DNA of 64,000 nucleotides from a virus, in IMG/VR virus record IMGVR_UViG_3300028802_000007, positions 32,001 through 96,000 of that record; one strand, given 5' to 3'. Under the pieces are notes generated by a model. The model had not been told where the DNA came from. It worked only from the letters and a program-made list of their open reading frames with translations, and ran no database searches. Positions 1 to 64,000 of this stretch are shown one piece after another. The position numbers and the translations under genes were made by a program. Within the stretch, counting starts at the first letter, position 1; each line of letters opens with the position of its first letter.

Positions 1-1515
1 GGCCGGAAGCCGGACACCATCACCGCGAACGCTGGTGCTGGGTTCAGTCGCGATGCCAAGTCGGAGCTGTTCCTCCTCGCGGTGACCAACATGGTCAGCG
101 AGGACACCTTCTACGAGCGCGGCAAGAACCGTGACAAGCGGTTCGTGGACCTCATCCGTCAGGTCGCCCTCGAGGACGCCGACTGGATCGCTCGCCTCGT
201 CCCGTACCTGCGCGACACCATGAACATGCGATCCGCCAGCATCGTCATGGCCGCCGAGCTCGTCCACGCCAAGCTGACCCGGCCCGTGGCCGCGTCCAAG
301 ATCAGCAACCGCACCATCATCGACTCCGCCATCAAGCGGGCCGACGAGCCGGCGGAGATGCTGGGCTACTGGATGAGCGAGTGGGGCAAGACCTTCCCGC
401 AGCCGGTGAAGCGCGGCGTCGCCGACGCTGTCGTGCGCCTGTACAACGAGCGCAGCCTGATCAAGTACGACGGTGGCGACAAGGCCATCCGCTTCGGCGA
501 TGTCATCGACCTCACCCACCCGGAGGCCAAGGCCCCGTGGCAGTCGAGCCTGTTCAAGTACGCCCTCGACGACCGCCACAAGCGGGACATGCCCCTGCCG
601 TGGTCGGCGGAGGCAGCGCCGCTGCCGACGGTGCAGGCCAACCGCAACGCGATGATGCTCGACCAGGAGACGTTCCGGGCCTTCTTCTCCGCCGACTGGG
701 TGGAGAACGCGGGCCTGACGTGGGAGCAGGCGTCGTCCAAGTACGGCAAGCTCGACGCGAAGTTCTGGGAGGCGATGATCCCGAACATGGGCATCTTCGC
801 CATCGTGCGGAACCTCCGCAACTTCAGCGATGCCGACATCAGCACGGCCACCCAGGATCTGGTGCGGGCCAAGCTGTCGGACGAGGAGGCCATCCGCAAG
901 TCGCGGATGTTCCCGCTCCGGTTCATGGCCGCGTACACCGCGACCAAGAGCCTGACCTACGCCCGCGAGCTCGAGGTCGCCATCGACACCGCCACCTCCA
1001 ACGTGCCTGCCCTCAAGGGCAAGACGCTGGTGCTGGTGGACGTGTCCGGCTCCATGGACGCTGCCCTGTCGGCCAAGTCCGACGTGAAGCGGTTCGCCGT
1101 GGCGTCGGTCTTCGGCGCGGCTCTCGCGATCCGTGCGGAGGACGCGGACCTCGTGGCGTTCTCGGACACCACAGCGGTCATCCCGACCCGCAAGGGTGAC
1201 TCCGTGCTGGTGACGGCCAACGCCATCCTCCAGGCCCTGCCTCACGGCGGGACCCAGACGTGGCAGTCGGTTCAGCGGACCTTCAAGGGTCACGACCGGA
1301 TCGTCATCATCACCGACGAGCAGGCCGACATGGGCTACACCGCCGGGTCCATCCCCGACGGGGTGAAGCTGTACACCTTCAACGTGGCTGGCTACCGTGT
1401 CGGCCACGCGCCTTCGGGCAAGAAGGACAAGTACACGTTCGGCGGGCTCACCGACGCGGCCTTCACCGCGATCGAGCTGCTCGAGCGGGGAACCGACCAG
1501 ACCTGGCCGTTCTGA
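1..1515 (+). CDS. Ro60/TROVE-vWA RNA-binding protein (Rsr-like), 5'-truncated by the window edge
   Basis: Frame is open from base 1 (GFSRDAKSELFLLAVTNMVSEDTFYE, TROVE-like N-terminus); RNLRN motif; vWA MIDAS DVSGSM; IIITDEQ. Confidence 0.9.
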   Translation, partial: GRKPDTITANAGAGFSRDAKSELFLLAVTNMVSEDTFYERGKNRDKRFVDLIRQVALEDADWIARLVPYLRDTMNMRSASIVMAAELVHAKLTRPVAASKISNRTIIDSAIKRADEPAEMLGYWMSEWGKTFPQPVKRGVADAVVRLYNERSLIKYDGGDKAIRFGDVIDLTHPEAKAPWQSSLFKYALDDRHKRDMPLPWSAEAAPLPTVQANRNAMMLDQETFRAFFSADWVENAGLTWEQASSKYGKLDAKFWEAMIPNMGIFAIVRNLRNFSDADISTATQDLVRAKLSDEEAIRKSRMFPLRFMAAYTATKSLTYARELEVAIDTATSNVPALKGKTLVLVDVSGSMDAALSAKSDVKRFAVASVFGAALAIRAEDADLVAFSDTTAVIPTRKGDSVLVTANAILQALPHGGTQTWQSVQRTFKGHDRIVIITDEQADMGYTAGSIPDGVKLYTFNVAGYRVGHAPSGKKDKYTFGGLTDAAFTAIELLERGTDQTWPF

Positions 1516-1982
1516 TGGCGAGCGAAGGGCGGTCGAAGCAGGATGTCCTAGCTTCGACCGCCCTCAACGCCGACACCATCTACCGGATCAGGTTCAACAA
1601 CCGACTGGCCGAACTCACCGAAGCTGGCGCACCCTTCACGTCTGAGGATGTCACGTCAATCGTCGGCGTCCCGAACAACGTGGTGGTCGGGGCCCTGATG
1701 AACGCGGCGGCCACGATGGGCTACATCCGCCGACAGGAGTACGTCGCAGCGGAGCGTGAGCATCGTCACGCCTCCATCATCACCCGCTGGATCGGCACCA
1801 ACAGAAAGATGACCAAGATCCTGCTCGCTGAAGACGTGACGACGGTCAAGGCCCACTGGCGGTGCATCACCTGCCAGCAGCCAGCCAGCACAGAACCGAC
1901 CCCGTCGCTCGACCCGACGATGGCGATCGGCAAGTGCTTCGTGTGCCGGAAGCCCTCGACGTTCAGGCGCATCGGGGACTAG
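1515..1982 (+). CDS. Hypothetical protein with C-terminal CxxC..CxxC zinc ribbon
   Basis: ATG overlaps the TROVE stop (TGATG); CITC...CFVC. Confidence 0.6.
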   Translation: MASEGRSKQDVLASTALNADTIYRIRFNNRLAELTEAGAPFTSEDVTSIVGVPNNVVVGALMNAAATMGYIRRQEYVAAEREHRHASIITRWIGTNRKMTKILLAEDVTTVKAHWRCITCQQPASTEPTPSLDPTMAIGKCFVCRKPSTFRRIGD

Positions 1983-1992
1983 ACTGCGGCCC

Positions 1993-2436
1993 GTGGCCCA
2001 GTCCCCCTTCCCAGATGAAGTCATGCGCGAGACCGCCCACTGGGCGGCGTACTTCGCCAACGACTGGAAGCAAGAGTCACCACGGCAGACGCACACATCG
2101 TCGCTAGCTGCCGACGGGACGCCCCAATGGCATCCCGACTTCCTCAAGTGGATCACCCGCGACGAGGACAACAAGCCCTTCCGCCGCAACGGCGAGGAGC
2201 GGCTCCGCACCACCAAGGTCATGCGCCGTCTCCGGCGGGTGGCCGTCCGCGAGTACGAGGTCCTCTACAGGGTCCTCGTCCTTGGCGAGAGGCTGGAGGA
2301 GACGACCATATGGCTCAACGAACGCGCACTCCGCAATGCCATCCCGCTCCAACCAGGAAGAGACGTCCATTACTCCGACAAGGACACCTGGGCCCTCGTC
2401 ATCTGTGGCATCGACTACGCCCGGCAGTACTACTAG
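1993..2436 (+). CDS. Hypothetical protein, possibly a transcription regulator
   Basis: Compact ORF in operon; function not assignable. Confidence 0.5.
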   Translation: MAQSPFPDEVMRETAHWAAYFANDWKQESPRQTHTSSLAADGTPQWHPDFLKWITRDEDNKPFRRNGEERLRTTKVMRRLRRVAVREYEVLYRVLVLGERLEETTIWLNERALRNAIPLQPGRDVHYSDKDTWALVICGIDYARQYY

Positions 2437-2936
2437 CTCTCGTCTTCGCCCTCGTGGCACCGGCCCGGGCAGGAGCTCCGACTCCCTTCACCCCGGTCCC
2501 TGACTCCGCCTTCACGGCGGTGGTGATCCCGCCCTCACCTCACCCGACCCCGATCCAGCTCGTCCTCGAGCCTGTCGTCGAGCGTCCGGTCGTCACCCAA
2601 CCGCCGGTCCCCACGGCGCAGCCCAAGGTCATCACGACGCCGTACAAGGCACCCCTCAGATCAGGCCGGTTCGTCGTCGGTGTGGCGACCTACTACTGCT
2701 GGCCCGCCGGAGGCTCGCGTTGCACCCACGGATACCCCGCCAGCGGCGCGTACGGGGCTGCTGGGCCCGCGCTGCGGGCCGCACTGGGCAACTGGCGTGG
2801 GAAGACCGTCTACGTCAACGGCGTGGCCGTGAGGCTCATTGATTGGTGCGGCTGCGGTGGCGACCACGTCATCGACGTCTACCACTCGACGTGGGTCAAG
2901 ATCCCGAACCAGAGCCACGTCGTCATCCGCTGGTAG
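2388..2936 (+). CDS. Secreted Pro-rich protein with RlpA/expansin-like double-psi beta-barrel domain (start uncertain)
   Basis: Signal-like RPAVLLALVFALVAPARA, P/T-rich linker, then GVATYY...RLIDWCGC...IDV. Confidence 0.6.
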   Translation: MGPRHLWHRLRPAVLLALVFALVAPARAGAPTPFTPVPDSAFTAVVIPPSPHPTPIQLVLEPVVERPVVTQPPVPTAQPKVITTPYKAPLRSGRFVVGVATYYCWPAGGSRCTHGYPASGAYGAAGPALRAALGNWRGKTVYVNGVAVRLIDWCGCGGDHVIDVYHSTWVKIPNQSHVVIRW

Positions 2937-3389
2937 TCAGCACAGGTCGATGACGTAATAGGCGGCGTAGTACCTGCCCAGATAGCCGGTCCACGCACCA
3001 CCGCCATGGTCGTAGCGGGCGGCGGTCAGGATCGACCAGTGGGCTGGCGAACCCTTCCACTGGGCCATGAACGCGGGCCCGGTGGCGGCGTAGTTGTTCC
3101 AGGCGAGGACCTCGCCGACCAGCCGCCAGCAGACGTGCGCTGCCGACAGGGCAGCCTTGACCGGGCCAAGGTCATGCCACGTCCGTCCGGCGCGGGCCAT
3201 GGTGTAGGCACGCTGAGCTCCGACGACGCACAGCATGTCCATGACCCGCACGTCGGGCGATCGCGAAGCGTTGAGGGCCGTGGTCAGCGACGCGCAGCGC
3301 GAGGCCACGATGGGGCTCGAGGCCCCGGTCGTCTGGGCCGTGCCCAGCAGGAGGGCGGCGGCCAGCAGGGAGGCGAGGGCGACCCGCAT
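2937..3389 (-). CDS. Secreted CAP/SCP-domain protein
   Basis: Signal peptide; GEVLAWN and WKGSPAHWSIL match the CAP GEN.A / W..SPGH motifs. Confidence 0.75.
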   Translation of the reverse strand: MRVALASLLAAALLLGTAQTTGASSPIVASRCASLTTALNASRSPDVRVMDMLCVVGAQRAYTMARAGRTWHDLGPVKAALSAAHVCWRLVGEVLAWNNYAATGPAFMAQWKGSPAHWSILTAARYDHGGGAWTGYLGRYYAAYYVIDLC

Positions 3390-3607
3390 CAGTGGACGCC
3401 GTTGGATCGGCGACCGGCGATGAAGCCAGCCAGCAGGGCGACGATGACCGAGATGATGCGACCGATGGCGTCAGCCGCTGACACCACGTCTTGTTCAGGG
3501 TGGGTCAGCCTGATGTAAAGGATGGCCGCCGTCGTCATCAGAACCACGACGACGACGACAGCGGTGAGGGCCAAGGCGATGAGATCTGCGGTCGGGCGCT
3601 GCTTCAC
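3389..3607 (-). CDS. Two-TM membrane protein (holin-like)
   Basis: Two hydrophobic helices; lies at the end of the late operon. Confidence 0.55.
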   Translation of the reverse strand: MKQRPTADLIALALTAVVVVVVLMTTAAILYIRLTHPEQDVVSAADAIGRIISVIVALLAGFIAGRRSNGVH

Positions 3608-3613
3608 GCATGG

Positions 3614-3790
3614 CTACTTTCGCTTCCTTGGCCGCGTCGAGATCAACACTGAGCCGCAGTTGGGACAGGGCTTCATCTTGAAGCCCGGAAGCTTGAGCCA
3701 CCGGAAACCACAGTCGGGCTTCGGGCAGGCCATGGGCAGGCCGTAGTCCTCGGCCCGGATCTTGGGGCGGGCGTTCCCGCCCACGGTCAT
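3614..3790 (-). CDS. Small zinc-ribbon protein
   Basis: CPKPDC...CPNC with basic tail. Confidence 0.45.
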   Translation of the reverse strand: MTVGGNARPKIRAEDYGLPMACPKPDCGFRWLKLPGFKMKPCPNCGSVLISTRPRKRK

Positions 3791-3821
3791 GGGGTCAGAT
3801 AGGAGGGCACCCCGTAGGTGC

Positions 3822-4097
3822 TCATTCGGTCGTGGCCCAGCGGAGACCGGCCCGGTACAGAGCCCGGATGCCAGCGCCGATGAGAGCGAAGGCGGCGACC
3901 TGAGGCGTGGCAACGGCAGCGCCGAAGTCCGTGACCTGGACCGCCACGAGGGCGGCTGCGCCGGAGAGCAGCACGTCCGCGACCAGGTCCTTGATGAACT
4001 TCTTGCCGTTGAACGGAGAGACGCCGGTCCCGTCGGTCAGGACGCCGACGACAGCCCCCTGCTTCGGGGCCGGGTCAGGCAGCTTGGGATCAGGCAT
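3822..4097 (-). CDS. Holin-like membrane protein
   Basis: Two hydrophobic segments and basic C-terminus; follows the tail genes. Confidence 0.55.
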   Translation of the reverse strand: MPDPKLPDPAPKQGAVVGVLTDGTGVSPFNGKKFIKDLVADVLLSGAAALVAVQVTDFGAAVATPQVAAFALIGAGIRALYRAGLRWATTE

Positions 4098-4142
4098 TGG
4101 GCACCTCGAACGAAGCGACCTCTCCCGGCTGCCTTGCGGAGT

Positions 4143-5723
4143 CTACGCCGTGCGGGCTTGGCAGTACACGGTTATTCCGCCGGCTGGGGCCGACGTAAGC
4201 GTGAACGAGGCGGCGTCAGGATCGGTCTCGACGAAGGCCACACCCTTGACCAGCGGGGTCATCGTGCCGCCCGATCCGGTGTAAACCTGAAGCGTGCCCG
4301 GGATGTACGGCGGGACGATGTGGAAGAGGGTGCGGCTGCCGTTGGCGGCCTCGACCGCCTCGTCCGCGTAGTACGAACCGTACGGGTAGGAGTCGGACGT
4401 GGCGTCGGTCCCGACGACCGGCTGGGGCTGGGGCTTCGGGCGCATCTTGCGGAGGAACTGCCACCACCAGACGGGGTCCGACATCTGGAGGCCGAACGTG
4501 CCCTCGAACTGGACGAAGGTCACCGGATCGTTGTCGGGGTTGTCCGATGGCAGGGTCGGGAAGGTGATCTTCACCTGACGGAGCGGGACGTTGATGGTGT
4601 ACGGCGTGGCTCCGTTGTCCTCGCTGAAGGACCACAGGTTGAGGGTCGTGACCATGCCCGGGATGAGCTGCTGTCGCTCGCCGCCGGAGATCGGCACGTC
4701 GTGGCTGAACCACGTCAGGACGAACTGGCGATCGGGGTTGACCAGGCCCTGCGCTCCTGTCACGGGCGACGTGCCAGAGGTGGAGCCGCTGATGAGGGCG
4801 TTGGCTCGAGCGGTCACCTCAGCCGAGCTCTTGAAGCGGTCCTCGCCCGGGTGGTTCTCGGCCAACTGCCAGCGACCGTTGTCGGTGATGCTGGTCGCGT
4901 TGCTCTTGTGGGCCATCACGATGGTGCCGTTGGTACCGATAGGCGATCCGCCCCAGATGAAGACCTCGTTGATGACCGACGTGCCGTCGTCGGTGACGGT
5001 GCCGTCACGCCAGCCGATGAAGCTGGTGCCGTCGGGGATGTCGCTGAAGCCCCACGGTGCGGCGGTCGTCTGGAGGGCCAGCCAGTTGAGGTTGGCTCCG
5101 CCGTCCACCCAGTAGATGCAGGCGAGCTGGCCGTGGATCGTGGTCTCGATGACGAGCGAGTCGAGGACCGCACGCATCGTCTCGCCCTGGCTGGGCCAGA
5201 CGTACTTCACGGTGAAGTCGTTGACGTGATCGACCTTGGTGGTCACATCGAGCGTGCCGCCACCACTGAAGCCCAGATCGAAGTACTGCGCGTAGAGGGC
5301 GATGATGTGCTTGTCGTTGCCGTTGGCACCGACGCCGACCGACGGGATGATGTGGGTGTAGTCGGTGGTCCGGCGGAGGACGCGCTTGTCGAGCAGGTGG
5401 TTGTAGTCCACCCCGTCGAGCTGCCATCGGCGACCGGTCACGGGTTCTGACGTGTCGAGCGCCGGAAAGAAGAAGTCGCGGGTGACCTGAGTCACGAAGC
5501 CGCCGAACATCTGGACGGTGCCCAAGGTCATCTCGAGCCTGCCACCCGTGACGAACGAGTGGGTCTGGTTCGGGTCCTTGACCGTGATGTGGAAGGACCC
5601 GGGAACCGCCGCAGCTTGGAGCTCGAAGTAGGCGTCGATGTAGGTGCAGGACGTGGTGATGTCAGTCGTCGTGCCCGACGGGTCGATGTAGATGATGGTG
5701 ATGTCTTCGGGCACCTTGCTCAT
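4143..5723 (-). CDS. Minor tail / baseplate hub-like protein
   Basis: Position after tail proteins; paralogous to the central domain of 5720..11953. Confidence 0.7.
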   Translation of the reverse strand: MSKVPEDITIIYIDPSGTTTDITTSCTYIDAYFELQAAAVPGSFHITVKDPNQTHSFVTGGRLEMTLGTVQMFGGFVTQVTRDFFFPALDTSEPVTGRRWQLDGVDYNHLLDKRVLRRTTDYTHIIPSVGVGANGNDKHIIALYAQYFDLGFSGGGTLDVTTKVDHVNDFTVKYVWPSQGETMRAVLDSLVIETTIHGQLACIYWVDGGANLNWLALQTTAAPWGFSDIPDGTSFIGWRDGTVTDDGTSVINEVFIWGGSPIGTNGTIVMAHKSNATSITDNGRWQLAENHPGEDRFKSSAEVTARANALISGSTSGTSPVTGAQGLVNPDRQFVLTWFSHDVPISGGERQQLIPGMVTTLNLWSFSEDNGATPYTINVPLRQVKITFPTLPSDNPDNDPVTFVQFEGTFGLQMSDPVWWWQFLRKMRPKPQPQPVVGTDATSDSYPYGSYYADEAVEAANGSRTLFHIVPPYIPGTLQVYTGSGGTMTPLVKGVAFVETDPDAASFTLTSAPAGGITVYCQARTA

Positions 5724-8700
5724 GGGAGGGCTCCGTTCGTGATGTAGGCCATTGTGACGTCGGCGCTCTCCGTCAAGGCTGCGTGCATCGTGATGAGACC
5801 GAAGTCGTCAGCGGTCAGGGTCCACGCCGATCCGCTCTGGAGGATGCCGTTGACGCTGACGAGGGCCGTCCCGGTCAGGATGGAGTTGGTCGCCTGCCAC
5901 AGGGAGTTCACCGGGTACGAGCCGCCCGACGGGGTGTCCAGCGGGGTCAACACGTCGTTCAGCAGGTGCGTGCCTGACGGCACGGAGCCGGGGCCTGACG
6001 GCGGGATGACGGTACAGGTCCCGACTTGGATCTCGCCGATGTTCGTGGTCCCGCTCGTCGCCCCGTTCTGGTTGACGAGGTAGACCCGGTTGTAGTTGTA
6101 GTGCAGCGAGTCGATGGCAACCGCCGCGCCCGCTGGCTTGCTCCCTGCCGAGTCGGGCCAGACGGTGAGGATGCCTGCTGACCCGTCGTACTCGGCGGTG
6201 TACCACGCGCCCGCGATCCAGGAAGAGCCACCTCCGACGTCGGCGAGGCTGAGCGTAAAGATCTGGGCCTGCACGGTCATGCGGATGGTCAGGCCGCCGC
6301 TTGGAGAGAACTGGAAGTACATCTCGATCCACCCGAAGCCCAGCGTGTTCTCGATCCTGAGCAACCACTGGGTGGAACCGCTGCCTCCACCGTTCGGGAG
6401 AGCGGTCGCCATGAGCCGCATGCTCAGGGTGAACCCCGGGTTGGCGAAGGGGACCACGTTCGAGTTGTAGTAGCCAGCGACGCCCAGGCTCTCGGCGAAG
6501 AAGGACGCACCGTTCACGCCGCTGTTCCCGCCACCGACGAACTGGGTCGTATACGCCGTGCCAGACGAACTCGTCCCGATCGTGTTCGTGCTGGTGGTCC
6601 GGTTGAAGTTGTCCCAGACGTAGACGTCAGCGCAGTTGGAGCCGCAGGGCATCCCCTCGTAGTCGAAGCCGATGGGTCCCCAGAAGGTGTCGGTGGTGTA
6701 GTTGGAAGACGACTGAGTGTTGAACCGCGTGTAGCCACCAGTCACGCCAGCCTGCGTCAACTCGACCATCCAGTCGGCGGGCTCGCTCGTGCCCCACCAG
6801 ACCTTGCCCCGACTGACGCTGGCGCTGTACTCCCACTTCAGGTTGATGTTGACGTTGGTGGGCACGTCGGGAATGCCCACAGAGGCAGAGCCCGCACCTG
6901 CCACGGCGAGCTGGAGCTCGCACCCAGCAGGGCTGATCTCCAAGGTCATCCTCCGCTCGCCGCCGGGGACCGGGGAGAAGGGGGCGCTGATCTGCTGGAC
7001 GACGAGACTGAACGCCACTGCGTGGCTACCGAAGGCTGTGCCGTATCGGATGAAGGTCGTACAGGTGAAGTCGTCTCGGAACGGGGCCGCGAAGACCGAG
7101 CCACTGTCTGGGATGTAGGCCATCACGGAGTTAGTGGTGCCACCGCTGTTGAGCGGGACTGCCGCGATCCCGTTCGATACAGCGATGCTGGGGTCACCCG
7201 AACCGTTCACCCACGCTGGACCGCCTTGACTCGGAATGCCCCAGCCGCCCGTCACGACGCGCTGGAAGTTGTCGAAGTTGGACCCGGAACAGGCGCTGAT
7301 GCCGTTGATGTTGAGCTCGTACAGCCGGACGGTCTGGCCGATGTTGGGCAGGAAGAACCAGAAGGTGTTCAGGGGCATCCCGGTGAAGGCCGTGCTCCCA
7401 CAGTCGAGCATGAAACCGGCGGGCTCCGACGCACCCTCCGCCCAGACGTTGGCCTGGACCTGACCACCAGTGATGACCATGTGGAAGTTCCAGATGCCGT
7501 CGTAGGCCAAGTAGGCGGCACCCGTGTTGATGCTGTCACTGACGGCTCCGCCACCCGCATCACTTCCGTACACGGCCCAGTACCCGTCGCCGCCGTCCTT
7601 GTCGATCCAGAAGTCGAAGCCCATATAGTCGTTGAAGAGTTGCGGATTGCCCTCGGACCAGTAGAACTGCGGCTGGGCGTTGTGGTCACCCTCCGTCGTC
7701 GTGTTGGCGATGGACATCTGCCACGTCATATCAACCGCAGACAGGCCCAGGCTGTCCAGCATCATCGTGATGTCCGACCCGCCTGAGCCTGTGTTCTGGG
7801 CCTGCTCAGGGTTGGCCTCAGCGAAGCCGCTGTACACACGGGTGGCACGGTTGATGGCATCGATCTCGTACTGAAGCTGCCCGGGCCCTGCCACCCACAC
7901 CCTGCCGGAGTCGCTCGTGGCCCAGCCACTCACCACAGAGCGGCTGAAGGTGTCGGTGATGCCGCAGTCAGCTTCGGTGCAGCCGGTCTCCTCCTGACCA
8001 CCGACCGGGAGGGGCGTCCCACCGCCACCGCCCAGACCCGGGTAGCCGGTCGGCAACCACGGATCGAACATGCTCCAGACCGCGTCGATCTCCCAACTCA
8101 ACTGGAGGGTGAAGAGCGGGTCGTCCGGCGTCGGCCAGGTGATGGTCATGGTGCGGATCGGGAGGACATCGTCGTGGGTGTCAGGAGCTCCCGGGTAGGC
8201 GGGCGGCATGTAGAACTGGGAGTTGTGGATGTTGACCACGTCGCCGACCGCGAAGACCGGCTCGTAGGTGCGAACCTCGATCGAGCGCATGGGGTTCTTG
8301 GCACCGCGCAGCGAGGCAGGGGAGCCCTCGACAGCCGCTCGAGCCACGGCGTTGGCGGTAGCCTGCTTGTAGATGCCGGAGGTGAAGTTGCCGTACTGCC
8401 AGCGGCCATGGTCGCTCTGGCTGGGGGCACTCTGGTAGCGGGACTTGACGATCTGATTGCTGCCCTTGCCAGCGCCCCAGACGATCGCATCGTTGATCAT
8501 CTCGGTCGCGTCCTCGACGATCCGCGCCTCGCGGTAGCCCACGTCCATCGCGCCCGACGGAGTGTCGGTCAGGGTGTACGGGCTGCTGACGAGGTCGGCA
8601 TCGACGTAGGTCACGACCTTCTGCGGGGTGACGTAGAAGATGGCTCCCGTGTCCCACGACAGGTGGAGCAGCACGTCTCGCAACGTGAAGCCACCTTGGG

Positions 8701-11700
8701 CCACGTTGCCACCGGTCTTGGCCGTCACGCCCTTGATGTCGAGGACGCCCTGACCGACGTGCTGGAAGTTCTTGGTGAAGCCGTCGGTGTCGAAGAACGG
8801 CCAGAGGTTGTTGAGGATGGTGTTGTCGGCGGTCCCAGCGGCGTAGTCCCACGTCCTGCCCGGGTGGGCAGAGTCGTGGAGGATGCGCTTGTCGAGGAAG
8901 CGGTTGTAGTCGCCGCCGACGATGTGGAAGATCCGGGCATCACTCAGCGGGGCCTTCTGGACCGGGAAGGGGAACGCTCTGGTGACCAGCAGGACCCAGC
9001 CGGCCCAGCGCAGGATGCCGCCGATGTAGAGCTCGATCACGTCGCCGGTCTCGAAGGTCAGGTCGTGGTCCTGGTCCACCACGTCGAACTCGCACTCACC
9101 GGTCTGGGCGTTGGTCTTGGCGCTGAACTTGGCCGTCTTCCAGATGACGTGGCCTCGAGACATCTCGACGCCGTTGATGTAGATGCGGGTCGGCACACCG
9201 GTCAGCGGCAGCGTCCCGTTGCCTCCGCCGGACCCACCGCCACCGCCAGATCCGCCACCGCCCCCGGTGCCCGGGATGAACCAGTTGTAGTCGATGGTGA
9301 ACGAGGGCTGGTACGTCAGGTTGATGAGGGCGTTGGCGGTGAAGGTGCCACCGAAGGTGTAGGCGAAGCGGGCGTCAGCGGTGAACGACCCGGTGCGGGT
9401 GCTCTTGAAGAGCGCGTTCGCCGTGAACGTGCCCGTCCGACTGGCCCTGATGGTGGCAGAGGCCCTGAAGTAGCCCTGCGTGATGAAGGCGTCGGCGGTA
9501 TAGGAGCCCGTCCTCGAGGCCTTGATGACGGCCCTGGCCGTGAACGAGCCGGTGCGGGTCGCTCTGATGTAGGCGTCGGCGGTGAAGCGCCTGCTGGCGA
9601 TGACCGCGTTGAGCAGGACTCTGTTGGGGGTGATGCCATAGAGCGCGAAGTTGTCGATCTTGCTGACTTCGCTACCCTCAGGGGAGTAGTAGAAGTCGAG
9701 GAAGGGAACCCCGTTGTTGACCGGGCCCACCTTGTCGTTCATCCGACCCGACGTCAGCGGCGACGACGGCCTCGCAGAGCCGACCTTCCAGACGCGCATC
9801 TCGACGTTCTGGAGAGCGTCGTAGACGAGCTCCGCCGTGTACCACGAGCTCGCATCCAGCGCGAGGGTGGCGTCGGGCACGTTCGGGGAGAAGGACCACT
9901 GACTGGTGCCGACACGCCAGTCACCGGACGTACCGTCCGCCGCGACGTACATGTAGACCGGAGTCGAGGGGTCGTCGAGGTTGATGCCGTACGCCGGGTG
10001 GGCGTTGGACTGGCTCGCCAGCGGCGGCACCCAGAAGTCGAACTGGACGGAGCCTGCTGTCGGACGCGCCCCGAAGCGCCACGACGAGTAGTTGTAGTCG
10101 GCTGGGTGGCCCGTTGGGTGAGCCGGCAGGACGATGCTCGCCCCATCGACGAAGACGTTGTCTGCCGACGACGTGGAGGTGTACGAGTCGTCGTTCGACC
10201 AGACCCACGGAGCCCCAAGCGATCCTGTCCCGGGCCCGACCGACCGGTTGAAGTCGTCACTGAGGACGACCGCGAAGGACTGGGTGATGGTGGCGAGGCG
10301 GATGGCGTCGGCGGTGAAGTAGCCACCGCTTGGGATCTTCAGCCAGGCGTTCGCCGTGAACGAGGCGGTGACGCTCTTCTTGATGGTCGCCGACGCGGTG
10401 TAGGAGCCGGTGCTGATGATCTTGATCCACGCAGACGCCGTGCGCGATCCGGTCTGGGTTCGGAAGCGAACCGCGTTCGCGGTGTACGAACCGGTCTGGG
10501 TGCGCTTGCGGATCGCGTCCGCCGTGAAGGTCGCGGTCTGGGTGCGCCGGGTGAAGGCATCTGCCGTGAACGAGCCGGTGCGGGCGGCGAAGATGACAGC
10601 GTTGGCGGTCAGACTCGAGGTCTGGTTCCGCAGGACGACGGCATTCGCCGTGTACGACCCGGAGCGGGTGACACCGATGACAGCGTTGGCCGTGAAGGAA
10701 CCGGATCGGCTGGCGCGGATCACGGCGTTGGCGGAGAAGGAGGACGCCCCGGACACGAAGAGCTGGGCGTCGGCGGTGAAGGACCCGGCCCGGGTCGCCT
10801 TCAGGACGGCATTCGCGGTCAGGGAACCAGTGACGGGCCTGAGGAGGAACGCGTCCGCCGTGAAGGAGCCAGTGGCAGTGCGCTGGATGACCGCGTCGGC
10901 TGTCGTCGATCCGGTGCGGGTCGCCTTGACCACGGCGTTCGCCGTGAAGGAGCCAGTGCGCGTGGCCTTGATCAGGGCGGCTGCGGTGAAGCTCCCCGTG
11001 CCCGTCGCCTTCAGGATGGCGTTCGCGGTGAAGGTGCCACCCGGGCCCACGCCAGTGCTGATGTAGGCATCGGCGGTGAGGTTCAGCGGCTTGGCGATGA
11101 ACGAGGCACCGATGAGGGCCTTGCGGTTCGCGGCACCACCGGTCGAGCCGATGGTGTACGAGCCTGAAGCAGCCGTCGCGATCTGGTAGTTGACCCCGAT
11201 GGGCGGACGACCGCCGGACTCGAAGTCCTCCGTCATGGAACCAGCCGGGGTCATGCCGACCGGGACGGTGTCGTTCCTCTGGAGGAGGCCGCTGACGAGG
11301 AGGATGACGTCGGCGAGGCCCGGGGTGATGGACTGCGTGCCAGCGGTGGTGAACGAGGACGTCCCGACGAAGGTGTCGAACGCCTTGATGTTCGAGAACT
11401 CCATGACGTCGAACGCGACGTTGTTGGCAGTGCCCGACCAGGTGACCGTGGTCGTCGCCGACAGCGATGTCGTGACGAACTGGTACCACATCACGATGGG
11501 CCAGTCGCCCGCCGTGACACCCGTGTACTCGCGGTCGATCTGTGTCCACGTCCCGTTGTTCAGGGACGCCGTCTCCGCCGTGACGCCGTTCCGCTTGGCG
11601 GAGGCCGCGACGAGGAGGTTGCCGATGGTCGGCGTGGCACCTAGCGTGATGGAGACGTTGGCCGACGCGGTGCCGCTGGACCCGTTGCTCTGGACCTTCG

Positions 11701-11953
11701 TGGCCGCCGTCTGGGAAACCGTCTTGAGGACGGCGTTGGCGGTGAAGGAGGCAGACGTGCCCAGCACCTTGATCACCGCGTTGGCGGTGAAGACGTTGAA
11801 GATCCTTGGGGCTAGGACCTCGACGGCAAGCTGAGTGACCCGGGCGTTGGGTACGCCGTTCTCGAGGGTCTCGGCTGCAAGCTGTGTGACTCGAGCGTTT
11901 GGAGTGCCTAGCTCGAGTGCCTCGATGGCGGCCTGCGTGACGCGGGTCGCCAT
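5720..11953 (-). CDS. Large tail protein: 14-aa TGSFTANA repeats, hub-like domain, several beta-sandwich (D.F.R-initiated) domains
   Basis: 2077 aa downstream of the tape measure; repeats and Gly-rich linkers visible. Confidence 0.75.
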   Translation of the reverse strand: MATRVTQAAIEALELGTPNARVTQLAAETLENGVPNARVTQLAVEVLAPRIFNVFTANAVIKVLGTSASFTANAVLKTVSQTAATKVQSNGSSGTASANVSITLGATPTIGNLLVAASAKRNGVTAETASLNNGTWTQIDREYTGVTAGDWPIVMWYQFVTTSLSATTTVTWSGTANNVAFDVMEFSNIKAFDTFVGTSSFTTAGTQSITPGLADVILLVSGLLQRNDTVPVGMTPAGSMTEDFESGGRPPIGVNYQIATAASGSYTIGSTGGAANRKALIGASFIAKPLNLTADAYISTGVGPGGTFTANAILKATGTGSFTAAALIKATRTGSFTANAVVKATRTGSTTADAVIQRTATGSFTADAFLLRPVTGSLTANAVLKATRAGSFTADAQLFVSGASSFSANAVIRASRSGSFTANAVIGVTRSGSYTANAVVLRNQTSSLTANAVIFAARTGSFTADAFTRRTQTATFTADAIRKRTQTGSYTANAVRFRTQTGSRTASAWIKIISTGSYTASATIKKSVTASFTANAWLKIPSGGYFTADAIRLATITQSFAVVLSDDFNRSVGPGTGSLGAPWVWSNDDSYTSTSSADNVFVDGASIVLPAHPTGHPADYNYSSWRFGARPTAGSVQFDFWVPPLASQSNAHPAYGINLDDPSTPVYMYVAADGTSGDWRVGTSQWSFSPNVPDATLALDASSWYTAELVYDALQNVEMRVWKVGSARPSSPLTSGRMNDKVGPVNNGVPFLDFYYSPEGSEVSKIDNFALYGITPNRVLLNAVIASRRFTADAYIRATRTGSFTARAVIKASRTGSYTADAFITQGYFRASATIRASRTGTFTANALFKSTRTGSFTADARFAYTFGGTFTANALINLTYQPSFTIDYNWFIPGTGGGGGSGGGGGSGGGNGTLPLTGVPTRIYINGVEMSRGHVIWKTAKFSAKTNAQTGECEFDVVDQDHDLTFETGDVIELYIGGILRWAGWVLLVTRAFPFPVQKAPLSDARIFHIVGGDYNRFLDKRILHDSAHPGRTWDYAAGTADNTILNNLWPFFDTDGFTKNFQHVGQGVLDIKGVTAKTGGNVAQGGFTLRDVLLHLSWDTGAIFYVTPQKVVTYVDADLVSSPYTLTDTPSGAMDVGYREARIVEDATEMINDAIVWGAGKGSNQIVKSRYQSAPSQSDHGRWQYGNFTSGIYKQATANAVARAAVEGSPASLRGAKNPMRSIEVRTYEPVFAVGDVVNIHNSQFYMPPAYPGAPDTHDDVLPIRTMTITWPTPDDPLFTLQLSWEIDAVWSMFDPWLPTGYPGLGGGGGTPLPVGGQEETGCTEADCGITDTFSRSVVSGWATSDSGRVWVAGPGQLQYEIDAINRATRVYSGFAEANPEQAQNTGSGGSDITMMLDSLGLSAVDMTWQMSIANTTTEGDHNAQPQFYWSEGNPQLFNDYMGFDFWIDKDGGDGYWAVYGSDAGGGAVSDSINTGAAYLAYDGIWNFHMVITGGQVQANVWAEGASEPAGFMLDCGSTAFTGMPLNTFWFFLPNIGQTVRLYELNINGISACSGSNFDNFQRVVTGGWGIPSQGGPAWVNGSGDPSIAVSNGIAAVPLNSGGTTNSVMAYIPDSGSVFAAPFRDDFTCTTFIRYGTAFGSHAVAFSLVVQQISAPFSPVPGGERRMTLEISPAGCELQLAVAGAGSASVGIPDVPTNVNINLKWEYSASVSRGKVWWGTSEPADWMVELTQAGVTGGYTRFNTQSSSNYTTDTFWGPIGFDYEGMPCGSNCADVYVWDNFNRTTSTNTIGTSSSGTAYTTQFVGGGNSGVNGASFFAESLGVAGYYNSNVVPFANPGFTLSMRLMATALPNGGGSGSTQWLLRIENTLGFGWIEMYFQFSPSGGLTIRMTVQAQIFTLSLADVGGGSSWIAGAWYTAEYDGSAGILTVWPDSAGSKPAGAAVAIDSLHYNYNRVYLVNQNGATSGTTNIGEIQVGTCTVIPPSGPGSVPSGTHLLNDVLTPLDTPSGGSYPVNSLWQATNSILTGTALVSVNGILQSGSAWTLTADDFGLITMHAALTESADVTMAYITNGALP

Positions 11954-11956
11954 GGG

Positions 11957-12967
11957 CTACGCGACTTCCTTGGCTCCCGCCTCCATCGCATTGACGGTCG
12001 ATGCCGCCCACGTTGCGCCAGAGGGGTCCAGACGGTCGTAGATCTGCCTGTAGTCGAGATACGAGGCAGTGAGACCAGCGGTCGTGGTGCCGTCGTAGTC
12101 GGTGCTGCTGATGCGGATGACGGGCGCGATCGTCCGGGTCCCGGCGTCGTCCTTGCGGGAGATGAGGTTGGTCTGGACCGCGTAGACGGAGGTCGCCGTG
12201 CCGACGAGGTCGGCCAAGGTGGAGGTCTCCCGGTCGCCCGGGGTGGACGAACTGACGAACGTCGTATCGCCGTCGTGGAGGAGCGGATCGTCCCAGTCGG
12301 TGTAGACGCCGGTCCATGCCGTGTTCGCGCCGTTGCCGTTGGGCATCAGGGTCTCGATGCGGCAGTCACCCATCCAGTCGTTCGTCGGAGACGAGCCGGT
12401 GGTGTCGTTGCAGTAGATGTCATCGACGTACATCTGCTGGCTGTTCCCGGTCTCGAAGCTGAGAGTGTCGATGTTGGTCGAGCCGGTGTTCACGCTCGAG
12501 GCACTCATCTCCGCCGACGAGGACCCGTTCAGGCGGAGCTCGACCGCACCTGTGGAGGCGTTGACCACGCACTTGATGACGGCGTGGTACCAGGTGTTCA
12601 CGACGATGTTGGTGGTGCCCGTCGCGAGCGTCGTCCCGGCGGAGTTGATGAGTCGCAGGAACCGATCCGCACCGCTCACGATGAGGGTCATCCGCAGGAC
12701 GTTGGTGCCAGCGCCGCGCATGTAGAAGTGGGTGTCGGCGGAGGTGACCGCCGTCAGGTAGAAGGCGAAGCCACAGAACAACGTGCTGTACGTCGGCCCA
12801 CCGAGGCTGACATCGCTACGAGCGTTCACGAACCGTCCACTCTGGCCGGAGTTGAAGCGGGTGAACGTCGCGCCAGTCCCGACGGCATTCAGCGCAGCAG
12901 CCCAGCCCTTGATGGTGACTTGGGCGGCGGACAGATGGTCGAACCCTTCCATGAACACGACTGCCAT
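11957..12967 (-). CDS. Minor tail protein with LamG/ConA-like domain
   Basis: Follows the tape measure; NTWYHAV...LRLNG...YVDDIY pattern. Confidence 0.65.
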   Translation of the reverse strand: MAVVFMEGFDHLSAAQVTIKGWAAALNAVGTGATFTRFNSGQSGRFVNARSDVSLGGPTYSTLFCGFAFYLTAVTSADTHFYMRGAGTNVLRMTLIVSGADRFLRLINSAGTTLATGTTNIVVNTWYHAVIKCVVNASTGAVELRLNGSSSAEMSASSVNTGSTNIDTLSFETGNSQQMYVDDIYCNDTTGSSPTNDWMGDCRIETLMPNGNGANTAWTGVYTDWDDPLLHDGDTTFVSSSTPGDRETSTLADLVGTATSVYAVQTNLISRKDDAGTRTIAPVIRISSTDYDGTTTAGLTASYLDYRQIYDRLDPSGATWAASTVNAMEAGAKEVA

Positions 12968-12974
12968 CGGACTC

Positions 12975-15900
12975 CTAGCCTCCTGTTGCTGACACGAGGC
13001 CGCGCATGCCCAGCCGTGCGGCCTTGCGGTTGAAGCTGTCCTCGACGGCGCGGACGATCCTGGCGACGGTCGCCTCGCCGGACACGTCGCCCTGGACCGT
13101 CAGGTAGAGGTTCACGCTGATAGGCCCGCCGCCGCCTCCGCCGAAGCCCCCGCCCATCATCATGGATCGTGGATTGCGGAGGATCGCGACGGTCTCAGGG
13201 CCAGCCTCGCCGACCTGAAGGACCGCTCCTCGAGCGTACGAGCCAAGGAAGCCAGCGGCGTGCGGCGTCGTGTTGCCCTGACCGGCCTGCATGTCGCCGA
13301 CGCTGGGCAGCGAGTACGCCTGATACCAGCCGCCGCCCCTGTTCTGCTTGAAGCCCAGCGATGTGTAGATGACCTTGACGGCGGTCTGGACAGCGCCACC
13401 GAACTGGGCGGCGAACTGACCAGCCTGACCAAGGGCACCCGTGAAGCCACCCTCAGCCTGCTGGAGGACGGCCTGGGCCTTGGACTGCGCCTGCGACAGC
13501 TTCATCTGCTGCGCGGCGATGGCCTTCTGGGCTGCCGCGATCGCGACCTGAGCCGCCTGCTCGCTCTTGATCAGCTTGACCGCAGCACCCGTGTCGGTGA
13601 CGCCACGGCTGGCACCGACGGTGAACATGCGCTCCTGGATGTTGAGCTGCTTCTGGGCGATCCGGGCTTCAGCCTCAGCCTGCGCCTGACGAGCGCCGCG
13701 CTCCTCCGACGTGAGGCCCGGGGCTTGGAAGCCAGCCATGGCCGTCTGGAAGTTGATCTGCTTCTGGGTGAGCATGAAGCCGAGCATCGTCTGCTGGCGC
13801 TCGAGGCCACCCATCTCGCCATTGCTGCCGCGACCACCCCCGCCTCGACCAGCGAGCGCCAGCGCGTCCGCGTACGAGCGGTTGGCGAGGCGCAGGTTGT
13901 TGGTGAACTGGGCCCACTGCTGGGCGGTCTGGGTGTTGACGATCTTCGTCTGCCAGCCGGCGATGGCCTTGCCAGCGTCCTGCATCTGGCCGGTGAAGTA
14001 GTCGAACGCCGCCTGCCCGGACTTGAACGTCTGACCACCGACGGTGGTCGGTGCAGCCATGCCGAGCGACGTTGAGGGCAGCGGAGCTCCGGTCACGCCG
14101 GGTCCGATGGGCGCGGTGTACTGGACACCCGGAGCGGTGGGAGCCATCGACACCTGCGTCGTCGGGACACCGATGCCGACGCTGTACGGGCCCTGCATCC
14201 CGGGCTGCTTGCCGATCCAGTCGGACAGGTTCTTCAGAGCCTCCTTGCCCTGGAGGGTCAGGTCGTTCTGGAGGGACTGGGCCTCGGTCAGGGTCTTGGC
14301 GATGTTGATGCCGCCGGGAGCGGAGCCAACGTCCTTGGCGGACACGCCCGGGGGCAGCACGCCAGCAGCGGCGTCCAGGAACGGATGACCAGCGAGCTCC
14401 ATGCCCATCTGGCCGGGGATGCCGATGCTGAGCTGCTGGGCGGTCTGGGCGGAGAGGACCTCGAGCTGCGCTCGCATGCCTCGAGCCTGCTGTGCGGCGA
14501 AGGCCTCCGGCGACTGGGTCATCGCGCCGCCAGCCACGTTCTGCCAGTACTTCGTGGCCTGCTGCATGCTGGTCACGACCTTGCCGTTCGCATCCAGCAG
14601 GACGGTCCCGCTCTTGTAGAGCTCGTCCACGCGATCGGCGTAGTCGGCGTACTTGCCACCGAGAGATCGCTGCGCGTCGGCAGCGTTCTTCATCTGGTCG
14701 AGCAAGTCCTTGTTCTTGGTGATGGTCAGGTGCGTCCCGTCAGCGGCCTCGCCCAGCGCGTCCGTGTACCGGCGAGCCTGCTGGTTGTAGTCCCTGACGG
14801 TGGCGGAGGCGAGCTGCCTGAACACCGGCCCTTGGGCGACCTCTTGCGGCGTCGGCGGGGTCCGGTAGCCGACGCGACCACCCGGGCCCATACCCGGCAG
14901 GTTGCCGACGTAGGCACCGATCTTCGACTCGGCGGACGACATCGGCGTGACCTTCTTGGCCTCGTTCGTGATGGTCATCAGGTCCTTGGTCATGATCTCG
15001 ACGGCACCCTTGCCGCCACCCAAGACCTCAGCCAGAAGGGCTCCGCCGCCGACCCCGCCGTAACCGCCGAAGAGGCCCTCAGGCGCTCCCTTGATGGAGC
15101 CGATGATGCCCTTGCGGACGTCCTCTCCCTGCTGGGCTGCGGCACCGCCGCCCTTGGCGAGGACACCGCCGGTCAGGTACTGCTGGGCGAAGGCACCACC
15201 AGCCGTGCCGATGCCACCCTGACCAAGAGCAGTCGCGAGAGCGGCCTCGACGTTGCCGCCCATCTGACGAGCCGACTCGCCGACGGTCTTGGTGACTTGC
15301 TGGGCGGAGGTGGAGAAGCCCGTGGCCCCGTCCATGAAGCTCTGGGTCGCCTTGATGGTGCCTTCGATGGCGGGCTGGATGACGGCGCTGGCCGCCTGCA
15401 TCGCCAGCCCGTAGCCGGACGTGGCCGCGATGATGACGCCCAAGTTCCTGACGATGCCAGCGTTCGTCGGCATGGTCTTGGCGGTGGCCTTGGTCAGGAC
15501 ATCGAGGCGTTCAGCCTCAGCCTTCTTGGCCTCGCGGATCGGGCCGACGACCTTGCGTAGGCCCTCGTAGTAGTCCTTCTGCTGGATGTTGCCCTTCTGG
15601 AGCTGATCAGCCAGCCCGATCTGCGCCGCCTTACCTGCACCGACCAAGGTGTTGGTCCGAGTGAACGCCTTGTTGTAGGCCGTCTGGGCCTCGACCCGCT
15701 CGCGCTCCGCCTGCGTCATCTGCTTGACGCCACCGAACAGGAACGAGGACACGGCGGCGATCGCGCCGCCAGGGGTGCGGGACGGCAAGACCTTGCCCGC
15801 CCCGGCCCGCATGATGGACAGCTCGTCACCCCTGTTCTCGCGGTCAGGAGTGTAGGCACCGCGACCAGCGCGGGACTTGCGGATGGTGGCGGCGACGACC

Positions 15901-18900
15901 CGGCGTCGCTCCTCCTGCTCCTCAGCCTCGATGGCCGGGAGCGCGGTGTACACGGCGGGGTTCTCGTACGCCTCGCGGGCGGCTTGCTCGCGCTCGAGAC
16001 GCCGGGCCTTGGCGGCGTCCTGCCGGTCCATCTCTTCCTTGTCCCGGCGGCGGGTGTCCCAGCCGGATGCAGCGCCGCGCAGGGCACCGACGTACGGCAC
16101 CGCCCACTTGGGGACGATGATGCCGTCCTGCTCTGGGCTGAAGAAGCTGTTGGCGGGCTTGTTGATCATCCCGGTCTTGGCACCGTCGCGGGCCCCGGGG
16201 ATGCGATCCATGACGAACTTGGGGATGAGGTGGGCGTCCCTGCCAGCGACGAAGCCCTCGCTGCCGTCGCCCTGCTCGTTGACGATGTACAGGCCGCGAC
16301 CGGTGGGCCCGCCTGCGGCGTGATGCTTGACGGTCTTCGCGAAGCGCCCCAAGGCCATCGAGCGCGTGACCGCCTCGAGGGTCTTCATGTCCTGCATGCC
16401 GGGGGCGGCGAGCATCGGGGCTCCGACGCGCTCCATCGGGCGGAAGCCCATCGGATCGGCGTTGTGTCCGAAGAACGGGCCCGGGTAGTCCCCGGACATC
16501 ATGTCCCACCAGTCCTGGGCACCGCTGATCTCACGGGCCTTGTCGAGGTAGGGGCCCACGAAGTCCTGTGCGAGGCGCGATCGTCCGGTGTAGTCGGTCC
16601 TGCCGCGACCTGAGTACAGGGCCTGATACCACTCAGGCATCGAGCGCATCGAGGCGGCCTTCTCGCCGCCGACGATGGGCTTCAGGACTCGCCCGCCTGC
16701 GGCGCGGTGCTGCCTAGCAGCTTGGCTCGCCTGCCACGCCATCATCGCCATGAACGGGTCGTTGGCCCAGCCGACGGCGGTCAGCGCCACCTCGTCGAGG
16801 AAGCCAGCGTGCGGCACCACCGATCCGCCGGCGGCCATGTACTTGGCAAGCTTCGGCGTCCGTCCGGCGGCGAGGTCGGTCTCGGCCTTCTCCTGGATCC
16901 ACAGCGCAGCCTGAAGCGAGACGGGCGGGATGCCCATGTCCTTGGCGACGGTGCGGAAGGCCTTCTCGACACCCGTTCGGACAGGACCGCGACCAGCTTG
17001 GCTGATGGCTCCCTGCGTGCCGGTGCGGAGGGCCCAGCGGTCGATCGTGATGGCGTCGAGGTCACCGCCCGTGTTGAGGAAGAACTGGCCGACCTTGGGC
17101 GTGTGACCCAGGATCGCCCACGGGTCAGCACCCTCGAGGATGGCCTTCGCCTTGCGGTGTGCGTCGAGGGTCGTCTGGTACGGGAACGGCTTGCCTGCCT
17201 GGTTCGCCTGAAGGATGCGGACGGCCTTGGTCTTGTTCGAGGACCACGCTGTCCCGGCGGACAGGGAGGCGGTGATGCCGCGCACCGTCGGCTCCGGCAG
17301 GCCGTACATGTCAGCCTGCTGCTGGATCCACTTCTGCGCTTCGGGATACCACTGGACGCCCATCTCGAGCGACTGGCGGCCATACGGGTTGCCCGGATCG
17401 AGCATGCGCTTGGCGGCGTCGCGGACGTTGCGGAGATACGACCGCTGGCGCTTGGTCATCCCAGCTTCGACCGAACCGCCGATGCCGCGATGGACGCAGC
17501 CAGCGTTGGCGTGGACGGCACCACCGACGCAGCGGTGCATGCCCAGCGACTGCCGGATCTCGTCGGCCTCAGAGTCGTTCTTCTCGATCATCTCCATCGC
17601 TTGGCGGATGAACGAGCCCATGCGCTTGCCGCCCATGGGGTCTTCCGGCCACTCGGTGCGGAAGTTGCCACCGGGCAACTGGTAGCCCATCGGGTCGTAG
17701 ACATCGACTGAGGCGTGGAGGGACTCGCGTGCGGCACCGACCAGCTTGGAGATCTGGGCGGTCGTCGGGAGCCGCGTCATCTCCGCCCCGACTGAGTGGA
17801 GCGGGCTACCCGGACCACTGGTATTGGTGCCCCAGACCCGGATGAAGCCCAGCGACTTCATACGCTCGACGGACTCAGCCTGATCCAAGCCAGGGAACAG
17901 GTCAGCCGACTCGCGGTGGTCGATGCTGCGCTGTCCGCGCAGGTAGTCCGGCTTCCCCTCGCGAGGGACGAAGCGGTCATCTCGGCGCGTGTAGCCCTGC
18001 GCCACATGGCGTCCACTGAAGTCGAGGAACTTGCCGGACGGGGTGATGAAGCCAGCCTCACGGACGTTCTCGGTGACGCCGTAATGCTTGATGGCGGCGG
18101 CCTCGAGGGCCTCAGGATCGCCGCCGTACAGGCTGGTGACTTCGCCGCCGTAGCCACGGTGGCGAGCACGCCACGACTCAGCCACGAACTGGTCGTAGCC
18201 CTGGGACATGGGCCCGTAGTTGGGGTCGCCGCGCAAGCCGGAGATGGTCGAGCCGATCTGACGCATGACCCGACCGGGGCTCTCCTCAGCAGCCCGCTCC
18301 TGCATATAGCGGGTGTGGTGCATCCACGGCTCGTTGTAGGTGGAGAACCGCCGACGGCTGATGTCGCGGCCCACGCCCATGTTGCTGCTGGGCCCGCCGA
18401 TGGTGTACGGACGGGTGGAGCGAGCCAGATTGCCGATCCGTCCTCGAGGGCCCTTGTTCCAGTCGAACCAGTGCTCCGGCAGGAAGGCCTCGACGGCGTA
18501 CTTCTCTCCGTAGTCACCACGGCTCCCCGTCTTGTCACCGGAGAACCAGTTCATGTCGGGCTCGCCGTAGGTGTGACCACGGGCGCTCGAGAGCCTCATG
18601 CCCTGCTGGCGGATCTGCGCGAGCACCTGAGAGGCGGTGGCGTCCGGCGTACCCCGAGTCGAGTGATAGCCACGGGCGTAGCCGGGCGGCACCGGCAGAG
18701 TCCCCAGCGGGGCTGGCATGTCGGTACCCGGCGGCAGCATCGGCGTCCGCGCACCCCGGAAGGCGTGCTGGATGTTCTTCTGCCGCTGCATGATCTGGTA
18801 CTCGAGAGCTGCGAGCTCAGCGGCGTGGCGGCGGTACTGGGCGACGTCCTTCTCGATGAAGCCAGAGGCTCCGGGGCGGAAGACCTCAGGGCGGCGCTCG

Positions 18901-19415
18901 CCGACGATGGTCGGGCGACCCTGCTGGACCGGGCCACCATGCTCGCGCTTGGGCATGATCTGCTCGATGGCCTGTCGGGCGAGGATCTGGCCCTTCTGGG
19001 GGCTCATGCCGCCCATCGACGAGAAGACGGTGCCGATGATGGCCTGCGGGCTGCCGGGGCCCGTCTTGGGGAACTGGGCGGAGACCTGGACCGGGATGGT
19101 GCCCAGACCCTCGGTGATCTTCGTCCGCATGGTGGCGATGGACTTGGAGTCCACGTCGATGGGGACGTGGATGGTCTGGAGGGTCTTGGCAGCCGTGGAC
19201 AGGGCAGCCTGAAGCTGGGCGGGTTCGATCGCGACCTTGATGGTCGTCGGGGTGGAACCCGCCCCAGCCTTCGCCGCTCCAGCGCCAGATGCGGCCTTGG
19301 CCGCCTGCTGCTGGAACGAGTTCAGCTTGCCCTGGGCCGTACCCAGTCCGGCGGAGAAGTTGCTCGCATCGAGCGACAACTTCACGCCGATATTGCTGAC
19401 TTCCTCGTTCGCCAT
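12975..19415 (-). CDS. Tape measure protein with inserted cargo domains
   Basis: 2146 aa, Ala/Gly/Gln-rich; N-terminal IGVKLSLDASNFSAGL; GGPV..VGE.RPE and VGEAGPE motifs; follows the tail chaperone. Confidence 0.85.
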   Translation of the reverse strand: MANEEVSNIGVKLSLDASNFSAGLGTAQGKLNSFQQQAAKAASGAGAAKAGAGSTPTTIKVAIEPAQLQAALSTAAKTLQTIHVPIDVDSKSIATMRTKITEGLGTIPVQVSAQFPKTGPGSPQAIIGTVFSSMGGMSPQKGQILARQAIEQIMPKREHGGPVQQGRPTIVGERRPEVFRPGASGFIEKDVAQYRRHAAELAALEYQIMQRQKNIQHAFRGARTPMLPPGTDMPAPLGTLPVPPGYARGYHSTRGTPDATASQVLAQIRQQGMRLSSARGHTYGEPDMNWFSGDKTGSRGDYGEKYAVEAFLPEHWFDWNKGPRGRIGNLARSTRPYTIGGPSSNMGVGRDISRRRFSTYNEPWMHHTRYMQERAAEESPGRVMRQIGSTISGLRGDPNYGPMSQGYDQFVAESWRARHRGYGGEVTSLYGGDPEALEAAAIKHYGVTENVREAGFITPSGKFLDFSGRHVAQGYTRRDDRFVPREGKPDYLRGQRSIDHRESADLFPGLDQAESVERMKSLGFIRVWGTNTSGPGSPLHSVGAEMTRLPTTAQISKLVGAARESLHASVDVYDPMGYQLPGGNFRTEWPEDPMGGKRMGSFIRQAMEMIEKNDSEADEIRQSLGMHRCVGGAVHANAGCVHRGIGGSVEAGMTKRQRSYLRNVRDAAKRMLDPGNPYGRQSLEMGVQWYPEAQKWIQQQADMYGLPEPTVRGITASLSAGTAWSSNKTKAVRILQANQAGKPFPYQTTLDAHRKAKAILEGADPWAILGHTPKVGQFFLNTGGDLDAITIDRWALRTGTQGAISQAGRGPVRTGVEKAFRTVAKDMGIPPVSLQAALWIQEKAETDLAAGRTPKLAKYMAAGGSVVPHAGFLDEVALTAVGWANDPFMAMMAWQASQAARQHRAAGGRVLKPIVGGEKAASMRSMPEWYQALYSGRGRTDYTGRSRLAQDFVGPYLDKAREISGAQDWWDMMSGDYPGPFFGHNADPMGFRPMERVGAPMLAAPGMQDMKTLEAVTRSMALGRFAKTVKHHAAGGPTGRGLYIVNEQGDGSEGFVAGRDAHLIPKFVMDRIPGARDGAKTGMINKPANSFFSPEQDGIIVPKWAVPYVGALRGAASGWDTRRRDKEEMDRQDAAKARRLEREQAAREAYENPAVYTALPAIEAEEQEERRRVVAATIRKSRAGRGAYTPDRENRGDELSIMRAGAGKVLPSRTPGGAIAAVSSFLFGGVKQMTQAERERVEAQTAYNKAFTRTNTLVGAGKAAQIGLADQLQKGNIQQKDYYEGLRKVVGPIREAKKAEAERLDVLTKATAKTMPTNAGIVRNLGVIIAATSGYGLAMQAASAVIQPAIEGTIKATQSFMDGATGFSTSAQQVTKTVGESARQMGGNVEAALATALGQGGIGTAGGAFAQQYLTGGVLAKGGGAAAQQGEDVRKGIIGSIKGAPEGLFGGYGGVGGGALLAEVLGGGKGAVEIMTKDLMTITNEAKKVTPMSSAESKIGAYVGNLPGMGPGGRVGYRTPPTPQEVAQGPVFRQLASATVRDYNQQARRYTDALGEAADGTHLTITKNKDLLDQMKNAADAQRSLGGKYADYADRVDELYKSGTVLLDANGKVVTSMQQATKYWQNVAGGAMTQSPEAFAAQQARGMRAQLEVLSAQTAQQLSIGIPGQMGMELAGHPFLDAAAGVLPPGVSAKDVGSAPGGINIAKTLTEAQSLQNDLTLQGKEALKNLSDWIGKQPGMQGPYSVGIGVPTTQVSMAPTAPGVQYTAPIGPGVTGAPLPSTSLGMAAPTTVGGQTFKSGQAAFDYFTGQMQDAGKAIAGWQTKIVNTQTAQQWAQFTNNLRLANRSYADALALAGRGGGGRGSNGEMGGLERQQTMLGFMLTQKQINFQTAMAGFQAPGLTSEERGARQAQAEAEARIAQKQLNIQERMFTVGASRGVTDTGAAVKLIKSEQAAQVAIAAAQKAIAAQQMKLSQAQSKAQAVLQQAEGGFTGALGQAGQFAAQFGGAVQTAVKVIYTSLGFKQNRGGGWYQAYSLPSVGDMQAGQGNTTPHAAGFLGSYARGAVLQVGEAGPETVAILRNPRSMMMGGGFGGGGGGPISVNLYLTVQGDVSGEATVARIVRAVEDSFNRKAARLGMRGLVSATGG

Positions 19416-19433
19416 CCGAGCACCTCGTGGGTG

Positions 19434-19655
19434 CTACACCGCCTCCCCCTTGAGAGACTTAGCGTTGAGATCGAAGCTTTCGAGACCGTCGAACCCGTCT
19501 TCGTCTTCGACGGGAGCGGGCGTGTTGGCTTCGATCCAGTCCTCGCGCAAGGCCAGGTAGTAGTGAAAAGGGAGCGCCGCCACCTCGTGGGGCCACCTCC
19601 CGTACCGCACCGCGATACGAAAGATGATCTGACGGGTGGTCAGGCGGCGTTTCCC
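19434..19655 (-). CDS. Tail assembly chaperone -1 frameshift extension (gpT-like)
   Basis: Slippery G GGA AAC at 19649-19655; the -1 frame (RRLTTRQIIFRIAVRYGRWPHEV...) is open to TAG at 19434. Confidence 0.75.
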   Translation of the reverse strand, partial: GKRRLTTRQIIFRIAVRYGRWPHEVAALPFHYYLALREDWIEANTPAPVEDEDGFDGLESFDLNAKSLKGEAV

Positions 19656-20017
19656 GGGGCCGTTCCTTCCTCAGCGTCGTCGCTGACAGCAGGGGTCTCG
19701 TCTTCCGGCTCGTCGCCGTAGTGCATCCGGTTGACGGTGGCGTTGAACTTCATCACCACGCGCATGGGCAGCGCGGCGAGCGCCTCAGCGGACAGCTTCG
19801 GGTCCGTCGAGCACTTCATCACCATGAGCTTGAGCAGGACGGTGTTGTCGATGAACTCGTCCTCGCCACCGCCCGGAGCGATGCGCTTCGTGGTGGCCTT
19901 GCGGACGAGGTCGTCGTAATCGCCGATGGACAGCTCGCGGAAGTGGTACAGAACGCCACGGGCGTTGACCTCTTCCTCGAGGAAGTCGGGAGAGAGCGGC
20001 TGGACCTTAGACGTCAT
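19640..20017 (-). CDS. Tail assembly chaperone (gpG-like)
   Basis: Lies between tail tube and tape measure; ends in a slippery heptamer. Confidence 0.8.
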   Translation of the reverse strand: MTSKVQPLSPDFLEEEVNARGVLYHFRELSIGDYDDLVRKATTKRIAPGGGEDEFIDNTVLLKLMVMKCSTDPKLSAEALAALPMRVVMKFNATVNRMHYGDEPEDETPAVSDDAEEGTAPGNAA

Positions 20018-20336
20018 CGAGCGTTACCCCTTCTACCAATAGGCTCGACCCCTGACGCACCATCGCGTAACCCGGGGCCTGGGTGAGCCTGTATTGCTTG
20101 TGCGGCGTGATCGAGACCACGATCCGCTTGACGTACTCCGGGTCGTCCCAAAGGGCGTCGGAGACGAACGAAAACGCGGCGCGGAGATCGTAGAGATCGG
20201 CATCCCGACCCTCGTCACCACGCCGCGTGAGCGTCCAGTTCGCGAACTCCCCGACCTTGGCTCCAAGGAACGGAACGTCCACGATCCCGGCGGGACGATA
20301 CGTCCCCGACCGGAGCAGCTTGAACAGATATGCCAT
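20007..20336 (-). CDS. Hypothetical tail-region protein
   Basis: ORF from MAYLFKLL, in operon. Confidence 0.55.
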   Translation of the reverse strand: MAYLFKLLRSGTYRPAGIVDVPFLGAKVGEFANWTLTRRGDEGRDADLYDLRAAFSFVSDALWDDPEYVKRIVVSITPHKQYRLTQAPGYAMVRQGSSLLVEGVTLDDV

Positions 20337-20422
20337 GCGATCCCTCAGAACACTCAGGCAGGCGAGGCCAGCAGCCCGGGAGAGGCCAGAGTAGGCCTCA
20401 CCTGCCCAAGATGGTACGGGGA

Positions 20423-20854
20423 CTAGTTCCCGGTCGTGAAGACCGTCCACGCGCCAGCCGCCCGGAAGTTACCGGTCGTCTTGATCGCGTCCGTGTTGCT
20501 CGCGGTGATCGCGGCGTCCACCAGACCGGGGCCAGAGGCCACGAGGAGGACGGTGCCACCGTTGGTGCCGTCGTCGGCGTAGAGGTAGATGTTGATGCTG
20601 TCGGAGTTGGCGGCGTTGACTTGGTAGTCACCCGACGTGTCCAACAGACCGGCGAAGGTGCCCTGGATGTCCTTCAGACCGACGAGGTACGTCTTGTTGG
20701 TGTCACCGAAGACGGTGGCATCGACGTAGTCGCGGTTGAGGTTCAACGTCCACTCGGTCTTGGTCGTCACCTTGACGCCGACACCGATGCCTCCGTTGAA
20801 GTAGATGGCACCGTTCTTACCGTGGAGCTTGTGGCCCAAGCCGGGTCCAGCCAT
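20423..20854 (-). CDS. Major tail tube protein
   Basis: WTLNLNRDYVDATVFGD...YLVGLKDIQGTF is a typical tube motif; synteny. Confidence 0.85.
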   Translation of the reverse strand: MAGPGLGHKLHGKNGAIYFNGGIGVGVKVTTKTEWTLNLNRDYVDATVFGDTNKTYLVGLKDIQGTFAGLLDTSGDYQVNAANSDSINIYLYADDGTNGGTVLLVASGPGLVDAAITASNTDAIKTTGNFRAAGAWTVFTTGN

Positions 20855-20881
20855 GTGGCAGCTCCTTCAGGAGAGAAACGA

Positions 20882-21301
20882 TTACAGGGGCTGGTCGGTC
20901 CAGATGGAGTACGACCCGCCGACCTGATAGATGCGCTTGCCCTGACTGTCCACGTCTGGCCCCGTTGGCAGATCGCTGACGCGACGGCAAAGCATGCTGG
21001 TCTGCCCGTCAACCGTGAGCACAGCCTCGTCGAGTGCTCCGCTGATGAGCGCGTCGATGTTGTTGGCATCGACGGGGTTCACCGCGAAGGTCGAGATGTC
21101 GAACAGCGTGTGGTACTGGAAGCCGTCCCACTGGTAATCCCTTGGGGCAGCGGCCATGAGGTACACGATGAACGGGTACTTGACCTTGCGGGGAGCGATG
21201 CCCTCGTGGATACCGCCTGCGATGGCGGCCATGAGGGGAACAGACGCCCGAAGGTGCTGCACCACCGCTCTCTTGATAGGGGCGGCTGTCGATGTTGCCA
21301 T
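20882..21301 (-). CDS. Tail terminator/completion protein (DUF3168-like)
   Basis: IHEGIAPRKVKYPFIVY motif; synteny. Confidence 0.75.
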   Translation of the reverse strand: MATSTAAPIKRAVVQHLRASVPLMAAIAGGIHEGIAPRKVKYPFIVYLMAAAPRDYQWDGFQYHTLFDISTFAVNPVDANNIDALISGALDEAVLTVDGQTSMLCRRVSDLPTGPDVDSQGKRIYQVGGSYSIWTDQPL

Positions 21302-21311
21302 CAGGCCCCCT

Positions 21312-22034
21312 TCATATCCGCACCACGATCTCGATCTCCGTCGAGGAGCCTCCGGTGCGGGCGGCTTCTCGGACGGCGTCAGCGATGAGCCTGACGACCT
21401 CGTTACGGCTCTCCTCGGCTGCCGGACGAAGGAAGGGTCGGGCTGCGTTGTGACGCGTCCCGAACTCCTGGAACTTCGCGTACGGTGCCGTGGCGATGAC
21501 CCATGCCTCCGCTGTCGTCTTCGACGCTGTCGCTGGCTTGGCGGAGATGCTGCCCCTGAGACGCCCGCCGATACCGGCGTGCCCCCAGGTCGTGAACTGG
21601 GCCCGCATGGTGCGGACCTCGTAGGCTCCCCGGCGATCGAGGACCGTCTTGTGGCCGACGATGCCAGCGGATCGCTGGCGAGCCTCCTGTGCGTCGTACA
21701 ACTCGAGGAGGGCCTGCGCTGCCGACAGCCGGCGCTCCTTCCAGTGGACCGGTGGCTTCCTGCCGATGGACCGCTTGAGCCACACACCCGGGACATCCCC
21801 GGGCTGGACGACGGTCTGTCGGGGAGAGGCGGTGCGGAGGGCGCGGTCCCTGACCGAACGCTCGCCCTCGATCTCGTCGATGCTCTTGTGGCGGATGTGG
21901 TAGCCGCCACCAGCGAAGATGTGGCGGACCGGGGCCTTCGCCCGGGCCAGCGTCGCGACGCGCCTAGCTCCAAGGTCGAGGCCGTGGACAGCCGCTTGGA
22001 AGATGGCGTCCTGGAGCTCCTCGAGGTTGATCAC
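21312..22034 (-). CDS. HK97 gp10-like neck/tail component
   Basis: YAKFQEFGTRHNAARPFLRPA motif. Confidence 0.85.
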   Translation of the reverse strand: MINLEELQDAIFQAAVHGLDLGARRVATLARAKAPVRHIFAGGGYHIRHKSIDEIEGERSVRDRALRTASPRQTVVQPGDVPGVWLKRSIGRKPPVHWKERRLSAAQALLELYDAQEARQRSAGIVGHKTVLDRRGAYEVRTMRAQFTTWGHAGIGGRLRGSISAKPATASKTTAEAWVIATAPYAKFQEFGTRHNAARPFLRPAAEESRNEVVRLIADAVREAARTGGSSTEIEIVVRI

Positions 22035-22468
22035 TCACGCAGCCTCAGGTTGCAGTTGACGAGCGCCTTCCAGGTGTTCTCCTTGGTCGTGTCCGACACC
22101 GTGTAGGTCTCGCCCAGGAACTCGAGCTCGTCACCCGGGAGGATGTCGGTCCCGACCGGGCAGCGGAACATGTAGGTGTTCACGGTGACGATCGCGCCCG
22201 TGTCCGGCGTCTGGACCTGAGACGGCGTGCTGTAGAACCAGCCCTTCACCCAGTGCCTGCGGCTGTCGTTGGTCGCGATGTACTCGAGGCCGTCGTCGCC
22301 GTAGGCGTTGGCCGGATCGGACGAGCTCTCGATAGGCGTCCGGCGGAGGACCTGCACGTCCTCGATCATGCCCAGTCGGGCGATGTACTTGCTGATGTAG
22401 TCCACCTGTGCCGGACTGAAGAACCGGTGGGTGGCCGGGTCCATTGGCGGCGGGCCGGAACTCGTCAT
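22031..22468 (-). CDS. Head closure / head-tail adaptor
   Basis: DILPGDEL..GETYTV motif; synteny. Confidence 0.7.
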   Translation of the reverse strand: MTSSGPPPMDPATHRFFSPAQVDYISKYIARLGMIEDVQVLRRTPIESSSDPANAYGDDGLEYIATNDSRRHWVKGWFYSTPSQVQTPDTGAIVTVNTYMFRCPVGTDILPGDELEFLGETYTVSDTTKENTWKALVNCNLRLRE

Positions 22469-23415
22469 CGCACTGAGACCCCGTCGAAGCGGTAGGTGGC
22501 GAGCAACGCCGCTGCATCAGGGACCAGAAGCTCGAGGTCCGATGCCCGGGCCCCGCTGGGGACAGACCGGATGATGGGCTTGGTCAGCTTGACCTCACCG
22601 ATCTGGAGGCTCTCGAGCTGGGTCATGCCCCGCGACCGGGTCTCCGACGCCCCGAACAGCCACGCCATGATGTGGCCCGCTGCCAGCGAGATCTCGTTGG
22701 GCAGCTTGTAGTGGTACGCCGCCGAGACCACGTCGGTCGCCTCGAGGTTGGCGTCGAAGACGACCGTGCCCTCGTCGTAGTTGATGGTGAAGCCGGTGGT
22801 GATGACGGCACCGTTCTTCGAGATGACCGGGGCCCCGCCGATGGGCACGCCCCACGCGTCCTCACCGTCCTGATCCGCGTACCACCACTGGTTCGTGGCG
22901 GCCCACGTCTGGCCGTCCTCTGTCTGGAGCGTCTCGCCCGGCTCCGTGAAGTCCCAGCCGTACTCGTAGCTGAAGCGCACGACCGGCGTGGCGAGCCCGA
23001 TGTTGGGGACCACCAGAGCGTTGAACAGTCCGGCGGAGGTCAGGGCGAGGGAGACGACCTCGACGTACCTCTGGCTGCTGTTGATGAACAGACCCGTCGT
23101 GTCCACCTGGACGTACTGGGTGTTCGTGACGTAGATGCGGAACTGGCTCATCCGCTTCACCGGCCAGTGGAACGGGTACGCCCGTCGCTGACCGATGTCG
23201 AAGTCGCTCTCCGGGTAGCGCCACGAGTGCTGCTCTCCCGTGATGGTGCCACCCCGGAAGTCGTGCTGCTGTGGCACACGCGGAACGAGGCAGTAGTTGT
23301 TGACCCAAGTCGTCGCTTGGGCCGCAAGCGAAGCCCACGTCGCCGGATCGTGCTCGCTCATGTCGATACCGAAGCCCATCTTCCTGAACCGGTCATAAGT
23401 GATGTAGGCGGGCAT
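22465..23415 (-). CDS. Head-tail connector (gp6/gp15-like, with insertion)
   Basis: Follows the major capsid gene; YIT...ATTWVNNYC N-terminus and LLATYR C-terminus. Confidence 0.7.
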   Translation of the reverse strand: MPAYITYDRFRKMGFGIDMSEHDPATWASLAAQATTWVNNYCLVPRVPQQHDFRGGTITGEQHSWRYPESDFDIGQRRAYPFHWPVKRMSQFRIYVTNTQYVQVDTTGLFINSSQRYVEVVSLALTSAGLFNALVVPNIGLATPVVRFSYEYGWDFTEPGETLQTEDGQTWAATNQWWYADQDGEDAWGVPIGGAPVISKNGAVITTGFTINYDEGTVVFDANLEATDVVSAAYHYKLPNEISLAAGHIMAWLFGASETRSRGMTQLESLQIGEVKLTKPIIRSVPSGARASDLELLVPDAAALLATYRFDGVSVR

Positions 23416-23433
23416 CGGAGCTCCTGATGTTGG

Positions 23434-23480
23434 CGCTGGGTCGGCCCTTTAGGAGGGTACAAAAAGGGCCGACCCAAGCG
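23434..23480 (-). terminator. 14-bp perfect hairpin after the major capsid gene
   Basis: TGGGTCGGCCCTTT / AAAGGGCCGACCCA inverted repeat; no clear U tail after the stem. Confidence 0.5.
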
Positions 23481-23497
23481 TCAGATGAGGGTTGGGT

Positions 23498-24853
23498 CTA
23501 GACGACCTTCACCCTGATCTTGTTGTTCCACGGCAGGACCTTCACCGCGAGCCCGTTCATCAGGAAGACGATGTACAGGTGGGTGAGCTGGCCCGAGATA
23601 CCGATGGGGATCTCGAGGACCGTGGGACCGGGCGTCCCCAAGTAGGGGAGCGTGATGCTCTCCTCGTCGAGGATGTACAGGTCGCGGACCTTGTTGCCGC
23701 TGTAGGTGGAGGCGTGGTACGAGCTGATCGAGTCGCCAGGGACGACGGCCCACGGGAGCGGGCCTCCGACCGTGTTGATCTGATCGGCCACGACGCCGAC
23801 GCCCAGGTTCACCTGCTGCTCTCCCGCAAGGATGCGGAAGTTCGGGTCCTGCTGCTGGTTGAAGGTGATCTTCTCCGACGGGTGGCTCCAGAGGATGCTG
23901 GAACGGCCACCGGCCTGGATGATCGGCAGGACAGCCGCGTCAGCAGCGACGCGGAAGTTGCCGGTCGTGGTCGGAGCGGTCGCCGGGTCCAGGTTCTGGG
24001 CGTCGGCGCTGTTGAGAAGCTGGCGAAGGCCGGTGAAGGCGTTGGCGTCGTAGAGCCCGAGCTCGTTGTCCGCCGTGCCGCCGGAGTCGCTGGCGTTGCC
24101 CTCGAAGATGGTGGTCTGCATGCGGTGCGCGATGCTCCGCAGGCCACCTTGGAGCTCGATCTGCTCCGGGTTGTAGTTCATCCCACCGGCCATCACAGCG
24201 AACTGCGACTTGAGCGAGATGCCACGCCGGGTCGCCAGGATGGCGATGTTCGTGGTCTTGCGGACGTACGTCGAGGTGTCGTCCGTGACGGTGCCGAGCT
24301 CCGCCATGAACTTCGCGTCGCCGTACGCGGTGATCTGGTTCCAGGCGTGGACGAGGCCGTTCGCCGGCTCCTTCCGCATCCGGTCATAGGCCGGGAAGAT
24401 GCGGATGAAGATCTCGTAGAGCAGCGGCTCCAGGTCCTGCCGGATCAGCGCGGTGGCACCCGTGGTATCGAGGGCCTTGGCGACGTCCGGGTCGAGGGTG
24501 CCGTGCAGTCCGTTGAAGGCGTTCTGGGCCGCGAAGCCTGCGGTGTTCAGCCACAGGTCAAGCGGAACGCCTGTACCGGACTCACGAGCCTGCCGCGAGA
24601 AGAGCGAACCAAGCTGGTTGTCGCTCTTGGTGCGGAGGGTCTCGAAGAGGGTGTCACGCTCGTCAGGCGTGATGTATCGGCGACGGACTTCGGGGTCCGG
24701 CGTCGCTTGCTGCTCGATCGTCTTCGCCACTTCAGGAGCCGGCGCAGCCACGTTGGGCTCGTCGTTCATCTTGGCGAGGGTCGAGCCGATCTGCTCGAGC
24801 GTCTCGGAGTTGCTCTTCAGCAACGCCGCGATCTCCTCGTAGGTCATGGGCAT
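23498..24853 (-). CDS. Major capsid protein (HK97 fold)
   Basis: KALDTTGATALIRQDLEP...FEGNA...FTGL; follows the protease. Confidence 0.85.
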   Translation of the reverse strand: MPMTYEEIAALLKSNSETLEQIGSTLAKMNDEPNVAAPAPEVAKTIEQQATPDPEVRRRYITPDERDTLFETLRTKSDNQLGSLFSRQARESGTGVPLDLWLNTAGFAAQNAFNGLHGTLDPDVAKALDTTGATALIRQDLEPLLYEIFIRIFPAYDRMRKEPANGLVHAWNQITAYGDAKFMAELGTVTDDTSTYVRKTTNIAILATRRGISLKSQFAVMAGGMNYNPEQIELQGGLRSIAHRMQTTIFEGNASDSGGTADNELGLYDANAFTGLRQLLNSADAQNLDPATAPTTTGNFRVAADAAVLPIIQAGGRSSILWSHPSEKITFNQQQDPNFRILAGEQQVNLGVGVVADQINTVGGPLPWAVVPGDSISSYHASTYSGNKVRDLYILDEESITLPYLGTPGPTVLEIPIGISGQLTHLYIVFLMNGLAVKVLPWNNKIRVKVV

Positions 24854-24857
24854 GTGT

Positions 24858-26279
24858 TCAATCCTTCTTGAGGAGGTCCACGAACGCCTCTCCATAGACC
24901 GACTTCAGGGACTCGAAGTCCTTGGCAGCGTCGGTCACCTGGGTCCGCTTCCCCATGGGGGTCGCGGCGAGGCGGGTCAACAGGGCAGACATGTCGTTCA
25001 TGGCCTTCTCAGCCAGAACGAGCGCCTGATCGCGCTCCTGCTCCAGACGAACGTTCGCGGTCTTCGCTTCGACCAGCTCGCGGGTGATCGAGAGCATCAA
25101 CTCGTTGTTCGCGTGGATGGACGCCGTCAGGGTCGGCTGGAGATCCAGCTCCTCGACGTTGTCCGCTTCGGCAGGGGCGTCCCCGTTCTCAGGGCTGCTC
25201 TCCTCAGAGGGAGCTTCCTGCGGGGCCGGGGCAGCACCGTCGCTGTCCTCGGTGTCATCGGGAGGCGGAGTCTCGAACTCCGCGAGGTGGGCTGCAAGCT
25301 CCTCACCAGTGAGGGTCGGCTCGTCGCCCTTCGAGGAAGCGTCGTCGTGGGGATGGTTCTCATCCCCGTAGGCGCTCATGTGGGAGTGGTCGTGCTCGCT
25401 GCCCTGCTTGTCATCGACGTGGGTGTGGCCCTCGTCGTGGCTGTGGGCATGCGTGTGGGCGTGGTCGTGGGAATGGACGATGCCGTTCCAGTGCTCGTGG
25501 TTGTGGTCATGCTCGTGAGCATGGGGGTGGGTGTGATCAGCAGGCTTCTTCGCCTTCTCCAACTCCACGTCTTCGTCACTGGTGATCTCCACCATCGTGC
25601 CGTCAGCCGGGGCCTCGATGCCCTCCATGACCTCGCCAGTGCCTTCGCTCTCTTGGACCTCGAGCGGCATCTCGGCGATGTAACCGACCTCGCCGTCGCT
25701 GCGCTCGATGACCTCACCGGTCTCCGGCGGAGCATCGCCATCAGCCCACGACATGGTCAGGCCACCGTTGAGGCTCTTGACCGCGTACTCGACCCAGGAT
25801 CGCGGGTTCGCCGGGACGCCGACGATGGAGGTCTCGAGGAGGTCGATGTGGTCGATGACGTAGCGACCGGACTCCTTGGATCGGGTCGCGCCACCGTCGG
25901 GGATGCGGGCACCGATCGACAGGCCCAGCTTGGTGCCGTTGTCGATGGCCTCCCACGCCTTGACGGCTCGCGGGTTGGCCTCGTTGACCACGATGTCGAA
26001 GACGAGATCCTGGATCTCGGAGTCCTGCGGGTGGGAGCGGAGCACGGCCCGCTCGACCGAACCCGCCACATCCTCCGGCACCTCGTACCGGTGGTTGAGG
26101 AAGATGGTCATGTTGTTGTTGGCGGTGGTCTCCATCTCGGACAGTGCGGTCCGGGTGATGGTGTCGCCGTGGCGGTCCTTGATGGATGACGACGCCACGC
26201 CATGGAACCGCTTCCGTCCGTCGGCGTCGCTCGACGCCTTCAGGAGCGGGACGAAGATCTTGAACGTGCTCTCGGTCAT
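24858..26279 (-). CDS. Prohead protease fused to acidic/His-rich scaffold-like region
   Basis: GVASS..KDRHGD, FLNH, GLSIG, ETSIVGVPANP are HK97-family protease motifs. Confidence 0.9.
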   Translation of the reverse strand: MTESTFKIFVPLLKASSDADGRKRFHGVASSSIKDRHGDTITRTALSEMETTANNNMTIFLNHRYEVPEDVAGSVERAVLRSHPQDSEIQDLVFDIVVNEANPRAVKAWEAIDNGTKLGLSIGARIPDGGATRSKESGRYVIDHIDLLETSIVGVPANPRSWVEYAVKSLNGGLTMSWADGDAPPETGEVIERSDGEVGYIAEMPLEVQESEGTGEVMEGIEAPADGTMVEITSDEDVELEKAKKPADHTHPHAHEHDHNHEHWNGIVHSHDHAHTHAHSHDEGHTHVDDKQGSEHDHSHMSAYGDENHPHDDASSKGDEPTLTGEELAAHLAEFETPPPDDTEDSDGAAPAPQEAPSEESSPENGDAPAEADNVEELDLQPTLTASIHANNELMLSITRELVEAKTANVRLEQERDQALVLAEKAMNDMSALLTRLAATPMGKRTQVTDAAKDFESLKSVYGEAFVDLLKKD

Positions 26280-27550
26280 GTGGCTGCCCCTTCCGATGGG
26301 TCAGTACTGGGCACCGTTGGCTCGAGCTTCTCGAGGGCGGTGATGTACTCATCGAACTTGGACGCGGCCACGTCCCAAGTCGCCAGAGAGCGGATGTGCT
26401 CCACTCCGGCATGGCCGAGATCCCTCTGGAGGCCCTTGGAGCGGAACATCCGCTCGATGGCTTCCGTGAAGGCTGCGATGTCCGGCAGCCATGTGTCCTC
26501 GCCTGACGGCGGGGTGCTCATGTAGCCGCTTGGCTCGAGGAGGATGCCGCCGGGCCCGACGTACTCAGGGATGGCGGAGACGTTCTGGGCGATGACCGGG
26601 GTGCCGCAGGCCAGAGCCTCCATGTTCCCCAGACCAGCGCCCTCTCCTCGAGAGGTGCTGACGACGACATCGAAGGCCGACAGGAGGACGTTCATGTCCT
26701 CGATCGCCCAGCCCTCGAAGCTGTTGTGCAGGCCCGGGAAGTGGAACCGATCCGGCCTCACCTTCTCGGCGTTCCGCAGGAGCATGTCCTGCATCCGCAA
26801 GCCCACGTTCATGGCCTCGTCCTGACAGTGGAACCAGGCCTCGACCTCGCTGTACTTCTCCATCACCGGCCACAGGGCCTTGATGAGCGCGGCGTAGTCC
26901 TTGCGCCCGCTGTTGGTGTCCACTCGACCGACGAGGTACTTGTCAGGGTCGAGTCCGAAGGCCCGCTTGCAGTCGTTCTTCGTCTTGCAGACGATGCCAG
27001 TCGAGGTCGTCTTGGGCTTCTCCCAGATCGGCCAGAACATCTCCTGGTCGATGGCGTGATAGACGAGCTCGCTGGGCTGGTAGAACTTCTGGCCCCACTC
27101 GCTCATGGCGATGACGTTGGTGACCTTGGGCAGGATCGTCGTCCACGTCGGCGGGAGGTTGGTCCCATCGACGGGGATGTAGGCCAGCATGGGCCGGTAC
27201 TGGAGCAAGATCCGGTCCGGGTCCTTGGTGTTGGCGAAGAGCGTGTTCAGGATGACCTGAGGGTCCTGAAGGATGACCACAACGTCGGGATCGACCTTGC
27301 CGAGCATCTCGACGATGCGAGCCCGACCGTAGATGTCGCCTTGAACGATGGTGTCCGGGCGGTACAGGCGGAGCGGCGTGACGTGCGAGTGGTACGGTCG
27401 CTCGCAGTTCCACGAGTCGCCCCGGTAGTTCGTGGCGAGGACGTGGATCTGATGTCCGAAGTCCTCGACCAGCCGCTCGCCGATCGCATGCGTGACCCGT
27501 GAGAAGCCGGTCGTGCAACCGGCATCACTCAGCCAGAGTACCTTCGCCAA
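26276..27550 (-). CDS. GT4-family (GT-B) glycosyltransferase
   Basis: TGFSRV, RKDY, STSRGEGAGLGNMEALACGTPVI. Confidence 0.9.
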   Translation of the reverse strand: MAKVLWLSDAGCTTGFSRVTHAIGERLVEDFGHQIHVLATNYRGDSWNCERPYHSHVTPLRLYRPDTIVQGDIYGRARIVEMLGKVDPDVVVILQDPQVILNTLFANTKDPDRILLQYRPMLAYIPVDGTNLPPTWTTILPKVTNVIAMSEWGQKFYQPSELVYHAIDQEMFWPIWEKPKTTSTGIVCKTKNDCKRAFGLDPDKYLVGRVDTNSGRKDYAALIKALWPVMEKYSEVEAWFHCQDEAMNVGLRMQDMLLRNAEKVRPDRFHFPGLHNSFEGWAIEDMNVLLSAFDVVVSTSRGEGAGLGNMEALACGTPVIAQNVSAIPEYVGPGGILLEPSGYMSTPPSGEDTWLPDIAAFTEAIERMFRSKGLQRDLGHAGVEHIRSLATWDVAASKFDEYITALEKLEPTVPSTDPSEGAAT

Positions 27551-27785
27551 GTTCGTCCTCCACGCCCTCTTCAGGGCTGATGGTTCGTCCTGCCGGAAGC
27601 CGGTGCTTCTCGAAGCAGGGCCTGCACAGTTGCAGCGAGGCCTTGGATGTGTTCCTGTGCCAGACGCTGTAGGCCGTCGCGCCCTCAGAGCCGCACAAGA
27701 TGCAGGCCTTGAGCTCACGCTCGATCTTGCGCTGGAGGTCCTCCAACTGACGACGCGTCAGGCTCTTGAGGGCGTCATCCATCAT
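27525..27785 (-). CDS. Small zinc-binding protein
   Basis: CILC...CRPC. Confidence 0.5.
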   Translation of the reverse strand: MMDDALKSLTRRQLEDLQRKIERELKACILCGSEGATAYSVWHRNTSKASLQLCRPCFEKHRLPAGRTISPEEGVEDELGEGTLAE

Positions 27786-28035
27786 CGAGATGCTCCCCGC
27801 CCCAGACCGTCGCGTTGATCCACCGTCGTTCCCGCTGGCGATAGGCCGTGGGATGGTCGGCCTTCCGACGACTCAGGCGGTACAACTCGGCCTGCTGGGC
27901 GAGGTCCTCGTCCAGGACCTGGTGCCGGCTGATCGGCAGTTCACGGGTCCGGGCGGAGTTCCTCCAGTAGCCCGGGTTCCTCGTCCGCCAGCGCCTGACA
28001 GCCTCAGCGTTCTTCTCTGGGTCGGCCCACGGCAT
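27775..28035 (-). CDS. Hypothetical basic protein
   Basis: MPWADPEKN..., overlaps both neighbours. Confidence 0.45.
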   Translation of the reverse strand: MPWADPEKNAEAVRRWRTRNPGYWRNSARTRELPISRHQVLDEDLAQQAELYRLSRRKADHPTAYRQRERRWINATVWGGEHLDDG

Positions 28036-28352
28036 TACTGCCGACGGACAGTCACCTGGACCTCCGGGGACGTCGTCTGGACGCGGCCCCCTGGATAAGT
28101 CACTTCCCACTGGACGTTGAAGGTGCCCGGGACCGACAGGTCGTTCGGGCCCCACGAGTAGCTGACGCTGCCTGCGACGGCGCTGAGGACGGTCGCTCCG
28201 GCGTTGACCTGATACCGCTTGTCGGCTGGCTGCTTCATCTGGAAGCGAACCGAGCAGCCGGTCAGGTCGATGATCGAGGAGATGTCGTCCTCCTCGTGGA
28301 TGATCGCCTTGATGTCCGGGGCCGTGTCGCCCTGGACGAAGGTCAGACTCAC
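28035..28352 (-). CDS. BppU N-terminal-like structural protein
   Basis: FVQGDTAP...DLTGCSVRFQM...VSYSW...GTFNVQWEVTY. Confidence 0.6.
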   Translation of the reverse strand: MSLTFVQGDTAPDIKAIIHEEDDISSIIDLTGCSVRFQMKQPADKRYQVNAGATVLSAVAGSVSYSWGPNDLSVPGTFNVQWEVTYPGGRVQTTSPEVQVTVRRQ

Positions 28353-28540
28353 ACGCTCCCTCGCACGAACTCGAGGAGGCCCACGACGATGCCGATGGGC
28401 CAGGCCCACGTCCCAAGGAAGTCACCGACAGACGTGATGACCTCGACGTGGATGGCGGGCAGGACGACCGACAGGAGCAGGCAGATGAGCCCAGCGACGA
28501 AGCCGACGGCCACTGCCCGGATCACTCGGTTGAGCATCAA
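28349..28540 (-). CDS. Small two-TM membrane protein
   Basis: Hydrophobic 63-aa ORF. Confidence 0.5.
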   Translation of the reverse strand: MMLNRVIRAVAVGFVAGLICLLLSVVLPAIHVEVITSVGDFLGTWAWPIGIVVGLLEFVRGSV

Positions 28541-31500
28541 ACGACCTCCGCATCGAGAGTGAAGTACGACCGGCGCGTCCAGAACCAGGTGAAGTCCATG
28601 GTCCTCGCAGACAGGCTGGGCGCGATGGTCGCCGCGCTCAGGCTGCCCTCGATGGTCCCGGCTGTGGTCGTCCCGGCGATGGTGTCCGCCGTGGTGGTGG
28701 ACTCAATCTCCTGGACGATGTGCCGACTGATGGACGCATCGACGGTGAAGTTGCCGTAGCCCGGACCCGTGATCTGGGCGTCGGCGGTGAAGGACCGCTG
28801 ACCAGCCGCCCCAACGGACGCATCCGCCGTGAACGAGCCAGCCCTTCCGGCCTTGATGATGGCGCGAGCGGTGAACGACCCGGTGCGGACGATCCGCAGC
28901 AGGGCGGATGCCGTGAAGGTCCCGGTCCGGGTCCGCTGGATGACCGCATCGACGAGGAACGTGCCGCCTGCCACGAAGAGCGTGACGTAGGCGTCTGCCG
29001 TGAGCGATCCAGTTCGGAGGGTCGCGATGACAGCGTTGGTGGTCACCCCGCCCGTTCGGGTGGCCCTGATCACCGCATTGGCGGTCAGGGAGCCAGTCGC
29101 TGTTCGCTTCGCGATGGCGTTCGCCGTGAACGAGCCGACCGAGCTCGAGCGCAGGACCGCGTCGGCCCGCATCGTAGCAGACCGCGTGGCACGCACAATA
29201 GCGTCCGCGCTGAATGCGGCGGTGGTTCCGCCAGCGATCCACGCAGCCGCTGTGAAAGTGCCCGTGCTCGTCCGCTTGACTACAGCGTCGGCGACGAAGG
29301 TCCTATTGAAGCTGGCCTTGATAACGGCGGATGCCGTGAACGAGCCCGACCGGCTGGCGAGGACGACGGCGTTGGCCGTGTAGGACCCCGACCGGGTGGC
29401 CTTGATGGTCGCGTCAGCGGTGTACGCACCAGTGCGCGTCGCGAGGATCAGGGCGTTGGCGACGAAGGTGCCTGTGCGGGTTGCCTTGATGACCGCGTCG
29501 CCCTTGAACGAGCCAGCGCCGGCTGTCGGGGAGATGATCCAGGCGTCTGCGGTGAAGGAGCCCGCGAAGGTCCGCCGGATGACGGCATCGGCGGTGAAGG
29601 ACCCGGCCCTCGTGGCCTTGATGACCGCGTTCGCGGTCGTCGAGCCGGTCTGGGACCGCAGGATGAGGGCGGAAGCGGTGAACGAGCCCGCTCGAGTCGC
29701 CTTGATGACCGCATTGGCGCTGAACGAGCCGCTGAACGTCTTCAGCAGCAGGGCGTTGGCCGTGAACGATCCGGTGATGCTCAGGCGCAGGACGACGGCG
29801 TTGACCGTGAACGTCCCGGTCTGGTTGAGCCGCAGGACGATCGCGTTCGCCGTGAACGAGCCTGTTCGAGTGGCCTTGAGGACGGCGTCAGCCGAGAACG
29901 CCCCGGTAGCGGTCCGCTTGACGACGGCAGAGGCGGTGAAGCTGCCGGTGAACGTGGCCCGGATCACGGCGTTGGCCGTGTAGGACCCCGACGCCGTCCT
30001 CAGGATGACCGCGTTGCCAGTGAAGCTACCGGTCAGGGTCTTCTTGATGGCGGCGGAGGCGAGGAAGGCCGCCACACCAACCCCGCCGATCCACGCATCA
30101 ACGGTGTACGTCCCTGTCTGGGTGCGCTTGATGACGGCGTCGGCCCGGAAGCGCGGCATGATGACCGCGTTGGCCGTGTAGGCACCCGTCTGGGTCCGCT
30201 TCAGGACCGCATCCGCCGAGAAGCGCGGCATGATGACGGCGTTGACCGTCAGCGATCCGGCTTGGGTTCGGAAGATGACCGCGTTGGCTGTATACGACCC
30301 CGTCCGGGTCGCCTTGATGGCGGCATCGGCGGTCAGGGAGCCCGTGCGGGTCGCCTTGACGACCGCGTCAGCGAGGAACGTCCCCGTCCGGGTGGACTTG
30401 AGGACAGCGTTGGCCGTGAAGGAGCTCGTCGCGGTCCGGGCCAGCACGGCGTTGGCCGTGAAGCTGCCCGTCTGGGTCCGCAGGATGGTCGCGTTGCCGG
30501 TGAACGAGCCGGATCGGGTCGCGAAGATGACCGCGTTGGCCGTGTACGACCCGCTGATGGTCGCCTTGATCAGGGCAGAGGCGCTGAACGAGCCGGTCAG
30601 GGTCGCCTTGACAACGGCATTGGCAGTGAAGCTGCCGGTGCGCGTGATCTGGACCCAGGCCGACGCCGTGAACGCTCCGGCGATGGTCTTCTTGATGACC
30701 GCATCGGCGGAGAGGGAGCCGGTGCGGGTCAGCCGGATGACCGCGTCTGCGGTGAAGCTCCCGGTCCTCGTCGCCTTGACGACCGCGTTCGCCGTGAAAC
30801 TCGACGTGATGGTCGCCTTGACCACGGCGTTGGCTGTGAAGGTGCCCGTCCGGGTCACGACGATGAGGGCGTTGGCCGTGAAGCTGCCCGTCGCGGTCTT
30901 CAGGACCACCGCATTGGCGGTGAAGGACCCAGTCCTGGTGGACTTGAGAACCGCGTCGGCTGCGAACGAGCCGGTGCGGGTGCTCTTGATGACCGCGTTT
31001 GCCGTGAACGTCCCCGTCTGGGGGCGCAGGATCAGAGCCGATGCCGTGAAGCTTCCGGTGCCGGTCTTCAGGAGGACGGCGTTGGCTGTGTAGCTGCCCG
31101 TGCGTGTGCTCTTGATGGCCGCGTCGGCCTTGAACGAGCCCGTGATGGCCGCCTTGATGACAGCCGCTGCGGTGAACGATCCGGGCTGGGGCCGCAGGAT
31201 GAGAGCGGCTGCGGTGAAGGACCCGGTCTGGGTGCGGAGAACCACCGCGTTGGCAGTGAAGGTGCCGGTTCGAGTCGCCTTCAGGACAGCGTTGGCGGTG
31301 AAGGAACCCGTGACTGTCCGCACGATCGCGGCGTTGGCCGTGAACGAGCTCGAGATGGTCGCCTTGACCACCGCGTTGGCTGTCAGCGAGAAGGCGGTGT
31401 CGGCGACGAAGTAGAAGTCGAAGGCGGTGTCTTCAGCCGACCAGATCGACAGGTTCCAGATGCTCGTGCCGCCGCCCGCGTACACAGACGTGGTGTACAG

Positions 31501-34500
31501 ACCGGCGTTGTAGTACTTGCCGCTGTCGGTGGCACCGGACCGACTGAAGACGATCCAGTACTTCGTCCCACTGACCAGCGGGAGAGCGACGGTCGAAGTG
31601 GTGAGGACCGTGAGGGTCGTGGAGAGCTGGCCTGCGGCGACCGACGCGATGGAGCCGATGAGGGAACCCGGAGTCGAGCCCGCGCTCGACCAGAGCTCGA
31701 CCTCGACGGTGTCCGCCGGAGCTCCCGTCCTCGAGAGCATGTAGGAGACACGCCACAGGCTGCCGGTGGCACCTGCCGTGAAGGCCTGCGCCACCTTGGT
31801 GAAGTCGGAGATGTTCCCGAAGGCGATCGCGGTCGGGTCCAAGCTGAACGAGACCGCAGACAGCTCGTTGACCGACTGGGTCTTCTTCAGGATCGCGTTG
31901 GCCGTGAAGGTGCCGGTCCGGGTGATCTGGACCCAAGCGGCAGCGGTGTAGGAGCCAGCGATGGTCTTCTTGAGAACGGCATTGGCCGTGAACGTCCCGG
32001 TCAGCGTCGTCTTGATGACGGCGTTGGCGGTGAAGGTCCCGGTCCTGGTCGCCTTCAGGACCGCGTTCGCCGTGAACGTCCCGGTGACCGTTCGGACGAG
32101 CGCGGCGTTGGCCGTGAAGGTCCCGGTGCGGGTGCTCTTGATGACCGCGTTGACCGTGATGGGCAGCGTCGCCTTCAGGTTGAACGTCGCGTTGATGACA
32201 TCCCAACTGGAGGTCGGAGCGATCGTCCACGTCGGCGAGTACGTCCCGGGCTTGGTAGCGAAGAGGTACGCCGCCTGCAACTGGTAGGTCGCGGTGCTGA
32301 CACCCGTCAGGTTGGTGAACCCGTTGCCAGCGGCGCTGACGACAGACGAACTCAGGAGGTCCATGCCTCCCAGGAAGAGGCGGGGACCGTCTACCGTGAT
32401 CCCACCGACGGTGACAGGCGAGATGCTCTGGCCGTTCTTGGTGGTGACGCCCGTCGGGCTATCGACGCCGCTCCACTCGGAGACGTTGACCGCCTTCTGG
32501 CCGCCGTTGTCGAAGGTGACGGTGACGGTGGTCTGGCCGCCGGACGAGTAGAAGCCCGCGCTGACGACGAGGCCCCAGGCGTTGCCTCGGTTATCGACTT
32601 CAGCCCAGTTGACGCCGCCGCCAGAGGGGATGCCCCTGACCGCGACGACGCTTGGATCGGTCCACCACGCGATGAGCGCGTTGCCAGCGGTGACCGCCGA
32701 CAACGTGACCACCACCGTGAGACCCGTGCCGGTGTTGGTCGCCTGCTGGACGAGGACCGCGTTCTGGAAGCCCTGCGTCTTCAGGGCGATCGCGTTGGCG
32801 GTGTAGGTCCCTGTTCGGGTTGACTTGATGACCGCGTTCGCCGTGAAGGACGAGGAGATAGTGGCCTTCAGGACCGCGCTGGCCGTATAGGACCCGGGCT
32901 GGTCGGGGTCCTTGACGATGGCGTTGGCCGTGAAGCTGCCCGTCTGCGTCCGCTTGATGACCGCGTTCCCGGTGAAGGTCCGCGTCTCGATGTCCTTGAC
33001 GATCGCGTTGACTGTGATCGGAGCGATAGCCGAGGCCGCCTGATAGTGGGCGGTGATCTGGGCCTGGGTCAGGACGACGTTCTTGTAGAGCGCGAGTTCG
33101 TCGAGCGAGCCCTTGAACTCCTCACCGACGGAGCCACCGTCCCAGCCGACCTTGAGCGTCTCGGTGTTGTCCGCCATCGTCAGGTTGGTGACGGTGCCGG
33201 TGATGTCTACGGTGTCGAGGTAGATCTTGTTGGCGGCACCGTTCTTGGTGACGACGAGGTGGTGCCACGAGGTCGTGTCGGTCAGAGCCACCGACGAGAG
33301 GGCCGACGTGCCGACGCTGCCCTTGCCGAAGTCAACGATGTTGGAGGTGTTGATCTGGATGTTGTAGGCGTTGGTGCCAGCGTTCAGGACCGTCTGGAAG
33401 GTGCTGATCGTGCTGCGCTTGTACCAAAGCTCGATCGAGAAGACGTCGCCGAGATCCTTGCCAGACCCGTCTGGGAACTCGGCGTACTTGCCGGTCGATC
33501 CGGGCGTGAACGCCTTGTTGGTGTCGGCTGGAAGAGCTCCTGTGACACCCAACGTCGGACTGCCGATGTAGGTGCCGTTGAGGGAGGCGACCTCCTCTGC
33601 GGCGACGGTGCCGGAGGCCTCGCCGAAGCGGGCGTAGAAGCTCGCACCATCGCTGCGGACAAGCGAGTAGTAGGAGAGTTGGGTCCGCTTGATGACCGCA
33701 TTGGCGGTGAACGTGCCAGTCCTGGTGGACTTGAGGACCGCGTTCGCGGTGAAGGTGCCAGCGCCGCCAGCTTGGACGACGAACGTCCGGGCGATCCAGT
33801 GGGTGCGGACCTGGTCGGGAGTCAGGACCAGCGGGTACAGCGCGATCTCATCGAGCTTGCCCCCGACGTAGCGGTCAGGGGCCGGCGTGCGGGCGATGGT
33901 CAGGGGGTTCGCGTTGGTCGCGTTGCCCGTGTAATCAATCGACGGGCCATCGACGGTCACGTCCACGCCGTCGATCCAGATCTTGGTGTTGCCGTGCCCA
34001 GTGCTGTTGCGAGTGATGACGCAGTGGTAGGCGTTGACGGTTCCGAGCGTGATGCTCGACAGGGCAAGCTGCTGCGGCGAGTTGTAGGTCTCGAGGTTCA
34101 GGTTGTTGTTGCCGAGATGGGCCTCGAAGTGGGTCGTCTTGTTGAGGATCGAGCCCCCGGCGGTGAGGTTGCTGCGCTTGATCCAGAACTCGAGCGAATA
34201 CGGGCCGTCGTTGCCCATGGCCGACAAGGTGTCGCCAGCAGTCGCGATGCTTTGCGAGGAACCGTTGAAGGTGACGGACGTGTTGGTATCACCGGGCAGC
34301 AGGCTCGTCGCACCCAGCGTCGGGCTGCCGCCGTACGTCCCGTCGAGGGTCCCGACCTGGTCGTCGGCAGTGGTGCCCGCCGTCTCGCCCACGCGCCAGT
34401 AGTGGAACGCTCCGTCGGCGACGACCTTCTGGGTGTACGACTGGGTCGGGTTGACCCGGGTGATGTAGTGGTTCCGAACAGAGATCGGGCTCAGGACGTA

Positions 34501-35904
34501 GTTGTAGACGGCAGCGTTGGCGAGCGACCCGTTGAAGCGAACGCCGCCACCACCGATGGGGCTCTCCGCCCCGATGAGCAGGGCTTCCGCGTTCGCGCTG
34601 AACGTCTGGGTGGTCGAGGTCCCCGGCAGCACAGCCCCGTCGAGGTAGGCGATGTACGTCGAGCCGGTGCGGGTGAAGACGACGTGATGCCAGTTCGCGT
34701 CGCCGTCGATGGCCCCCGTCGATACGAAGGCATTCGAGACGTAGTTATCGACTTTAAGCTGACCGGTATCCTCGATCAGCATGTTGAACGCGGTGTTCTT
34801 CGACAGCAGCCAGCCCTGCACCCCTGCCGAAGCAGTCGCACGCTTGTACCAGATCTCTAGGCTGAAGTCGGCGGCACCGAAGTCGAACGAGGGATCGTCG
34901 GGGATGGAGACGTACTGGGTCGAGGCGGCCACGAAGGTCGTGGCGGTCGCGCTGTCGCCGGACAGCGGCCCCGGCACACCGAGCGTCGGCGAGTTGATGT
35001 AGGTGCCGTTCTTGCCGTTGCCGGAGTCATCGGTGGCGGTCGTACCGGACGGATCGTCCAACCGCCAGAAGCCACGCGGCACATCGGAGATGACGACGGC
35101 GGAGTAGACGCTTCGCGTGGCCGATGCAGCGGCGTAGTGGTTCGCGACCTGCTGAGCCGTCAGGGCGTAGGGATAGATGGCGACTTCGTCGAGCCCGCCG
35201 TTGAGGTAGTTACTCGCCCCATTCGCACCCGCGCCGATGAACATCGGGAGGGCGTCGCTGGTGATCGACGTGTTGGCACCGTAGACATCGGTATCGAGCT
35301 GCCCATCGACGTACAGCAGCCACGAAGTGCCAGACACCGTGCCGACGGCGTGGTGCCACACGTTGTCGTCGTAGTTCTTGAAGGTCCGAACGCGGTTGCC
35401 GTCGGCAGGCGTCCAGTAGAGCCGATGGTCGCCACCGCCAAGGAACAACAGCCACGGGCCGTTGGAGCCCTTGTAGATAAGGGACATCGTCGTCGAGGTG
35501 TTGTTGACGATGAACCAGCACTCGTACGACAGGTCCCCCAGGAACATGTCCGGGTGGTCGGGGACGCTGACGTACTCAGAAGAGGCGGAGGCGACCGAGA
35601 TCGAGGGGTTGGAGTCGCCGGACAGCGCGGACGGACCATTCAGCGTCGGCGTGTTGACGTACGTCGCATTCCAGGCGGCGATCTCGTCAACTGCCGACGT
35701 GCCCGCCAGTTCACCGAGCCGGTAGTAGACGAGCGGTCGGTCGCCGGAGATCGTGTCGAAGTACGACATGACCGGATTGGCGGCAGGCTGAATGACCGCG
35801 TTGGCGGTGAACGAGCCGGTCTGGGTGATTGGTCCAGCGGTCGCCGGGATGACCTTCCTCGGTCGGAAGATCTGCGCTGACCGGCGATAGGCTCCGCGAG
35901 CCAC
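28537..35904 (-). CDS. Giant fibre-like virion protein: four LamG/ConA-like domains plus a long 14-aa repeat stalk
   Basis: Four [YF]xR[LVF]xE..GT.A...WHH.V....G.LDE.A.Y units; dozens of TRTGSFTANAVIKA repeats. Confidence 0.8.
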   Translation of the reverse strand: MARGAYRRSAQIFRPRKVIPATAGPITQTGSFTANAVIQPAANPVMSYFDTISGDRPLVYYRLGELAGTSAVDEIAAWNATYVNTPTLNGPSALSGDSNPSISVASASSEYVSVPDHPDMFLGDLSYECWFIVNNTSTTMSLIYKGSNGPWLLFLGGGDHRLYWTPADGNRVRTFKNYDDNVWHHAVGTVSGTSWLLYVDGQLDTDVYGANTSITSDALPMFIGAGANGASNYLNGGLDEVAIYPYALTAQQVANHYAAASATRSVYSAVVISDVPRGFWRLDDPSGTTATDDSGNGKNGTYINSPTLGVPGPLSGDSATATTFVAASTQYVSIPDDPSFDFGAADFSLEIWYKRATASAGVQGWLLSKNTAFNMLIEDTGQLKVDNYVSNAFVSTGAIDGDANWHHVVFTRTGSTYIAYLDGAVLPGTSTTQTFSANAEALLIGAESPIGGGGVRFNGSLANAAVYNYVLSPISVRNHYITRVNPTQSYTQKVVADGAFHYWRVGETAGTTADDQVGTLDGTYGGSPTLGATSLLPGDTNTSVTFNGSSQSIATAGDTLSAMGNDGPYSLEFWIKRSNLTAGGSILNKTTHFEAHLGNNNLNLETYNSPQQLALSSITLGTVNAYHCVITRNSTGHGNTKIWIDGVDVTVDGPSIDYTGNATNANPLTIARTPAPDRYVGGKLDEIALYPLVLTPDQVRTHWIARTFVVQAGGAGTFTANAVLKSTRTGTFTANAVIKRTQLSYYSLVRSDGASFYARFGEASGTVAAEEVASLNGTYIGSPTLGVTGALPADTNKAFTPGSTGKYAEFPDGSGKDLGDVFSIELWYKRSTISTFQTVLNAGTNAYNIQINTSNIVDFGKGSVGTSALSSVALTDTTSWHHLVVTKNGAANKIYLDTVDITGTVTNLTMADNTETLKVGWDGGSVGEEFKGSLDELALYKNVVLTQAQITAHYQAASAIAPITVNAIVKDIETRTFTGNAVIKRTQTGSFTANAIVKDPDQPGSYTASAVLKATISSSFTANAVIKSTRTGTYTANAIALKTQGFQNAVLVQQATNTGTGLTVVVTLSAVTAGNALIAWWTDPSVVAVRGIPSGGGVNWAEVDNRGNAWGLVVSAGFYSSGGQTTVTVTFDNGGQKAVNVSEWSGVDSPTGVTTKNGQSISPVTVGGITVDGPRLFLGGMDLLSSSVVSAAGNGFTNLTGVSTATYQLQAAYLFATKPGTYSPTWTIAPTSSWDVINATFNLKATLPITVNAVIKSTRTGTFTANAALVRTVTGTFTANAVLKATRTGTFTANAVIKTTLTGTFTANAVLKKTIAGSYTAAAWVQITRTGTFTANAILKKTQSVNELSAVSFSLDPTAIAFGNISDFTKVAQAFTAGATGSLWRVSYMLSRTGAPADTVEVELWSSAGSTPGSLIGSIASVAAGQLSTTLTVLTTSTVALPLVSGTKYWIVFSRSGATDSGKYYNAGLYTTSVYAGGGTSIWNLSIWSAEDTAFDFYFVADTAFSLTANAVVKATISSSFTANAAIVRTVTGSFTANAVLKATRTGTFTANAVVLRTQTGSFTAAALILRPQPGSFTAAAVIKAAITGSFKADAAIKSTRTGSYTANAVLLKTGTGSFTASALILRPQTGTFTANAVIKSTRTGSFAADAVLKSTRTGSFTANAVVLKTATGSFTANALIVVTRTGTFTANAVVKATITSSFTANAVVKATRTGSFTADAVIRLTRTGSLSADAVIKKTIAGAFTASAWVQITRTGSFTANAVVKATLTGSFSASALIKATISGSYTANAVIFATRSGSFTGNATILRTQTGSFTANAVLARTATSSFTANAVLKSTRTGTFLADAVVKATRTGSLTADAAIKATRTGSYTANAVIFRTQAGSLTVNAVIMPRFSADAVLKRTQTGAYTANAVIMPRFRADAVIKRTQTGTYTVDAWIGGVGVAAFLASAAIKKTLTGSFTGNAVILRTASGSYTANAVIRATFTGSFTASAVVKRTATGAFSADAVLKATRTGSFTANAIVLRLNQTGTFTVNAVVLRLSITGSFTANALLLKTFSGSFSANAVIKATRAGSFTASALILRSQTGSTTANAVIKATRAGSFTADAVIRRTFAGSFTADAWIISPTAGAGSFKGDAVIKATRTGTFVANALILATRTGAYTADATIKATRSGSYTANAVVLASRSGSFTASAVIKASFNRTFVADAVVKRTSTGTFTAAAWIAGGTTAAFSADAIVRATRSATMRADAVLRSSSVGSFTANAIAKRTATGSLTANAVIRATRTGGVTTNAVIATLRTGSLTADAYVTLFVAGGTFLVDAVIQRTRTGTFTASALLRIVRTGSFTARAIIKAGRAGSFTADASVGAAGQRSFTADAQITGPGYGNFTVDASISRHIVQEIESTTTADTIAGTTTAGTIEGSLSAATIAPSLSARTMDFTWFWTRRSYFTLDAEVV
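28740..33050 (-). repeat. Degenerate ~42-bp coding tandem repeats (TGSFTANAV[IL]K), interrupted by two globular inserts
   Basis: Recurrent GCGTTGGCCGTGAA(G/C) on the + strand. Confidence 0.9.
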
Positions 35905-35967
35905 GGGGTGGTATCCCCTTTAGGTCTAGCTCATGGGATTGAGCTCAGTGTTCCCGGCGCGAGCGCC

Positions 35968-36267
35968 TCAGGAGAGGGAGATGATGTCCTCGAGCCGGAC
36001 GCCCACCGCCGGATACATGGGGTCGTCGGTCACGATCTCCCAGTGCTCCGTGGTGTCCTTGCCGACGGCGATGCCCTCTTCGTCGTAGACGCGCTCGACC
36101 TGGTCGAAGCGTCGGAGGGTGCCGGTGACCTTGACGATGACCGGCTCACCGGCCTTGACCGGCTCCGGGTAGTCCTCGGTGTTGGTCTGGCTGACTCGCT
36201 CGTGGACCTCGGCGTAGACCCCATGCTGGAGCGAGAACGTGCCCTTGTCGCCGTCCTTGTACGCCAT
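35968..36267 (-). CDS. Hypothetical protein
   Basis: AGGAGGTCAACTGATG start context. Confidence 0.6.
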   Translation of the reverse strand: MAYKDGDKGTFSLQHGVYAEVHERVSQTNTEDYPEPVKAGEPVIVKVTGTLRRFDQVERVYDEEGIAVGKDTTEHWEIVTDDPMYPAVGVRLEDIISLS

Positions 36268-36761
36268 CAGTTGACCTCCTCGTATTCGAGCGTGGCTCCC
36301 CAGCCGGTCAGGGTCGTCGGAGTGCCCTGAAGCTGGAAGACGAAGCTGAGGTCGAGGCCGATCATCGGGCGGTCCTCAGGCAGGAAGATCTTCTCGAAGC
36401 CGTTCAGGTTGTTGAAGCCCTCCCAGCCCATGACCGTCAGCGTGCCGCCGCCGTTGGCGGACGAGTCGGTGCCAGCCGATGCGGCTGCGTTCGAGGTCGA
36501 GCCCGCCAGGCCCGACGCCACGGAGTTGACGGTGATGGGGGCGGGCGTGGTGCTGGTGAACGTGCCGAAGGCCGACGCCTTCATGCCCCAGCGGACGGCG
36601 AGCTGCTGGCTCGTGGAGGTGCCCGACTGTCCGCATGTCAGGCGGTAGATGCGGATGATGGACGCACGGCTCGTGGCGGCGGTGGCGCACCTGACCGTGA
36701 TCATCTCGGAGTCCGCGATGACGGTCTGGTTCGCCATCGTGACGACGTAGAGAGAACTCAT
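36267..36761 (-). CDS. Putative virion structural protein
   Basis: Ser/Thr-rich beta-type composition. Confidence 0.5.
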   Translation of the reverse strand: MSSLYVVTMANQTVIADSEMITVRCATAATSRASIIRIYRLTCGQSGTSTSQQLAVRWGMKASAFGTFTSTTPAPITVNSVASGLAGSTSNAAASAGTDSSANGGGTLTVMGWEGFNNLNGFEKIFLPEDRPMIGLDLSFVFQLQGTPTTLTGWGATLEYEEVN

Positions 36762-36770
36762 CGCGAACTC

Positions 36771-37514
36771 CTACTGGGCGAGGATCGCCTTGTTTGACCG
36801 CCATCTAGGGTAACCCACGGGTGGGTTGTCGGCGGCGGGCGGAACGACTTGGAACGACGCCGCCACCACGAGTGTGCTGGTGATGGAAGTCGTGATAGAC
36901 AGGGTCATGATGGCGGTGTGGCCGCCGGAGTTGCTGTTGGAGACCAGCGTCGCGTGGGAGTAGTGATCGACCGACGACACACCGTTGTTGGACGCCCGTA
37001 GCGTCGGCGTGCCGTGGTTCGATGTCCAAGTGTCGTTGGACGCTCTGGCAACGCTGCGCCTGTCGGCACCGACCATCGCCACCAGTTCTCCCGACAGAAG
37101 GTCAGCGTTAGCGAAGGTAGTAGTGTTGGGACTCGAAGTAGAACTACCCTGCGCGGTCTGGTCTAGCGGTATGTTTCCACCGCCAGAGAACTCGCCACCC
37201 GACCACTCTTCGAGATGCGCCGCCGTGATGAAACCGGCGAGCCCCGTGATGGTCGGAGCCGCATCTGACCCAGCGGCGATCTTGAAGAAGATCGAGCACG
37301 CGCAAGTGCCCCCGTCCGAGATGTTGACTGTGGACAGCCAACCCGAAGGTGCCGCGTATGACAGGGCCGTGACGCCACCAGCGGTGCCGCTCACGAAGCA
37401 CAACAGCAGGTTGTTCGCCGTTCGGCTCGATCCTGCGCCATACGCTGGCGTGACGTTCCCGCCAGACGTGCTGACCGACGCCGTCCCGGCTGATCCGACG
37501 AGCGCGTAGGCCAT
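36771..37514 (-). CDS. Putative virion structural protein (Ser/Thr-rich)
   Basis: Resembles the beta-sandwich inserts of the fibre proteins. Confidence 0.5.
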   Translation of the reverse strand: MAYALVGSAGTASVSTSGGNVTPAYGAGSSRTANNLLLCFVSGTAGGVTALSYAAPSGWLSTVNISDGGTCACSIFFKIAAGSDAAPTITGLAGFITAAHLEEWSGGEFSGGGNIPLDQTAQGSSTSSPNTTTFANADLLSGELVAMVGADRRSVARASNDTWTSNHGTPTLRASNNGVSSVDHYSHATLVSNSNSGGHTAIMTLSITTSITSTLVVAASFQVVPPAADNPPVGYPRWRSNKAILAQ

Positions 37515-37533
37515 CAGCCACCACCGGTCATCA

Positions 37534-37986
37534 TCAGCCCAGCATACGCGAGGCGATGGCGTCCACTTCACCCTCTTCGCCGGTCATCACCATGCCGTTG
37601 GGCATGAGCCACAGGCGGGTGACGTGGCGGCCATGCTTCTTGCCGACGACGTGGGCGGTGACCGTCGGTCCGATGGTCGAGCCGATGATGCCGACGTGGT
37701 GACGGTGGTAGAAGAACTGGTCACCCTCCGACGTCGTCATGCACAGCATCGGCTGACCCGACTCCTTGCTCATCAGGAACCAGATGCCAGGCCGGCGGAA
37801 GGTGTCGCGGTTGCCCTCGATCCAACCGGGCGTGTCGAGATCGATACCGATGTTGCCGCCCACCTCGTCGTCAGGCTGGAAGACGAGGAAGACCGGAAGG
37901 TCGCCGACCCAGCCGCTCTCCGGGTGGTCGGCAGGGACGGGGACGGTGCTGACCTCGACCGCCGTGCCCTCGAAGATCTCTACCAT
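37534..37986 (-). CDS. Hypothetical protein
   Basis: In-operon ORF. Confidence 0.55.
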   Translation of the reverse strand: MVEIFEGTAVEVSTVPVPADHPESGWVGDLPVFLVFQPDDEVGGNIGIDLDTPGWIEGNRDTFRRPGIWFLMSKESGQPMLCMTTSEGDQFFYHRHHVGIIGSTIGPTVTAHVVGKKHGRHVTRLWLMPNGMVMTGEEGEVDAIASRMLG

Positions 37987-38858
37987 GTGATGCCCAGCCT
38001 CTCTCGAGCCTGCGCCGGGGTGAGCGCCTTGTGGCCGACATCACCGAGCTGGCCCTCGCGGAAGTCCTGCTCGTCGGGCTTGCGGAAGGCGATCTCGCGC
38101 AGGAACGTCTCCTCATTCACCGTGGTCGGACCGACGTGGCCGATCTTGATGGACGTGTCCACGAAGATGCGGGAGCCGGACTCCTTGGCCTCACGGCAGA
38201 ACAGGAAGTCCTCGCCGTACTCGCCCTGCCAGCGGAAGAACGGCGGAGGGCGCATGCCCTGACGCTGCTCGAGGTCGGGGAAGCCCTCACCGGTCTGCTT
38301 CCGCAGGATGCGATCGAAGACGCGCTTGTGGATCAGGACGAAGGCCATGCCGGTGGCGTCCACCTCGACGGCCTCGTCGTCGCCCCAGTCCTCGAGGAAG
38401 GTGTAGCCGTGCTCCGCCTCAGCGGCCTTGACGTACATCGTCGGCTGGTAGGGCGGCGTCCGCTGGAAGCACAGGCCACCGACCATGTCGAGGTCGAACT
38501 TCTCGCGGGTCTTGACGAGCTCCGTCACGGCTCCCGGCTGGAAGGCCATGTCGGAGTCGATGAACAAGATCCAGTCGCCGTCCATCTTGGCGATGCACTC
38601 GTTGCGCTGGTGGACGAGGACGTTGCCTTGGATGATGAACCGCTGGCTGTACTCGCCCGGACCGATGTAGGTCCGGTCATCCATCAGCCAACTGATGGCC
38701 GTCTGGGCGGACACGTTGTCGCGGGTGACCATGGCGATCGTGCCGACGCATCTCTGCTCCGGCACGACCTCCTCATTGAGCTCGAGCACCGACATCTCGG
38801 TGCCATCGACAATCCCGGCCCGGACCTGTCGGCGGGCCTTAGGGGTCCTGGTCGTCAC
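37980..38858 (-). CDS. GT-A fold (GT2-like) glycosyltransferase
   Basis: QRN, ILFIDSD (DxD), GMAFVLI, GEDFLFC, GH. Confidence 0.85.
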   Translation of the reverse strand: MTTRTPKARRQVRAGIVDGTEMSVLELNEEVVPEQRCVGTIAMVTRDNVSAQTAISWLMDDRTYIGPGEYSQRFIIQGNVLVHQRNECIAKMDGDWILFIDSDMAFQPGAVTELVKTREKFDLDMVGGLCFQRTPPYQPTMYVKAAEAEHGYTFLEDWGDDEAVEVDATGMAFVLIHKRVFDRILRKQTGEGFPDLEQRQGMRPPPFFRWQGEYGEDFLFCREAKESGSRIFVDTSIKIGHVGPTTVNEETFLREIAFRKPDEQDFREGQLGDVGHKALTPAQARERLGITW

Positions 38859-38861
38859 CGC

Positions 38862-39182
38862 CTATGCGACGGTGACAGAGAGCGTCGCGACGGTCGAGTT
38901 GTCGGACGCCTTCTTGAGCGCCACCGTCCACGATCCGGCGGACGGGAAGATGTAGTTGTTGAAGACGTGAGCCCCGCCGTTGGGGGTGAACAGGTAGCTC
39001 TTGCCGTACACGACCGCACTCTTGGTGAAGTCGATGTAGTACACGATGGCGGGCTCCGTCGGGTACTTCAGCGGATCGAACGCGGCGCTGTCGTTGGTCG
39101 GCGCTGCCGCCACGGTCACCCTGCACACCGTCTTGGTGGCAGTGATGGCCCCCGATGCGGGGACGATCGCCAATGTCGTCAT
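38862..39182 (-). CDS. Ig-like small structural protein
   Basis: FPSAGSWTV...TLSVTVA resembles a PKD/Ig C-terminus. Confidence 0.45.
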   Translation of the reverse strand: MTTLAIVPASGAITATKTVCRVTVAAAPTNDSAAFDPLKYPTEPAIVYYIDFTKSAVVYGKSYLFTPNGGAHVFNNYIFPSAGSWTVALKKASDNSTVATLSVTVA

Positions 39183-39243
39183 CAGTTACTCCTTGAACTG
39201 CTCGCGACTGTGACCAAGTGGTCCGCGTCAGGGTACACGACGC

Positions 39244-39930
39244 CTACCAGCTTTGGTCGCGCAACCGGCTCAGTTTCGGAGCCTGGGTGACCGACAGGTC
39301 CCCGCCTTGGTCCCACGGTGTGGAGTACGTTTCCGCCCATGGCTCGCCGCCCCACTTACGGGCGTGGTACTGCTTGTTGAGGGGGTAGCTGTGATCGTTG
39401 CGGGTACCGGGCTCACGGATCGTGACGCTGCCGCCCTCGGCCTGCGTCGTGGTGGACTCGAGGTTGATGACCTTGACGCCCAGGTTCTTGGCCCGCCAGT
39501 CCCAGTCGCTGTCCTCGCAGTAGCAGGGGATGTAGTTCTCATCGAACCAGCCAGCGAGCTCGATGGCCTTGTCGTTGACGGCGAACGCGGAATAGCCGCA
39601 GATGGATACGTTCACGGGGCCCGACGCACTCCACATCGCGTCAGCAAGACGAGCGAGGTCTCCCGGGCCGAAGACGATGTCGGCGTTGGGGAAGAACCAC
39701 CACGGGGCCCGGAGATTGGCCTTGATGATGAAGTTCAGAGCCGCCCCCCAGCCTAGGTTGAAACCGGGCTGGCAGACGAAGCGGTCGCCCGTCCACGGAT
39801 GCTCGTCGGGGACGTACCCGCCGCCGTTGTCGAGGACGTAGTAGCGGACAACGCCAAGATCGACCCCAGCCTCCATCCGCCCCGCCAGGTCGTAGCGGTT
39901 GAGGATGGGCAGGCCCATCACCGGGATCAT
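39244..39930 (-). CDS. GT2-family glycosyltransferase
   Basis: LDNG, NLGWGAALN, NAD, FDENY..YCEDSD. Confidence 0.85.
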   Translation of the reverse strand: MIPVMGLPILNRYDLAGRMEAGVDLGVVRYYVLDNGGGYVPDEHPWTGDRFVCQPGFNLGWGAALNFIIKANLRAPWWFFPNADIVFGPGDLARLADAMWSASGPVNVSICGYSAFAVNDKAIELAGWFDENYIPCYCEDSDWDWRAKNLGVKVINLESTTTQAEGGSVTIREPGTRNDHSYPLNKQYHARKWGGEPWAETYSTPWDQGGDLSVTQAPKLSRLRDQSW

Positions 39931-40610
39931 CCGAACCTCACGACCGGGCTCGCCGTCGGGGCGAACGCGGCGGCGATGGCGTCGTGGCGTTCTAGCCAGA
40001 GAGCCTGATCATGGTCCCAGCCGGCTCTGGCGTTGCGGTAGGTGTCGTCCCACGGAGCCGAGTTGGCGGCGTTGTAGACCGGGTGGAGGTGCTCCACGGT
40101 GGCCTCGACGGCATGGGCATACTCGCCCTGCTGGAGGGCCGTCCAGAACATCTCGTTGTCAGCGAAGTTGTGGAGGTAGCCCGGGTGGAACGCCAGACCG
40201 GGGGCGTCGTACACAGCACGGGCGAGGTACTCGCGGCGGATCACTGCCTGGGTGCCCATGGGGTTGTGCATGTCGTTCATCACCACGCACGAGGGCCCCT
40301 CGGCCATGACCATCAGGGCCCGCGTCAGCCAGCCCCTGTGGTGGATGACGTCGTCGGAGCCGAAGAACAGGGAGTCGGCGTCATCGAGGTAGTCGATGAG
40401 CTTGTTCATCCGGGTGACGTAGCGCCGGTCCTCGACATCACTATCGTCCAGGTACCACTCGCCCAGCTCGTCAAGGATATCCATCGACGCCTCGTCGCTC
40501 ACACAGAACAGCATCGTGTGCGGCTCCGGCGTGTTGGCCCGGATGTTGGCGACGGTGTCCCGTAGGCGCTGTGGTCGATTGAGCGACGGGATGAGGATGG
40601 CCGTCGTCAT
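39927..40610 (-). CDS. GT2-like glycosyltransferase
   Basis: ILIPSLNRP, FFGSDD, HNFADNE, EHLHP. Confidence 0.8.
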   Translation of the reverse strand: MTTAILIPSLNRPQRLRDTVANIRANTPEPHTMLFCVSDEASMDILDELGEWYLDDSDVEDRRYVTRMNKLIDYLDDADSLFFGSDDVIHHRGWLTRALMVMAEGPSCVVMNDMHNPMGTQAVIRREYLARAVYDAPGLAFHPGYLHNFADNEMFWTALQQGEYAHAVEATVEHLHPVYNAANSAPWDDTYRNARAGWDHDQALWLERHDAIAAAFAPTASPVVRFG

Positions 40611-40774
40611 GACAGCGGCTGCCAAGGGAGGTGGCGGCTGACCTTGAGCTTGTGCTCCTCGCACACGATCAGATCCGCCAAGTGCTGGCCCAGAGCAACC
40701 CTCGCCACCGCTGGCTTGCCGCACAGGGGTGGGTGGGGCGTCTTGAAGTTATTGAGCGGGTAGTTGCACTTCAT
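40607..40774 (-). CDS. Small Cys/His protein (55 aa)
   Basis: Read manually: MKCNY...LCGKP...VCEEH; ATGA overlaps at both ends. Confidence 0.45.
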   Translation of the reverse strand: MKCNYPLNNFKTPHPPLCGKPAVARVALGQHLADLIVCEEHKLKVSRHLPWQPLS

Positions 40775-41562
40775 CGGAACTCAGCCGACTCACGCCACAT
40801 GACGTGCGGCTCCCAGCCGGGCACGTCGTTGCGGGCGACGTAGTAGGGGGCGTCACCGTAACGCTTCGGCCCGTGACTGAACTTCAGGCCCAGATGGAGA
40901 GCGATCTGGAGGACCGACACGGCGTTCATCTCCCCACCGCCCACGTCCCACGTCTTGTTGCTGTAGGTCCCGAAGTCATCGATCTGGAGGAGCATCAGGC
41001 GGACGTAGTCGCTGACGTGGAGGAGGTCGCGCATGGCCGATCCGTCGCCGTTGATGACGACCGGCAGACCCTCCGCCCGGGCCTTGCAGAACCACGCGAT
41101 CCAGCCGGAGTCCTCGCTACCCTCCTGCCCGGGCCCGTAGACGGTGCCGGGCCGGTTGATGATGAGCGGAACGTCGTAGGCCGACTCGTGCTCCTCTGCC
41201 CACAGCTCGACCATACGCTTGGCAGCACCGTACGGGGTCATGCCGTCAGCGGCCTTGCAGGAGCTCGTCAGGAGGACGGGGATGTTGCCCTCGCGGGCGG
41301 CGTCGAGCATGTTCGCCGCCGTGACCACCGTGTCGTTGAAGGTGCCCATCGGGTCCTTGACCGAGCCCGGCGTGGAGCACACCGACGCGAGGTGGACGAT
41401 GACGTCGGGCCCGAAGGCGGCGACCAGCAGCGTGGCGCTGTGGTGGGCGAGGTCGAAGCCGTCCTTCTTGTCGAGACCGAGAACGGTGTCGCCGCGCCCC
41501 TCGAGAGCCCGCACCAGATGCTTCCCGATGAAGCCAGCCGAGCCGGTGACGAGGACCCTCAC
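40771..41562 (-). CDS. NAD-dependent sugar epimerase/dehydratase (extended SDR)
   Basis: TGSAGFIG, YGAAK, VYGPGQ, GDGSAMRDLLHV. Confidence 0.92.
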   Translation of the reverse strand: MRVLVTGSAGFIGKHLVRALEGRGDTVLGLDKKDGFDLAHHSATLLVAAFGPDVIVHLASVCSTPGSVKDPMGTFNDTVVTAANMLDAAREGNIPVLLTSSCKAADGMTPYGAAKRMVELWAEEHESAYDVPLIINRPGTVYGPGQEGSEDSGWIAWFCKARAEGLPVVINGDGSAMRDLLHVSDYVRLMLLQIDDFGTYSNKTWDVGGGEMNAVSVLQIALHLGLKFSHGPKRYGDAPYYVARNDVPGWEPHVMWRESAEFR

Positions 41563-42482
41563 TTGAGCTGGAGGTGGTCAGCGAGGTAGGTGCGGAAGTA
41601 CGCGACGGTCCTCTCCACGCCGATCTCGAGGGGCAGCAACCCGGCGGCGGAGATGCCAAGGGGCTCGAGGGTCGTCGGGTCACCGAGCACGACGGAGTGC
41701 TCCCCCTCGCCGGGACGCATCGGGAGGTGGACGATGTCGGCCACGACGCCAGCCTGGTCCGCGACCTCGCCTGCGACGAGGTGGGCGATGTCGTTGACGG
41801 TGGTCCGCCTGCCGGTGCCGGCCTCGAACGTGCCTGACGCACCATCGGTGGCGGTCTTCTCGAGGGCGGTGACGAGGATGTCCGCCACGTTCCCGACGAA
41901 GATCATGTCCATGATCTGGAGCCCGTCGCCATAGATCTCGATCGGCTCGCCGGACAGGGCCCGGCAGACGAAGGAGGGCATGACCTTGCGGACGCGGGAG
42001 GGGCCGTAGGGCTGGGCGGCCACCTGTCGGGGCCCGTAGGCGTTGAGGGCCCGGACGACCGAGACACGGGAGCCACGGTACTTCGCGTACATGTCCGCGA
42101 ACCGCTCGACCGTGTTCTTGGTGATGGAGTAGGTGTTGTTCTCCCAGTAGTTCCCGACGGCGATGTTTACCAGCGGGACGTCGTACTCGTTGCAGGCCTC
42201 GAGGACGTTGAGGCCGCCGAGCACGTTCGTGTGGGCAGCAGGGCGCGGGTTGGCGATGGTCTCCTGGGTCCCCAGCACACCGCCGAGATGGATGACGCCT
42301 TCCGCGTGCGCCACGGCTTCGTTGACCGCCACCTCATCCCTGATGTCACCAAGGAAGACCTCGTAGGGAGAGTCGCGACGGATGTGGTCGAAGACGACCA
42401 CCTCGTAGCCCCGGGCCTTCAGCTCCTCGCAGACGTAGCCGCCGATGAAGCCGGAGCCGCCCGTAACCAGAACACGCTTCAC
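41559..42482 (-). CDS. NAD-dependent sugar epimerase/dehydratase (extended SDR)
   Basis: TGGSGFIG, YSITK, NAYGPRQ, YGDGLQIMD. Confidence 0.92.
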   Translation of the reverse strand: MKRVLVTGGSGFIGGYVCEELKARGYEVVVFDHIRRDSPYEVFLGDIRDEVAVNEAVAHAEGVIHLGGVLGTQETIANPRPAAHTNVLGGLNVLEACNEYDVPLVNIAVGNYWENNTYSITKNTVERFADMYAKYRGSRVSVVRALNAYGPRQVAAQPYGPSRVRKVMPSFVCRALSGEPIEIYGDGLQIMDMIFVGNVADILVTALEKTATDGASGTFEAGTGRRTTVNDIAHLVAGEVADQAGVVADIVHLPMRPGEGEHSVVLGDPTTLEPLGISAAGLLPLEIGVERTVAYFRTYLADHLQLK

Positions 42483-42581
42483 AAGATCTCCTCAGGCGTG
42501 ACGGCCTTGAAGGGTAGTGGGGCCGAGTCGCATTGACAGGTTGTCTAGACCGCCGGGAAACCACCCGGCCCCGGAGTGAGT

Positions 42582-42962
42582 TTAGACGGCGATGGAGTTG
42601 ACCACACCGCTGATCGCGGCCACGTCGGCCTCGAGCTGGGCGATGATGGCCGGATCGACCGCATCTGCGGTCAGCAGGGCGATCTGCGCGTTGAGGTCGT
42701 CCACGGTCGCCTGGAGAGCGGCTGTGGCATCAGCAGCGGCAGCAGCCGCGTCAGCAGCAGCGGCGGCGTTGGCTTCGTCCCGGGCCTTGGCCGCGTCGGC
42801 GTCGGTCGTGAGGGTTGCGACAGCAGAGACCAGGGTATCCGTAACGGCCATGAGTTCCTCCAAGTGTTTCTCGATCCGGCGGAGTCGGTGTCGGATGATC
42901 TCATCCTCGTCCTCGTCGCCGTCCACGTCGATGTTGATATTGATGTCGCGGTCGTCGGTCAT
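42582..42962 (-). CDS. Ala/Asp-rich coiled-coil protein
   Basis: Composition. Confidence 0.5.
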   Translation of the reverse strand: MTDDRDININIDVDGDEDEDEIIRHRLRRIEKHLEELMAVTDTLVSAVATLTTDADAAKARDEANAAAAADAAAAAADATAALQATVDDLNAQIALLTADAVDPAIIAQLEADVAAISGVVNSIAV

Positions 42963-43076
42963 GCGGGCCTCGGGAGGGGGTAGTCGGGAGACCAGTGCGT
43001 TTCGCCTCACCGATAGAGGCCTCCGGCTGGGCTGAGGACCAACCAGAAGTTGCGTGGGTCTCCCGACCCCGAAAGA

Positions 43077-43346
43077 CTACTCCTCGTCAGGGGCCTTGAT
43101 GGTGAACTTCTTGGTGGCGAGATCCTTCTCGCCATCGGTGAAGGCCACCTCGAAGTCACCGTTCTCGAGGACCTGGAACTGGCCCTCCTGCACGGCGGCC
43201 CCGACCCGGCTGGTGCCGGAAGAACCGGGCCCCTCGACGCGGAACCAGAGCTCACCCTCGACGTCGCCGTCGTAGGTGAAGGTCAGGAAGTCGAAGACCT
43301 TGGCGGACTTGAGGTCCGTCTCGGACGTGATCTTGCCCTTCGCCAT
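43077..43346 (-). CDS. Hypothetical protein
   Basis: MAKGKIT... preceded by GAGG. Confidence 0.55.
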   Translation of the reverse strand: MAKGKITSETDLKSAKVFDFLTFTYDGDVEGELWFRVEGPGSSGTSRVGAAVQEGQFQVLENGDFEVAFTDGEKDLATKKFTIKAPDEE

Positions 43347-43348
43347 GG

Positions 43349-43840
43349 CTACGCCTCGTCGTAGGAGTAGTTCACCGTCTGCTGAGTCCAGTTTCCCGGG
43401 CCGGCAGTGGCGTCCACGCGGAGCTGGAGGACCAAGTACTTGGTGTACACACCAGTCTGGCCTGCCGTGAACTGCTGAACGTCCCACGTCGCCTTGTTGC
43501 CGGTGGTGAACGTGGTGGCGTTGGTGTTGGCGATCGTCGAGGTGGCCGTGGTGCCCAGCTGGTACGTCACATAGGCCCCGGTGAAGTTGAACGTCGTGGA
43601 CGTGTCCACGGTGCTGTTGAACCACACCTTGAAGCTCTGGACGTAGTTGGCCGGGGTCGCGGTGACCTTGAGCCTGATCCACTTCTCGTACGAGTTGGTG
43701 CCAACGGTGATGGGGTTGGCCTGACGGTTAGCCAGGGTGTTGGTGGCGTTGTCGGCGGACTCGAGGTCCACGCCCGCGACCGAGTCGGTGACGGTAGGCG
43801 TGGAGCCGTTCGAGACGCTGACCACAAGAGTTGCGGCCAT
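43349..43840 (-). CDS. Thr-rich putative structural protein
   Basis: AAGGA RBS; beta-rich; ends YSYDEA. Confidence 0.55.
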   Translation of the reverse strand: MAATLVVSVSNGSTPTVTDSVAGVDLESADNATNTLANRQANPITVGTNSYEKWIRLKVTATPANYVQSFKVWFNSTVDTSTTFNFTGAYVTYQLGTTATSTIANTNATTFTTGNKATWDVQQFTAGQTGVYTKYLVLQLRVDATAGPGNWTQQTVNYSYDEA

Positions 43841-43850
43841 GTTCGTCCTT

Positions 43851-45209
43851 TCAGTCAGTGTTCCCCGTCAGGACGGGCTCGATGGCGTCAGCCTTTGATG
43901 TCGGCTTGCCCTCACCCGCAGCGGGCTGCTGGTCGATACCCGTGACTTCACGGGCGCTGGCGACCTCATCGATGGCGACCACACCAAGAGGCGTGTTCGC
44001 CATGAGGCGGTTGTAGGGGTTGTTGGGATCGATCGGATCTCCGAGCGGGAGACGGCCTTCGTCCAACCGCGCCTCGTTCACCGGCTTCCAAGGCATGCCT
44101 GCGAGCGCCAACTTGTTGATGTTGGCCTTTGACATGGACTCCTTGATATTGAGCCGGGTGAAGCGGAACGCCAGGTTGTTGGCCGACCCTCCAAAGCTCT
44201 TGTCCCACACGATCTCACGCGTGAAGTAGTCCTGGATGAGCGCGAGCAGGGGCCGGAGGCCCTGATCCTCGCTCATCTCCTGCTGGACTTCCCCGGTGGC
44301 ACGGTTCACGTCGAACGTGACACCGATGTCCTGAGGGCTGATGAGGTACACCGCGCAGATCTTCCGCACGAGGTACTTCAGCCATTCGTCGTACTGCATA
44401 TCGCGGTTCGACGGTCTGAATGGGATGAACTTCGCGCCCTTGGTGCCGCCCAGGAAGCCGAGTGCGCTGCGACCGGCGATTTCCGCCCGCCAGTAGGACT
44501 GGAAGGCCTCGACCTGGTCAGGCCGGGCTCCCTCGCCAAGATCGAACAGGCCGTCGGGAGCGGACTGCTCCACCTGACGGCGGTTGTACTGCGACCCTGT
44601 GACCTCTGCGTCGATGGTCATCTTGAGGGTCTCGAGCGGCGACAGGCCGAGCACCGAGTAGGTGCGCGGGTTCGCCATGATGTACATCATGTCGTCGTTC
44701 TTGAAGGCGATCTCCGTCTCCGGCACCGGCACCCACCAGTAGCGCGTCTCGCCGGGGCTGCCGTCCCACCGTGCGTTGACCTTGATGCGGGCCCCGTCCA
44801 CGGCGTGGAGGCCAGCAATCTGGCCGCCCAGGGTGCGTTCCTTCTCGATGACGCCTGCATCGAGCACGAGGATGTCCTCGATGATGGGCTCGACCCACGA
44901 GCGGAAGCTCTCGACCATCATGTTGGGCGAGATGAACCGGTCGCGGATCTCCGCCTTGAGCGACTCGCTGACGTCCTCTTGGCCGTCGAACGGGACGATG
45001 TCCCACTCGGCGGAAGAGACCTGTGCCTTGCGGATGCTGATGGCGGCCCGCACCCACTCTGAGTGCTCAGCCCAGTTGCGGAAGAGGGCGGACGTGGACT
45101 TCATGACCTTGCCGCGCTCTTGGAAGACGAAACCCCCGCCCGGCGAGGCAGGGATCGTCTTGGGGCTCGTCCTGTACGAGCGTGTGATGAGGTCGCTGAT
45201 GACGCCCAT
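43851..45209 (-). CDS. Portal protein (HK97 family)
   Basis: GLSPLE, DMQY.EW....RKICAVY.ISPQDIG, VNEARL; follows TerL. Confidence 0.92.
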   Translation of the reverse strand: MGVISDLITRSYRTSPKTIPASPGGGFVFQERGKVMKSTSALFRNWAEHSEWVRAAISIRKAQVSSAEWDIVPFDGQEDVSESLKAEIRDRFISPNMMVESFRSWVEPIIEDILVLDAGVIEKERTLGGQIAGLHAVDGARIKVNARWDGSPGETRYWWVPVPETEIAFKNDDMMYIMANPRTYSVLGLSPLETLKMTIDAEVTGSQYNRRQVEQSAPDGLFDLGEGARPDQVEAFQSYWRAEIAGRSALGFLGGTKGAKFIPFRPSNRDMQYDEWLKYLVRKICAVYLISPQDIGVTFDVNRATGEVQQEMSEDQGLRPLLALIQDYFTREIVWDKSFGGSANNLAFRFTRLNIKESMSKANINKLALAGMPWKPVNEARLDEGRLPLGDPIDPNNPYNRLMANTPLGVVAIDEVASAREVTGIDQQPAAGEGKPTSKADAIEPVLTGNTD

Positions 45210-45430
45210 TAGCCCAGCTTTCGGAAGTGCGCCGCGACGAAGTCCGCTCCAGCCTCGTTGAGGTGGTTGGCTTCCATCTGACGGTTCGCGGCGGTGATGG
45301 CCTCGTCGTATGTCATCGTGTGGGTCTCGATCTGGGCCATGATGTTGGCGAGGTACGCAGGCACGAGGCGCGTGCCGTCGCGGAACTCGACCTCGGTCTT
45401 CTGGCCCGGGAACACTAGGCCGTCTTCCAT
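45209..45430 (-). CDS. Hypothetical protein
   Basis: Lies between TerL and portal. Confidence 0.5.
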   Translation of the reverse strand: MEDGLVFPGQKTEVEFRDGTRLVPAYLANIMAQIETHTMTYDEAITAANRQMEANHLNEAGADFVAAHFRKLG

Positions 45431-46941
45431 GACACCTTCCCGGTCTTGTTCATGGAGCCGAAGAAGAAGCCCTCCGACGTGAGGTCCATCGAGTAGCCCA
45501 GAGCGTCCACGAAGTCGTCGTGGCCCTTGGGGAACGACAGGAGCTCCGTCTCGAAGGCCGATCCGCGCAGGCTGATGTGGTGCTTGACCTTGTGGGCCTC
45601 GTACTTGGCCGCCACCCCTCGAGCTCGCGTCGTCTTCTCTCCGTCGGCCTTGCGTCCCTCAATCGGGATGTGCGGGTACTCCTCCATCGTGTTGTGGATG
45701 ATGGTGCTCTGGGCCTGCACGCTCTCCACGATCACCAGCCCGATGTTGGGGAAGGCCCGCCAGCCGTCGAGGATGAACTCGACGTGGTGGCTCTCGCGCT
45801 TGTCGCGGTAGGCTGACAGGACGTAGAAGAAGCCCCTGTTCGGGCAGCCGGCCTGGCAGGCGTCCTCGGCGGTCGTCGCCCGGGCTGTGAAGTCGGCCCG
45901 CTCGCGGGCGCTGAAGGCGAGGTCCACGCCCATGCGGAGGTTGTAGGTATGACCCTCTGGGAGCGTCTCAAAGTGCTCGAATGGGCCCTTGAAGATGTTG
46001 CCCTCGAGAAGCCCCGAGATGTCGTTCTGGTACGCGCACGAGAACAGCGCCGAACCCATCTCCTCGCGTTCACGAAGGAGGCGCTCGACCGGCCAGTACT
46101 CGGGCCAGTAGGACTTGAGGTCCCCCTTCTCGTCGGGCTGAAGCGCCGATACCACATGGCTCTCCCAGCCGAAACCGCCCTGAGCCGTCGGTGTGAAGAA
46201 CTGCTCGTACAGGTCCGCTTCACCCCACCGCGTGCCGATGACGATGACCACCCCGTCAGGGGCTAGGCAGGGCTTGAGCGTCTTCTTGAACCAGGTCTCG
46301 ACCGCCTCTCGCTGATCCACGGTCTGGGTGTTCTCCTCATCGAGGATGTCGTCCATCAGGATGATGTCGAAACGCTTGCTGATGATGGCCCCGCCCACGC
46401 CGACGGCGAAGCACGAGACGTCCTTGCTGCCGTGCCACCGGGAGCCTGAGCGCAGCCACTCCTTGTCGGTCCACTTACTGGCGGAGGGCCCGCACTCGGG
46501 GAAGATGTCCTTGTGGGCCGCGTTGGCCTCGTAGGTGTACTTGATGGCCCGGCTGAAGTCCTTGCCCTGCATGTCGGTGTTGGACACGAGGCCGACCCGC
46601 AGATCGGGGTACTTGGCGACCAGCCACGCCAAGAGGATGGTGTTGTTCCACGTCGTCTTGGCACCGCCTCGCGGCAGCAGCCACACGCCGTGGCTGCGGG
46701 CGTAGATGGCCTCGAGCGTCTGGCTGACCATCGCCCGGTGGTGGGCCGCCGGGAGGTAGCCGAAGACGGCCTCGCCATAGGCGAAGACCGCGTCTGGTCC
46801 GTCAGTTCGTGCGAGTTCTCTCAACGCGTGGGAGCGGAGAGCGTGCCACGTCTCCGGGGTCAGCTCCGCGCCCTCGAGAAGCTTCGACAAGGGCTCTGAG
46901 GAACTCGGGATCGTTTCCGGTAGAGGAGAGGCTGATACCAA
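45415..46941 (-). CDS. terL: Terminase large subunit
   Basis: PRGGAKT Walker A, ILMDD Walker B, IGTRW, GVDLA, FPKGHDDFVDAL. Confidence 0.95.
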   Translation of the reverse strand: MVSASPLPETIPSSSEPLSKLLEGAELTPETWHALRSHALRELARTDGPDAVFAYGEAVFGYLPAAHHRAMVSQTLEAIYARSHGVWLLPRGGAKTTWNNTILLAWLVAKYPDLRVGLVSNTDMQGKDFSRAIKYTYEANAAHKDIFPECGPSASKWTDKEWLRSGSRWHGSKDVSCFAVGVGGAIISKRFDIILMDDILDEENTQTVDQREAVETWFKKTLKPCLAPDGVVIVIGTRWGEADLYEQFFTPTAQGGFGWESHVVSALQPDEKGDLKSYWPEYWPVERLLREREEMGSALFSCAYQNDISGLLEGNIFKGPFEHFETLPEGHTYNLRMGVDLAFSARERADFTARATTAEDACQAGCPNRGFFYVLSAYRDKRESHHVEFILDGWRAFPNIGLVIVESVQAQSTIIHNTMEEYPHIPIEGRKADGEKTTRARGVAAKYEAHKVKHHISLRGSAFETELLSFPKGHDDFVDALGYSMDLTSEGFFFGSMNKTGKVSWKTA

Positions 46942-47374
46942 GGTTTCGCTCCTCGGAGATGGTTGACGGCTTGCCGAAGAGGACCTGGAGACGGTCGATC
47001 AACTGCGCTACGTCTTGGGGTCGGATGACGACGAGCGGCTCTTCGACCCACTGGCCGTTGCGCTCGCGGGTGACGGTCCGCTTCATGTCGGAGCGCATCT
47101 TGCTGATGGCTTCATCGATGGCGTCGATGGCGTTGTCGCGGACCTTGACCTCTTTGGCGATCCGCCGGCCCTCGTCGTCAGCGAGGAGGGTCATGGCCTT
47201 TGACTGGGCGCGATCGCGGTAGTCCTCGCGCTTCTTGGCCCAGCCGCGCTTCTTGGACGCATCCATGATCATCGAGTGGGTGGACATGCCGTGGGAGTCC
47301 GCCAACTCGCGGAGGCTCATCTCACCCTGGATGTATTCGAGCTCGAGAGCGTCGTAGTCCCACTTTCGGTTCAA
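46802..47374 (-). CDS. terS: Terminase small subunit
   Basis: N-terminal HTH (EYIQGEMSLRELADSHGM...W); directly upstream of TerL. Confidence 0.75.
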   Translation of the reverse strand: MNRKWDYDALELEYIQGEMSLRELADSHGMSTHSMIMDASKKRGWAKKREDYRDRAQSKAMTLLADDEGRRIAKEVKVRDNAIDAIDEAISKMRSDMKRTVTRERNGQWVEEPLVVIRPQDVAQLIDRLQVLFGKPSTISEERNLGISLSSTGNDPEFLRALVEASRGRGADPGDVARSPLPRVERTRTN

Positions 47375-47706
47375 CGGATCTCCCTCGTCACCATGCCCGA
47401 CGAACCGGGGATGGAGACCACGACTTCAACGATGCGGGGGTGCTCGAGGAGGAGGCGCTCGCAGATCCACGCCGCGATGCCGTCCAGACGCTCAGAGCCG
47501 CCATAGAGCATGTCCGACAGGGTATGGAGGTGCAGCGTGCGGGTGGTCGAGTACAGGTCGTCGTACAGCGTCAGGCATGGCCCGGCTAGGTCTGCGACCT
47601 CATCGACGGTGACGGTGAAGGTGTGGCCGTGGAGGTGCGGCCCCTCGCGCTCCGTGTCCCGGTGGGTGGAGTCGAAGGTGACCGTGGCGCGGGCGGTGGT
47701 GATCAA
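47371..47706 (-). CDS. QueD/PTPS-like T-fold protein
   Basis: FDSTH...LHGHTFTVTV Zn-binding His triad; TTG start after GAGG; the catalytic Cys is not present. Confidence 0.75.
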   Translation of the reverse strand: MITTARATVTFDSTHRDTEREGPHLHGHTFTVTVDEVADLAGPCLTLYDDLYSTTRTLHLHTLSDMLYGGSERLDGIAAWICERLLLEHPRIVEVVVSIPGSSGMVTREIR

Positions 47707-47725
47707 GTTGCCCTCAGAACACACG

Positions 47726-47764
47726 AAAAAAGGGACGGGCCGACCATTGCTGATCGACCCGTCC
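47726..47764 (-). terminator. Intrinsic terminator
   Basis: GGACGGGTCGATCA-GCAA-TGGTCGGCCCGTCC followed by CTTTTTT; the GNRA loop and two G-U pairs work only on the minus strand. Confidence 0.85.
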
Positions 47765-47845
47765 ATTCGGGAACCGGAACTCGCTGCGACCTGTCTGCTG
47801 GAGGTCAACCAAAAGAGCAGGGGGCGCGAGTCGGTAAGACCCTAT
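47726..47845 (-). ncRNA. Candidate small RNA with anti-RBS loop (UGGUUGACCUCC)
   Basis: Intergenic long hairpin (ACCG/CGGT, ACTCGC/GCGAGT, CTGCT/AGCAG) followed by a terminator; the loop is complementary to the repeated GGAGGTCAACCA. Confidence 0.6.
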
Positions 47846-47888
47846 TCAGTTGTACCACGCGCACAGTACAGGGCGCGTGCTCTGTTTG

Positions 47889-48167
47889 CTAGGTGTCCCG
47901 GTCGTCTTCAGGGACGTTTGTGTCGATGAAGCGGTCGGTTTCGACGGAGTAGCGCCAGTCGATCGTGTACGCGGCAGGCGGCAGGAGGGTCACCGATCCG
48001 TCCGCCAAGACGACCACCGCCAAGAGTGTTTTGGCGGGTGGTCGCTTTTGACTATCGAACTGTTCGAGCGTGAAACCCAGAAGCATCCCGACCGGGTGGT
48101 CGGTTTCGACCGGATAGCGGTCGGGTCGGAGGGTCACCCGGAGCGGTTCATCGAAGAGAGCTGTCAC
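47889..48167 (-). CDS. Hypothetical protein
   Basis: GTGA-coupled ORF. Confidence 0.55.
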   Translation of the reverse strand: MTALFDEPLRVTLRPDRYPVETDHPVGMLLGFTLEQFDSQKRPPAKTLLAVVVLADGSVTLLPPAAYTIDWRYSVETDRFIDTNVPEDDRDT

Positions 48168-48535
48168 ATCTTCCCCTTGATGGTGAACGTGCCCTTGTCC
48201 ACCTTGTAGACCTTGTTCTTGTTGCTGAAGGACGTCACGTCCATGAAGTCGCGCTCGAACTCGATGGACACGATCTTGTCGGTCGAGATGACCAGCACGT
48301 CACGATTGGGCATCTGGATCGTGATCAGCGTTGGCGGCTCGTTCACGCTGATAGGCGAGGACTCGAGCTCGATGTGCCGCTTTGGCTTCTGCGATGGCGC
48401 GAACGTCAGACTCGTCGGGGACGGCGAGATGCGGAGCGAGTCCCGCAGGGCGTTCGACTCTCGCGTCGTGAAGCCACGACCCTTTGAAGTCCGCCCAGAT
48501 CTGGACTCCGCAGACTTGGCACTTCGAGGAGCCAT
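48164..48535 (-). CDS. Hypothetical protein
   Basis: In-operon ORF. Confidence 0.45.
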   Translation of the reverse strand: MAPRSAKSAESRSGRTSKGRGFTTRESNALRDSLRISPSPTSLTFAPSQKPKRHIELESSPISVNEPPTLITIQMPNRDVLVISTDKIVSIEFERDFMDVTSFSNKNKVYKVDKGTFTIKGKM

Positions 48536-48538
48536 GGC

Positions 48539-48751
48539 TCACCTGATCCCCGCGCACCTGGCGCACAGCAGGGGGCTCTTGATGATGTCGCCCAGGCCGA
48601 CGTAGTACAGGACCCGGCGGTTCTCGCAGGCGGAGCACTTCCCCCGGTGCTCCCTGTTGAGGCTGATGGACACGGTCATGGTCAGCGGCCCCCAGTTGGT
48701 GCTGACCGGCGACAGACCGGCGGGGACCTGGCCGGGCGCTCCGACAATCAC
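48539..48751 (-). CDS. Small zinc-finger protein
   Basis: CSAC...CARC. Confidence 0.5.
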   Translation of the reverse strand: MIVGAPGQVPAGLSPVSTNWGPLTMTVSISLNREHRGKCSACENRRVLYYVGLGDIIKSPLLCARCAGIR

Positions 48752-49050
48752 GCCTTCACCCTCGTCTTGCTGCTCTTGCGCGGGGCGGGCTTGGGCACCG
48801 CCCGGACCGGGTTGTAGGGGATGGCTGCCGGAGCTCCGGTCGCGGTCGTGATTGTCGTAGTCCCACTGGTGAAGCTATGCGTCTGCTCCAGCGGGGTGGC
48901 TGACGTGAACTTGACCTGTGGTCCCGCGATCGCTTCGCGGGCCGCATGGGCCACGAACGACGACACGCTCATGCCGTGGTCGAGGCAGTAGTGACGAAGC
49001 GATTTCCAGTCCTCGTCGTCCAGGTAAAAACTATGCTGACGGACAGTCAC
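48748..49050 (-). CDS. Ribbon-helix-helix DNA-binding protein
   Basis: HSFYLDDEDWKSLRHYCLDHGMSVSSFVAHAAREAI fits the RHH pattern. Confidence 0.65.
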   Translation of the reverse strand: MTVRQHSFYLDDEDWKSLRHYCLDHGMSVSSFVAHAAREAIAGPQVKFTSATPLEQTHSFTSGTTTITTATGAPAAIPYNPVRAVPKPAPRKSSKTRVKA

Positions 49051-49062
49051 AGGCCGTCCTCC

Positions 49063-51232
49063 TTATCTATCTTCTGCTTGGAACTGTTCGATGCCGCCGA
49101 CTGGCGGCTCGTGCTTGTCGATGTGGGTGTGCTCCTCGAGCCGCTGCACGCGGCCCTCAAGGTCTGACGTGCGGCGATCTTCGTATTCGAGGGGGCCGAT
49201 CCCACCGCCCAAGACGATGGCCTCAGGAGTCGCGCCCGGGTTCTTGGCCCACCACTCCTTCCAGTACTGGCCGATGGCGTCGAGCTGAGCTGGCGTGATG
49301 TCCGGGCCAGCGTCGAGAACGTAGCGGTCGTCGGTCAGGCGGATGAGCTTCATCACCACCCCCGCGACGGCGCGAGGAACGCGTCGTCCTTCATCTGCCA
49401 AGAACCGGTCCCACTCATGGCGAAGGCTTCGGCGTGCTTTTTGCACAGGTCGAAGTGGAGATTGGCCCCCGGGGCGTGCGGCTCCGTCAAGACCATGAAG
49501 TGATGGATCTGGAAGATGGCAGCGTCAACACAGCCCTCGACATCGCACACGAGGCTCTCGAGCTTCACGACGCGATCACCTGGTCGATGCTCTTGGTCAC
49601 GCGCTCAAGGATGGGCAGCGGGTCGATGTCTGCCTGGAGCAGCCCGAAGCCATCGAGCAGGATGTCGGCCCGCACCGACGCCCTGACCTCCTCGAGGGCC
49701 TCGCGCCTGATCTCTTCCTTGGTCTGTCGCTTAGCCACGGTTGACCTCCTTGAGCGAGTTGCGGACCTGTTCGGCTAGACCGCCGGGCTTATTGTTCTCG
49801 GTGAAGTGCCAGGCATCGACGATCGCCGGGTCCGCCTGGACCACGAAGTCGTAGAACCGCTGGTACTCAGAAGGAGTCGCGTCATGCGCCGTCGGATCGC
49901 TCTTGCCATCGCTCTTGGTCTGTCCCTCCTCGCCGCCCTCGCTCCTGTTGTCGAGGCTGGCAAGGTCTTTGGCGGAAAGGTGTTCTAGGCCCCTCTCAAC
50001 GCGAAGCCGGTTCAGGGCGCGGGTGGCGGCGATGAATGCCGCCTCCGCATCCTCCAAGTCGCGGTAGTAGCTCACGACAGCACCTCCGTCTCCATCTCGT
50101 AGCCGCAGCGTCGGCAGGGCCACGCCAGCCACTCGTGGCTGTAGGTGTCGTCGTAGCTCTTGCCCGGACGCTCGCGGATGCTCGTCTGCTCGTGGTAGCG
50201 CGGCTCGCCGCCAATCTCAGTGCCGTACATCGTCCTGATGGCCTTGAAGGCGTTCGGCTGGCCGCACTTGGGACAATCAGCCGTCGGAGCCTCGATCACG
50301 ACAGCTCCCTGATGGCGGCCTCGATGACCGCGTCGATGTCGGTGCAGAGCACGGCGTCTTCGCCAGCGGCTGGTATCACCGACGCGTTCCGCAGATCGAC
50401 CTGGATGTCGCGCAACACGGCCATGACCACGTCGGGATAGGCCTCCTTGACGTAGTCCCGACGAACGCGCAGCTTCTCTGCCGCCGACGTCGGGCTCACG
50501 CGGGCACCCACAGCACTTCCGCCACGCGACGGCGCAGCCACTGGAGGTCGGTCTCGCGACCGGTGGACTCCTCCTTCTCGCGGACCTTGGTCGGGCCGAT
50601 GGCCTTGACCGATCCGTCGGGCTTGTGGAGGTACGACTGCTCGAGGGTGTAGCTCACGCCGCCACCCATGTCGAAGGTGTTGGTCGAGTTGATGATGTCG
50701 CCCGTGTAGGTCTGGGCGTTGCTGGTCACGACGTGCGAGCCCATGGCGCGATCGGGCATCAGCCACGAACGGTTGGCGTCACCGAAGGCGGTCACCTCGA
50801 TGGCCCGGCCCTCCATCGGCGTATGGAGTTGGGTGGCGAGCTCGTGCTCGAGTTCACGCCCGCTCAACTTGCTGTACTGGCGACGCTGTTCGGGCGTCAT
50901 GCCAACACCGTCCCCCTTCATACCGGCACCCAGCTCACTTCAGAGATGCGCCGCTTGAGCCATTGCATCTCGGTCTCGGGCCGCTCCTTCTTCACCTTGG
51001 CGGGTTTCGCCGGAGGGAAGTAGGGCGCGTCCATGAAGTAGGCGTCGCCGTATGAGGTCGGCCAGACGGTCACGGTGTTGCTGGCGGTGACGTAGCCGGT
51101 GGTGGTCGATGCGTTGGTGATGGTCCCCGTTTGGTAGATGGGCACGCCCAGGCTCCTCCGATACTCGTTGACGGTCATGTAGGTGCCCGGGACGAGGCGG
51201 TAGTCGTTCTCGTCCCGGTCACCCCATTCCAT
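49063..51232 (-). other. Run of translationally coupled small hypothetical genes (49063-49356, 49353-49568, 49565-49738, 49731-50075, 50072-50299, 50296-50499, 50496-50921, 50918-51232)
   Basis: Mostly GTGA/ATGA stop-start overlaps; several CxxC proteins. Confidence 0.6.
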
Positions 51233-51234
51233 CC

Positions 51235-51759
51235 CTAGACGGCGGTCTTGGACGACTTGGTGGTGGTCGTCCGGTCCGTGATCTGGCGATCGACGGTGAC
51301 CGTCGGGAGGCGCTCGAGGATCTGGCCCATCAGGTCCTTGAGGTAGCCGACCTCCTGATTGAAGCGGGCCTCGCGGAAGTCCATCTCCTTCTTGAACGCC
51401 TCGCGCTCCGTGGCGAGGTTCTCGGTCTTGACCTCGAGGACGGCCTCCTTGCGGGCCTGCTCGATACCGGCGAGGGCCTGCTCAGCCTCGAACTCCTGAC
51501 GCTTGCGCTCGAGGCCGACCATGTGGGTCACCTCGCGCTTCTCGCGTGCGTTCGTCTCGACGATCCGGTCCTTGTCGATGTTCAGCTTGGCGATCTGCTC
51601 GCGGAGGACGTTCGCCTCCGTGGTGAGCTCCGTCTCCTTGCCACGCGCCTTGAGCGTCGCCTCGAGCTTGGCGATCTGTGCCGTCAGGTCGAGGACGGTG
51701 TCGGTGAGCTGCGCCTCCAGCGCCTCGCGCTTACTCGGTGTGCGATCGAAGATGCCCAT
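51235..51759 (-). CDS. Coiled-coil protein
   Basis: GGAGGTCAACCATG start; E/K/R-rich heptads. Confidence 0.7.
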   Translation of the reverse strand: MGIFDRTPSKREALEAQLTDTVLDLTAQIAKLEATLKARGKETELTTEANVLREQIAKLNIDKDRIVETNAREKREVTHMVGLERKRQEFEAEQALAGIEQARKEAVLEVKTENLATEREAFKKEMDFREARFNQEVGYLKDLMGQILERLPTVTVDRQITDRTTTTKSSKTAV

Positions 51760-51813
51760 GGTTGACCTCCCTTTCGGATGAGTCTGCCGCGACCGGCGGC
51801 CCGGGTTCTTGCC

Positions 51814-51960
51814 CTAGGTGATGAGCTTGGCGAGCAGGAGCACGCCGAAGCCGACGATGGCGGACCAGCCGACCATAGACTGGCCCTGGCTGCGGAACTC
51901 CTCGACAACGGCCAGGAAGACCGCCACGAGCAGGCCAAGGATCACGATGGTGTCGTTCAC
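51814..51960 (-). CDS. Small two-TM protein (48 aa)
   Basis: Read manually; GGAGG RBS. Confidence 0.5.
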   Translation of the reverse strand: MNDTIVILGLLVAVFLAVVEEFRSQGQSMVGWSAIVGFGVLLLAKLIT

Positions 51961-52082
51961 GGGAACCTCCAACTATTCGCCCCGCTCCCCCAAGCCATCT
52001 CGCTGACCAGGGCCGGCTAAGCGCGAGAGCCATGCCTTCGCCTCAGGGCGTCGTCGTAGCCTAGTACCACAGTGTCATGCGG

Positions 52083-53570
52083 TCAAGACGGCTCTCCCGC
52101 CGTCTCGGTGTCAGGGGATCGGAGACGTTGCGCGGTGATGTGCATCTGGCCGATACGTTCCGCCGACAAGCCGCAGTCGGGGCATGTCTCGGTGTCAGGG
52201 GAGCGGAGGGCGGCGTACTCGCGGGCGAGCAGCGTGATACGCCCGTCGTTCGGCTCGATGGGTGCGAACGCCTTGCTCCATGCCCGGGCCAGCCGCTCCA
52301 CATCGAGCGGTGCCGCTTCTGCTGCGACATGGTACGAGAGTGAGTTTGTCAACCGCGTGACGTAGGGTGACCCGCCGGACGGTGCATCGAGCGGTGCCGC
52401 TTCTGCTGCTGCGAGGGCGGCACGGAGCAACCGCAGAACCTCGGAATGGTGGTACTGGCCGACCGACTCCCCGCGACCGATGGCCGACTCCACCGACATC
52501 AACAACGGCTCGAAGTGGTAGCGGTCCTCGGGCGTCATCGCCAACCTCCGCGCAGCGTGCCGACGGCGACCCATTCGGGGCCAGCGCCGAGGTCCAGACG
52601 TACCCAGACGACCATGATTAGGTAGCCGGTGAGATCGCGCCCCGGTCGTATCTCTGCTTTCACGTCGTCTCCTCGGTGTCAGGGGATCGGAGGGCGGCGT
52701 ACTCGGCGAGCAGCGCCGTCACGAACGCGGCGGCGTTGTAGCGGTCAGGTTCCCATCGGTTCGGGTTCGTCTCTGCGACGAGGACCGCCCATGCGTTCGT
52801 CATGGTCCGAGCATCGAGCGGTGCCGCTTCTGCTGCTGCGTGTCTATCACTGTGTCCCGCTGGCAGGTCACACAGAGCGACCGTAGCGCGGCACTTCGGA
52901 ACCTCTTGCGCCCGCAGCGCGGGGTCGGTCATCGGTCGTTCCTCCAGCCGTGATGCCACATCTCCCTCGCGGCCATGTACACCCCCGGAGCTGAGGCGAT
53001 GCAGAAGAAGACGAAGAAGGTCCAGATCGGGACATGGACCCACCAGAAGGCGAAGCCCGCAGCAAGCATGAACGGCCAGGAGATGACCGCAGCCAGCATC
53101 ACCCTGTCAGTCATGCTCGACCCCCATATGCACCAGCCTCGCCACGATCTCCTCGGCACAGACCATCGACCTGTTCAGACCGATGCCGTGCTCGCGCAGG
53201 ATGGCGGCGGCCTCGCGCACTTGCAGTTCACGACGACGGAGCCTGCGCTCGACGTCCTTGCACAGATGTGGCTGCACCTGGGCCGACATATGCACCTCAG
53301 CTCCGCACCTGACGCAGTAGCGCATCGGGTCTCTCACCACAGCCTCCGCCTCTTCGTCTGTGGGAGGGGCATATGGAACCTCTCCCAGCGGTTCCGAAGA
53401 TCGGCCATCCGACGATCCCACTCAGGCGTGTGAGCCACACCCTCCTTCTGCCTCTCGAGATAACGCGCCAGCAAGTCAATCTCCCTGTCCGTCAACGGCC
53501 CGCGTTCGGTGTACGGAACATCATCTGGGTCCACCGGCGGCCTGTACTGGCGCGAGATCTCATCAGTCAT
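52083..53570 (-). other. Small early genes (52083-52538, 52660-52932, 52929-53114, 53107-53337, 53334-53570)
   Basis: Coupled ORFs downstream of the leftward promoter. Confidence 0.55.
52102..52840. repeat. Two interspersed 23-35 bp repeat families, three copies each
   Basis: CTCGGTGTCAGGGGA(T/G)CGGAG near 52102, 52186, 52672; CATCGAGCGGTGCCGCTTCTGCTGC near 52301, 52385, 52812. Confidence 0.9.
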
Positions 53571-53592
53571 GGGTTGACCTCCTTCTCGCCGT

Positions 53593-53621
53593 AGCATCGT
53601 GGGTTGGTACTAGGGTGTCAA
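53593..53621 (-). promoter_or_regulatory. Leftward sigma70-type promoter
   Basis: TTGACA-17 nt-GATGCT. Confidence 0.6.
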
Positions 53622-53873
53622 GGGCATATGGTGGTGGGTGGATGGATGGTTGTATGTGGTCGTATGCGAGATTTTGACCTCGCTCGACGCCGGGACAAGG
53701 CTCGCGGGAAGCGAGCGACCGGGGGGGGGCCGCCGGTGCCCAGCATGCCCTACAGGGCCTCTAGGATCAACGGAGACGGCTTCGGCCTCCACTGTGCGGA
53801 GAGGAGCCCGGTGTGACACCCTCCGGGCGACCTGGGGGCTCCTAGGCCCCTTGTAGGCGATATAGCTCTGGCG

Positions 53874-53926
53874 GCTACCGTAGCATGCTACGCCTACCGT
53901 AGCAGGTGCTACGCAAGGTGCTACGG
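53874..53926. repeat. Clustered GTAGCA/TGCTAC repeats (operator- or iteron-like)
   Basis: GCTACCGTAGCATGCTACGCCTACCGTAGCAGGTGCTACGCAAGGTGCTACGG. Confidence 0.65.
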
Positions 53927-54105
53927 CGACCGCTGCGCTCCACTCAGCAGGATCAAACTCAGGCCCCTCCGCGAGGGTGCCGTCGGGGTAGCAACCTAGG
54001 AGCACTCTGGGTCGCGGCGACCTAGCAGCCTGACCCTCGTGAGGGCGGTCTGCCCCCGCGTCCCAGATCGACCTTGGTGACCCACCGTCACGAGGAGCGC
54101 CGTGC

Positions 54106-54135
54106 TTGACACCCCTGCCGTCCATCCCCGATACT
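54106..54135 (+). promoter_or_regulatory. Rightward sigma70-type promoter
   Basis: TTGACA-18 nt-GATACT. Confidence 0.6.
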
Positions 54136-54180
54136 GGTCGCAGACACCCCCTGTGCTGGGGTGACGCATGGAGGTCAACC

Positions 54181-54898
54181 ATGACTCACAAGGCCCGTGT
54201 TATCGCGGCGAGCAAGGCCCGTCGCTACCCACCCTGCGACGACTGCGGCAAGGTCGTCGCCCTTGAGGGTCACGCCTGTGACCTCAAGCCCCTCGCCCGA
54301 TGACCGCCATCCTCGACGCCATCGACCGCCTCCCGACCATGGTCTGGGCGCTGGTCGTCATGCTGTCGGCGTGGGCCATCATCGCCTTCGCCTTCGCCCT
54401 GATGGTCGGCACCTACCTCGCCATCGGCGAACTGGTCGCGGCATGACCACCTACAACGCAGCCTCCATCAACTGCGAGTGCGGACACCCGGGCATCGACG
54501 GCCACAACATGCGGCAGTCGCCCCCGGAGTGCCTGACCCCCGGCTGCATCTGCGGCCTGTACGGTGCCACCGCTGACGGCTCGTCCGTCCATCGCGTGGG
54601 CCGCTGGGTGGTCCGCATCGCCCCTGAGCCCGCCGACCTCTATCTGGGGACGGATCGGACTTGGACCCGCGAGCGGGCGACCTACGAGACGGGCACCATC
54701 GTTGAGGTCTACGACGCCAAGTACGTCGAGGGCTTCACCCCTCTGGGCCAGTTCGTCACCGCCTACGGTGCCCGGACCCTGACCGACTCAGCCGTCGGTC
54801 GTGGCACAGGGCTCATCCTCGACGGCGGTATCCCGGCATGGCGCATGAGCGCCGATGAGTTCACCACCGTCCTAGGGCTCATCGCCCGCTGGGGCTGA
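54181..54898 (+). other. Three small early genes (54181-54303, 54300-54446 TM, 54443-54898)
   Basis: GGAGGTCAACCATG start; ATGA overlaps. Confidence 0.6.
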
Positions 54899-54951
54899 CC
54901 CTCACGGGTGCCCCCCACTGGGAGGCACCAGCGAGCGCCAGACAGGCACTC
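54895..54951 (+). repeat. Structured intergenic element, copy 1
   Basis: CTGACCCTCACG-GGTGCC..GGCACC-AGCGAGCGCCAGACAGGCACTC. Confidence 0.95.
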
Positions 54952-54968
54952 AGGTAGCAGGAGGAAGC

Positions 54969-55562
54969 ATGAAGGTCTTGGTCGTCTGTGAGTACAGCGG
55001 GCGCGTCAGGGACGCGTTCAGGGCTGAGGGGCACGAGGCCATCTCGTGCGACCTCCTGCCCACTGAGGTCCCCGGGCCTCACATCATCGGGGACGCCCTT
55101 GAGGCGATCCGCGCTGAGAAGCCCGACCTCCTCATCGCCCACCCGCCCTGCACCTACCTCGCCAACTCAGGCGTCCGGTGGCTGTACGGCGGCAAGGGCA
55201 CCACCATCGACCCGGTCCGCTGGGCGCAGATGGTCGAGGGCGCGGCCTTCTTCAAGGCCCTCCTCAACGCCGACGTCCCGATGGTCGCGGTCGAGAACCC
55301 GGTGATGCACGGCTTCGCCCGGGACCTCATCGGCCAGCGGGCCAACCAGTTCATCCATCCGTGGCAGTTCGGCCACGGCGAGCAGAAGTCCACAGGGCTC
55401 TGGCTCCGTGGTCTGCCCCTCCTGACCCCGACCGACGTGGTCGAGGGCCGGGAGCAGCGGGTCTGGCGGATGGGTCCGTCGGCTGACCGCTGGAAGGAAC
55501 GCAGCCGCACGTTCAGCGGCATCGCGGCTGCCATGGCAGCCCAGTGGGGAGGTCAGCGATGA
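54969..55562 (+). CDS. Short C5-cytosine DNA methyltransferase-like protein
   Basis: VVCEYSG (atypical motif I), AHPPC (IV), VENP (VI). Confidence 0.75.
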   Translation: MKVLVVCEYSGRVRDAFRAEGHEAISCDLLPTEVPGPHIIGDALEAIRAEKPDLLIAHPPCTYLANSGVRWLYGGKGTTIDPVRWAQMVEGAAFFKALLNADVPMVAVENPVMHGFARDLIGQRANQFIHPWQFGHGEQKSTGLWLRGLPLLTPTDVVEGREQRVWRMGPSADRWKERSRTFSGIAAAMAAQWGGQR

Positions 55563-55828
55563 CTGAGGACATCAACGCCATCCGGGCGAGGAACGAGGCC
55601 AACCGCGAGGCCCACAGGGTCGCGGCGCTGGCACGGCAGGAGGCCTACCGGGCCTCCCCTGAGTACAGGGAGGCCAGGTTGGCGCGGATCAACTCTGGCC
55701 TGTGCGTCATCGATGACGACCAGTGCGTCACCCACGGGGTCCCCGGCGACTTCGGCCACTACCTCGACACCCGCCCCGCTGAGGACCGGGGCCACAACCC
55801 GGTCAGCGGCATCGCCTACAACGACTGA
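55559..55828 (+). CDS. Hypothetical protein
   Basis: GGAGGTCAGCGATG start; stop lies inside element 2. Confidence 0.6.
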   Translation: MTEDINAIRARNEANREAHRVAALARQEAYRASPEYREARLARINSGLCVIDDDQCVTHGVPGDFGHYLDTRPAEDRGHNPVSGIAYND

Positions 55829-55880
55829 CCCTCACGGGAGCCCTGACCTCAGGGCTCCAGCGAGCGCCAGACAGGCACTC
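55825..55880 (+). repeat. Structured intergenic element, copy 2
   Basis: Central stem GGAGCCCTGA/TCAGGGCTCC. Confidence 0.95.
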
Positions 55881-55895
55881 AAGAAGGAGAAGAGC

Positions 55896-56255
55896 ATGGC
55901 ACTCACCAAGTCCGATCTGGAACGGGCCATCGAGGACGAGCGCCGTCAGGGCACCGTCGGATACAACGAGGGCGATGGCCGCAGCCAGCGGCTCCGGGCC
56001 AAGGGCGCGACCATCGTGGTCCGCGAGGCCAACGCCAAGGGCTGGTCGTACGACGACCTCGTCCTCTGGGTGGACTCCAAGTACGGGCGCTGGTTCTGGG
56101 ACAGCCTGTACGGCTGCGACGACCCTGAGGGCGCGGCCCGGGCGGTCACCCTCGACTGGGTCGAGCCCGGGGAAGGCGACTACGTCTACGACCCGACTCC
56201 CTACACCGTGGCGGTCGCCCGCAGTGGTGAGTGGGGCTCGCAGCGACCTCGCTGA
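55896..56255 (+). CDS. Hypothetical protein
   Basis: AAGGAG RBS; stop lies inside element 3. Confidence 0.65.
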   Translation: MALTKSDLERAIEDERRQGTVGYNEGDGRSQRLRAKGATIVVREANAKGWSYDDLVLWVDSKYGRWFWDSLYGCDDPEGAARAVTLDWVEPGEGDYVYDPTPYTVAVARSGEWGSQRPR

Positions 56256-56309
56256 CCCTCACGGGAGGCCCACGAGCTTGGGCCTCCGGCGAGCGCCAGA
56301 TGGGCACTC
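56252..56309 (+). repeat. Structured intergenic element, copy 3
   Basis: Central stem GGAGGCCCA/TGGGCCTCC. Confidence 0.95.
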
Positions 56310-56323
56310 TAGAAGGAGAACAG

Positions 56324-56919
56324 ATGGACAGCCAGAACGGAGTCTCCGCTCTGATCCTGACGCCTCAGGACCGTCGCGACCTACAGGCCGCACTGGTCGA
56401 GGCCATCGACACCGCCGACACGACGGCGGACTACAACAGCCCTCAGGTCGCCCGCTGGGTGGCCCTCATCAACCTCATCGAGGAGGGCAACAAGTGAGCA
56501 CCGGAGCCGACTGCCAGTTCAAGGAGGTCACACCGGGCCGCTGGTCGTACGCCCTTCAGGAGTGGCCCTACGGCGACTCGAACGAGTACACCTCGTACGG
56601 ACCCTTCGCCTCGTTCGCGATCGCGCGGGACCACCTCGACCAGAACCACGCCAACCCGGGCGGCTGGATGACCACCATCCATCCGACAGGCCACGTCCAC
56701 GAGTGGACGACCGACCGTGGTGCCTACGTCCCGGCGGGCGTGGTGGTCACCATCCGCGTCGAGTCGCTGGGTCAGGACCCGACGCCTGAGGCCCTCCTGA
56801 AGTTGATCACCAAGAAAGGTGCCCTGACCACTGACCACCTCAGCATCAGGCCTGAGACGCGCTACGACATGAACGCCAAGGTCACGTCCTGCGAGTCCTG
56901 CAACCAGCAGAAGCCCTGA
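56324..56919 (+). other. Two hypothetical genes (56324-56497, 56494-56919)
   Basis: RBS; GTGA overlap; second stop lies inside element 4. Confidence 0.6.
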
Positions 56920-56972
56920 CCCTCACGGCTGGCCCCCACTGGGAGCCAGCAGCGAGTGCCAGATGGGTGCTC
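56916..56972 (+). repeat. Structured intergenic element, copy 4
   Basis: Central stem GCTGGC..GCCAGC; second stem GAGTGCC/GGTGCTC. Confidence 0.95.
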
Positions 56973-56991
56973 TAGCAACAGGAGGTCAACC

Positions 56992-57788
56992 ATGGCAAGC
57001 AAGTACCCCGACGTCGGGTCCTACAAGGCCTCGCCGGACAACCGCGACATCGCCCGTCGGGTCGAGTGCGACTTCGTCGCCAGCGGATCGGGCTCCTACT
57101 ACAGCCGCGCATGCTCCAACCTCGCGGCGTGGGTCAGGGTCTACCGCCACAAGGACGGCACGGTCACCACGACCAGCGACCTCCGGTGCCACCGCCACCG
57201 CGCCATCGATGAGCGCACCGCCACCAACCGCAAGTGGTCGAGCCAGTTCAACGCCGACGGCTCGTCCAACCTCATGTTCCCCCAGTTCGACCCGTTCGAC
57301 GGGATGGCTGCGGCCAAGCGTCTGATCCGCGAGGAACAGGCCAGGTTGCAGGAGGCCCGCCTCGCGGCCATCAGCGAGAAGGTCGCGGAGGCCGCCGCCT
57401 ACATCACAGCCCACATCGTCGGGCTGGACGAGGAGACGGTCGGCTCCCTCAACGCCATCCACGCCATGGCGACCCTTGGAACGCTGGTGGTCCGGTGACC
57501 GCCGAAGAGGTCAGGGCTCGCTACCTCATCAGCGAGGCAGCTTGGGCGACCATGCGGGCGGTGACGCTCGAGGTCCACGACGTCACAGGCGAGGTCGTGG
57601 CCCTCGCCGTCCGGGGCGTGCCCTCGTTCTCAGAGCCTCAGGGCGAGGACAGCGACGAGTTCTTCTACGACGTGGACTGGCTCCAGTGGTTCAAGTTCGC
57701 CTACCCCGGTCGGAGCATCGTCGGGTCGATGGCTCCCGTTGATCAGGACACGGAGGAGGCGTTCGTCTGGTTCATCGCTCTGGACTGA
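56992..57788 (+). other. Two hypothetical genes (56992-57498, 57495-57788)
   Basis: GGAGGTCAACCATG start; second stop lies inside element 5. Confidence 0.65.
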
Positions 57789-57839
57789 CCCTCACGGCTG
57801 GGGCTGACGGCCCCAGCAGCGAGTGCCAGATGGGCGCTT
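57785..57839 (+). repeat. Structured intergenic element, copy 5
   Basis: Central stem GCTGGGGC/GCCCCAGC. Confidence 0.95.
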
Positions 57840-57859
57840 GGGATCGCAGGAGGTCAACC

Positions 57860-58246
57860 ATGGACAAGGCACAGGTCAAGGTCATCCACGAAGAGGTCAG
57901 CGAGGCCATCAGGACCGTCTACGCCAAGCACGGCCTGACCATCACCAGCGACCGCGCCTCCTACGGCGAGGCGGAGTTCAACATCAGCGTCAAGGCCATC
58001 AGCACCAAGGCTGAGGATCAGGCCAAGACGTGGGCACAGTACGCACCGGTCTACGGCCTCCCCGTCGATGGCTTCGGTCAGTTGGTCACCATCAACCGCC
58101 AGCAGTACGTCATCACCGGGCTCGACCTGAACCGTCGAGGCTACGTCGTCCGGGTGAAGAACCTAGGCACCGGCAAGGTCAGCCTGTTCAAGGCCGATGC
58201 GATCCGGCGGGCACTCGCCCTCATCGACATCAGCAGCCCCGCCTGA
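57860..58246 (+). CDS. Hypothetical protein
   Basis: GGAGGTCAACCATG start; stop lies inside element 6. Confidence 0.7.
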   Translation: MDKAQVKVIHEEVSEAIRTVYAKHGLTITSDRASYGEAEFNISVKAISTKAEDQAKTWAQYAPVYGLPVDGFGQLVTINRQQYVITGLDLNRRGYVVRVKNLGTGKVSLFKADAIRRALALIDISSPA

Positions 58247-58299
58247 CCCTCACGGCTGAGGCCTCGCCGGCCTCAGCAGCGAGCGCCATGTCGGCACTC
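58243..58299 (+). repeat. Structured intergenic element, copy 6
   Basis: Central stem GCTGAGGCC/GGCCTCAGC. Confidence 0.95.
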
Positions 58300-58317
58300 A
58301 AGTACAGGAGGTCAACC

Positions 58318-59513
58318 ATGAGCCCCATCGAACTGGCAGAGCGTCTGGGCCAGAGCCCCGACCTCGACAACCGGGCAACAGGTGTCGCCATCATCGTGCG
58401 CGGCCTGTGCGACGACGACGGCGATCGCATGGGCTGGCCGATGACCGCAGCGGTCGTGGCCCGTGCGGCCAAGCACATCGGTGTCGAGCCCACAGCCGAG
58501 CTGGTGGAGGCGGTCCTCGAGCTCGCCCCGATCCTGCCCGACTTCTACCTCAACCGATGATGAACGACGTCAGCCTGGTCGGGCACTGCCCGGACTGCGA
58601 CTTCAACCTCGACGGCGGTGGCAACGAGGACTGCGAGACGTGCGCCGCAGAGCCCGCCTTTGTCACCGTGGTCGAGGCGGTGGACCGCGACATCGTCGTG
58701 GTCATCATCGCCTTCGACTCAGGCCGCGACCTCAAGGACAACCGCATCCTCAACTACCTCGTGGATCGGTGGCCGAACCACCGACCTCTGGCCGTCCAGA
58801 TGGACGGCTCCGTCATCACCGTGACCGACGCCGGGTTCGTCGCCATCCTCGACCTGAACATCGGAGGCTGACGTGCCTGACCGCGAGGAGCTCCCGGCTG
58901 GCCCGACCAACGCTGCCGCTGAGGTGTGGTACGAACTCCAGCGGCGCATCCAACAGCATCTACCTGTACCTGGGGTTGACACCCCGGCGGCCAAGCCTCA
59001 GACTCACGAGGTGAGGTCAACCGACGAACTCGAAGACGAGCCCGTGTGCGAGCACGTCCACGTCGAGAAGGACGACGACGGCGAGTTCGCCCGCCGGTTC
59101 TTCTGCCTCGACTGTCAGCAACAGGTCGTCCCGGGCGAGCCCGACGAAGACGGCGAGTCATTCTGGGAGGAGGTCAACTGATGCCCATCATCATCGACGG
59201 CAACGTCACGGTCAGCGTCAAGACCCTCAAGATGCACGAGGGTCACGCCATCAAGGTCCACACCATCGACGGTCGGACGGGCCTGTACTGCGTCGATGAC
59301 GGCATCATCGAGCAGGAGCCCAAGCCCTCCACCTCGCTGTGGTGCGGCTGCCCGGATCGGGCCGAACATGACGAGGGTGTCGCCCTCCAGACCCAGTTCC
59401 GCAAGCAGTACCGCATCCCCAAGTCGTCGTGCGTCGGCTGCTATCTGGGCGACGACGGACCGTCGATGCACTCCTGCTACATCCACGCAGAGAAGGATTG
59501 GCCCACAGCCTGA
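58318..59513 (+). other. Four small hypothetical genes (58318-58560, 58557-58871, 58873-59181, 59181-59513)
   Basis: RBSs and overlaps; several Cys/His motifs; last stop lies inside element 7. Confidence 0.6.
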
Positions 59514-59570
59514 CCCTCACCCCAGCCGCTGATTGACCCAGCGGCTGGAGCGAGCGCCAGATTGGCACTC
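59510..59570 (+). repeat. Structured intergenic element, copy 7
   Basis: Central stem CCAGCCGCTG/CAGCGGCTGG. Confidence 0.95.
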
Positions 59571-59588
59571 ATCAACAGGAGGTCAGCC

Positions 59589-60155
59589 ATGGCCGAAGCC
59601 ACCATCACCTACAAGGTGCCTCACTTCAAGGGCACAGCGGCACTCGACCGCTACGGCGACTACGACGGCAACGTCCTGCTCCAGGCACTGGTCAGCGGCG
59701 ACGGACCGGCGGTGGATCAGTTCCTCGCGGAACTCGCCATCAAGCAGAACGAGGAGTTCGACCGGACCGACGCCCGGTACGCCTATCAGGCCAAGGTCAT
59801 CGAGGCCATCGACCCAATCATCGCAGCGACCAGCCTCACGGGCTTCAAGGCCTACGCCAACACCGACCCCAAGACGCGCTACCGCCGACCGAAGATCACC
59901 AAGGAGGGCGAGGGCTGCCAAGCTGGCTACTGCGACCTCGCGGCCAAGTACCGGCTGCCCGATCCGCAGGAAGGCAACGACTGGGAGGCCTACACCCTCG
60001 CGTGCCAGAAGCACGCCATCAAGAGCATCAACAGCCGCGCTGACTTTGTGGCGAAGGGTGGGGTAGCGCCTCTCCGTCACGTCTACCTGACCAGCGACCA
60101 GCATCGCACCATCACTGATGCGATCCGCGAGGGCCTCAAGACCGTCAAGGCCTGA
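59589..60155 (+). CDS. Hypothetical protein with Cys/His cluster
   Basis: GGAGGTCAGCCATG start; stop lies inside element 8. Confidence 0.7.
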   Translation: MAEATITYKVPHFKGTAALDRYGDYDGNVLLQALVSGDGPAVDQFLAELAIKQNEEFDRTDARYAYQAKVIEAIDPIIAATSLTGFKAYANTDPKTRYRRPKITKEGEGCQAGYCDLAAKYRLPDPQEGNDWEAYTLACQKHAIKSINSRADFVAKGGVAPLRHVYLTSDQHRTITDAIREGLKTVKA

Positions 60156-60208
60156 CCCTCACGCCAGCCCCCGGGCCGGGGGCTGGAGCGAGCGCCAGAC
60201 TGGCACTC
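60152..60208 (+). repeat. Structured intergenic element, copy 8
   Basis: Central stem CCAGCCCCCG/CGGGGGCTGG. Confidence 0.95.
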
Positions 60209-60223
60209 AACAAGGAGGTCGCC

Positions 60224-60583
60224 ATGGGCATCACCTACGAAGAGGTGGACAAGTACTGGGACTCGACCATCGCCCGCCTCAAGGCGGAGTTCCCGGCGGA
60301 GTGGAGCATCACCGGCTACAAGGGCCATGGCACCCGCGACGGCGTGGCCTGGGTCGCCAAGCTGCGCCGCAACGGCAAGGTCGTCGGCTCTCTCGAAGAC
60401 TCCGGTGTCGGTGGGTCGGTCTTCATCGACTTCTGGACGAAGGTCGGCAACTCCATCGACTACGGCCACAACAGCGAGGACGCCAAGGCGTGGGCCGCTG
60501 CGATCGCAGCCGCGCTGCCCGACGAGAAGATCGAGCCTGACCAGATGGTCATCGAGGCCCTCCTCCAGCGAGCCGGCAAGTGA
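60224..60583 (+). CDS. Hypothetical protein
   Basis: AAGGAGG RBS. Confidence 0.7.
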   Translation: MGITYEEVDKYWDSTIARLKAEFPAEWSITGYKGHGTRDGVAWVAKLRRNGKVVGSLEDSGVGGSVFIDFWTKVGNSIDYGHNSEDAKAWAAAIAAALPDEKIEPDQMVIEALLQRAGK

Positions 60584-61272
60584 AGGTTCTCGACCTCTAC
60601 TCCGGTCTGGGCGGCTGGTCACAGCCAGCCCTCGACGCCGGTCACGAGGTGGTCAGGGTCGAGTGGGACAAGCGCCTCGCGGCTGAGGTGCCCAACACCA
60701 TTCAGGCCGACATCACCGAACTGACGGCGACCGATCTCCTCAACATGTGCGACGGCAAGCCCGACCTGATCCTCGCCTCGCCTCCCTGCGAGTCGTGGTC
60801 GGTCATGGTCCTGTCACGCAACTGGTTCCCCGACTACACACCCAAGAGCCAGCGTGCGGTCGAGGCCATCCTCATGGTCAGCCACACACTGGAGTTGATC
60901 CACCAGCTCGACCCTGCCTTCTGGGTCATGGAGAACCCACGCGGCATGATGCGGAAGCATCCGGTGGTCGCCGGGCTGGAGCGTCGGACCATCACCTACT
61001 GCCACTACGGCGAGCAGCGCATGAAGCCGACCGATCTGTGGTCGGACCGCTGGCCCGCCAGCCTCACCCTCGCACCGGCGTGCAAGAACGGCGACCCCTG
61101 TCACGTCCGCGCACCTCGCGGCTCGATGACCGGGACCCAGGGCATGAAGGGCGACCGCAACGGCTACTGGACGAAGTCCCTCATCCCGTACCCGCTGGCA
61201 CGCGACGTCACCGACGCCGTCTGCCGCGACCTAGAGGCGGGCCACGTCGGCTCCAACCTCACGCTCTGGTAA
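60580..61272 (+). CDS. Short C5-cytosine DNA methyltransferase
   Basis: LDLYSGLGG (I), ASPPC (IV), MENP (VI). Confidence 0.85.
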   Translation: MKVLDLYSGLGGWSQPALDAGHEVVRVEWDKRLAAEVPNTIQADITELTATDLLNMCDGKPDLILASPPCESWSVMVLSRNWFPDYTPKSQRAVEAILMVSHTLELIHQLDPAFWVMENPRGMMRKHPVVAGLERRTITYCHYGEQRMKPTDLWSDRWPASLTLAPACKNGDPCHVRAPRGSMTGTQGMKGDRNGYWTKSLIPYPLARDVTDAVCRDLEAGHVGSNLTLW

Positions 61273-61283
61273 GGAGGTCAACC

Positions 61284-62307
61284 ATGGCTATCACGATGCG
61301 CTCGTCTGATCGCGCTGAGGTCATCCGCGAGATGGCCCGGGAGCTCCTCGCGAAGGCGGACTTACTGGACGGCACCTCGCCGTGCGTCTGCGGACACCTC
61401 CGCCAGAACCACGATCCGGCGGGCTGGAACGAGGGCTGGTGCAGCGGTGCCCAGACCACGCGGCGACCCAAGAACCAGATCATCGCCGCCGACGGCGACT
61501 GCAAGTGCGAGGAGTTCGAGGCATGGTGAGAGAGCGAACACTGGCTGAGTACCGCGAAGCGATGGCCGCAGACAGCAACGCCTCGTTCTACGAGGAGCGC
61601 CGCCTCAACTTCCTGATCCTCGCCCTGCCTGACGGCCACCTTGGCACGGGGGAGATTGTCAGCGTCTCCTTCCGCGAGGGCATCGACTTCATCGATGAGG
61701 ACTGGCCTGAGTTCGGCAACTTCCTCATCTTGGAGACGGCATGAAGACCAACGGACCGAAACTCGTCGGTGACTGGCGTCGCCGTCGCGGCTCCAAGACC
61801 GACGCCCACCTGTTCGACGGATCGGGGCACCACCCGTTCGACCAGCGACCGATGTGCGGCAAGGCCATCCGCCACATGAGCACCGAACCGGCGACGCTCT
61901 GGACGGGCACGCCCATCAGCCGGTCAGGCTCGTTCTGGGCGCTGCCCTGCACGGAGTGCCTCGTTCAGGCCATCACCCGCCAGCGCAAGGAGGTCAACCA
62001 TGCCTGAGACACGACGCATCAAGGCCACCTACTACCCGGTGCGCCAAGCACACCCACGCCGGACCGACTGGGCCAGGGTCGCCCTGTTCATCGCTGGCGG
62101 CATCGTCGCCGCGATCGCGGTCTGGGCCTTCGTCGCCCTGTTCCTCGTGACGTTCTGATGTGCGGCAGGGAGGACGACCCGTCCATGACTGACGTCTGCA
62201 CCCGCTGCGGGCATCCCGCCACCGACCATGGCGGCGGCCCCGGCGAGGGCGAGTATCCCGATCTGCCGTGCGACTGCGGCTGCGACCGCTGGACGGAGGA
62301 GGGCTGA
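61284..62307 (+). other. Small hypothetical genes (61284-61529, 61523-61744, 61741-62007, 62000-62158 TM, 62185-62307)
   Basis: RBSs and overlaps; CxCxH motifs. Confidence 0.55.
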
Positions 62308-62711
62308 TGCCAGCCATCGACATCCCGGCGGAGATGCCCCAGCTCAAGGGCCTGTTCGTGGGCGGCTGCGTCGCTCGAGGAGACGGCTCCTCGTTCCGGG
62401 CTCGAGCTCACGCCCACACCTTGCCCAGCGACTACAAGGGCTGGGTCTGCGTCAGGGCAGCACATCGCGTGCTCACGCCCTCAGGCCGGCCCTCCCGTCT
62501 GATGTGGCACGAGTACGCCCACATCACCACCGGTCACGGACATGACGCCGTCTGGCGCGAGCGGATCACGGAGTACGGCTTCCCGGCGGAGGCCCACCGG
62601 TACATCAGGAAGAAGAGGCCGCCGCTCGTCTGGTATTGGTATGACCCCGCCACTGGCGAGCGCCAGACGGGTGCCCACCGCGAGATGGTCGCAGCACTGA
62701 GAGGAAGGTAG
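62307..62711 (+). CDS. SprT-like HExxH zinc metallopeptidase
   Basis: WHEYAHITTGHGHDAVW. Confidence 0.65.
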   Translation: MPAIDIPAEMPQLKGLFVGGCVARGDGSSFRARAHAHTLPSDYKGWVCVRAAHRVLTPSGRPSRLMWHEYAHITTGHGHDAVWRERITEYGFPAEAHRYIRKKRPPLVWYWYDPATGERQTGAHREMVAALRGR

Positions 62712-62713
62712 AC

Positions 62714-62899
62714 ATGGACATCACCGCGCTCATCATCGAGCTGGTCCAGGTTCGCGAGGTCTTCGGTGACCTCGAGGTCATGGTGGCACTGGAGCAGACA
62801 GGCGACGAACCTGTGACCGATGTCATCGTGCTGCCCGCCGACAAGCAGTTCCGCCGCGTCGTCAAGATCGCGGCGCTGGGAAAGCGTGACAACGCCTAG
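62714..62899 (+). CDS. Hypothetical protein
   Basis: GAGGAAGG RBS. Confidence 0.55.
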   Translation: MDITALIIELVQVREVFGDLEVMVALEQTGDEPVTDVIVLPADKQFRRVVKIAALGKRDNA

Positions 62900-62915
62900 G
62901 CCACGGGCCTATACT
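62886..62915 (+). promoter_or_regulatory. Possible promoter
   Basis: GTGACA-18 nt-TATACT upstream of AAGGAGG. Confidence 0.45.
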
Positions 62916-62937
62916 CACCAAAGGAGGTCAACACAGA

Positions 62938-63754
62938 GTGGACGAGAAGCCGGATCAACCACCCCCGAAGCGGTTCTGGAGGGTCACCTTCTGGACTGCC
63001 GACGGGTCTGAGCACCGCCGCTACATCCGCTGCCCGTACGCATCGCCTGACTCGCTCGTCGGCGTGTCGGCCAGGCTGGGCGAACTGATGTGGGACGGCA
63101 TCATCACCAGCTACCGCCTCAGCCCTGTCCCATCGGCCCGTGTCGCGGTCGTCCGTGACCGGTCCGTCCGCTGGAGCGAGGTCGAAGCGACCCTCGCCGC
63201 CTAGGAGACACCATGCTTATCGCACTGTTCATCACCGGCATCCTGATGTACATCATCGGCTCACGTCTCGACAAGGGCGAACGCCGCAAGCGCGAACGTG
63301 AGATCGACCTCAAGTACGGCCACACCGCCGACGGTCGCCCCCTCGAGCGACGCCGATGAAACGATCCTACTCAACCATGGCCCGTGAACTGGGCATCAAG
63401 CTGTGCGGCGGTGTCCGGCCTACCGGACACTACTGCGAGCTCGACCACCAGCGATGGGGCGCGTCTGAGCCGGGCCTCGTCCACATGGCCGACGTGCGCG
63501 TCACCAAGGCCGGCCTCGCCCGGTTCTTGGGTCACGCCGCGATCGCGCTCGACCCGAGCATCAACGACGAGGTCCCGTGGCGACGCGTCTACCGTCGGCA
63601 GATCGCCTCTCGCGATCTGGCCCGTCGGCTGCATGTCCGCATGCCCGGTCGCGAGTTCTACGACTTCGACCGGTCGTTCGTCCTCGCCAGTGTGGCGTCC
63701 ATCCCGAACGGCGAGCCTCTTCGGAAGCAAGCCTTCGACTGGGCCCGGCGGTGA
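62938..63754 (+). other. Hypothetical genes (62938-63204, 63213-63359 TM, 63356-63754)
   Basis: RBSs; ATGA overlap. Confidence 0.55.
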
Positions 63755-64000
63755 GTGATGCGATCCGCCGACGTGTTCCTCATCGCCGGGGCGCGGCTGC
63801 GGCTACCGATGGTGCCTCATGTCCGCCACGGGGCTGGCCTGATCAACTATCGGGAAGGCGCACGCATCGTCCTGAACTCGTACGTCGAGCCGGGGCCGTG
63901 GTGGGAAGTTGAGTGCGTCACCCCGGACCGTCCGCTGGAGGGCCAACGCATCGAGCATGACTGGCCCGGGTTCATCTACGGCCCGGCAACGGGCCTCAAG

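Follow-up and report, generated by a model that had tools for sequence, protein, structure and literature searches.

Phage switches from early to late gene expression are known mainly as transcriptional ones, in which sigma factors, antiterminators and repressors are the agents. Three groups of RNAs bear on the element described here. The c4 antisense RNA of phages P1 and P7 is a small RNA from an operon leader that prevents translation by annealing to a ribosome-binding region, its targets being sites in its own operon (icd/ant). In the late leader of phage lambda (PR', 6S RNA, tR' and Q antitermination), a strong terminator just before the late genes marks the end of a short RNA, and expression of these genes (lysis, packaging and structural) needs read-through of tR'; we know of no trans target for the 6S RNA, and the put RNA of HK022 provides another model for processive antitermination in cis. 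Finally, the 6C sRNA of Actinobacteria, RoxS/RsaE and RNAIII pair a C/U-rich loop (CCUCC) with the Shine-Dalgarno (SD) regions of several mRNAs and do not obviously depend on Hfq; their loops match the generic SD core only.

A further parallel comes from the Cluster K mycobacteriophages. According to the passages of Pope et al. (2011, PMC3203893) that deal with it, the start-associated sequence (SAS) is an asymmetric word with an SD core, found a few nucleotides before the starts of some non-structural genes in one orientation and mostly followed by ATG; Anaya, Adephagia, Angelica and CrimD each have one reverse copy, away from gene starts. Where PMC3203893, PMC12699233 and PMC11373665 discuss the SAS, its role in Cluster K is stated as unknown, and the ESAS elements are treated in the corresponding parts of PMC3203893 and PMC11373665 as promoter or DNA-binding sites. 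The RNA-seq section of PMC11373665, where early (30 min), late (210 min) and lysogen data are described for Adephagia and ZoeJ, places the start of late transcription in Adephagia between genes 92 and 93. No antisense partner of the SAS is named in the portions of the Cluster K literature covered by our search.

The element analysed here is a candidate RNA (leader or terminated sRNA) of ~115–119 nt on the minus strand at 47725..47843 of the window, i.e., the whole 64,000-nt stretch of viral DNA under study, as delimited by a covariance model, by folding and by pair statistics. Like c4, it is proposed to be a phage leader RNA pairing with a ribosome-binding region; unlike c4, its predicted targets are a tag on a dozen dispersed genes, and it has no Rfam match. 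With the lambda late leader it shares a short leader and an intrinsic terminator directly upstream of late genes, but no Q-like gene and no Q-binding or pause element was identified here, and in contrast to 6S RNA its loop has a dozen perfect predicted targets. The C/U-rich hairpin loop complementary to G-rich SD regions is common to it and the C-rich-loop sRNAs; the difference is that it is phage-encoded, is fused to the late operon and matches the 6-nt spacer too, and is therefore specific for the phage's own tagged genes.

A candidate structured, terminated RNA on the minus strand

From 5' to 3', the candidate RNA is composed of P0 (GGG/CCC), the long hairpin P1 (ACCG...CGGU, 47773..47835, minus strand), a GAAU linker, a terminator hairpin and a U tract. 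The hairpin reads ACCG ACTCGC GCCCC CTGCT CTTTTGGTTGACCTCC AGCAG ACAGGTCGCA GCGAGT TC CGGT on the minus strand, and is followed on its 3' side by GGACGGGTCGATCA-GCAA-TGGTCGGCCCGTCC and six T, exactly as quoted in a sequence-only reading of this locus, which had reported a 14-bp GCAA terminator with a U6 tail. The terminator scan agrees: the intrinsic terminator (47726..47764, minus strand) has 14 pairs, nine of them G-C, and a 4-nt GCAA loop at 47764–47733, then C and U6 (47731–47726) in the tail CTTTTTTCGT. The same reading had assigned the RNA to the minus strand, and this is borne out by folding, with z = −4.31 for the minus strand (0/200 shuffles as good) and z = −0.62 for the plus strand (51/200 as good), and by the G-U pairs found among many of the conserved pairs; the pair adjoining the loop stem, for example, is U-G in 19/31 distinct sequences.

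The tip of P1 carries the anti-tag 12-mer UGGUUGACCUCC (47800..47811, minus strand), the exact reverse complement of GGAGGTCAACCA, the motif found before early genes. The exact complementarity of the loop to the ribosome-binding motif was therefore correctly read, but the open loop is 7 nt long and not 16: an apical stem YYGG/CCRR with the open loop UUGACCU (47808–47802, minus strand), closed by GG and CC, is found in 16/16 folded relatives and in the co-variation table, so that 5 of the 12 anti-tag bases are paired inside the RNA. The predicted unpaired probability of the 7-nt loop is 0.99–1.0. Opening costs are 0.0 kcal/mol for this loop, 6.2 for the 12-mer, and 3.1–7.4 for the seven targets tested. 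When the 12-mer is forced to be unpaired in a constrained fold, the predicted terminator and basal helices are unaltered.

No partner for the loop was found in cis: GGAGGTCA is missing from the 1 kb downstream in 20/20 loci, and AGGTCAA is found in the 400 nt upstream in 0/20 loci and, dispersed, in the 1 kb downstream in only 4/20. An Rfam search of 1 kb with E up to 10 gave no match at the element and two matches in all, both at 48007–48066, outside it. ARAGORN finds no tRNA gene in the 64,000-nt window, and the phage has no DNA match to cultured phages.

A probable leader of the late operon

The first gene 3' of the terminator (47371..47706, minus strand) encodes 111 aa from a TTG start with the SD GAGGG, and is followed on the same strand by a TerS-like gene (46802–47374), TerL (45415–46941) and the portal gene (43851–45209). 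The U tract ends 17 nt ahead of the SD and TTG of this first late gene, a distance that shrinks to about 8 nt in the second copy of the genome. On this basis the RNA is best read as a terminated leader of the late operon; what had been proposed as a free-standing sRNA gene in the gap between early and late genes holds as a conserved, strand-specific RNA with a terminator, but not as a separate gene. The 111-aa product has a sub-threshold PTPS/QueD-like match (PF01242, E = 0.08, 13.4 bits against a cut-off of 22.4). A riboswitch for a QueD-like first gene, suspected from the HGHTF motif, was dropped, as the PTPS match is sub-threshold and Rfam gave nothing.

Upstream of the hairpin, conservation points to a promoter-like block (47838..47885, minus strand), with GTGGTACAACTGAATAGGGTC at 47858–47838. 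The block is near-invariant in a 16-sequence alignment, and in relatives a TnGCnn-like word stands 17–18 nt upstream of its TACAAC. It occurs once per genome copy, with two matches at ≤4 mismatches in the 130,935-bp record. A sigma-70 consensus scan finds no promoter at the block. Transcription is presumed to start at A/GGG near 47843, and the leader RNA could instead be a piece of an early transcript that reads through. No family match in the 20 ORFs scanned points to a Q-like antiterminator. The 130,935-bp record also contains a second genome copy with its own leader homologue.

Conservation and co-variation in relatives

Sixty-six related IMG/VR loci were found through TerL, and 41 of them have one copy of the leader ~1 kb upstream of TerL; together with the window and the second genome copy these make 43 leader sources. 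The covariance model gives one match per locus in all 43, always upstream of and sense to TerL, and the element of the window scores 129.1 bits (E = 2.8e-24). MAFFT left the variable arms of distant members unaligned, and alifold then showed only the loop stem and the terminator; the final alignment is that of the covariance model.

Counted on this alignment, which is fitted to the structure of the model so that pair counts lean towards it, 90.7% of cells are paired in the 31 distinct sequences, compared with 76.3% in shuffles (0/500 reach the observed value) and 42%–54% with partners slid, and changes on both sides are found in 26/42 pairs. In P1 (helices 2–4), 18 of the 22 pairs show two-sided changes and 85.6%–87.2% of the cells are paired; in the terminator (helix 5) the corresponding figures are 8 pairs and 94.8%. 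Individual folds give the same picture for P1, the sequence of its stem differing among relatives and its pairing being retained. The terminator keeps a GNRA loop, which in the second copy of the genome reads GUGA, and the terminator base CCCGAAYGGACGGGYCG is far more conserved than the function of a terminator requires.

The loop behaves in another way. The stems drift, whereas 28 of the 32 distinct sequences share the 11-mer GGUUGACCUCC without a single change, and this supports the original interpretation in part. The pair flanking the 11-mer is kept in 31/31, as U-A (10), U-G (19) or C-G (2). The relatives sharing the invariant 11-mer have TerL identities of 70%–94%; TerL identity to any cultured phage in the phage collection is 28% at most. 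Judged from this alignment, the loop is under apparent selection for its sequence and the stems are not.

The start tag on early genes and its predicted pairing

With up to one mismatch, GGAGGTCAACCA has 11 copies in the window against 0.43 expected, a number reached by 0/100 shuffles. Eight copies are exact. Seven of these, at 51759(−), 54181, 56992, 57860, 58318, 61284 and 62000, end on the A of an ATG and are the seven early starts for which complementarity to the 12-mer had been claimed; the eighth is the element itself (47800–47811, plus strand), which thus was rightly called the only full copy away from a start codon. The near-matches noted earlier at 49738 and about 53570 are one-mismatch copies at 49738(−) and 53571(−), and we find a third at 59578(+). 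In the whole 130,935-bp record, 9 of the 11 exact 12-mers adjoin ATG or GTG; the remaining two, at 79800 and 4854, belong to the element and to its counterpart in the second genome copy.

The tag GGAGGUCAACC comprises the SD and the spacer, and is carried by about 10–12 early genes per genome. Its core GGAGGTCAACC, with up to one mismatch, lies 0–3 nt before ATG or GTG at all 22 listed starts in the record, with the SD inside the tag, and every start-associated copy is sense to its own gene, on both early arms. From motif match and predicted duplex, the predicted target tags GGAGGTCAACC(A) of early-arm genes in the window are at 49738–49749, 51759–51770 and 53571–53582 on the minus strand, and at 54170–54181, 56981–56992, 57849–57860, 58307–58318, 59578–59589, 61273–61284 and 61989–62000 on the plus strand.

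Duplexes were computed with a 17-nt loop probe, full-length RNAs having given meaningless long-range pairings. The probe is predicted to bind the tags at about −22 to −27 kcal/mol (−22.4 to −24.9 for the early-arm targets of the window), compared with a median of −10.7 kcal/mol for 664 SD-preceded candidate starts. Only 23 of these 664 reach −21 kcal/mol or better; 22 of the 23 are in the early arms and one is among the late genes (window 36267).

Many tagged genes are preceded by an upstream unit of ~55–65 nt with inverted repeats, TGACCCTCAC-hairpin-AGCGAGTGCCAGATGGCACTCA. The promoter scan finds a sigma-70-like early rightward promoter, TTGACA-18-GATACT (54106..54135, plus strand; 10/12 matches), 35 nt before the first tagged gene, and reading by eye suggests a mirror promoter, TTGACA-17-GATGCT (~53620–53592, minus strand), before the first leftward tagged gene.

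Tag and loop in related genomes

In four related records no pre-start word is commoner than GGAGGTCAACC, and among the 9-mers before starts GGAGGTCAA ranks first in G000, G001 (77 kb, complete), G002 and G003. G011 (68.6 kb, 96% complete) keeps the terminator core and the leader hairpin with a different loop; here the tag has no exact copy and two one-mismatch copies, compared with three for the reversed control, and no over-represented pre-start word containing the SD is found. A genome of lower completeness (G006, 52%) has neither leader nor tag. More distant relatives have the same terminator core with hairpin loops unrelated to any tag, and because leaders of the same core occur without it, the anti-tag loop was added to a leader older than itself. 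Tag and loop may owe their shared presence and absence to a single evolutionary event.

Variant loops also occur, GGCCUGACCUCC in L049, L050 and L053 and a CU-rich loop in L060, all on contigs of ≤16 kb. In the 16-kb G005, which has a variant loop, no start motif matches the full loop, the best match being 10 contiguous nt at one gene. A scan of viral contigs with the variant-loop 17-mer gave eight stretches, five of them new; none of the five fits the model, and they are therefore chance matches. A gapped promoter-terminator pattern gave 29 stretches, in which the one new contig is a chance match in coding sequence, and a metagenome scan for variant-loop lineages gave four contigs, each ≤16 kb.

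The reverse SAS copy of Cluster K

The present system resembles the Cluster K SAS in having an asymmetric SD-containing word near many starts (here within 0–3 nt), tags mostly on early (non-structural) genes and sense to transcription, an upstream unit with inverted repeats before many tagged genes, and a single reverse copy away from gene starts, one per genome copy or related locus. It differs in that an intrinsic terminator and the first late gene lie directly 3' of the reverse copy here, and in the word itself, which is GGAGGTCAACC here and GGGATAGGAGCCC in the Cluster K consensus, the phages being unrelated; because the words differ, our locus is a system of the same kind and not a member by sequence.

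In Anaya, one of the 17 copies of the 13-bp SAS is reverse, and it lies at the tip of a hairpin (fold z = −4.69) as the 10-nt apical loop CCUCCUAUCC. The reverse SAS of Adephagia is at 58684–58695, 195 nt before gene 93. The layout of Cluster K1 is the same with a different tag, the reverse SAS being the loop of a hairpin in the region where late transcription starts. The anti-SAS loop is kept in 5 of 9 sampled Cluster K phages; Ekdilam has 12 exact SAS copies, yet its loop matches the SD core only, and subcluster K6 (Ekdilam, Amgine) already looks discordant. The gene 92–93 region of Adephagia also contains a conserved TTTTAGACT block.

Discussion

On balance, we lean towards a reading in which the element is both the leader of the late operon and a terminated sRNA that pairs in trans with the ribosome sites of early genes. 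The analysis shows the structure with its strand and conservation, its complementarity to the tag, and the fact that tag and loop are present or absent together; the sequence of events that these suggest would be as follows. Transcription of the leader would start at the conserved, non-consensus promoter-like block, and the ~115-nt RNA would fold into the long hairpin and stop, at least partly, at the terminator before the first late gene. Two products with the same 5' hairpin would result, a short terminated RNA and a read-through late mRNA. The 7-nt loop UUGACCU within GGUUGACCUCC would then kiss the tag through 7 bp, extendable to 11–12 bp, and mask a stretch from the SD through the spacer to the first start-codon base. 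Ribosomes would be kept off the tagged early mRNAs once the late leader accumulates, and the outcome would be an RNA-based shut-off of early protein synthesis.

A purely cis-acting late leader, working by attenuation or processive antitermination with a protein or RNA polymerase as the reader of the loop and with no role in trans, would on its own account for the element. It would fit a U tract that in both genome copies ends so near the SD of the first late gene, with no space for another promoter, as well as the conservation of CCCGAAYGGACGGGYCG beyond the needs of a terminator and the retention of the core in distant relatives whose loops match no tag. We nevertheless consider it rather unlikely: it leaves unexplained why the loop is the complement of the commonest pre-start word over 11–12 nt in 28/32 distinct sequences, why a different loop is found exactly where the tag is absent (G011), and why Cluster K1 has the arrangement with another tag; in addition, an antiterminator gene was not found, ten tagged early ORFs having no Pfam family and one weak PHROG match. 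Control might also run in reverse, with the tag as the signal: tagged early mRNAs would pair with the nascent leader loop, alter termination and license late transcription. Complementarity and accessibility are the same for such a scheme as for pairing that represses the early genes, and the leader is well placed for it before the late operon, but the terminator and basal helices are unaltered in the fold with the 12-mer held unpaired, and no conserved alternative pairing is seen between the variable hairpin arms and the conserved terminator strands, which makes reverse control improbable. Trans-antitermination through structural switching is unsupported by the constrained fold.

Two further explanations dispense with RNA pairing altogether. 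Were GGAGGTCAACC a duplex binding site for a phage regulator, and the inverted copy an operator at the late promoter or leader, the system would resemble the asymmetric stoperators of the Cluster A mycobacteriophages, mentioned in the relevant passage of Pope et al. (PMC3203893). The asymmetry of the tag and its constant orientation along local transcription, on both arms, speak for such a site, and the ESAS of Cluster K has been discussed as a promoter or DNA-binding site in the parts of PMC3203893 and PMC11373665 devoted to it. We give little credence to a DNA site, however, when 22/22 listed start-associated copies are 0–3 nt from the start codon with the SD included, and when the inverted copy forms the end of a hairpin that has co-varying arms and strand-specific G-U pairs, a feature needless for DNA. 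That the loop is a functionless relic kept by coincidence or hitch-hiking, e.g., a decayed plus-strand gene start, is suggested by the motif on the plus strand being a normal tag without a start codon; an 11-mer invariant across 70%–94% TerL identity while its flanks change, a plus-strand fold no better than shuffles, and the excess of motif copies (11 against 0.43 expected) render this hardly credible.

Returning to the leader acting in trans on early genes, we put forward tentatively, as a proposition with somewhat less than an even chance of being right, that tagged ribosome sites combined with an anti-tag hairpin in the late leader are a general and repeatedly evolved timing device of phages. 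The anti-tag loop would here have been grafted onto an older late-operon attenuator, and the same logic would explain the SAS of Cluster K1 and its single reverse copy. If true, one leader RNA would shut down a dozen scattered early genes via a private extension of the SD, a post-transcriptional regulon switch encoded in ~115 nt. It would also offer a concrete partner for the Cluster K SAS, the function of which has been open since its description in the SAS passages of PMC3203893 in 2011. The idea is testable without culturing the metagenomic phage, since Mycobacterium smegmatis is a host for Adephagia and Anaya and both are open to engineering. Tag/anti-tag pairs could serve as orthogonal translation switches and could also aid the annotation of phage genomes, in which they would mark the early genes and the late promoter region.

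A structured leader at the head of the late operon

On the minus strand, 180 nt separate the stop of a 92-aa ORF (47889) from the TTG start of a 111-aa ORF (47706), and this gap holds the element (47843-47725), a long hairpin followed by a terminator. The hairpin string quoted in the sequence-only reading matches the gap letter for letter, and a terminator scan recovered what had been described 3' of it: a 14-bp stem, a GCAA loop and six U. The assignment to the minus strand also stands, the fold of that strand (-87.6 kcal/mol, z = -4.31) being equalled by 0 of 200 shuffles, against 51 of 200 for the plus strand (z = -0.62). Neither an Rfam family nor a tRNA was found to match the element. The U tract stops 17 nt short of the SD of the first late gene (about 8 nt in the second, diverged genome copy within the record), so the late operon must be transcribed through the terminator, and the element is therefore a leader and no free-standing gene. 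The proposed trans-acting sRNA switch has to be recast in that respect and is partly supported: the element's structure, strand, conservation, complementarity and co-occurrence with the start tag are shown, and its promoter, transcript, timing, in vivo pairing and repressive effect are inferred. Interrupted U tracts in several relatives, e.g., UCUUUCUCGUU, suggest that termination there is leaky, in which case both a short RNA and a hairpin-bearing read-through mRNA would be made. A perfect inverted repeat, CACGCGC-N10-GCGCGTG (47859-47885, minus strand), overlaps the presumed -35 of the leader's promoter-like block and could be an operator; it occurs in the second copy (version A) and the window leader (version B) only, identical in both, loop included, and is replaced by TGTAGGCTTCG in other relatives.

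The first late gene (the 111-aa ORF, 47371-47706, minus strand) has a small product that contains an HxHGH motif and gives a sub-threshold PTPS/QueD-like match (PF01242, E = 0.08); downstream on the same strand come a TerS-like protein (phrog_1206, 5.9e-10), TerL (phrog_38, 1e-74), a 73-aa ORF and the portal (PF04860, 2.3e-30). The 111-aa gene precedes TerS in several relatives, and in others the first gene is unrelated; L042 and L060 are among the loci compared. The IMG/VR virus record (130,935 bp, 65.6% G+C; the window is its bases 32001-96000) looks like two diverged versions of a ~75-kb genome, ~1.75 copies in all, bases 1-56368 aligning colinearly with 75349-130935 (about 65-86% identity); a complete relative with terminal repeats, G001, measures 77,074 bp. 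Two related phages were probably joined in its assembly, by chimerism or concatenation, and with two versions present the window mixes version A late genes (1 to ~43000) with version B's leader and early arms.

Conservation and co-variation among relatives

We found no close cultured phage. A TerL search retrieved 66 IMG/VR loci (28-94% identity), and a covariance model built from four close copies of the element gave a single full-length match in each of 43 sources (41 of the 66 loci, plus the window and the second genome copy). These matches reduce to 32 distinct sequences and lie always 1.0-1.15 kb upstream of TerL, sense to it. The invariant blocks are the promoter-like GTGGTACAACTGCATAGGGTC, present once per genome copy, GGTTGACCTCC, and the terminator base CCCGAAYGGACGGGYCG / CGRCCCGTC; the presence of GGTTGACCTCC here, while the long-hairpin arms differ, bears out the expected conservation of the loop. 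The arms vary freely in sequence and keep their pairing: in 31 distinct sequences, in an alignment that was fitted to the covariance model and so leans towards its pairing, standard pairs fill 90.7% of cells versus 76.3% when shuffled (a level reached by 0 of 500 shuffles) and 42-54% with slid partners, both sides have changed in 26 of 42 pairs, and the co-variation score is 0.401 versus 0.175 in shuffles. Single-sequence folds, which do not depend on the model, agree with this architecture throughout the cases examined.

A tag shared by putative early-gene starts

With at most one mismatch, GGAGGTCAACCA occurs 11 times in the window versus 0.43 expected. Exact copies in the whole record also number 11: in nine the 3' end falls on or next to a start codon, and the other two are the element and the homologous element 74.9 kb away. 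The 12-mer closes with the A of ATG, so the tag proper consists of GGAGG and a 6-nt spacer, TCAACC. Tagged genes are small ORFs; the 10 scanned match no family, apart from one weak HicB-like PHROG match. They lie on two divergent arms, each beginning at a sigma-70-like promoter: TTGACA-18-GATACT, from a promoter scan, on one, and its mirror TTGACA-17-GATGCT, read by eye, on the other. From this two-arm layout we infer that they are early genes. Ahead of many of them stands a ~65-nt unit (from TGACCCTCAC through a variable hairpin to AGCGAGTGCCAGATGGCACTCA), which resembles in position the extended unit (ESAS) of the start-associated sequence (SAS) of Cluster K mycobacteriophages. The units lie at 54895-60208 in the window and 12.4-19.1 kb in the genome; each begins at the upstream stop codon and runs through TGACCCTCAC, a hairpin of variable, G+C-rich sequence, the 7-bp inverted repeat AGCGAGTGCC-AGAT-GGCACTC and ~8 nt to the tag.

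The loop and its predicted targets

A loop of 16 nt, as originally drawn, is too large: since YYGG / CCRR closes the tip in the best-supported fold, and the pair adjoining GG/CC is kept (U-A in 10, U-G in 19 and C-G in 2 of 31 sequences), the open loop is the 7-nt UUGACCU, with a modelled unpaired probability of 0.99-1.0. Its start, UUGA, fits the YUNR U-turn motif, a feature of antisense loops. Modelled opening costs are 6.2 kcal/mol for the whole 12-mer and 3.1-7.4 kcal/mol for the seven targets tested. Against the tagged starts, a 17-nt loop probe has predicted duplex energies of -22 to -27 kcal/mol; the median over 664 candidate starts preceded by an SD is -10.7, and 23 of these starts reach -21 kcal/mol or better, 22 of them in the early arms. 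The remaining one is a near-tag, GGAGGTCAACTGATG, at 36267 (minus strand), before a 99-aa ORF in the late/structural region.

Among 9-mers before starts, the tag ranks first in the whole record (G000) and in the relatives G001, G002 and G003. A terminator-core pattern finds more distant leaders with loops unrelated to the tag (L125/L127, L128/L139, L132, L130), one of them in G011 (68.6 kb, 96% complete), where exact tag copies number 0, one-mismatch counts are at control level, and no over-represented pre-start word contains the SD. From these distant leaders we take the leader with its terminator to be older than the anti-tag loop, with a separate role. Both leader and tag are missing from G006 (52% complete), and L042 is without the element. 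In L060 the loop is another one, CUUCCUCCACCUCCUCC, still rich in C and U; the variant GGCCUGACCUCC (L049, L050, L053) is seen only on contigs of at most 16 kb, short of the rightward early arm. Across the genomes compared, the anti-tag loop is found where the tag is found, a joint occurrence that may be a single evolutionary event and is thus supportive, short of decisive.

Proposed mechanism and alternatives

The reading we favour is that this late-operon leader also acts as an antisense RNA, one against many targets. Its loop would kiss AGGUCAA within the tag, pairing would then extend to 11-12 bp, and the duplex would run over SD and spacer onto the first base of the start codon; as the late leader accumulated, early translation would fall, and a leaky terminator would supply both the short RNA and the read-through form. 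A purely cis attenuator, which the terminator and the distant leaders with unrelated loops would fit, seems to us unlikely; at the 20 loci checked, neither the 1 kb downstream nor the 400 nt upstream holds a local partner for the loop. The same complementarity could serve control in the reverse direction, and the tag could be a DNA operator, against which stand the strand-specific fold and the paired arms; we regard both as improbable. A chance match is scarcely credible, given the count of tag copies and the constancy of the loop among relatives. By kind, we would class the element with anti-RBS antisense RNAs and SAS-type systems.

Parallel with Cluster K mycobacteriophages

In their treatment of the SAS, Pope et al. 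(2011; PMC3203893) describe a 13-bp sequence (GGGATAGGAGCCC) before 11-19 non-structural genes and leave open whether RNA or protein binds it; statements in later papers (PMC12699233, PMC11373665) still call its role unknown. Our full-text literature search, which covered the body of articles, found no proposal of an antisense partner. Anaya has 16 forward copies and one reverse, and on the transcribed strand the latter forms the apical loop, 10 nt long (CCUCCUAUCC), of a stable hairpin (z = -4.69). Adephagia has the anti-SAS loop at 58684-58695, which is 195 nt ahead of gene 93, and published RNA-seq (PMC11373665) puts the onset of late transcription between genes 92 and 93. Conservation of the reverse-SAS region extends to 137 Mycobacterium phage records. 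Thus another phage group, unrelated to the present phage and with a tag of its own, likewise has an anti-tag hairpin in its late leader. The conserved non-coding region before the last Cluster K genes (L097 39700-40010, i.e., Anaya 59699-60009; homologues L098-L105) contains a block with TTTTAGACT, then CGCAACAGCACAACTGTGCCCAAAAC, a hairpin that co-varies and lastly the hairpin with the reverse-SAS loop, and is annotated 'none' or hypothetical protein, depending on the record. Against a general rule, the anti-SAS loop is kept in only five of nine sampled K phages, Ekdilam has 12 exact SAS copies yet a loop matching the SD core only, and Keshu and SirPhilip carry other sequences at the loop site. 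The hairpin offers a candidate partner for the SAS, testable in a bench-tractable system, on a question that has been open for 15 years.

Follow-up and report, generated by a model that had tools for sequence, protein, structure and literature searches.

Hairpin elements anchored on stop codons in a phage early operon: a candidate intercistronic RNA-processing module at which gene cassettes are exchanged

In the early region of an uncultured soil phage, the virus in IMG/VR record IMGVR_UViG_3300028802_000007, the same palindromic element recurs between small genes, beginning each time at a stop codon, and the question raised by this locus is whether such an element acts in the DNA, as a site for the shuffling of gene cassettes, or in the message, as a site at which a long early transcript is cut or protected. 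The original prediction, made from the letters of the DNA, offered both readings. Here we analyse the same window (64,000 nucleotides, positions 32,001 to 96,000 of the 130,935-bp record) together with the rest of the record, other viral genomes and metagenome contigs. We find that cassettes are exchanged at the elements and propose that the element itself is most likely a new intercistronic RNA-processing module.

The eight elements of the window lie where they were predicted (Table 1). The pattern CTGACCCTCAC has exactly eight matches in the window, all on the plus strand and each at the start of an element, while over the whole record it has 13 forward and no reverse matches and the same pattern written backwards, as a control, has none. 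With a covariance model, the record yields exactly 14 strong copies; the eight window elements score 66–77.5 bits and the next plus-strand match 23.9 bits. In all eight the stop codon of the upstream gene is the TGA of the element and, again as predicted, an AGGAG-type ribosome binding site (RBS) and an ATG follow on the 3' side; the units between successive elements hold 2, 1, 2, 2, 1, 4 and 1 genes, within the one to four first described. The array is set in a rightward early operon whose stop-to-start gaps the elements fill, and it is this whole gap that forms the conserved unit (69–82 nt in 25 of the 29 copies with a start found), element 1 for example comprising the arms, the variable hairpin, a second hairpin (hairpin 2) and the RBS. 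Of ten cassette proteins tested, nine match no Pfam family and eight no PHROG. The elements are neither promoters nor classical terminators: a sigma-70-like scan of positions 47000–64000 gave three promoter-like sites, none inside any element, and none of five terminator-like sites (hairpin plus T run) coincides with one. An intrinsic terminator is ruled out, as RGCGAG and not a T run lies 3' of the element hairpin.

Table 1. Elements and promoter candidate of the window (window coordinates) and the two hammerhead ribozymes of genome G003 (coordinates in G003).
Feature	Position	Strand	Score	Upstream ORF end	Next start	Context
Sigma-70-like promoter candidate	54106..54135	+	10/12 matches (consensus scan)			TTGACA-18-GATACT; head of array-carrying operon
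Element 1	54895..54968	+	CM 72.7 bits	54898	54969	233-aa ORF upstream; DNA methyltransferase gene downstream
Element 2	55825..55895	+	CM 75.9 bits	55828	55896	
Element 3	56252..56323	+	CM 72.5 bits	56255	56324	
Element 4	56916..56991	+	CM 69.2 bits	56919	56992	directly 5' of gene 6 (56992–57498)
Element 5	57785..57859	+	CM 66.7 bits	57788		heads gene 8 cassette
Element 6	58243..58317	+	CM 66.1 bits	58246	58318	
Element 7	59510..59588	+	CM 72.6 bits	59513		
Element 8	60152..60223	+	CM 77.5 bits	60155		
Hammerhead_II, G003	402–470		51.7 bits			
Hammerhead_II, G003	932–999		37.6 bits (gathering score 37)			

The covariance-model search that the original prediction had proposed as a check also recovers copies beyond the record. 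There are 31 in all: 14 in the record (eight in the window and six in a second, diverged copy of the genome, copy A) and 17 in other viral and metagenome contigs, namely three in G001, one in G002, 12 in 9 of 119 metagenome loci and one, diverged, in L180. All lie on the coding strand of the neighbouring genes. Elements 7 and 8 have orthologues in copy A at genome positions 16205, with a similar stem, and 16840, with TAG instead of TGA; one of the six upstream genes in copy A stops at a TAG 4 nt before the element TGA. Stems are near-identical among the three G001 copies, and G000 and G001 have the element and homologues of genes 2 and 6 in common and almost nothing else. The TerL of the window phage is at most 28% identical to that of any GenBank phage.

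Two arms, TGACCCTCAC and GCGAGYGCCA, each 10–11 nt long, are present in 29 of 30 aligned copies and clamp a hairpin between them, the palindromic spacer being about 16–30 nt. The element folds as a hairpin of 21–24 positions, whose sequence is fixed in the lower half, where two A.C and one C.Y oppositions occur, and free to covary in the upper; 20-odd nucleotides (about 22) are fixed in each element. A second hairpin of 7 bp follows in most copies. That the central stem stays paired while its sequence varies, as first noticed, is borne out by compensatory changes on both sides in 8 of 9 pairs, with 92.8% of cells paired (31 rows, one of them a reverse-strand artefact) and a covariation score reached by none of 500 shuffles. 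Three variant copies hold or even better the pairing of the lower stem: the TAG copy, L241b, where U-A has become C-G, and L180, where 9 of 10 pairs are Watson-Crick. A pseudoknot partner of the variable loop was sought, with scores not above those of shuffles (3.47 vs 3.42 downstream, 3.27 vs 3.10 upstream). The comparison with Rfam that the original prediction had named yields no family for the element, with no matches at E<=1 in positions 50000–64000, none at gathering score in 93 kb of the record, and at E<=10 generic miRNA-hairpin matches alone, on one element; a known self-cleaving ribozyme family is rejected, there being no match to an Rfam covariance model.

Comparison of the two genome copies and of contigs shows gain, loss and reordering of genes breaking at the elements, which was the outcome to look for if cassettes are exchanged there. 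Cassette order is permuted between copy A and the window copy, B: the element 5 cassette (gene 8) comes first in copy A (A1 = B5), A3 combines the B2 gene with the B1 methyltransferase, B3 and B4 are missing from copy A, and A2 is unique to it. A contig of the X2 run joins 55824 to 56252, skipping 427 nt or exactly one cassette, bounded on the left by element 2 and at the right end of the joint by element 3, with 16 letters shared at the joint, which lies inside the 16-nt left arm. Loci L237 and L333 carry a near-identical element (in the alignment it differs at about 2 positions out of about 85) with unrelated genes on both sides. Stem similarity suggests that the element goes with its downstream gene. 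Mosaic breakpoints also occur elsewhere, at ordinary gene starts that have no element. In a contig of the X4 run, 38 nt with an ATGA stop/start overlap stand in place of element 3, and genes 3 and 4 abut, so this junction can do without the element. This element-free junction, the missing hairpin 2 of copies of the L098 and L311 types, the absence of an Rfam match and that of a pseudoknot partner count against an mRNA-processing reading.

The original prediction had seen no recombinase in the window, and a search widened to the record agrees with it: tyrosine recombinases (PF00589, Phage_integrase; control positive in 14 of 14 genomes) and Y1 HUH proteins (PF01797, Y1_Tnp; control positive in 6 of 14) gave no matches in the record, and no serine recombinase (Resolvase) was found there. 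The 59 early and middle ORFs match only nine Pfam families, with no site-specific recombinase among them. The phage does have genes for an annealing protein (ERF) and for a nuclease of the PD-(D/E)XK type (PDDEXK_1), a pair that is enough to explain recombination between repeats, and it is probably by this pair or by host recombination that crossovers are made and early ORFan cassettes gained, lost and permuted at the elements. The cassette-shuffling reading thus keeps its breaks at the elements and loses its dedicated integron-like system, given the missing recombinase, the missing attC cores and the element-free breakpoints.

What the element does between exchanges is suggested by what replaces it. 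Genome G003, in which no element was found, has two type II hammerhead ribozymes (Table 1), both of which begin at or next to a stop codon and finish at an RBS, and the second lies directly 5' of the gene-6 homologue, the position held by element 4 in the window phage. G001, with its three elements, also has one Hammerhead_II (53 bits), starting in a TAG stop. That the shared niche is known from one gene family (gene 6) and from co-occurrence in one genome tells against the mRNA-processing reading. Hammerheads of prophages, as described by Perreault et al. (2011, PMC3088659) in their account of these ribozymes, flank single genes or short gene blocks and cleave polycistronic RNA. Since the element occupies the niche of type II hammerheads, its most likely role is to mark the points at which the long early message is cut or protected. 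With hammerheads in the same stop-to-RBS niche of related phages, RNA processing or stabilisation becomes the better-supported of the functions first proposed, in part and by analogy.

We put at about one half the probability that the elements serve the early polycistronic mRNA as intercistronic modules at which the transcript is cut, cassette shuffling being a side effect. The long early transcript would be cut at the modules, either by the RNA itself or by a nuclease that recognises their sequence, and the cuts would leave gene-sized messages with protective hairpins at both ends, on the pattern of clustered hammerhead ribozymes and T7 RNase III sites. As the same 20-odd fixed nucleotides recur every 0.4–1.3 kb in one orientation, the modules are also crossover points. 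A bolder and doubtful extension is that the fixed lower stem of the element, with the two A.C and one C.Y oppositions, might be a catalytic core and the covarying hairpin its scaffold, interchangeable with type II hammerheads for cutting the early messages of soil phages.

Several features of the array would also suit a passive, PeSL-like boundary, whose hairpin would only attenuate transcription or stabilise the upstream message without cleavage, whose arms would be conserved to bind some factor and whose main evolutionary role would be recombination between copies. The entire stop-to-ATG gap with its stem-loop and RBS is conserved, ORFans flanked by elements lie near the start of the early operon, and the indels and replacements at the elements match PeSLs as far as these are described in PMC2839356 and PMC4122927. 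We nevertheless find this unlikely: the element has no sigma-70 promoter and no T run after its hairpin, 20-odd invariant nucleotides next to a stem that covaries freely are not accounted for by passive homology, and diversification of that stem cuts homology short instead of keeping it.

As had been claimed, the two strands do not fold alike. When folded as DNA, all eight window copies give the same full-length hairpin on the bottom strand, with two fixed symmetric 1x1 mismatches and not extrahelical bases, and this strand is more stable than the top one by 3.2–6.8 kcal/mol. Of the 300 arm cells of 30 elements, standard pairs fill 270 on the bottom strand and 209 on the top. At 9 of 10 arm positions the bottom strand pairs in every one of the 30, and the two variant copies keep such pairing. 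Predictions for the mRNA strand give a weak lower stem (pair probability <=0.35 in 12 of 13 copies) and favour hairpin 2 (>0.5 in 10 of 13), the 19-pair long hairpin having 80.9% of its cells paired on the top strand. The weak lower stem on the mRNA strand, together with the better bottom-strand folding, counts against an mRNA-processing reading, and the latter is left unexplained by an mRNA-level function.

This asymmetry is what would be expected if the bottom strand, as single-stranded DNA or a cruciform arm, were the substrate of a dedicated, unrecognised recombinase or nickase in a true attC-like site-specific cassette array, and such a site would also suit the X2 joint within the left arm and a co-oriented, promoterless array adjoining a promoter-like site. 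A.C oppositions on one strand, however, automatically become G.T on the other; the central stems favour neither strand (G.U pairs: 9 on the top, 12 on the bottom), and in L180 the top strand pairs as well as the bottom. No Phage_integrase, Resolvase or Y1_Tnp in the record, and nothing recombinase-like among the 59 ORFs, could serve as the enzyme, nor do G000 and G001 share a candidate although they share the element. With the same niche held by hammerheads, which act on the mRNA strand, we judge a DNA-level site improbable.

Little likelihood attaches either to translational coupling, by which the left arm over the stop codon would pair with the downstream Shine-Dalgarno region until a ribosome terminating upstream frees it. 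UGACC(C)UC does pair with GGAGGUCA in the minimum-free-energy folds of copies having that RBS, with a mean pair probability >0.5 in 6 of 13 copies, but GGTCA follows the Shine-Dalgarno motif in just 14 of 30 elements (read by eye), the left arm is invariant throughout the set, the L098, L311 and L237 types with AGGAGAC included, and the same RBS motif also stands 5' of element-free genes. A selfish miniature palindromic element (REP- or MITE-like) spreading among phage intergenic gaps would lie between unrelated genes, be present or absent between the same two genes by strain, recur with near-identical stems in G001 and occur in otherwise unrelated phages, all of which is seen, but the X4 junction has no target duplication or clean insertion boundary, no Y1 transposase (PF01797) is found in the record, and a single orientation with exact stop-codon-to-RBS placement in every copy fits selection for expression, which makes this very improbable.

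An intercistronic RNA-processing module therefore stays our preferred reading. With 31 copies, about 22 invariant nucleotides, a covarying stem, no Rfam entry and a place in the hammerhead niche, the motif is a concrete candidate that can be tested at the bench. The independent soil samples also give natural evidence that such spacers are seams for the exchange of early (host-takeover, anti-restriction) genes between phages, and these seams connect the punctuation of messages with the modular way in which phage genomes evolve.

Among known systems, attC sites of integrons have the core sites R'' and R', which read RYYYAAC and GTTRRRY. Like them the elements have co-oriented promoterless cassettes, imperfect inverted arms, a variable centre and a better-folding bottom strand; attC differs in having extrahelical bases where the element has symmetric mismatches. 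Identity is rejected: the arm sequences (TGACCCTCAC and GCGAGYGCCA) confirm that the cores are absent, as originally predicted, and the record has no IntI (PF00589). Identity with REP/RAYT is likewise rejected, the record having no Y1 HUH transposase (PF01797). At the RNase III signals of T7 and T3, which lie between early genes and follow closely on a stop codon, the RNA folds into an irregular hairpin some two helical turns long, with a lower stem more conserved than the upper. The element would likewise form an irregular intercistronic hairpin after a stop codon, with the more conserved lower stem, but its lower-stem sequence is invariant across unrelated phages and predicted to be weak on the mRNA strand.

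Repeats with a similar layout are described in mycobacteriophages. In Cluster K, according to the description of these repeats by Pope et al. (2011, PMC3203893), the 13-bp motif SAS (GGGATAGGAGCCC) contains an RBS and ESAS consists of 17-bp imperfect inverted repeats around a variable spacer of 4–13 bp; in Cluster M, the CR3/CR4 repeats with stem-loops are described as arriving with inserted genes, each bringing a repeat copy (PMC7953290). In these accounts the repeats, like the element, are intergenic and conserved, share one orientation and stand ahead of the start codons of non-structural genes. Identity with SAS/ESAS as there described is rejected, the element having an unrelated sequence, a different RBS motif, arms of 10–11 nt and a longer palindromic spacer. 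The PeSLs of T4-type phages, as described in PMC2839356 and PMC4122927, share with the element a stop-to-ATG spacer with stem-loop and RBS among early ORFans, insertions, deletions and replacements that break at the repeats, and no dedicated recombinase identified in either; they belong to another phage lineage and have a strong sigma-70 promoter, of which none is seen in the element, while the element has invariant arms and a covarying stem.

That ribozymes can punctuate phage operons has been known since 2011 (Perreault et al., PMC3088659). The element differs from these hammerheads in having neither a hammerhead core nor an Rfam match, and in being one long imperfect hairpin with no three-way junction. 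Clustered hammerheads (Rfam RF02276), in the description given there, and the elements are alike as RNA modules in one orientation that flank single genes or short blocks of variable identity, and both run from stop codon to RBS, the hammerheads being found in two related records, once at the orthologous junction.

The eight structured spacers that the original prediction placed in the early gene array of the window are confirmed by exact pattern: the 11-mer CTGACCCTCAC has eight occurrences in the window, each of them on the + strand at a predicted element start. The window covers bases 32001-96000 of an IMG/VR virus record of 130,935 bp with a G+C content of 65.6%, and over that whole record the 11-mer is found 13 times forward and not once in reverse. 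The ORF ends agree with the further claim that in every element the TGA at its start is the stop codon of the upstream ORF. After this stop come, in each element, a G+C-rich hairpin, then the block RGCGAGYGCCA, a further short inverted repeat (GAGYGCC-N5-GGYRCTC; hairpin 2) and an AGGAG-type ribosome binding site (RBS), up to the next ATG. Because the elements start at the upstream TGA and extend to the next ATG, the repeat unit is the full gap from stop to start. Many early genes, whether or not an element precedes them, are headed by an extended RBS motif, GGAGGTCAAC(C)ATG. The right-arm block, GCGAGCGCCAGACGGG, has one isolated exact match at window 62656-62671, within an ORF and without left arm or hairpin, which is probably chance or a remnant.

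A covariance model of the kind called for by the original prediction, built from 18 element copies, gives exactly 14 copies within the record a strong score, 64-77.5 bits; the best + strand match below these, at 23.9 bits, is the GCGAGCGCCAGACGGG site inside an ORF. Elsewhere, exact pattern matches that were then scored with the model give three copies in G001, a complete 47-kb phage, and one in the viral fragment G002, while at least 12 copies lie in at least nine metagenome loci (among 119 matches listed) and one diverged copy lies in the provirus fragment L180, for at least 31 copies overall. Of 190 loci from loose scans of IMG/VR, 189 were scored with the model and yielded real copies only in locus L098 and, in diverged form, in L180; contig L123 was scored separately. 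Among 120 loci listed by exact pattern from bacterial genome contigs there was no real copy, all scoring below 32 bits and belonging to other genes, and the matches in loci L238 (36.2 bits) and L250 (27.6 bits) were rejected as elements, both being starts of coding genes. Megablast and blastn searches (7 kb; one element) found nothing similar in cultured or GenBank phages, and no cultured phage has a TerL more than 28% identical to the one encoded here. Two kinds of additional hairpin were seen near elements. On the reverse strand of L123, at a distance of ~460 nt from that contig's canonical element, a perfect 14-bp hairpin includes the left-arm motif GACCCTCAC in its 3' half, and in loci L233 and L324 an extra perfect 13-bp hairpin between element and RBS stretches the stop-to-start distance to 138-139 nt.

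Alignment of the family of gene 6 (56992-57498, directly downstream of element 4) led to a third phage, G003, in which the model search found no element at E<=1. Two structured spacers in its homologous early region are type II hammerhead ribozymes (Rfam RF02276), both of which extend to the RBS from a start at or adjoining the stop codon upstream, and the second of which stands directly upstream of the gene-6 homologue, the place that element 4 takes in the window. In G001 a hammerhead and three elements co-occur. By analogy we interpret the element as an intercistronic RNA module playing the hammerheads' role at the same seams, a niche argument drawn from one gene family and one co-occurrence. 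The RNA processing that the original prediction offered as one of its readings thereby gains hammerheads at the same seams in related phages, cleavage at the element itself being proposed by analogy. Such a module would divide the early polycistron into units beginning and ending in hairpins; the RNA itself would make the cuts, or a host or phage nuclease that recognises the fixed lower stem. G001 and G003 also have in common a conserved structured spacer of ~180 nt, which precedes the gene-6 homologue in one phage and follows it in the other. Rfam and tRNA searches gave no match to this spacer, and it may represent another, third type of punctuation RNA.

Positions of elements, ribozymes and associated features
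Feature	Sequence	Position	Remark
Element 1	window	54895	start, +
Element 2	window	55825	start, +
Element 3	window	56252	start, +
Element 4	window	56916	start, +
Element 5	window	57785	start, +
Element 6	window	58243	start, +
Element 7	window	59510	start, +
Element 8	window	60152	start, +
Copy-A element	genome	12432	
Copy-A element	genome	12876	
Copy-A element	genome	13305	
Copy-A element	genome	14873	
Copy-A element	genome	16205	
Copy-A element	genome	16840	
Type II hammerhead	L476 (G003)	402-470	51.7 bits
Type II hammerhead	L476 (G003)	932-999	37.6 bits; gathering score 37
Type II hammerhead	L473 (G001)	3868-3938	53 bits; starts inside TAG stop
Structured ~180-nt spacer	L098	~4574-4750	
Structured ~180-nt spacer	L475	~1494-1690	
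Extended RBS motif	window	56975-56994	
Extended RBS motif	window	57845-57862	
Extended RBS motif	window	58305-58320	
Extended RBS motif	window	61270-61286	
Extended RBS motif	window	61988-62002	
14-bp hairpin	L123	~11438-11485	reverse strand
13-bp hairpin	L233	~782-830	
13-bp hairpin	L324	~1866-1914	
PD-(D/E)XK nuclease gene	L468	2550-3254	side by side with ERF gene; pair at genome 97550-99053
ERF single-strand annealing protein gene	L468	3085-4053	

The arms, fixed blocks that clamp the variable stem, are invariant in 30 model-aligned copies, two variant copies excepted. The central stem had been said to differ in sequence from copy to copy and yet to stay paired, and it does: eight of nine upper-stem pairs are changed on both sides, 92.8% of upper-stem cells are paired, and none of 500 shuffles attains the covariation score (counted on 31 rows, one of them a reverse-strand artefact). 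Pair 4 of the upper stem is always G-C, and pair 3 is A-U or U-A in 28 of the 31 rows. The arms are imperfect complements which together with the stem give a hairpin of 21-24 positions, and three variants keep or improve the arm pairing, namely a copy with a TAG stop, the copy L241b, in which a double change has turned a U-A pair into C-G, and L180, where 9 of 10 pairs are Watson-Crick whichever strand is taken. Stem covariation, the complementarity and modelled folding of the arms, and these variants together show that the predicted long hairpin is real. Its constant core is arms plus stem, since hairpin 2 is absent from copies of the L098 and L311 types. On the folded mRNA strand the lower stem mostly loses out to hairpin 2 (counts that leave out one mis-registered row, genome 16840), and the lower stem is weak on that strand as modelled. 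ViennaRNA gives A+.C wobble pairs no credit, and the model may for that reason understate the strength of the lower stem. A pseudoknot signal was sought in the variable loop and none was seen, which, like the weak lower stem, counts against the RNA-module reading. Because ~22 nt are invariant beside a freely covarying stem, sequence-specific recognition or catalysis is favoured and a plain stability hairpin is disfavoured; that the catalysis is the element's own, making it a new class of self-cleaving ribozyme, we consider unlikely.

Folding of the bottom strand, also predicted, is upheld by the DNA fold, which gives the identical complete hairpin in all eight elements, 3.2-6.8 kcal/mol more stable on that strand. 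Three positions never pair on the top strand (A.C, C.Y and A.C), and both A.C become G.T on the bottom strand, where standard pairs make up 270 of 300 arm cells versus 209 of 300 on the top; the upper stems have no strand bias (9 G.U pairs top, 12 bottom). An mRNA reading leaves this asymmetry unexplained: the choice of A.C as the non-pair may be all that lies behind it, or it may point to a role of the element at the DNA level, a rival reading that we hold to be unlikely. The element as promoter or terminator is rejected, a consensus scan having found no such site in any element, and template-strand hairpin promoters like those of N4, serving a virion RNA polymerase, were dropped as unsupported. 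Pfam, PHROGs and PDB sequence searches with the giant ORFs brought up no sign of an RNA polymerase, and neither sigma-factor family PF04542 nor PF08281 has a match in the record; the zero matches to PF00940 are uninformative, the control being positive in 0 of 14 genomes.

Comparison of the record with itself shows positions 407-56368 to be colinear with 75349-130935 at ~65-86% identity and an offset near 75 kb. From this colinear, diverged self-alignment it follows that two phage genomes, related but distinct, make up the record in ~1.75 tandem units, and it is probably an assembly chimera rather than one genome; it is reported as 100% complete despite this make-up. A 73,912-nt contig that carries a 99% identical copy of gene 6 fits a unit of ~74-75 kb. 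The early region of copy B lies in the window, and copy A has six elements, in one of which (genome 16840) TAG replaces TGA at the same position. Copies A and B are a built-in comparison of two natural relatives.

Cassettes have been swapped at the elements. As the original prediction would have it, cassette order differs between copies A and B (cassettes A1-A6 and B1-B8) and breaks at elements: A1 corresponds to B5, the nucleotide match beginning 5 nt before one element and ending past the next; A3 opens with the B2 gene and also carries the B1 methyltransferase; copy A lacks B3 and B4 and has A2 as a unique cassette, and A4-A6 match B6-B8. In an independent soil sequencing run, X2, one contig joins 55824 to 56252 and skips exactly cassette 2 (427 nt), the joint lying inside 16 letters common to elements 2 and 3, an overlap too short for a k-mer assembly artefact. 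Loci L237 and L333 have one common element, with ~2 differences in ~85 positions, stem included, between flanking genes that are unrelated on both sides, similarity returning at the next RBS. Between this record and G001 the element and the homologues of genes 2 and 6 are common, and almost no other protein is. There is also a breakpoint without an element, where the copy-A methyltransferase is joined to its neighbour by a GTGA overlap, and in run X4 element 3 is missing and genes 3 and 4 abut, overlapping at ATGA, so that the element is dispensable at one junction, a further point against the RNA-module reading. A loose end of an X4 contig at 56998, running into sequence like gene 16, was rejected as a recombinant, gene 16 lying beyond the compared stretch; the contig probably matched only through the common RBS motif. 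In run X1 one contig (depth 4.5) leads from 60533 back to 54383, a single letter separating the two, and encloses the full array with neither end at an element; a circle, a tandem copy or a different arrangement in some co-occurring relative could each account for it.

The cassette shuffling that the original prediction considered thus stands as regards exchange at the elements, and a dedicated recombinase was not found in the record. Its statement that none is visible in the window extends to the whole record, in which Phage_integrase, Resolvase and Y1_Tnp have no matches with controls working, and no recombinase, HUH enzyme or RNase is among the nine Pfam families, the only ones that 59 early and middle ORFs match. 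The record does carry a PD-(D/E)XK nuclease gene side by side with one for an ERF single-strand annealing protein, a pair able to recombine short repeats; beyond it lie a DnaB-like AAA_25 protein and a Ro60/TROVE protein. Swapping would then be a by-product of repeated homology, in analogy to the proposal made for the PeSLs of T4 (PMC2839356, PMC4122927). In a phage with its own recombination genes, diversification of the stem would limit deletions between direct repeats.

A match to a known Rfam family, which would have spoken against the original prediction, was not found; the motif has no Rfam entry and did not appear in the literature on comparable systems, searched by terms other than the motif sequence. 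It is already known that phage operons can be punctuated by structured or self-cleaving RNAs and that cassettes shuffle at conserved spacers. The same hammerhead layout is described by Perreault et al. 2011 (PMC3088659), according to whom hammerheads cleave ~2-kb polycistronic transcripts in vitro. The window array and these hammerhead-flanked operons are alike in layout and different in RNA, and where one hammerhead set in that study flanks an anti-restriction gene, the window array includes DNA methyltransferase genes.
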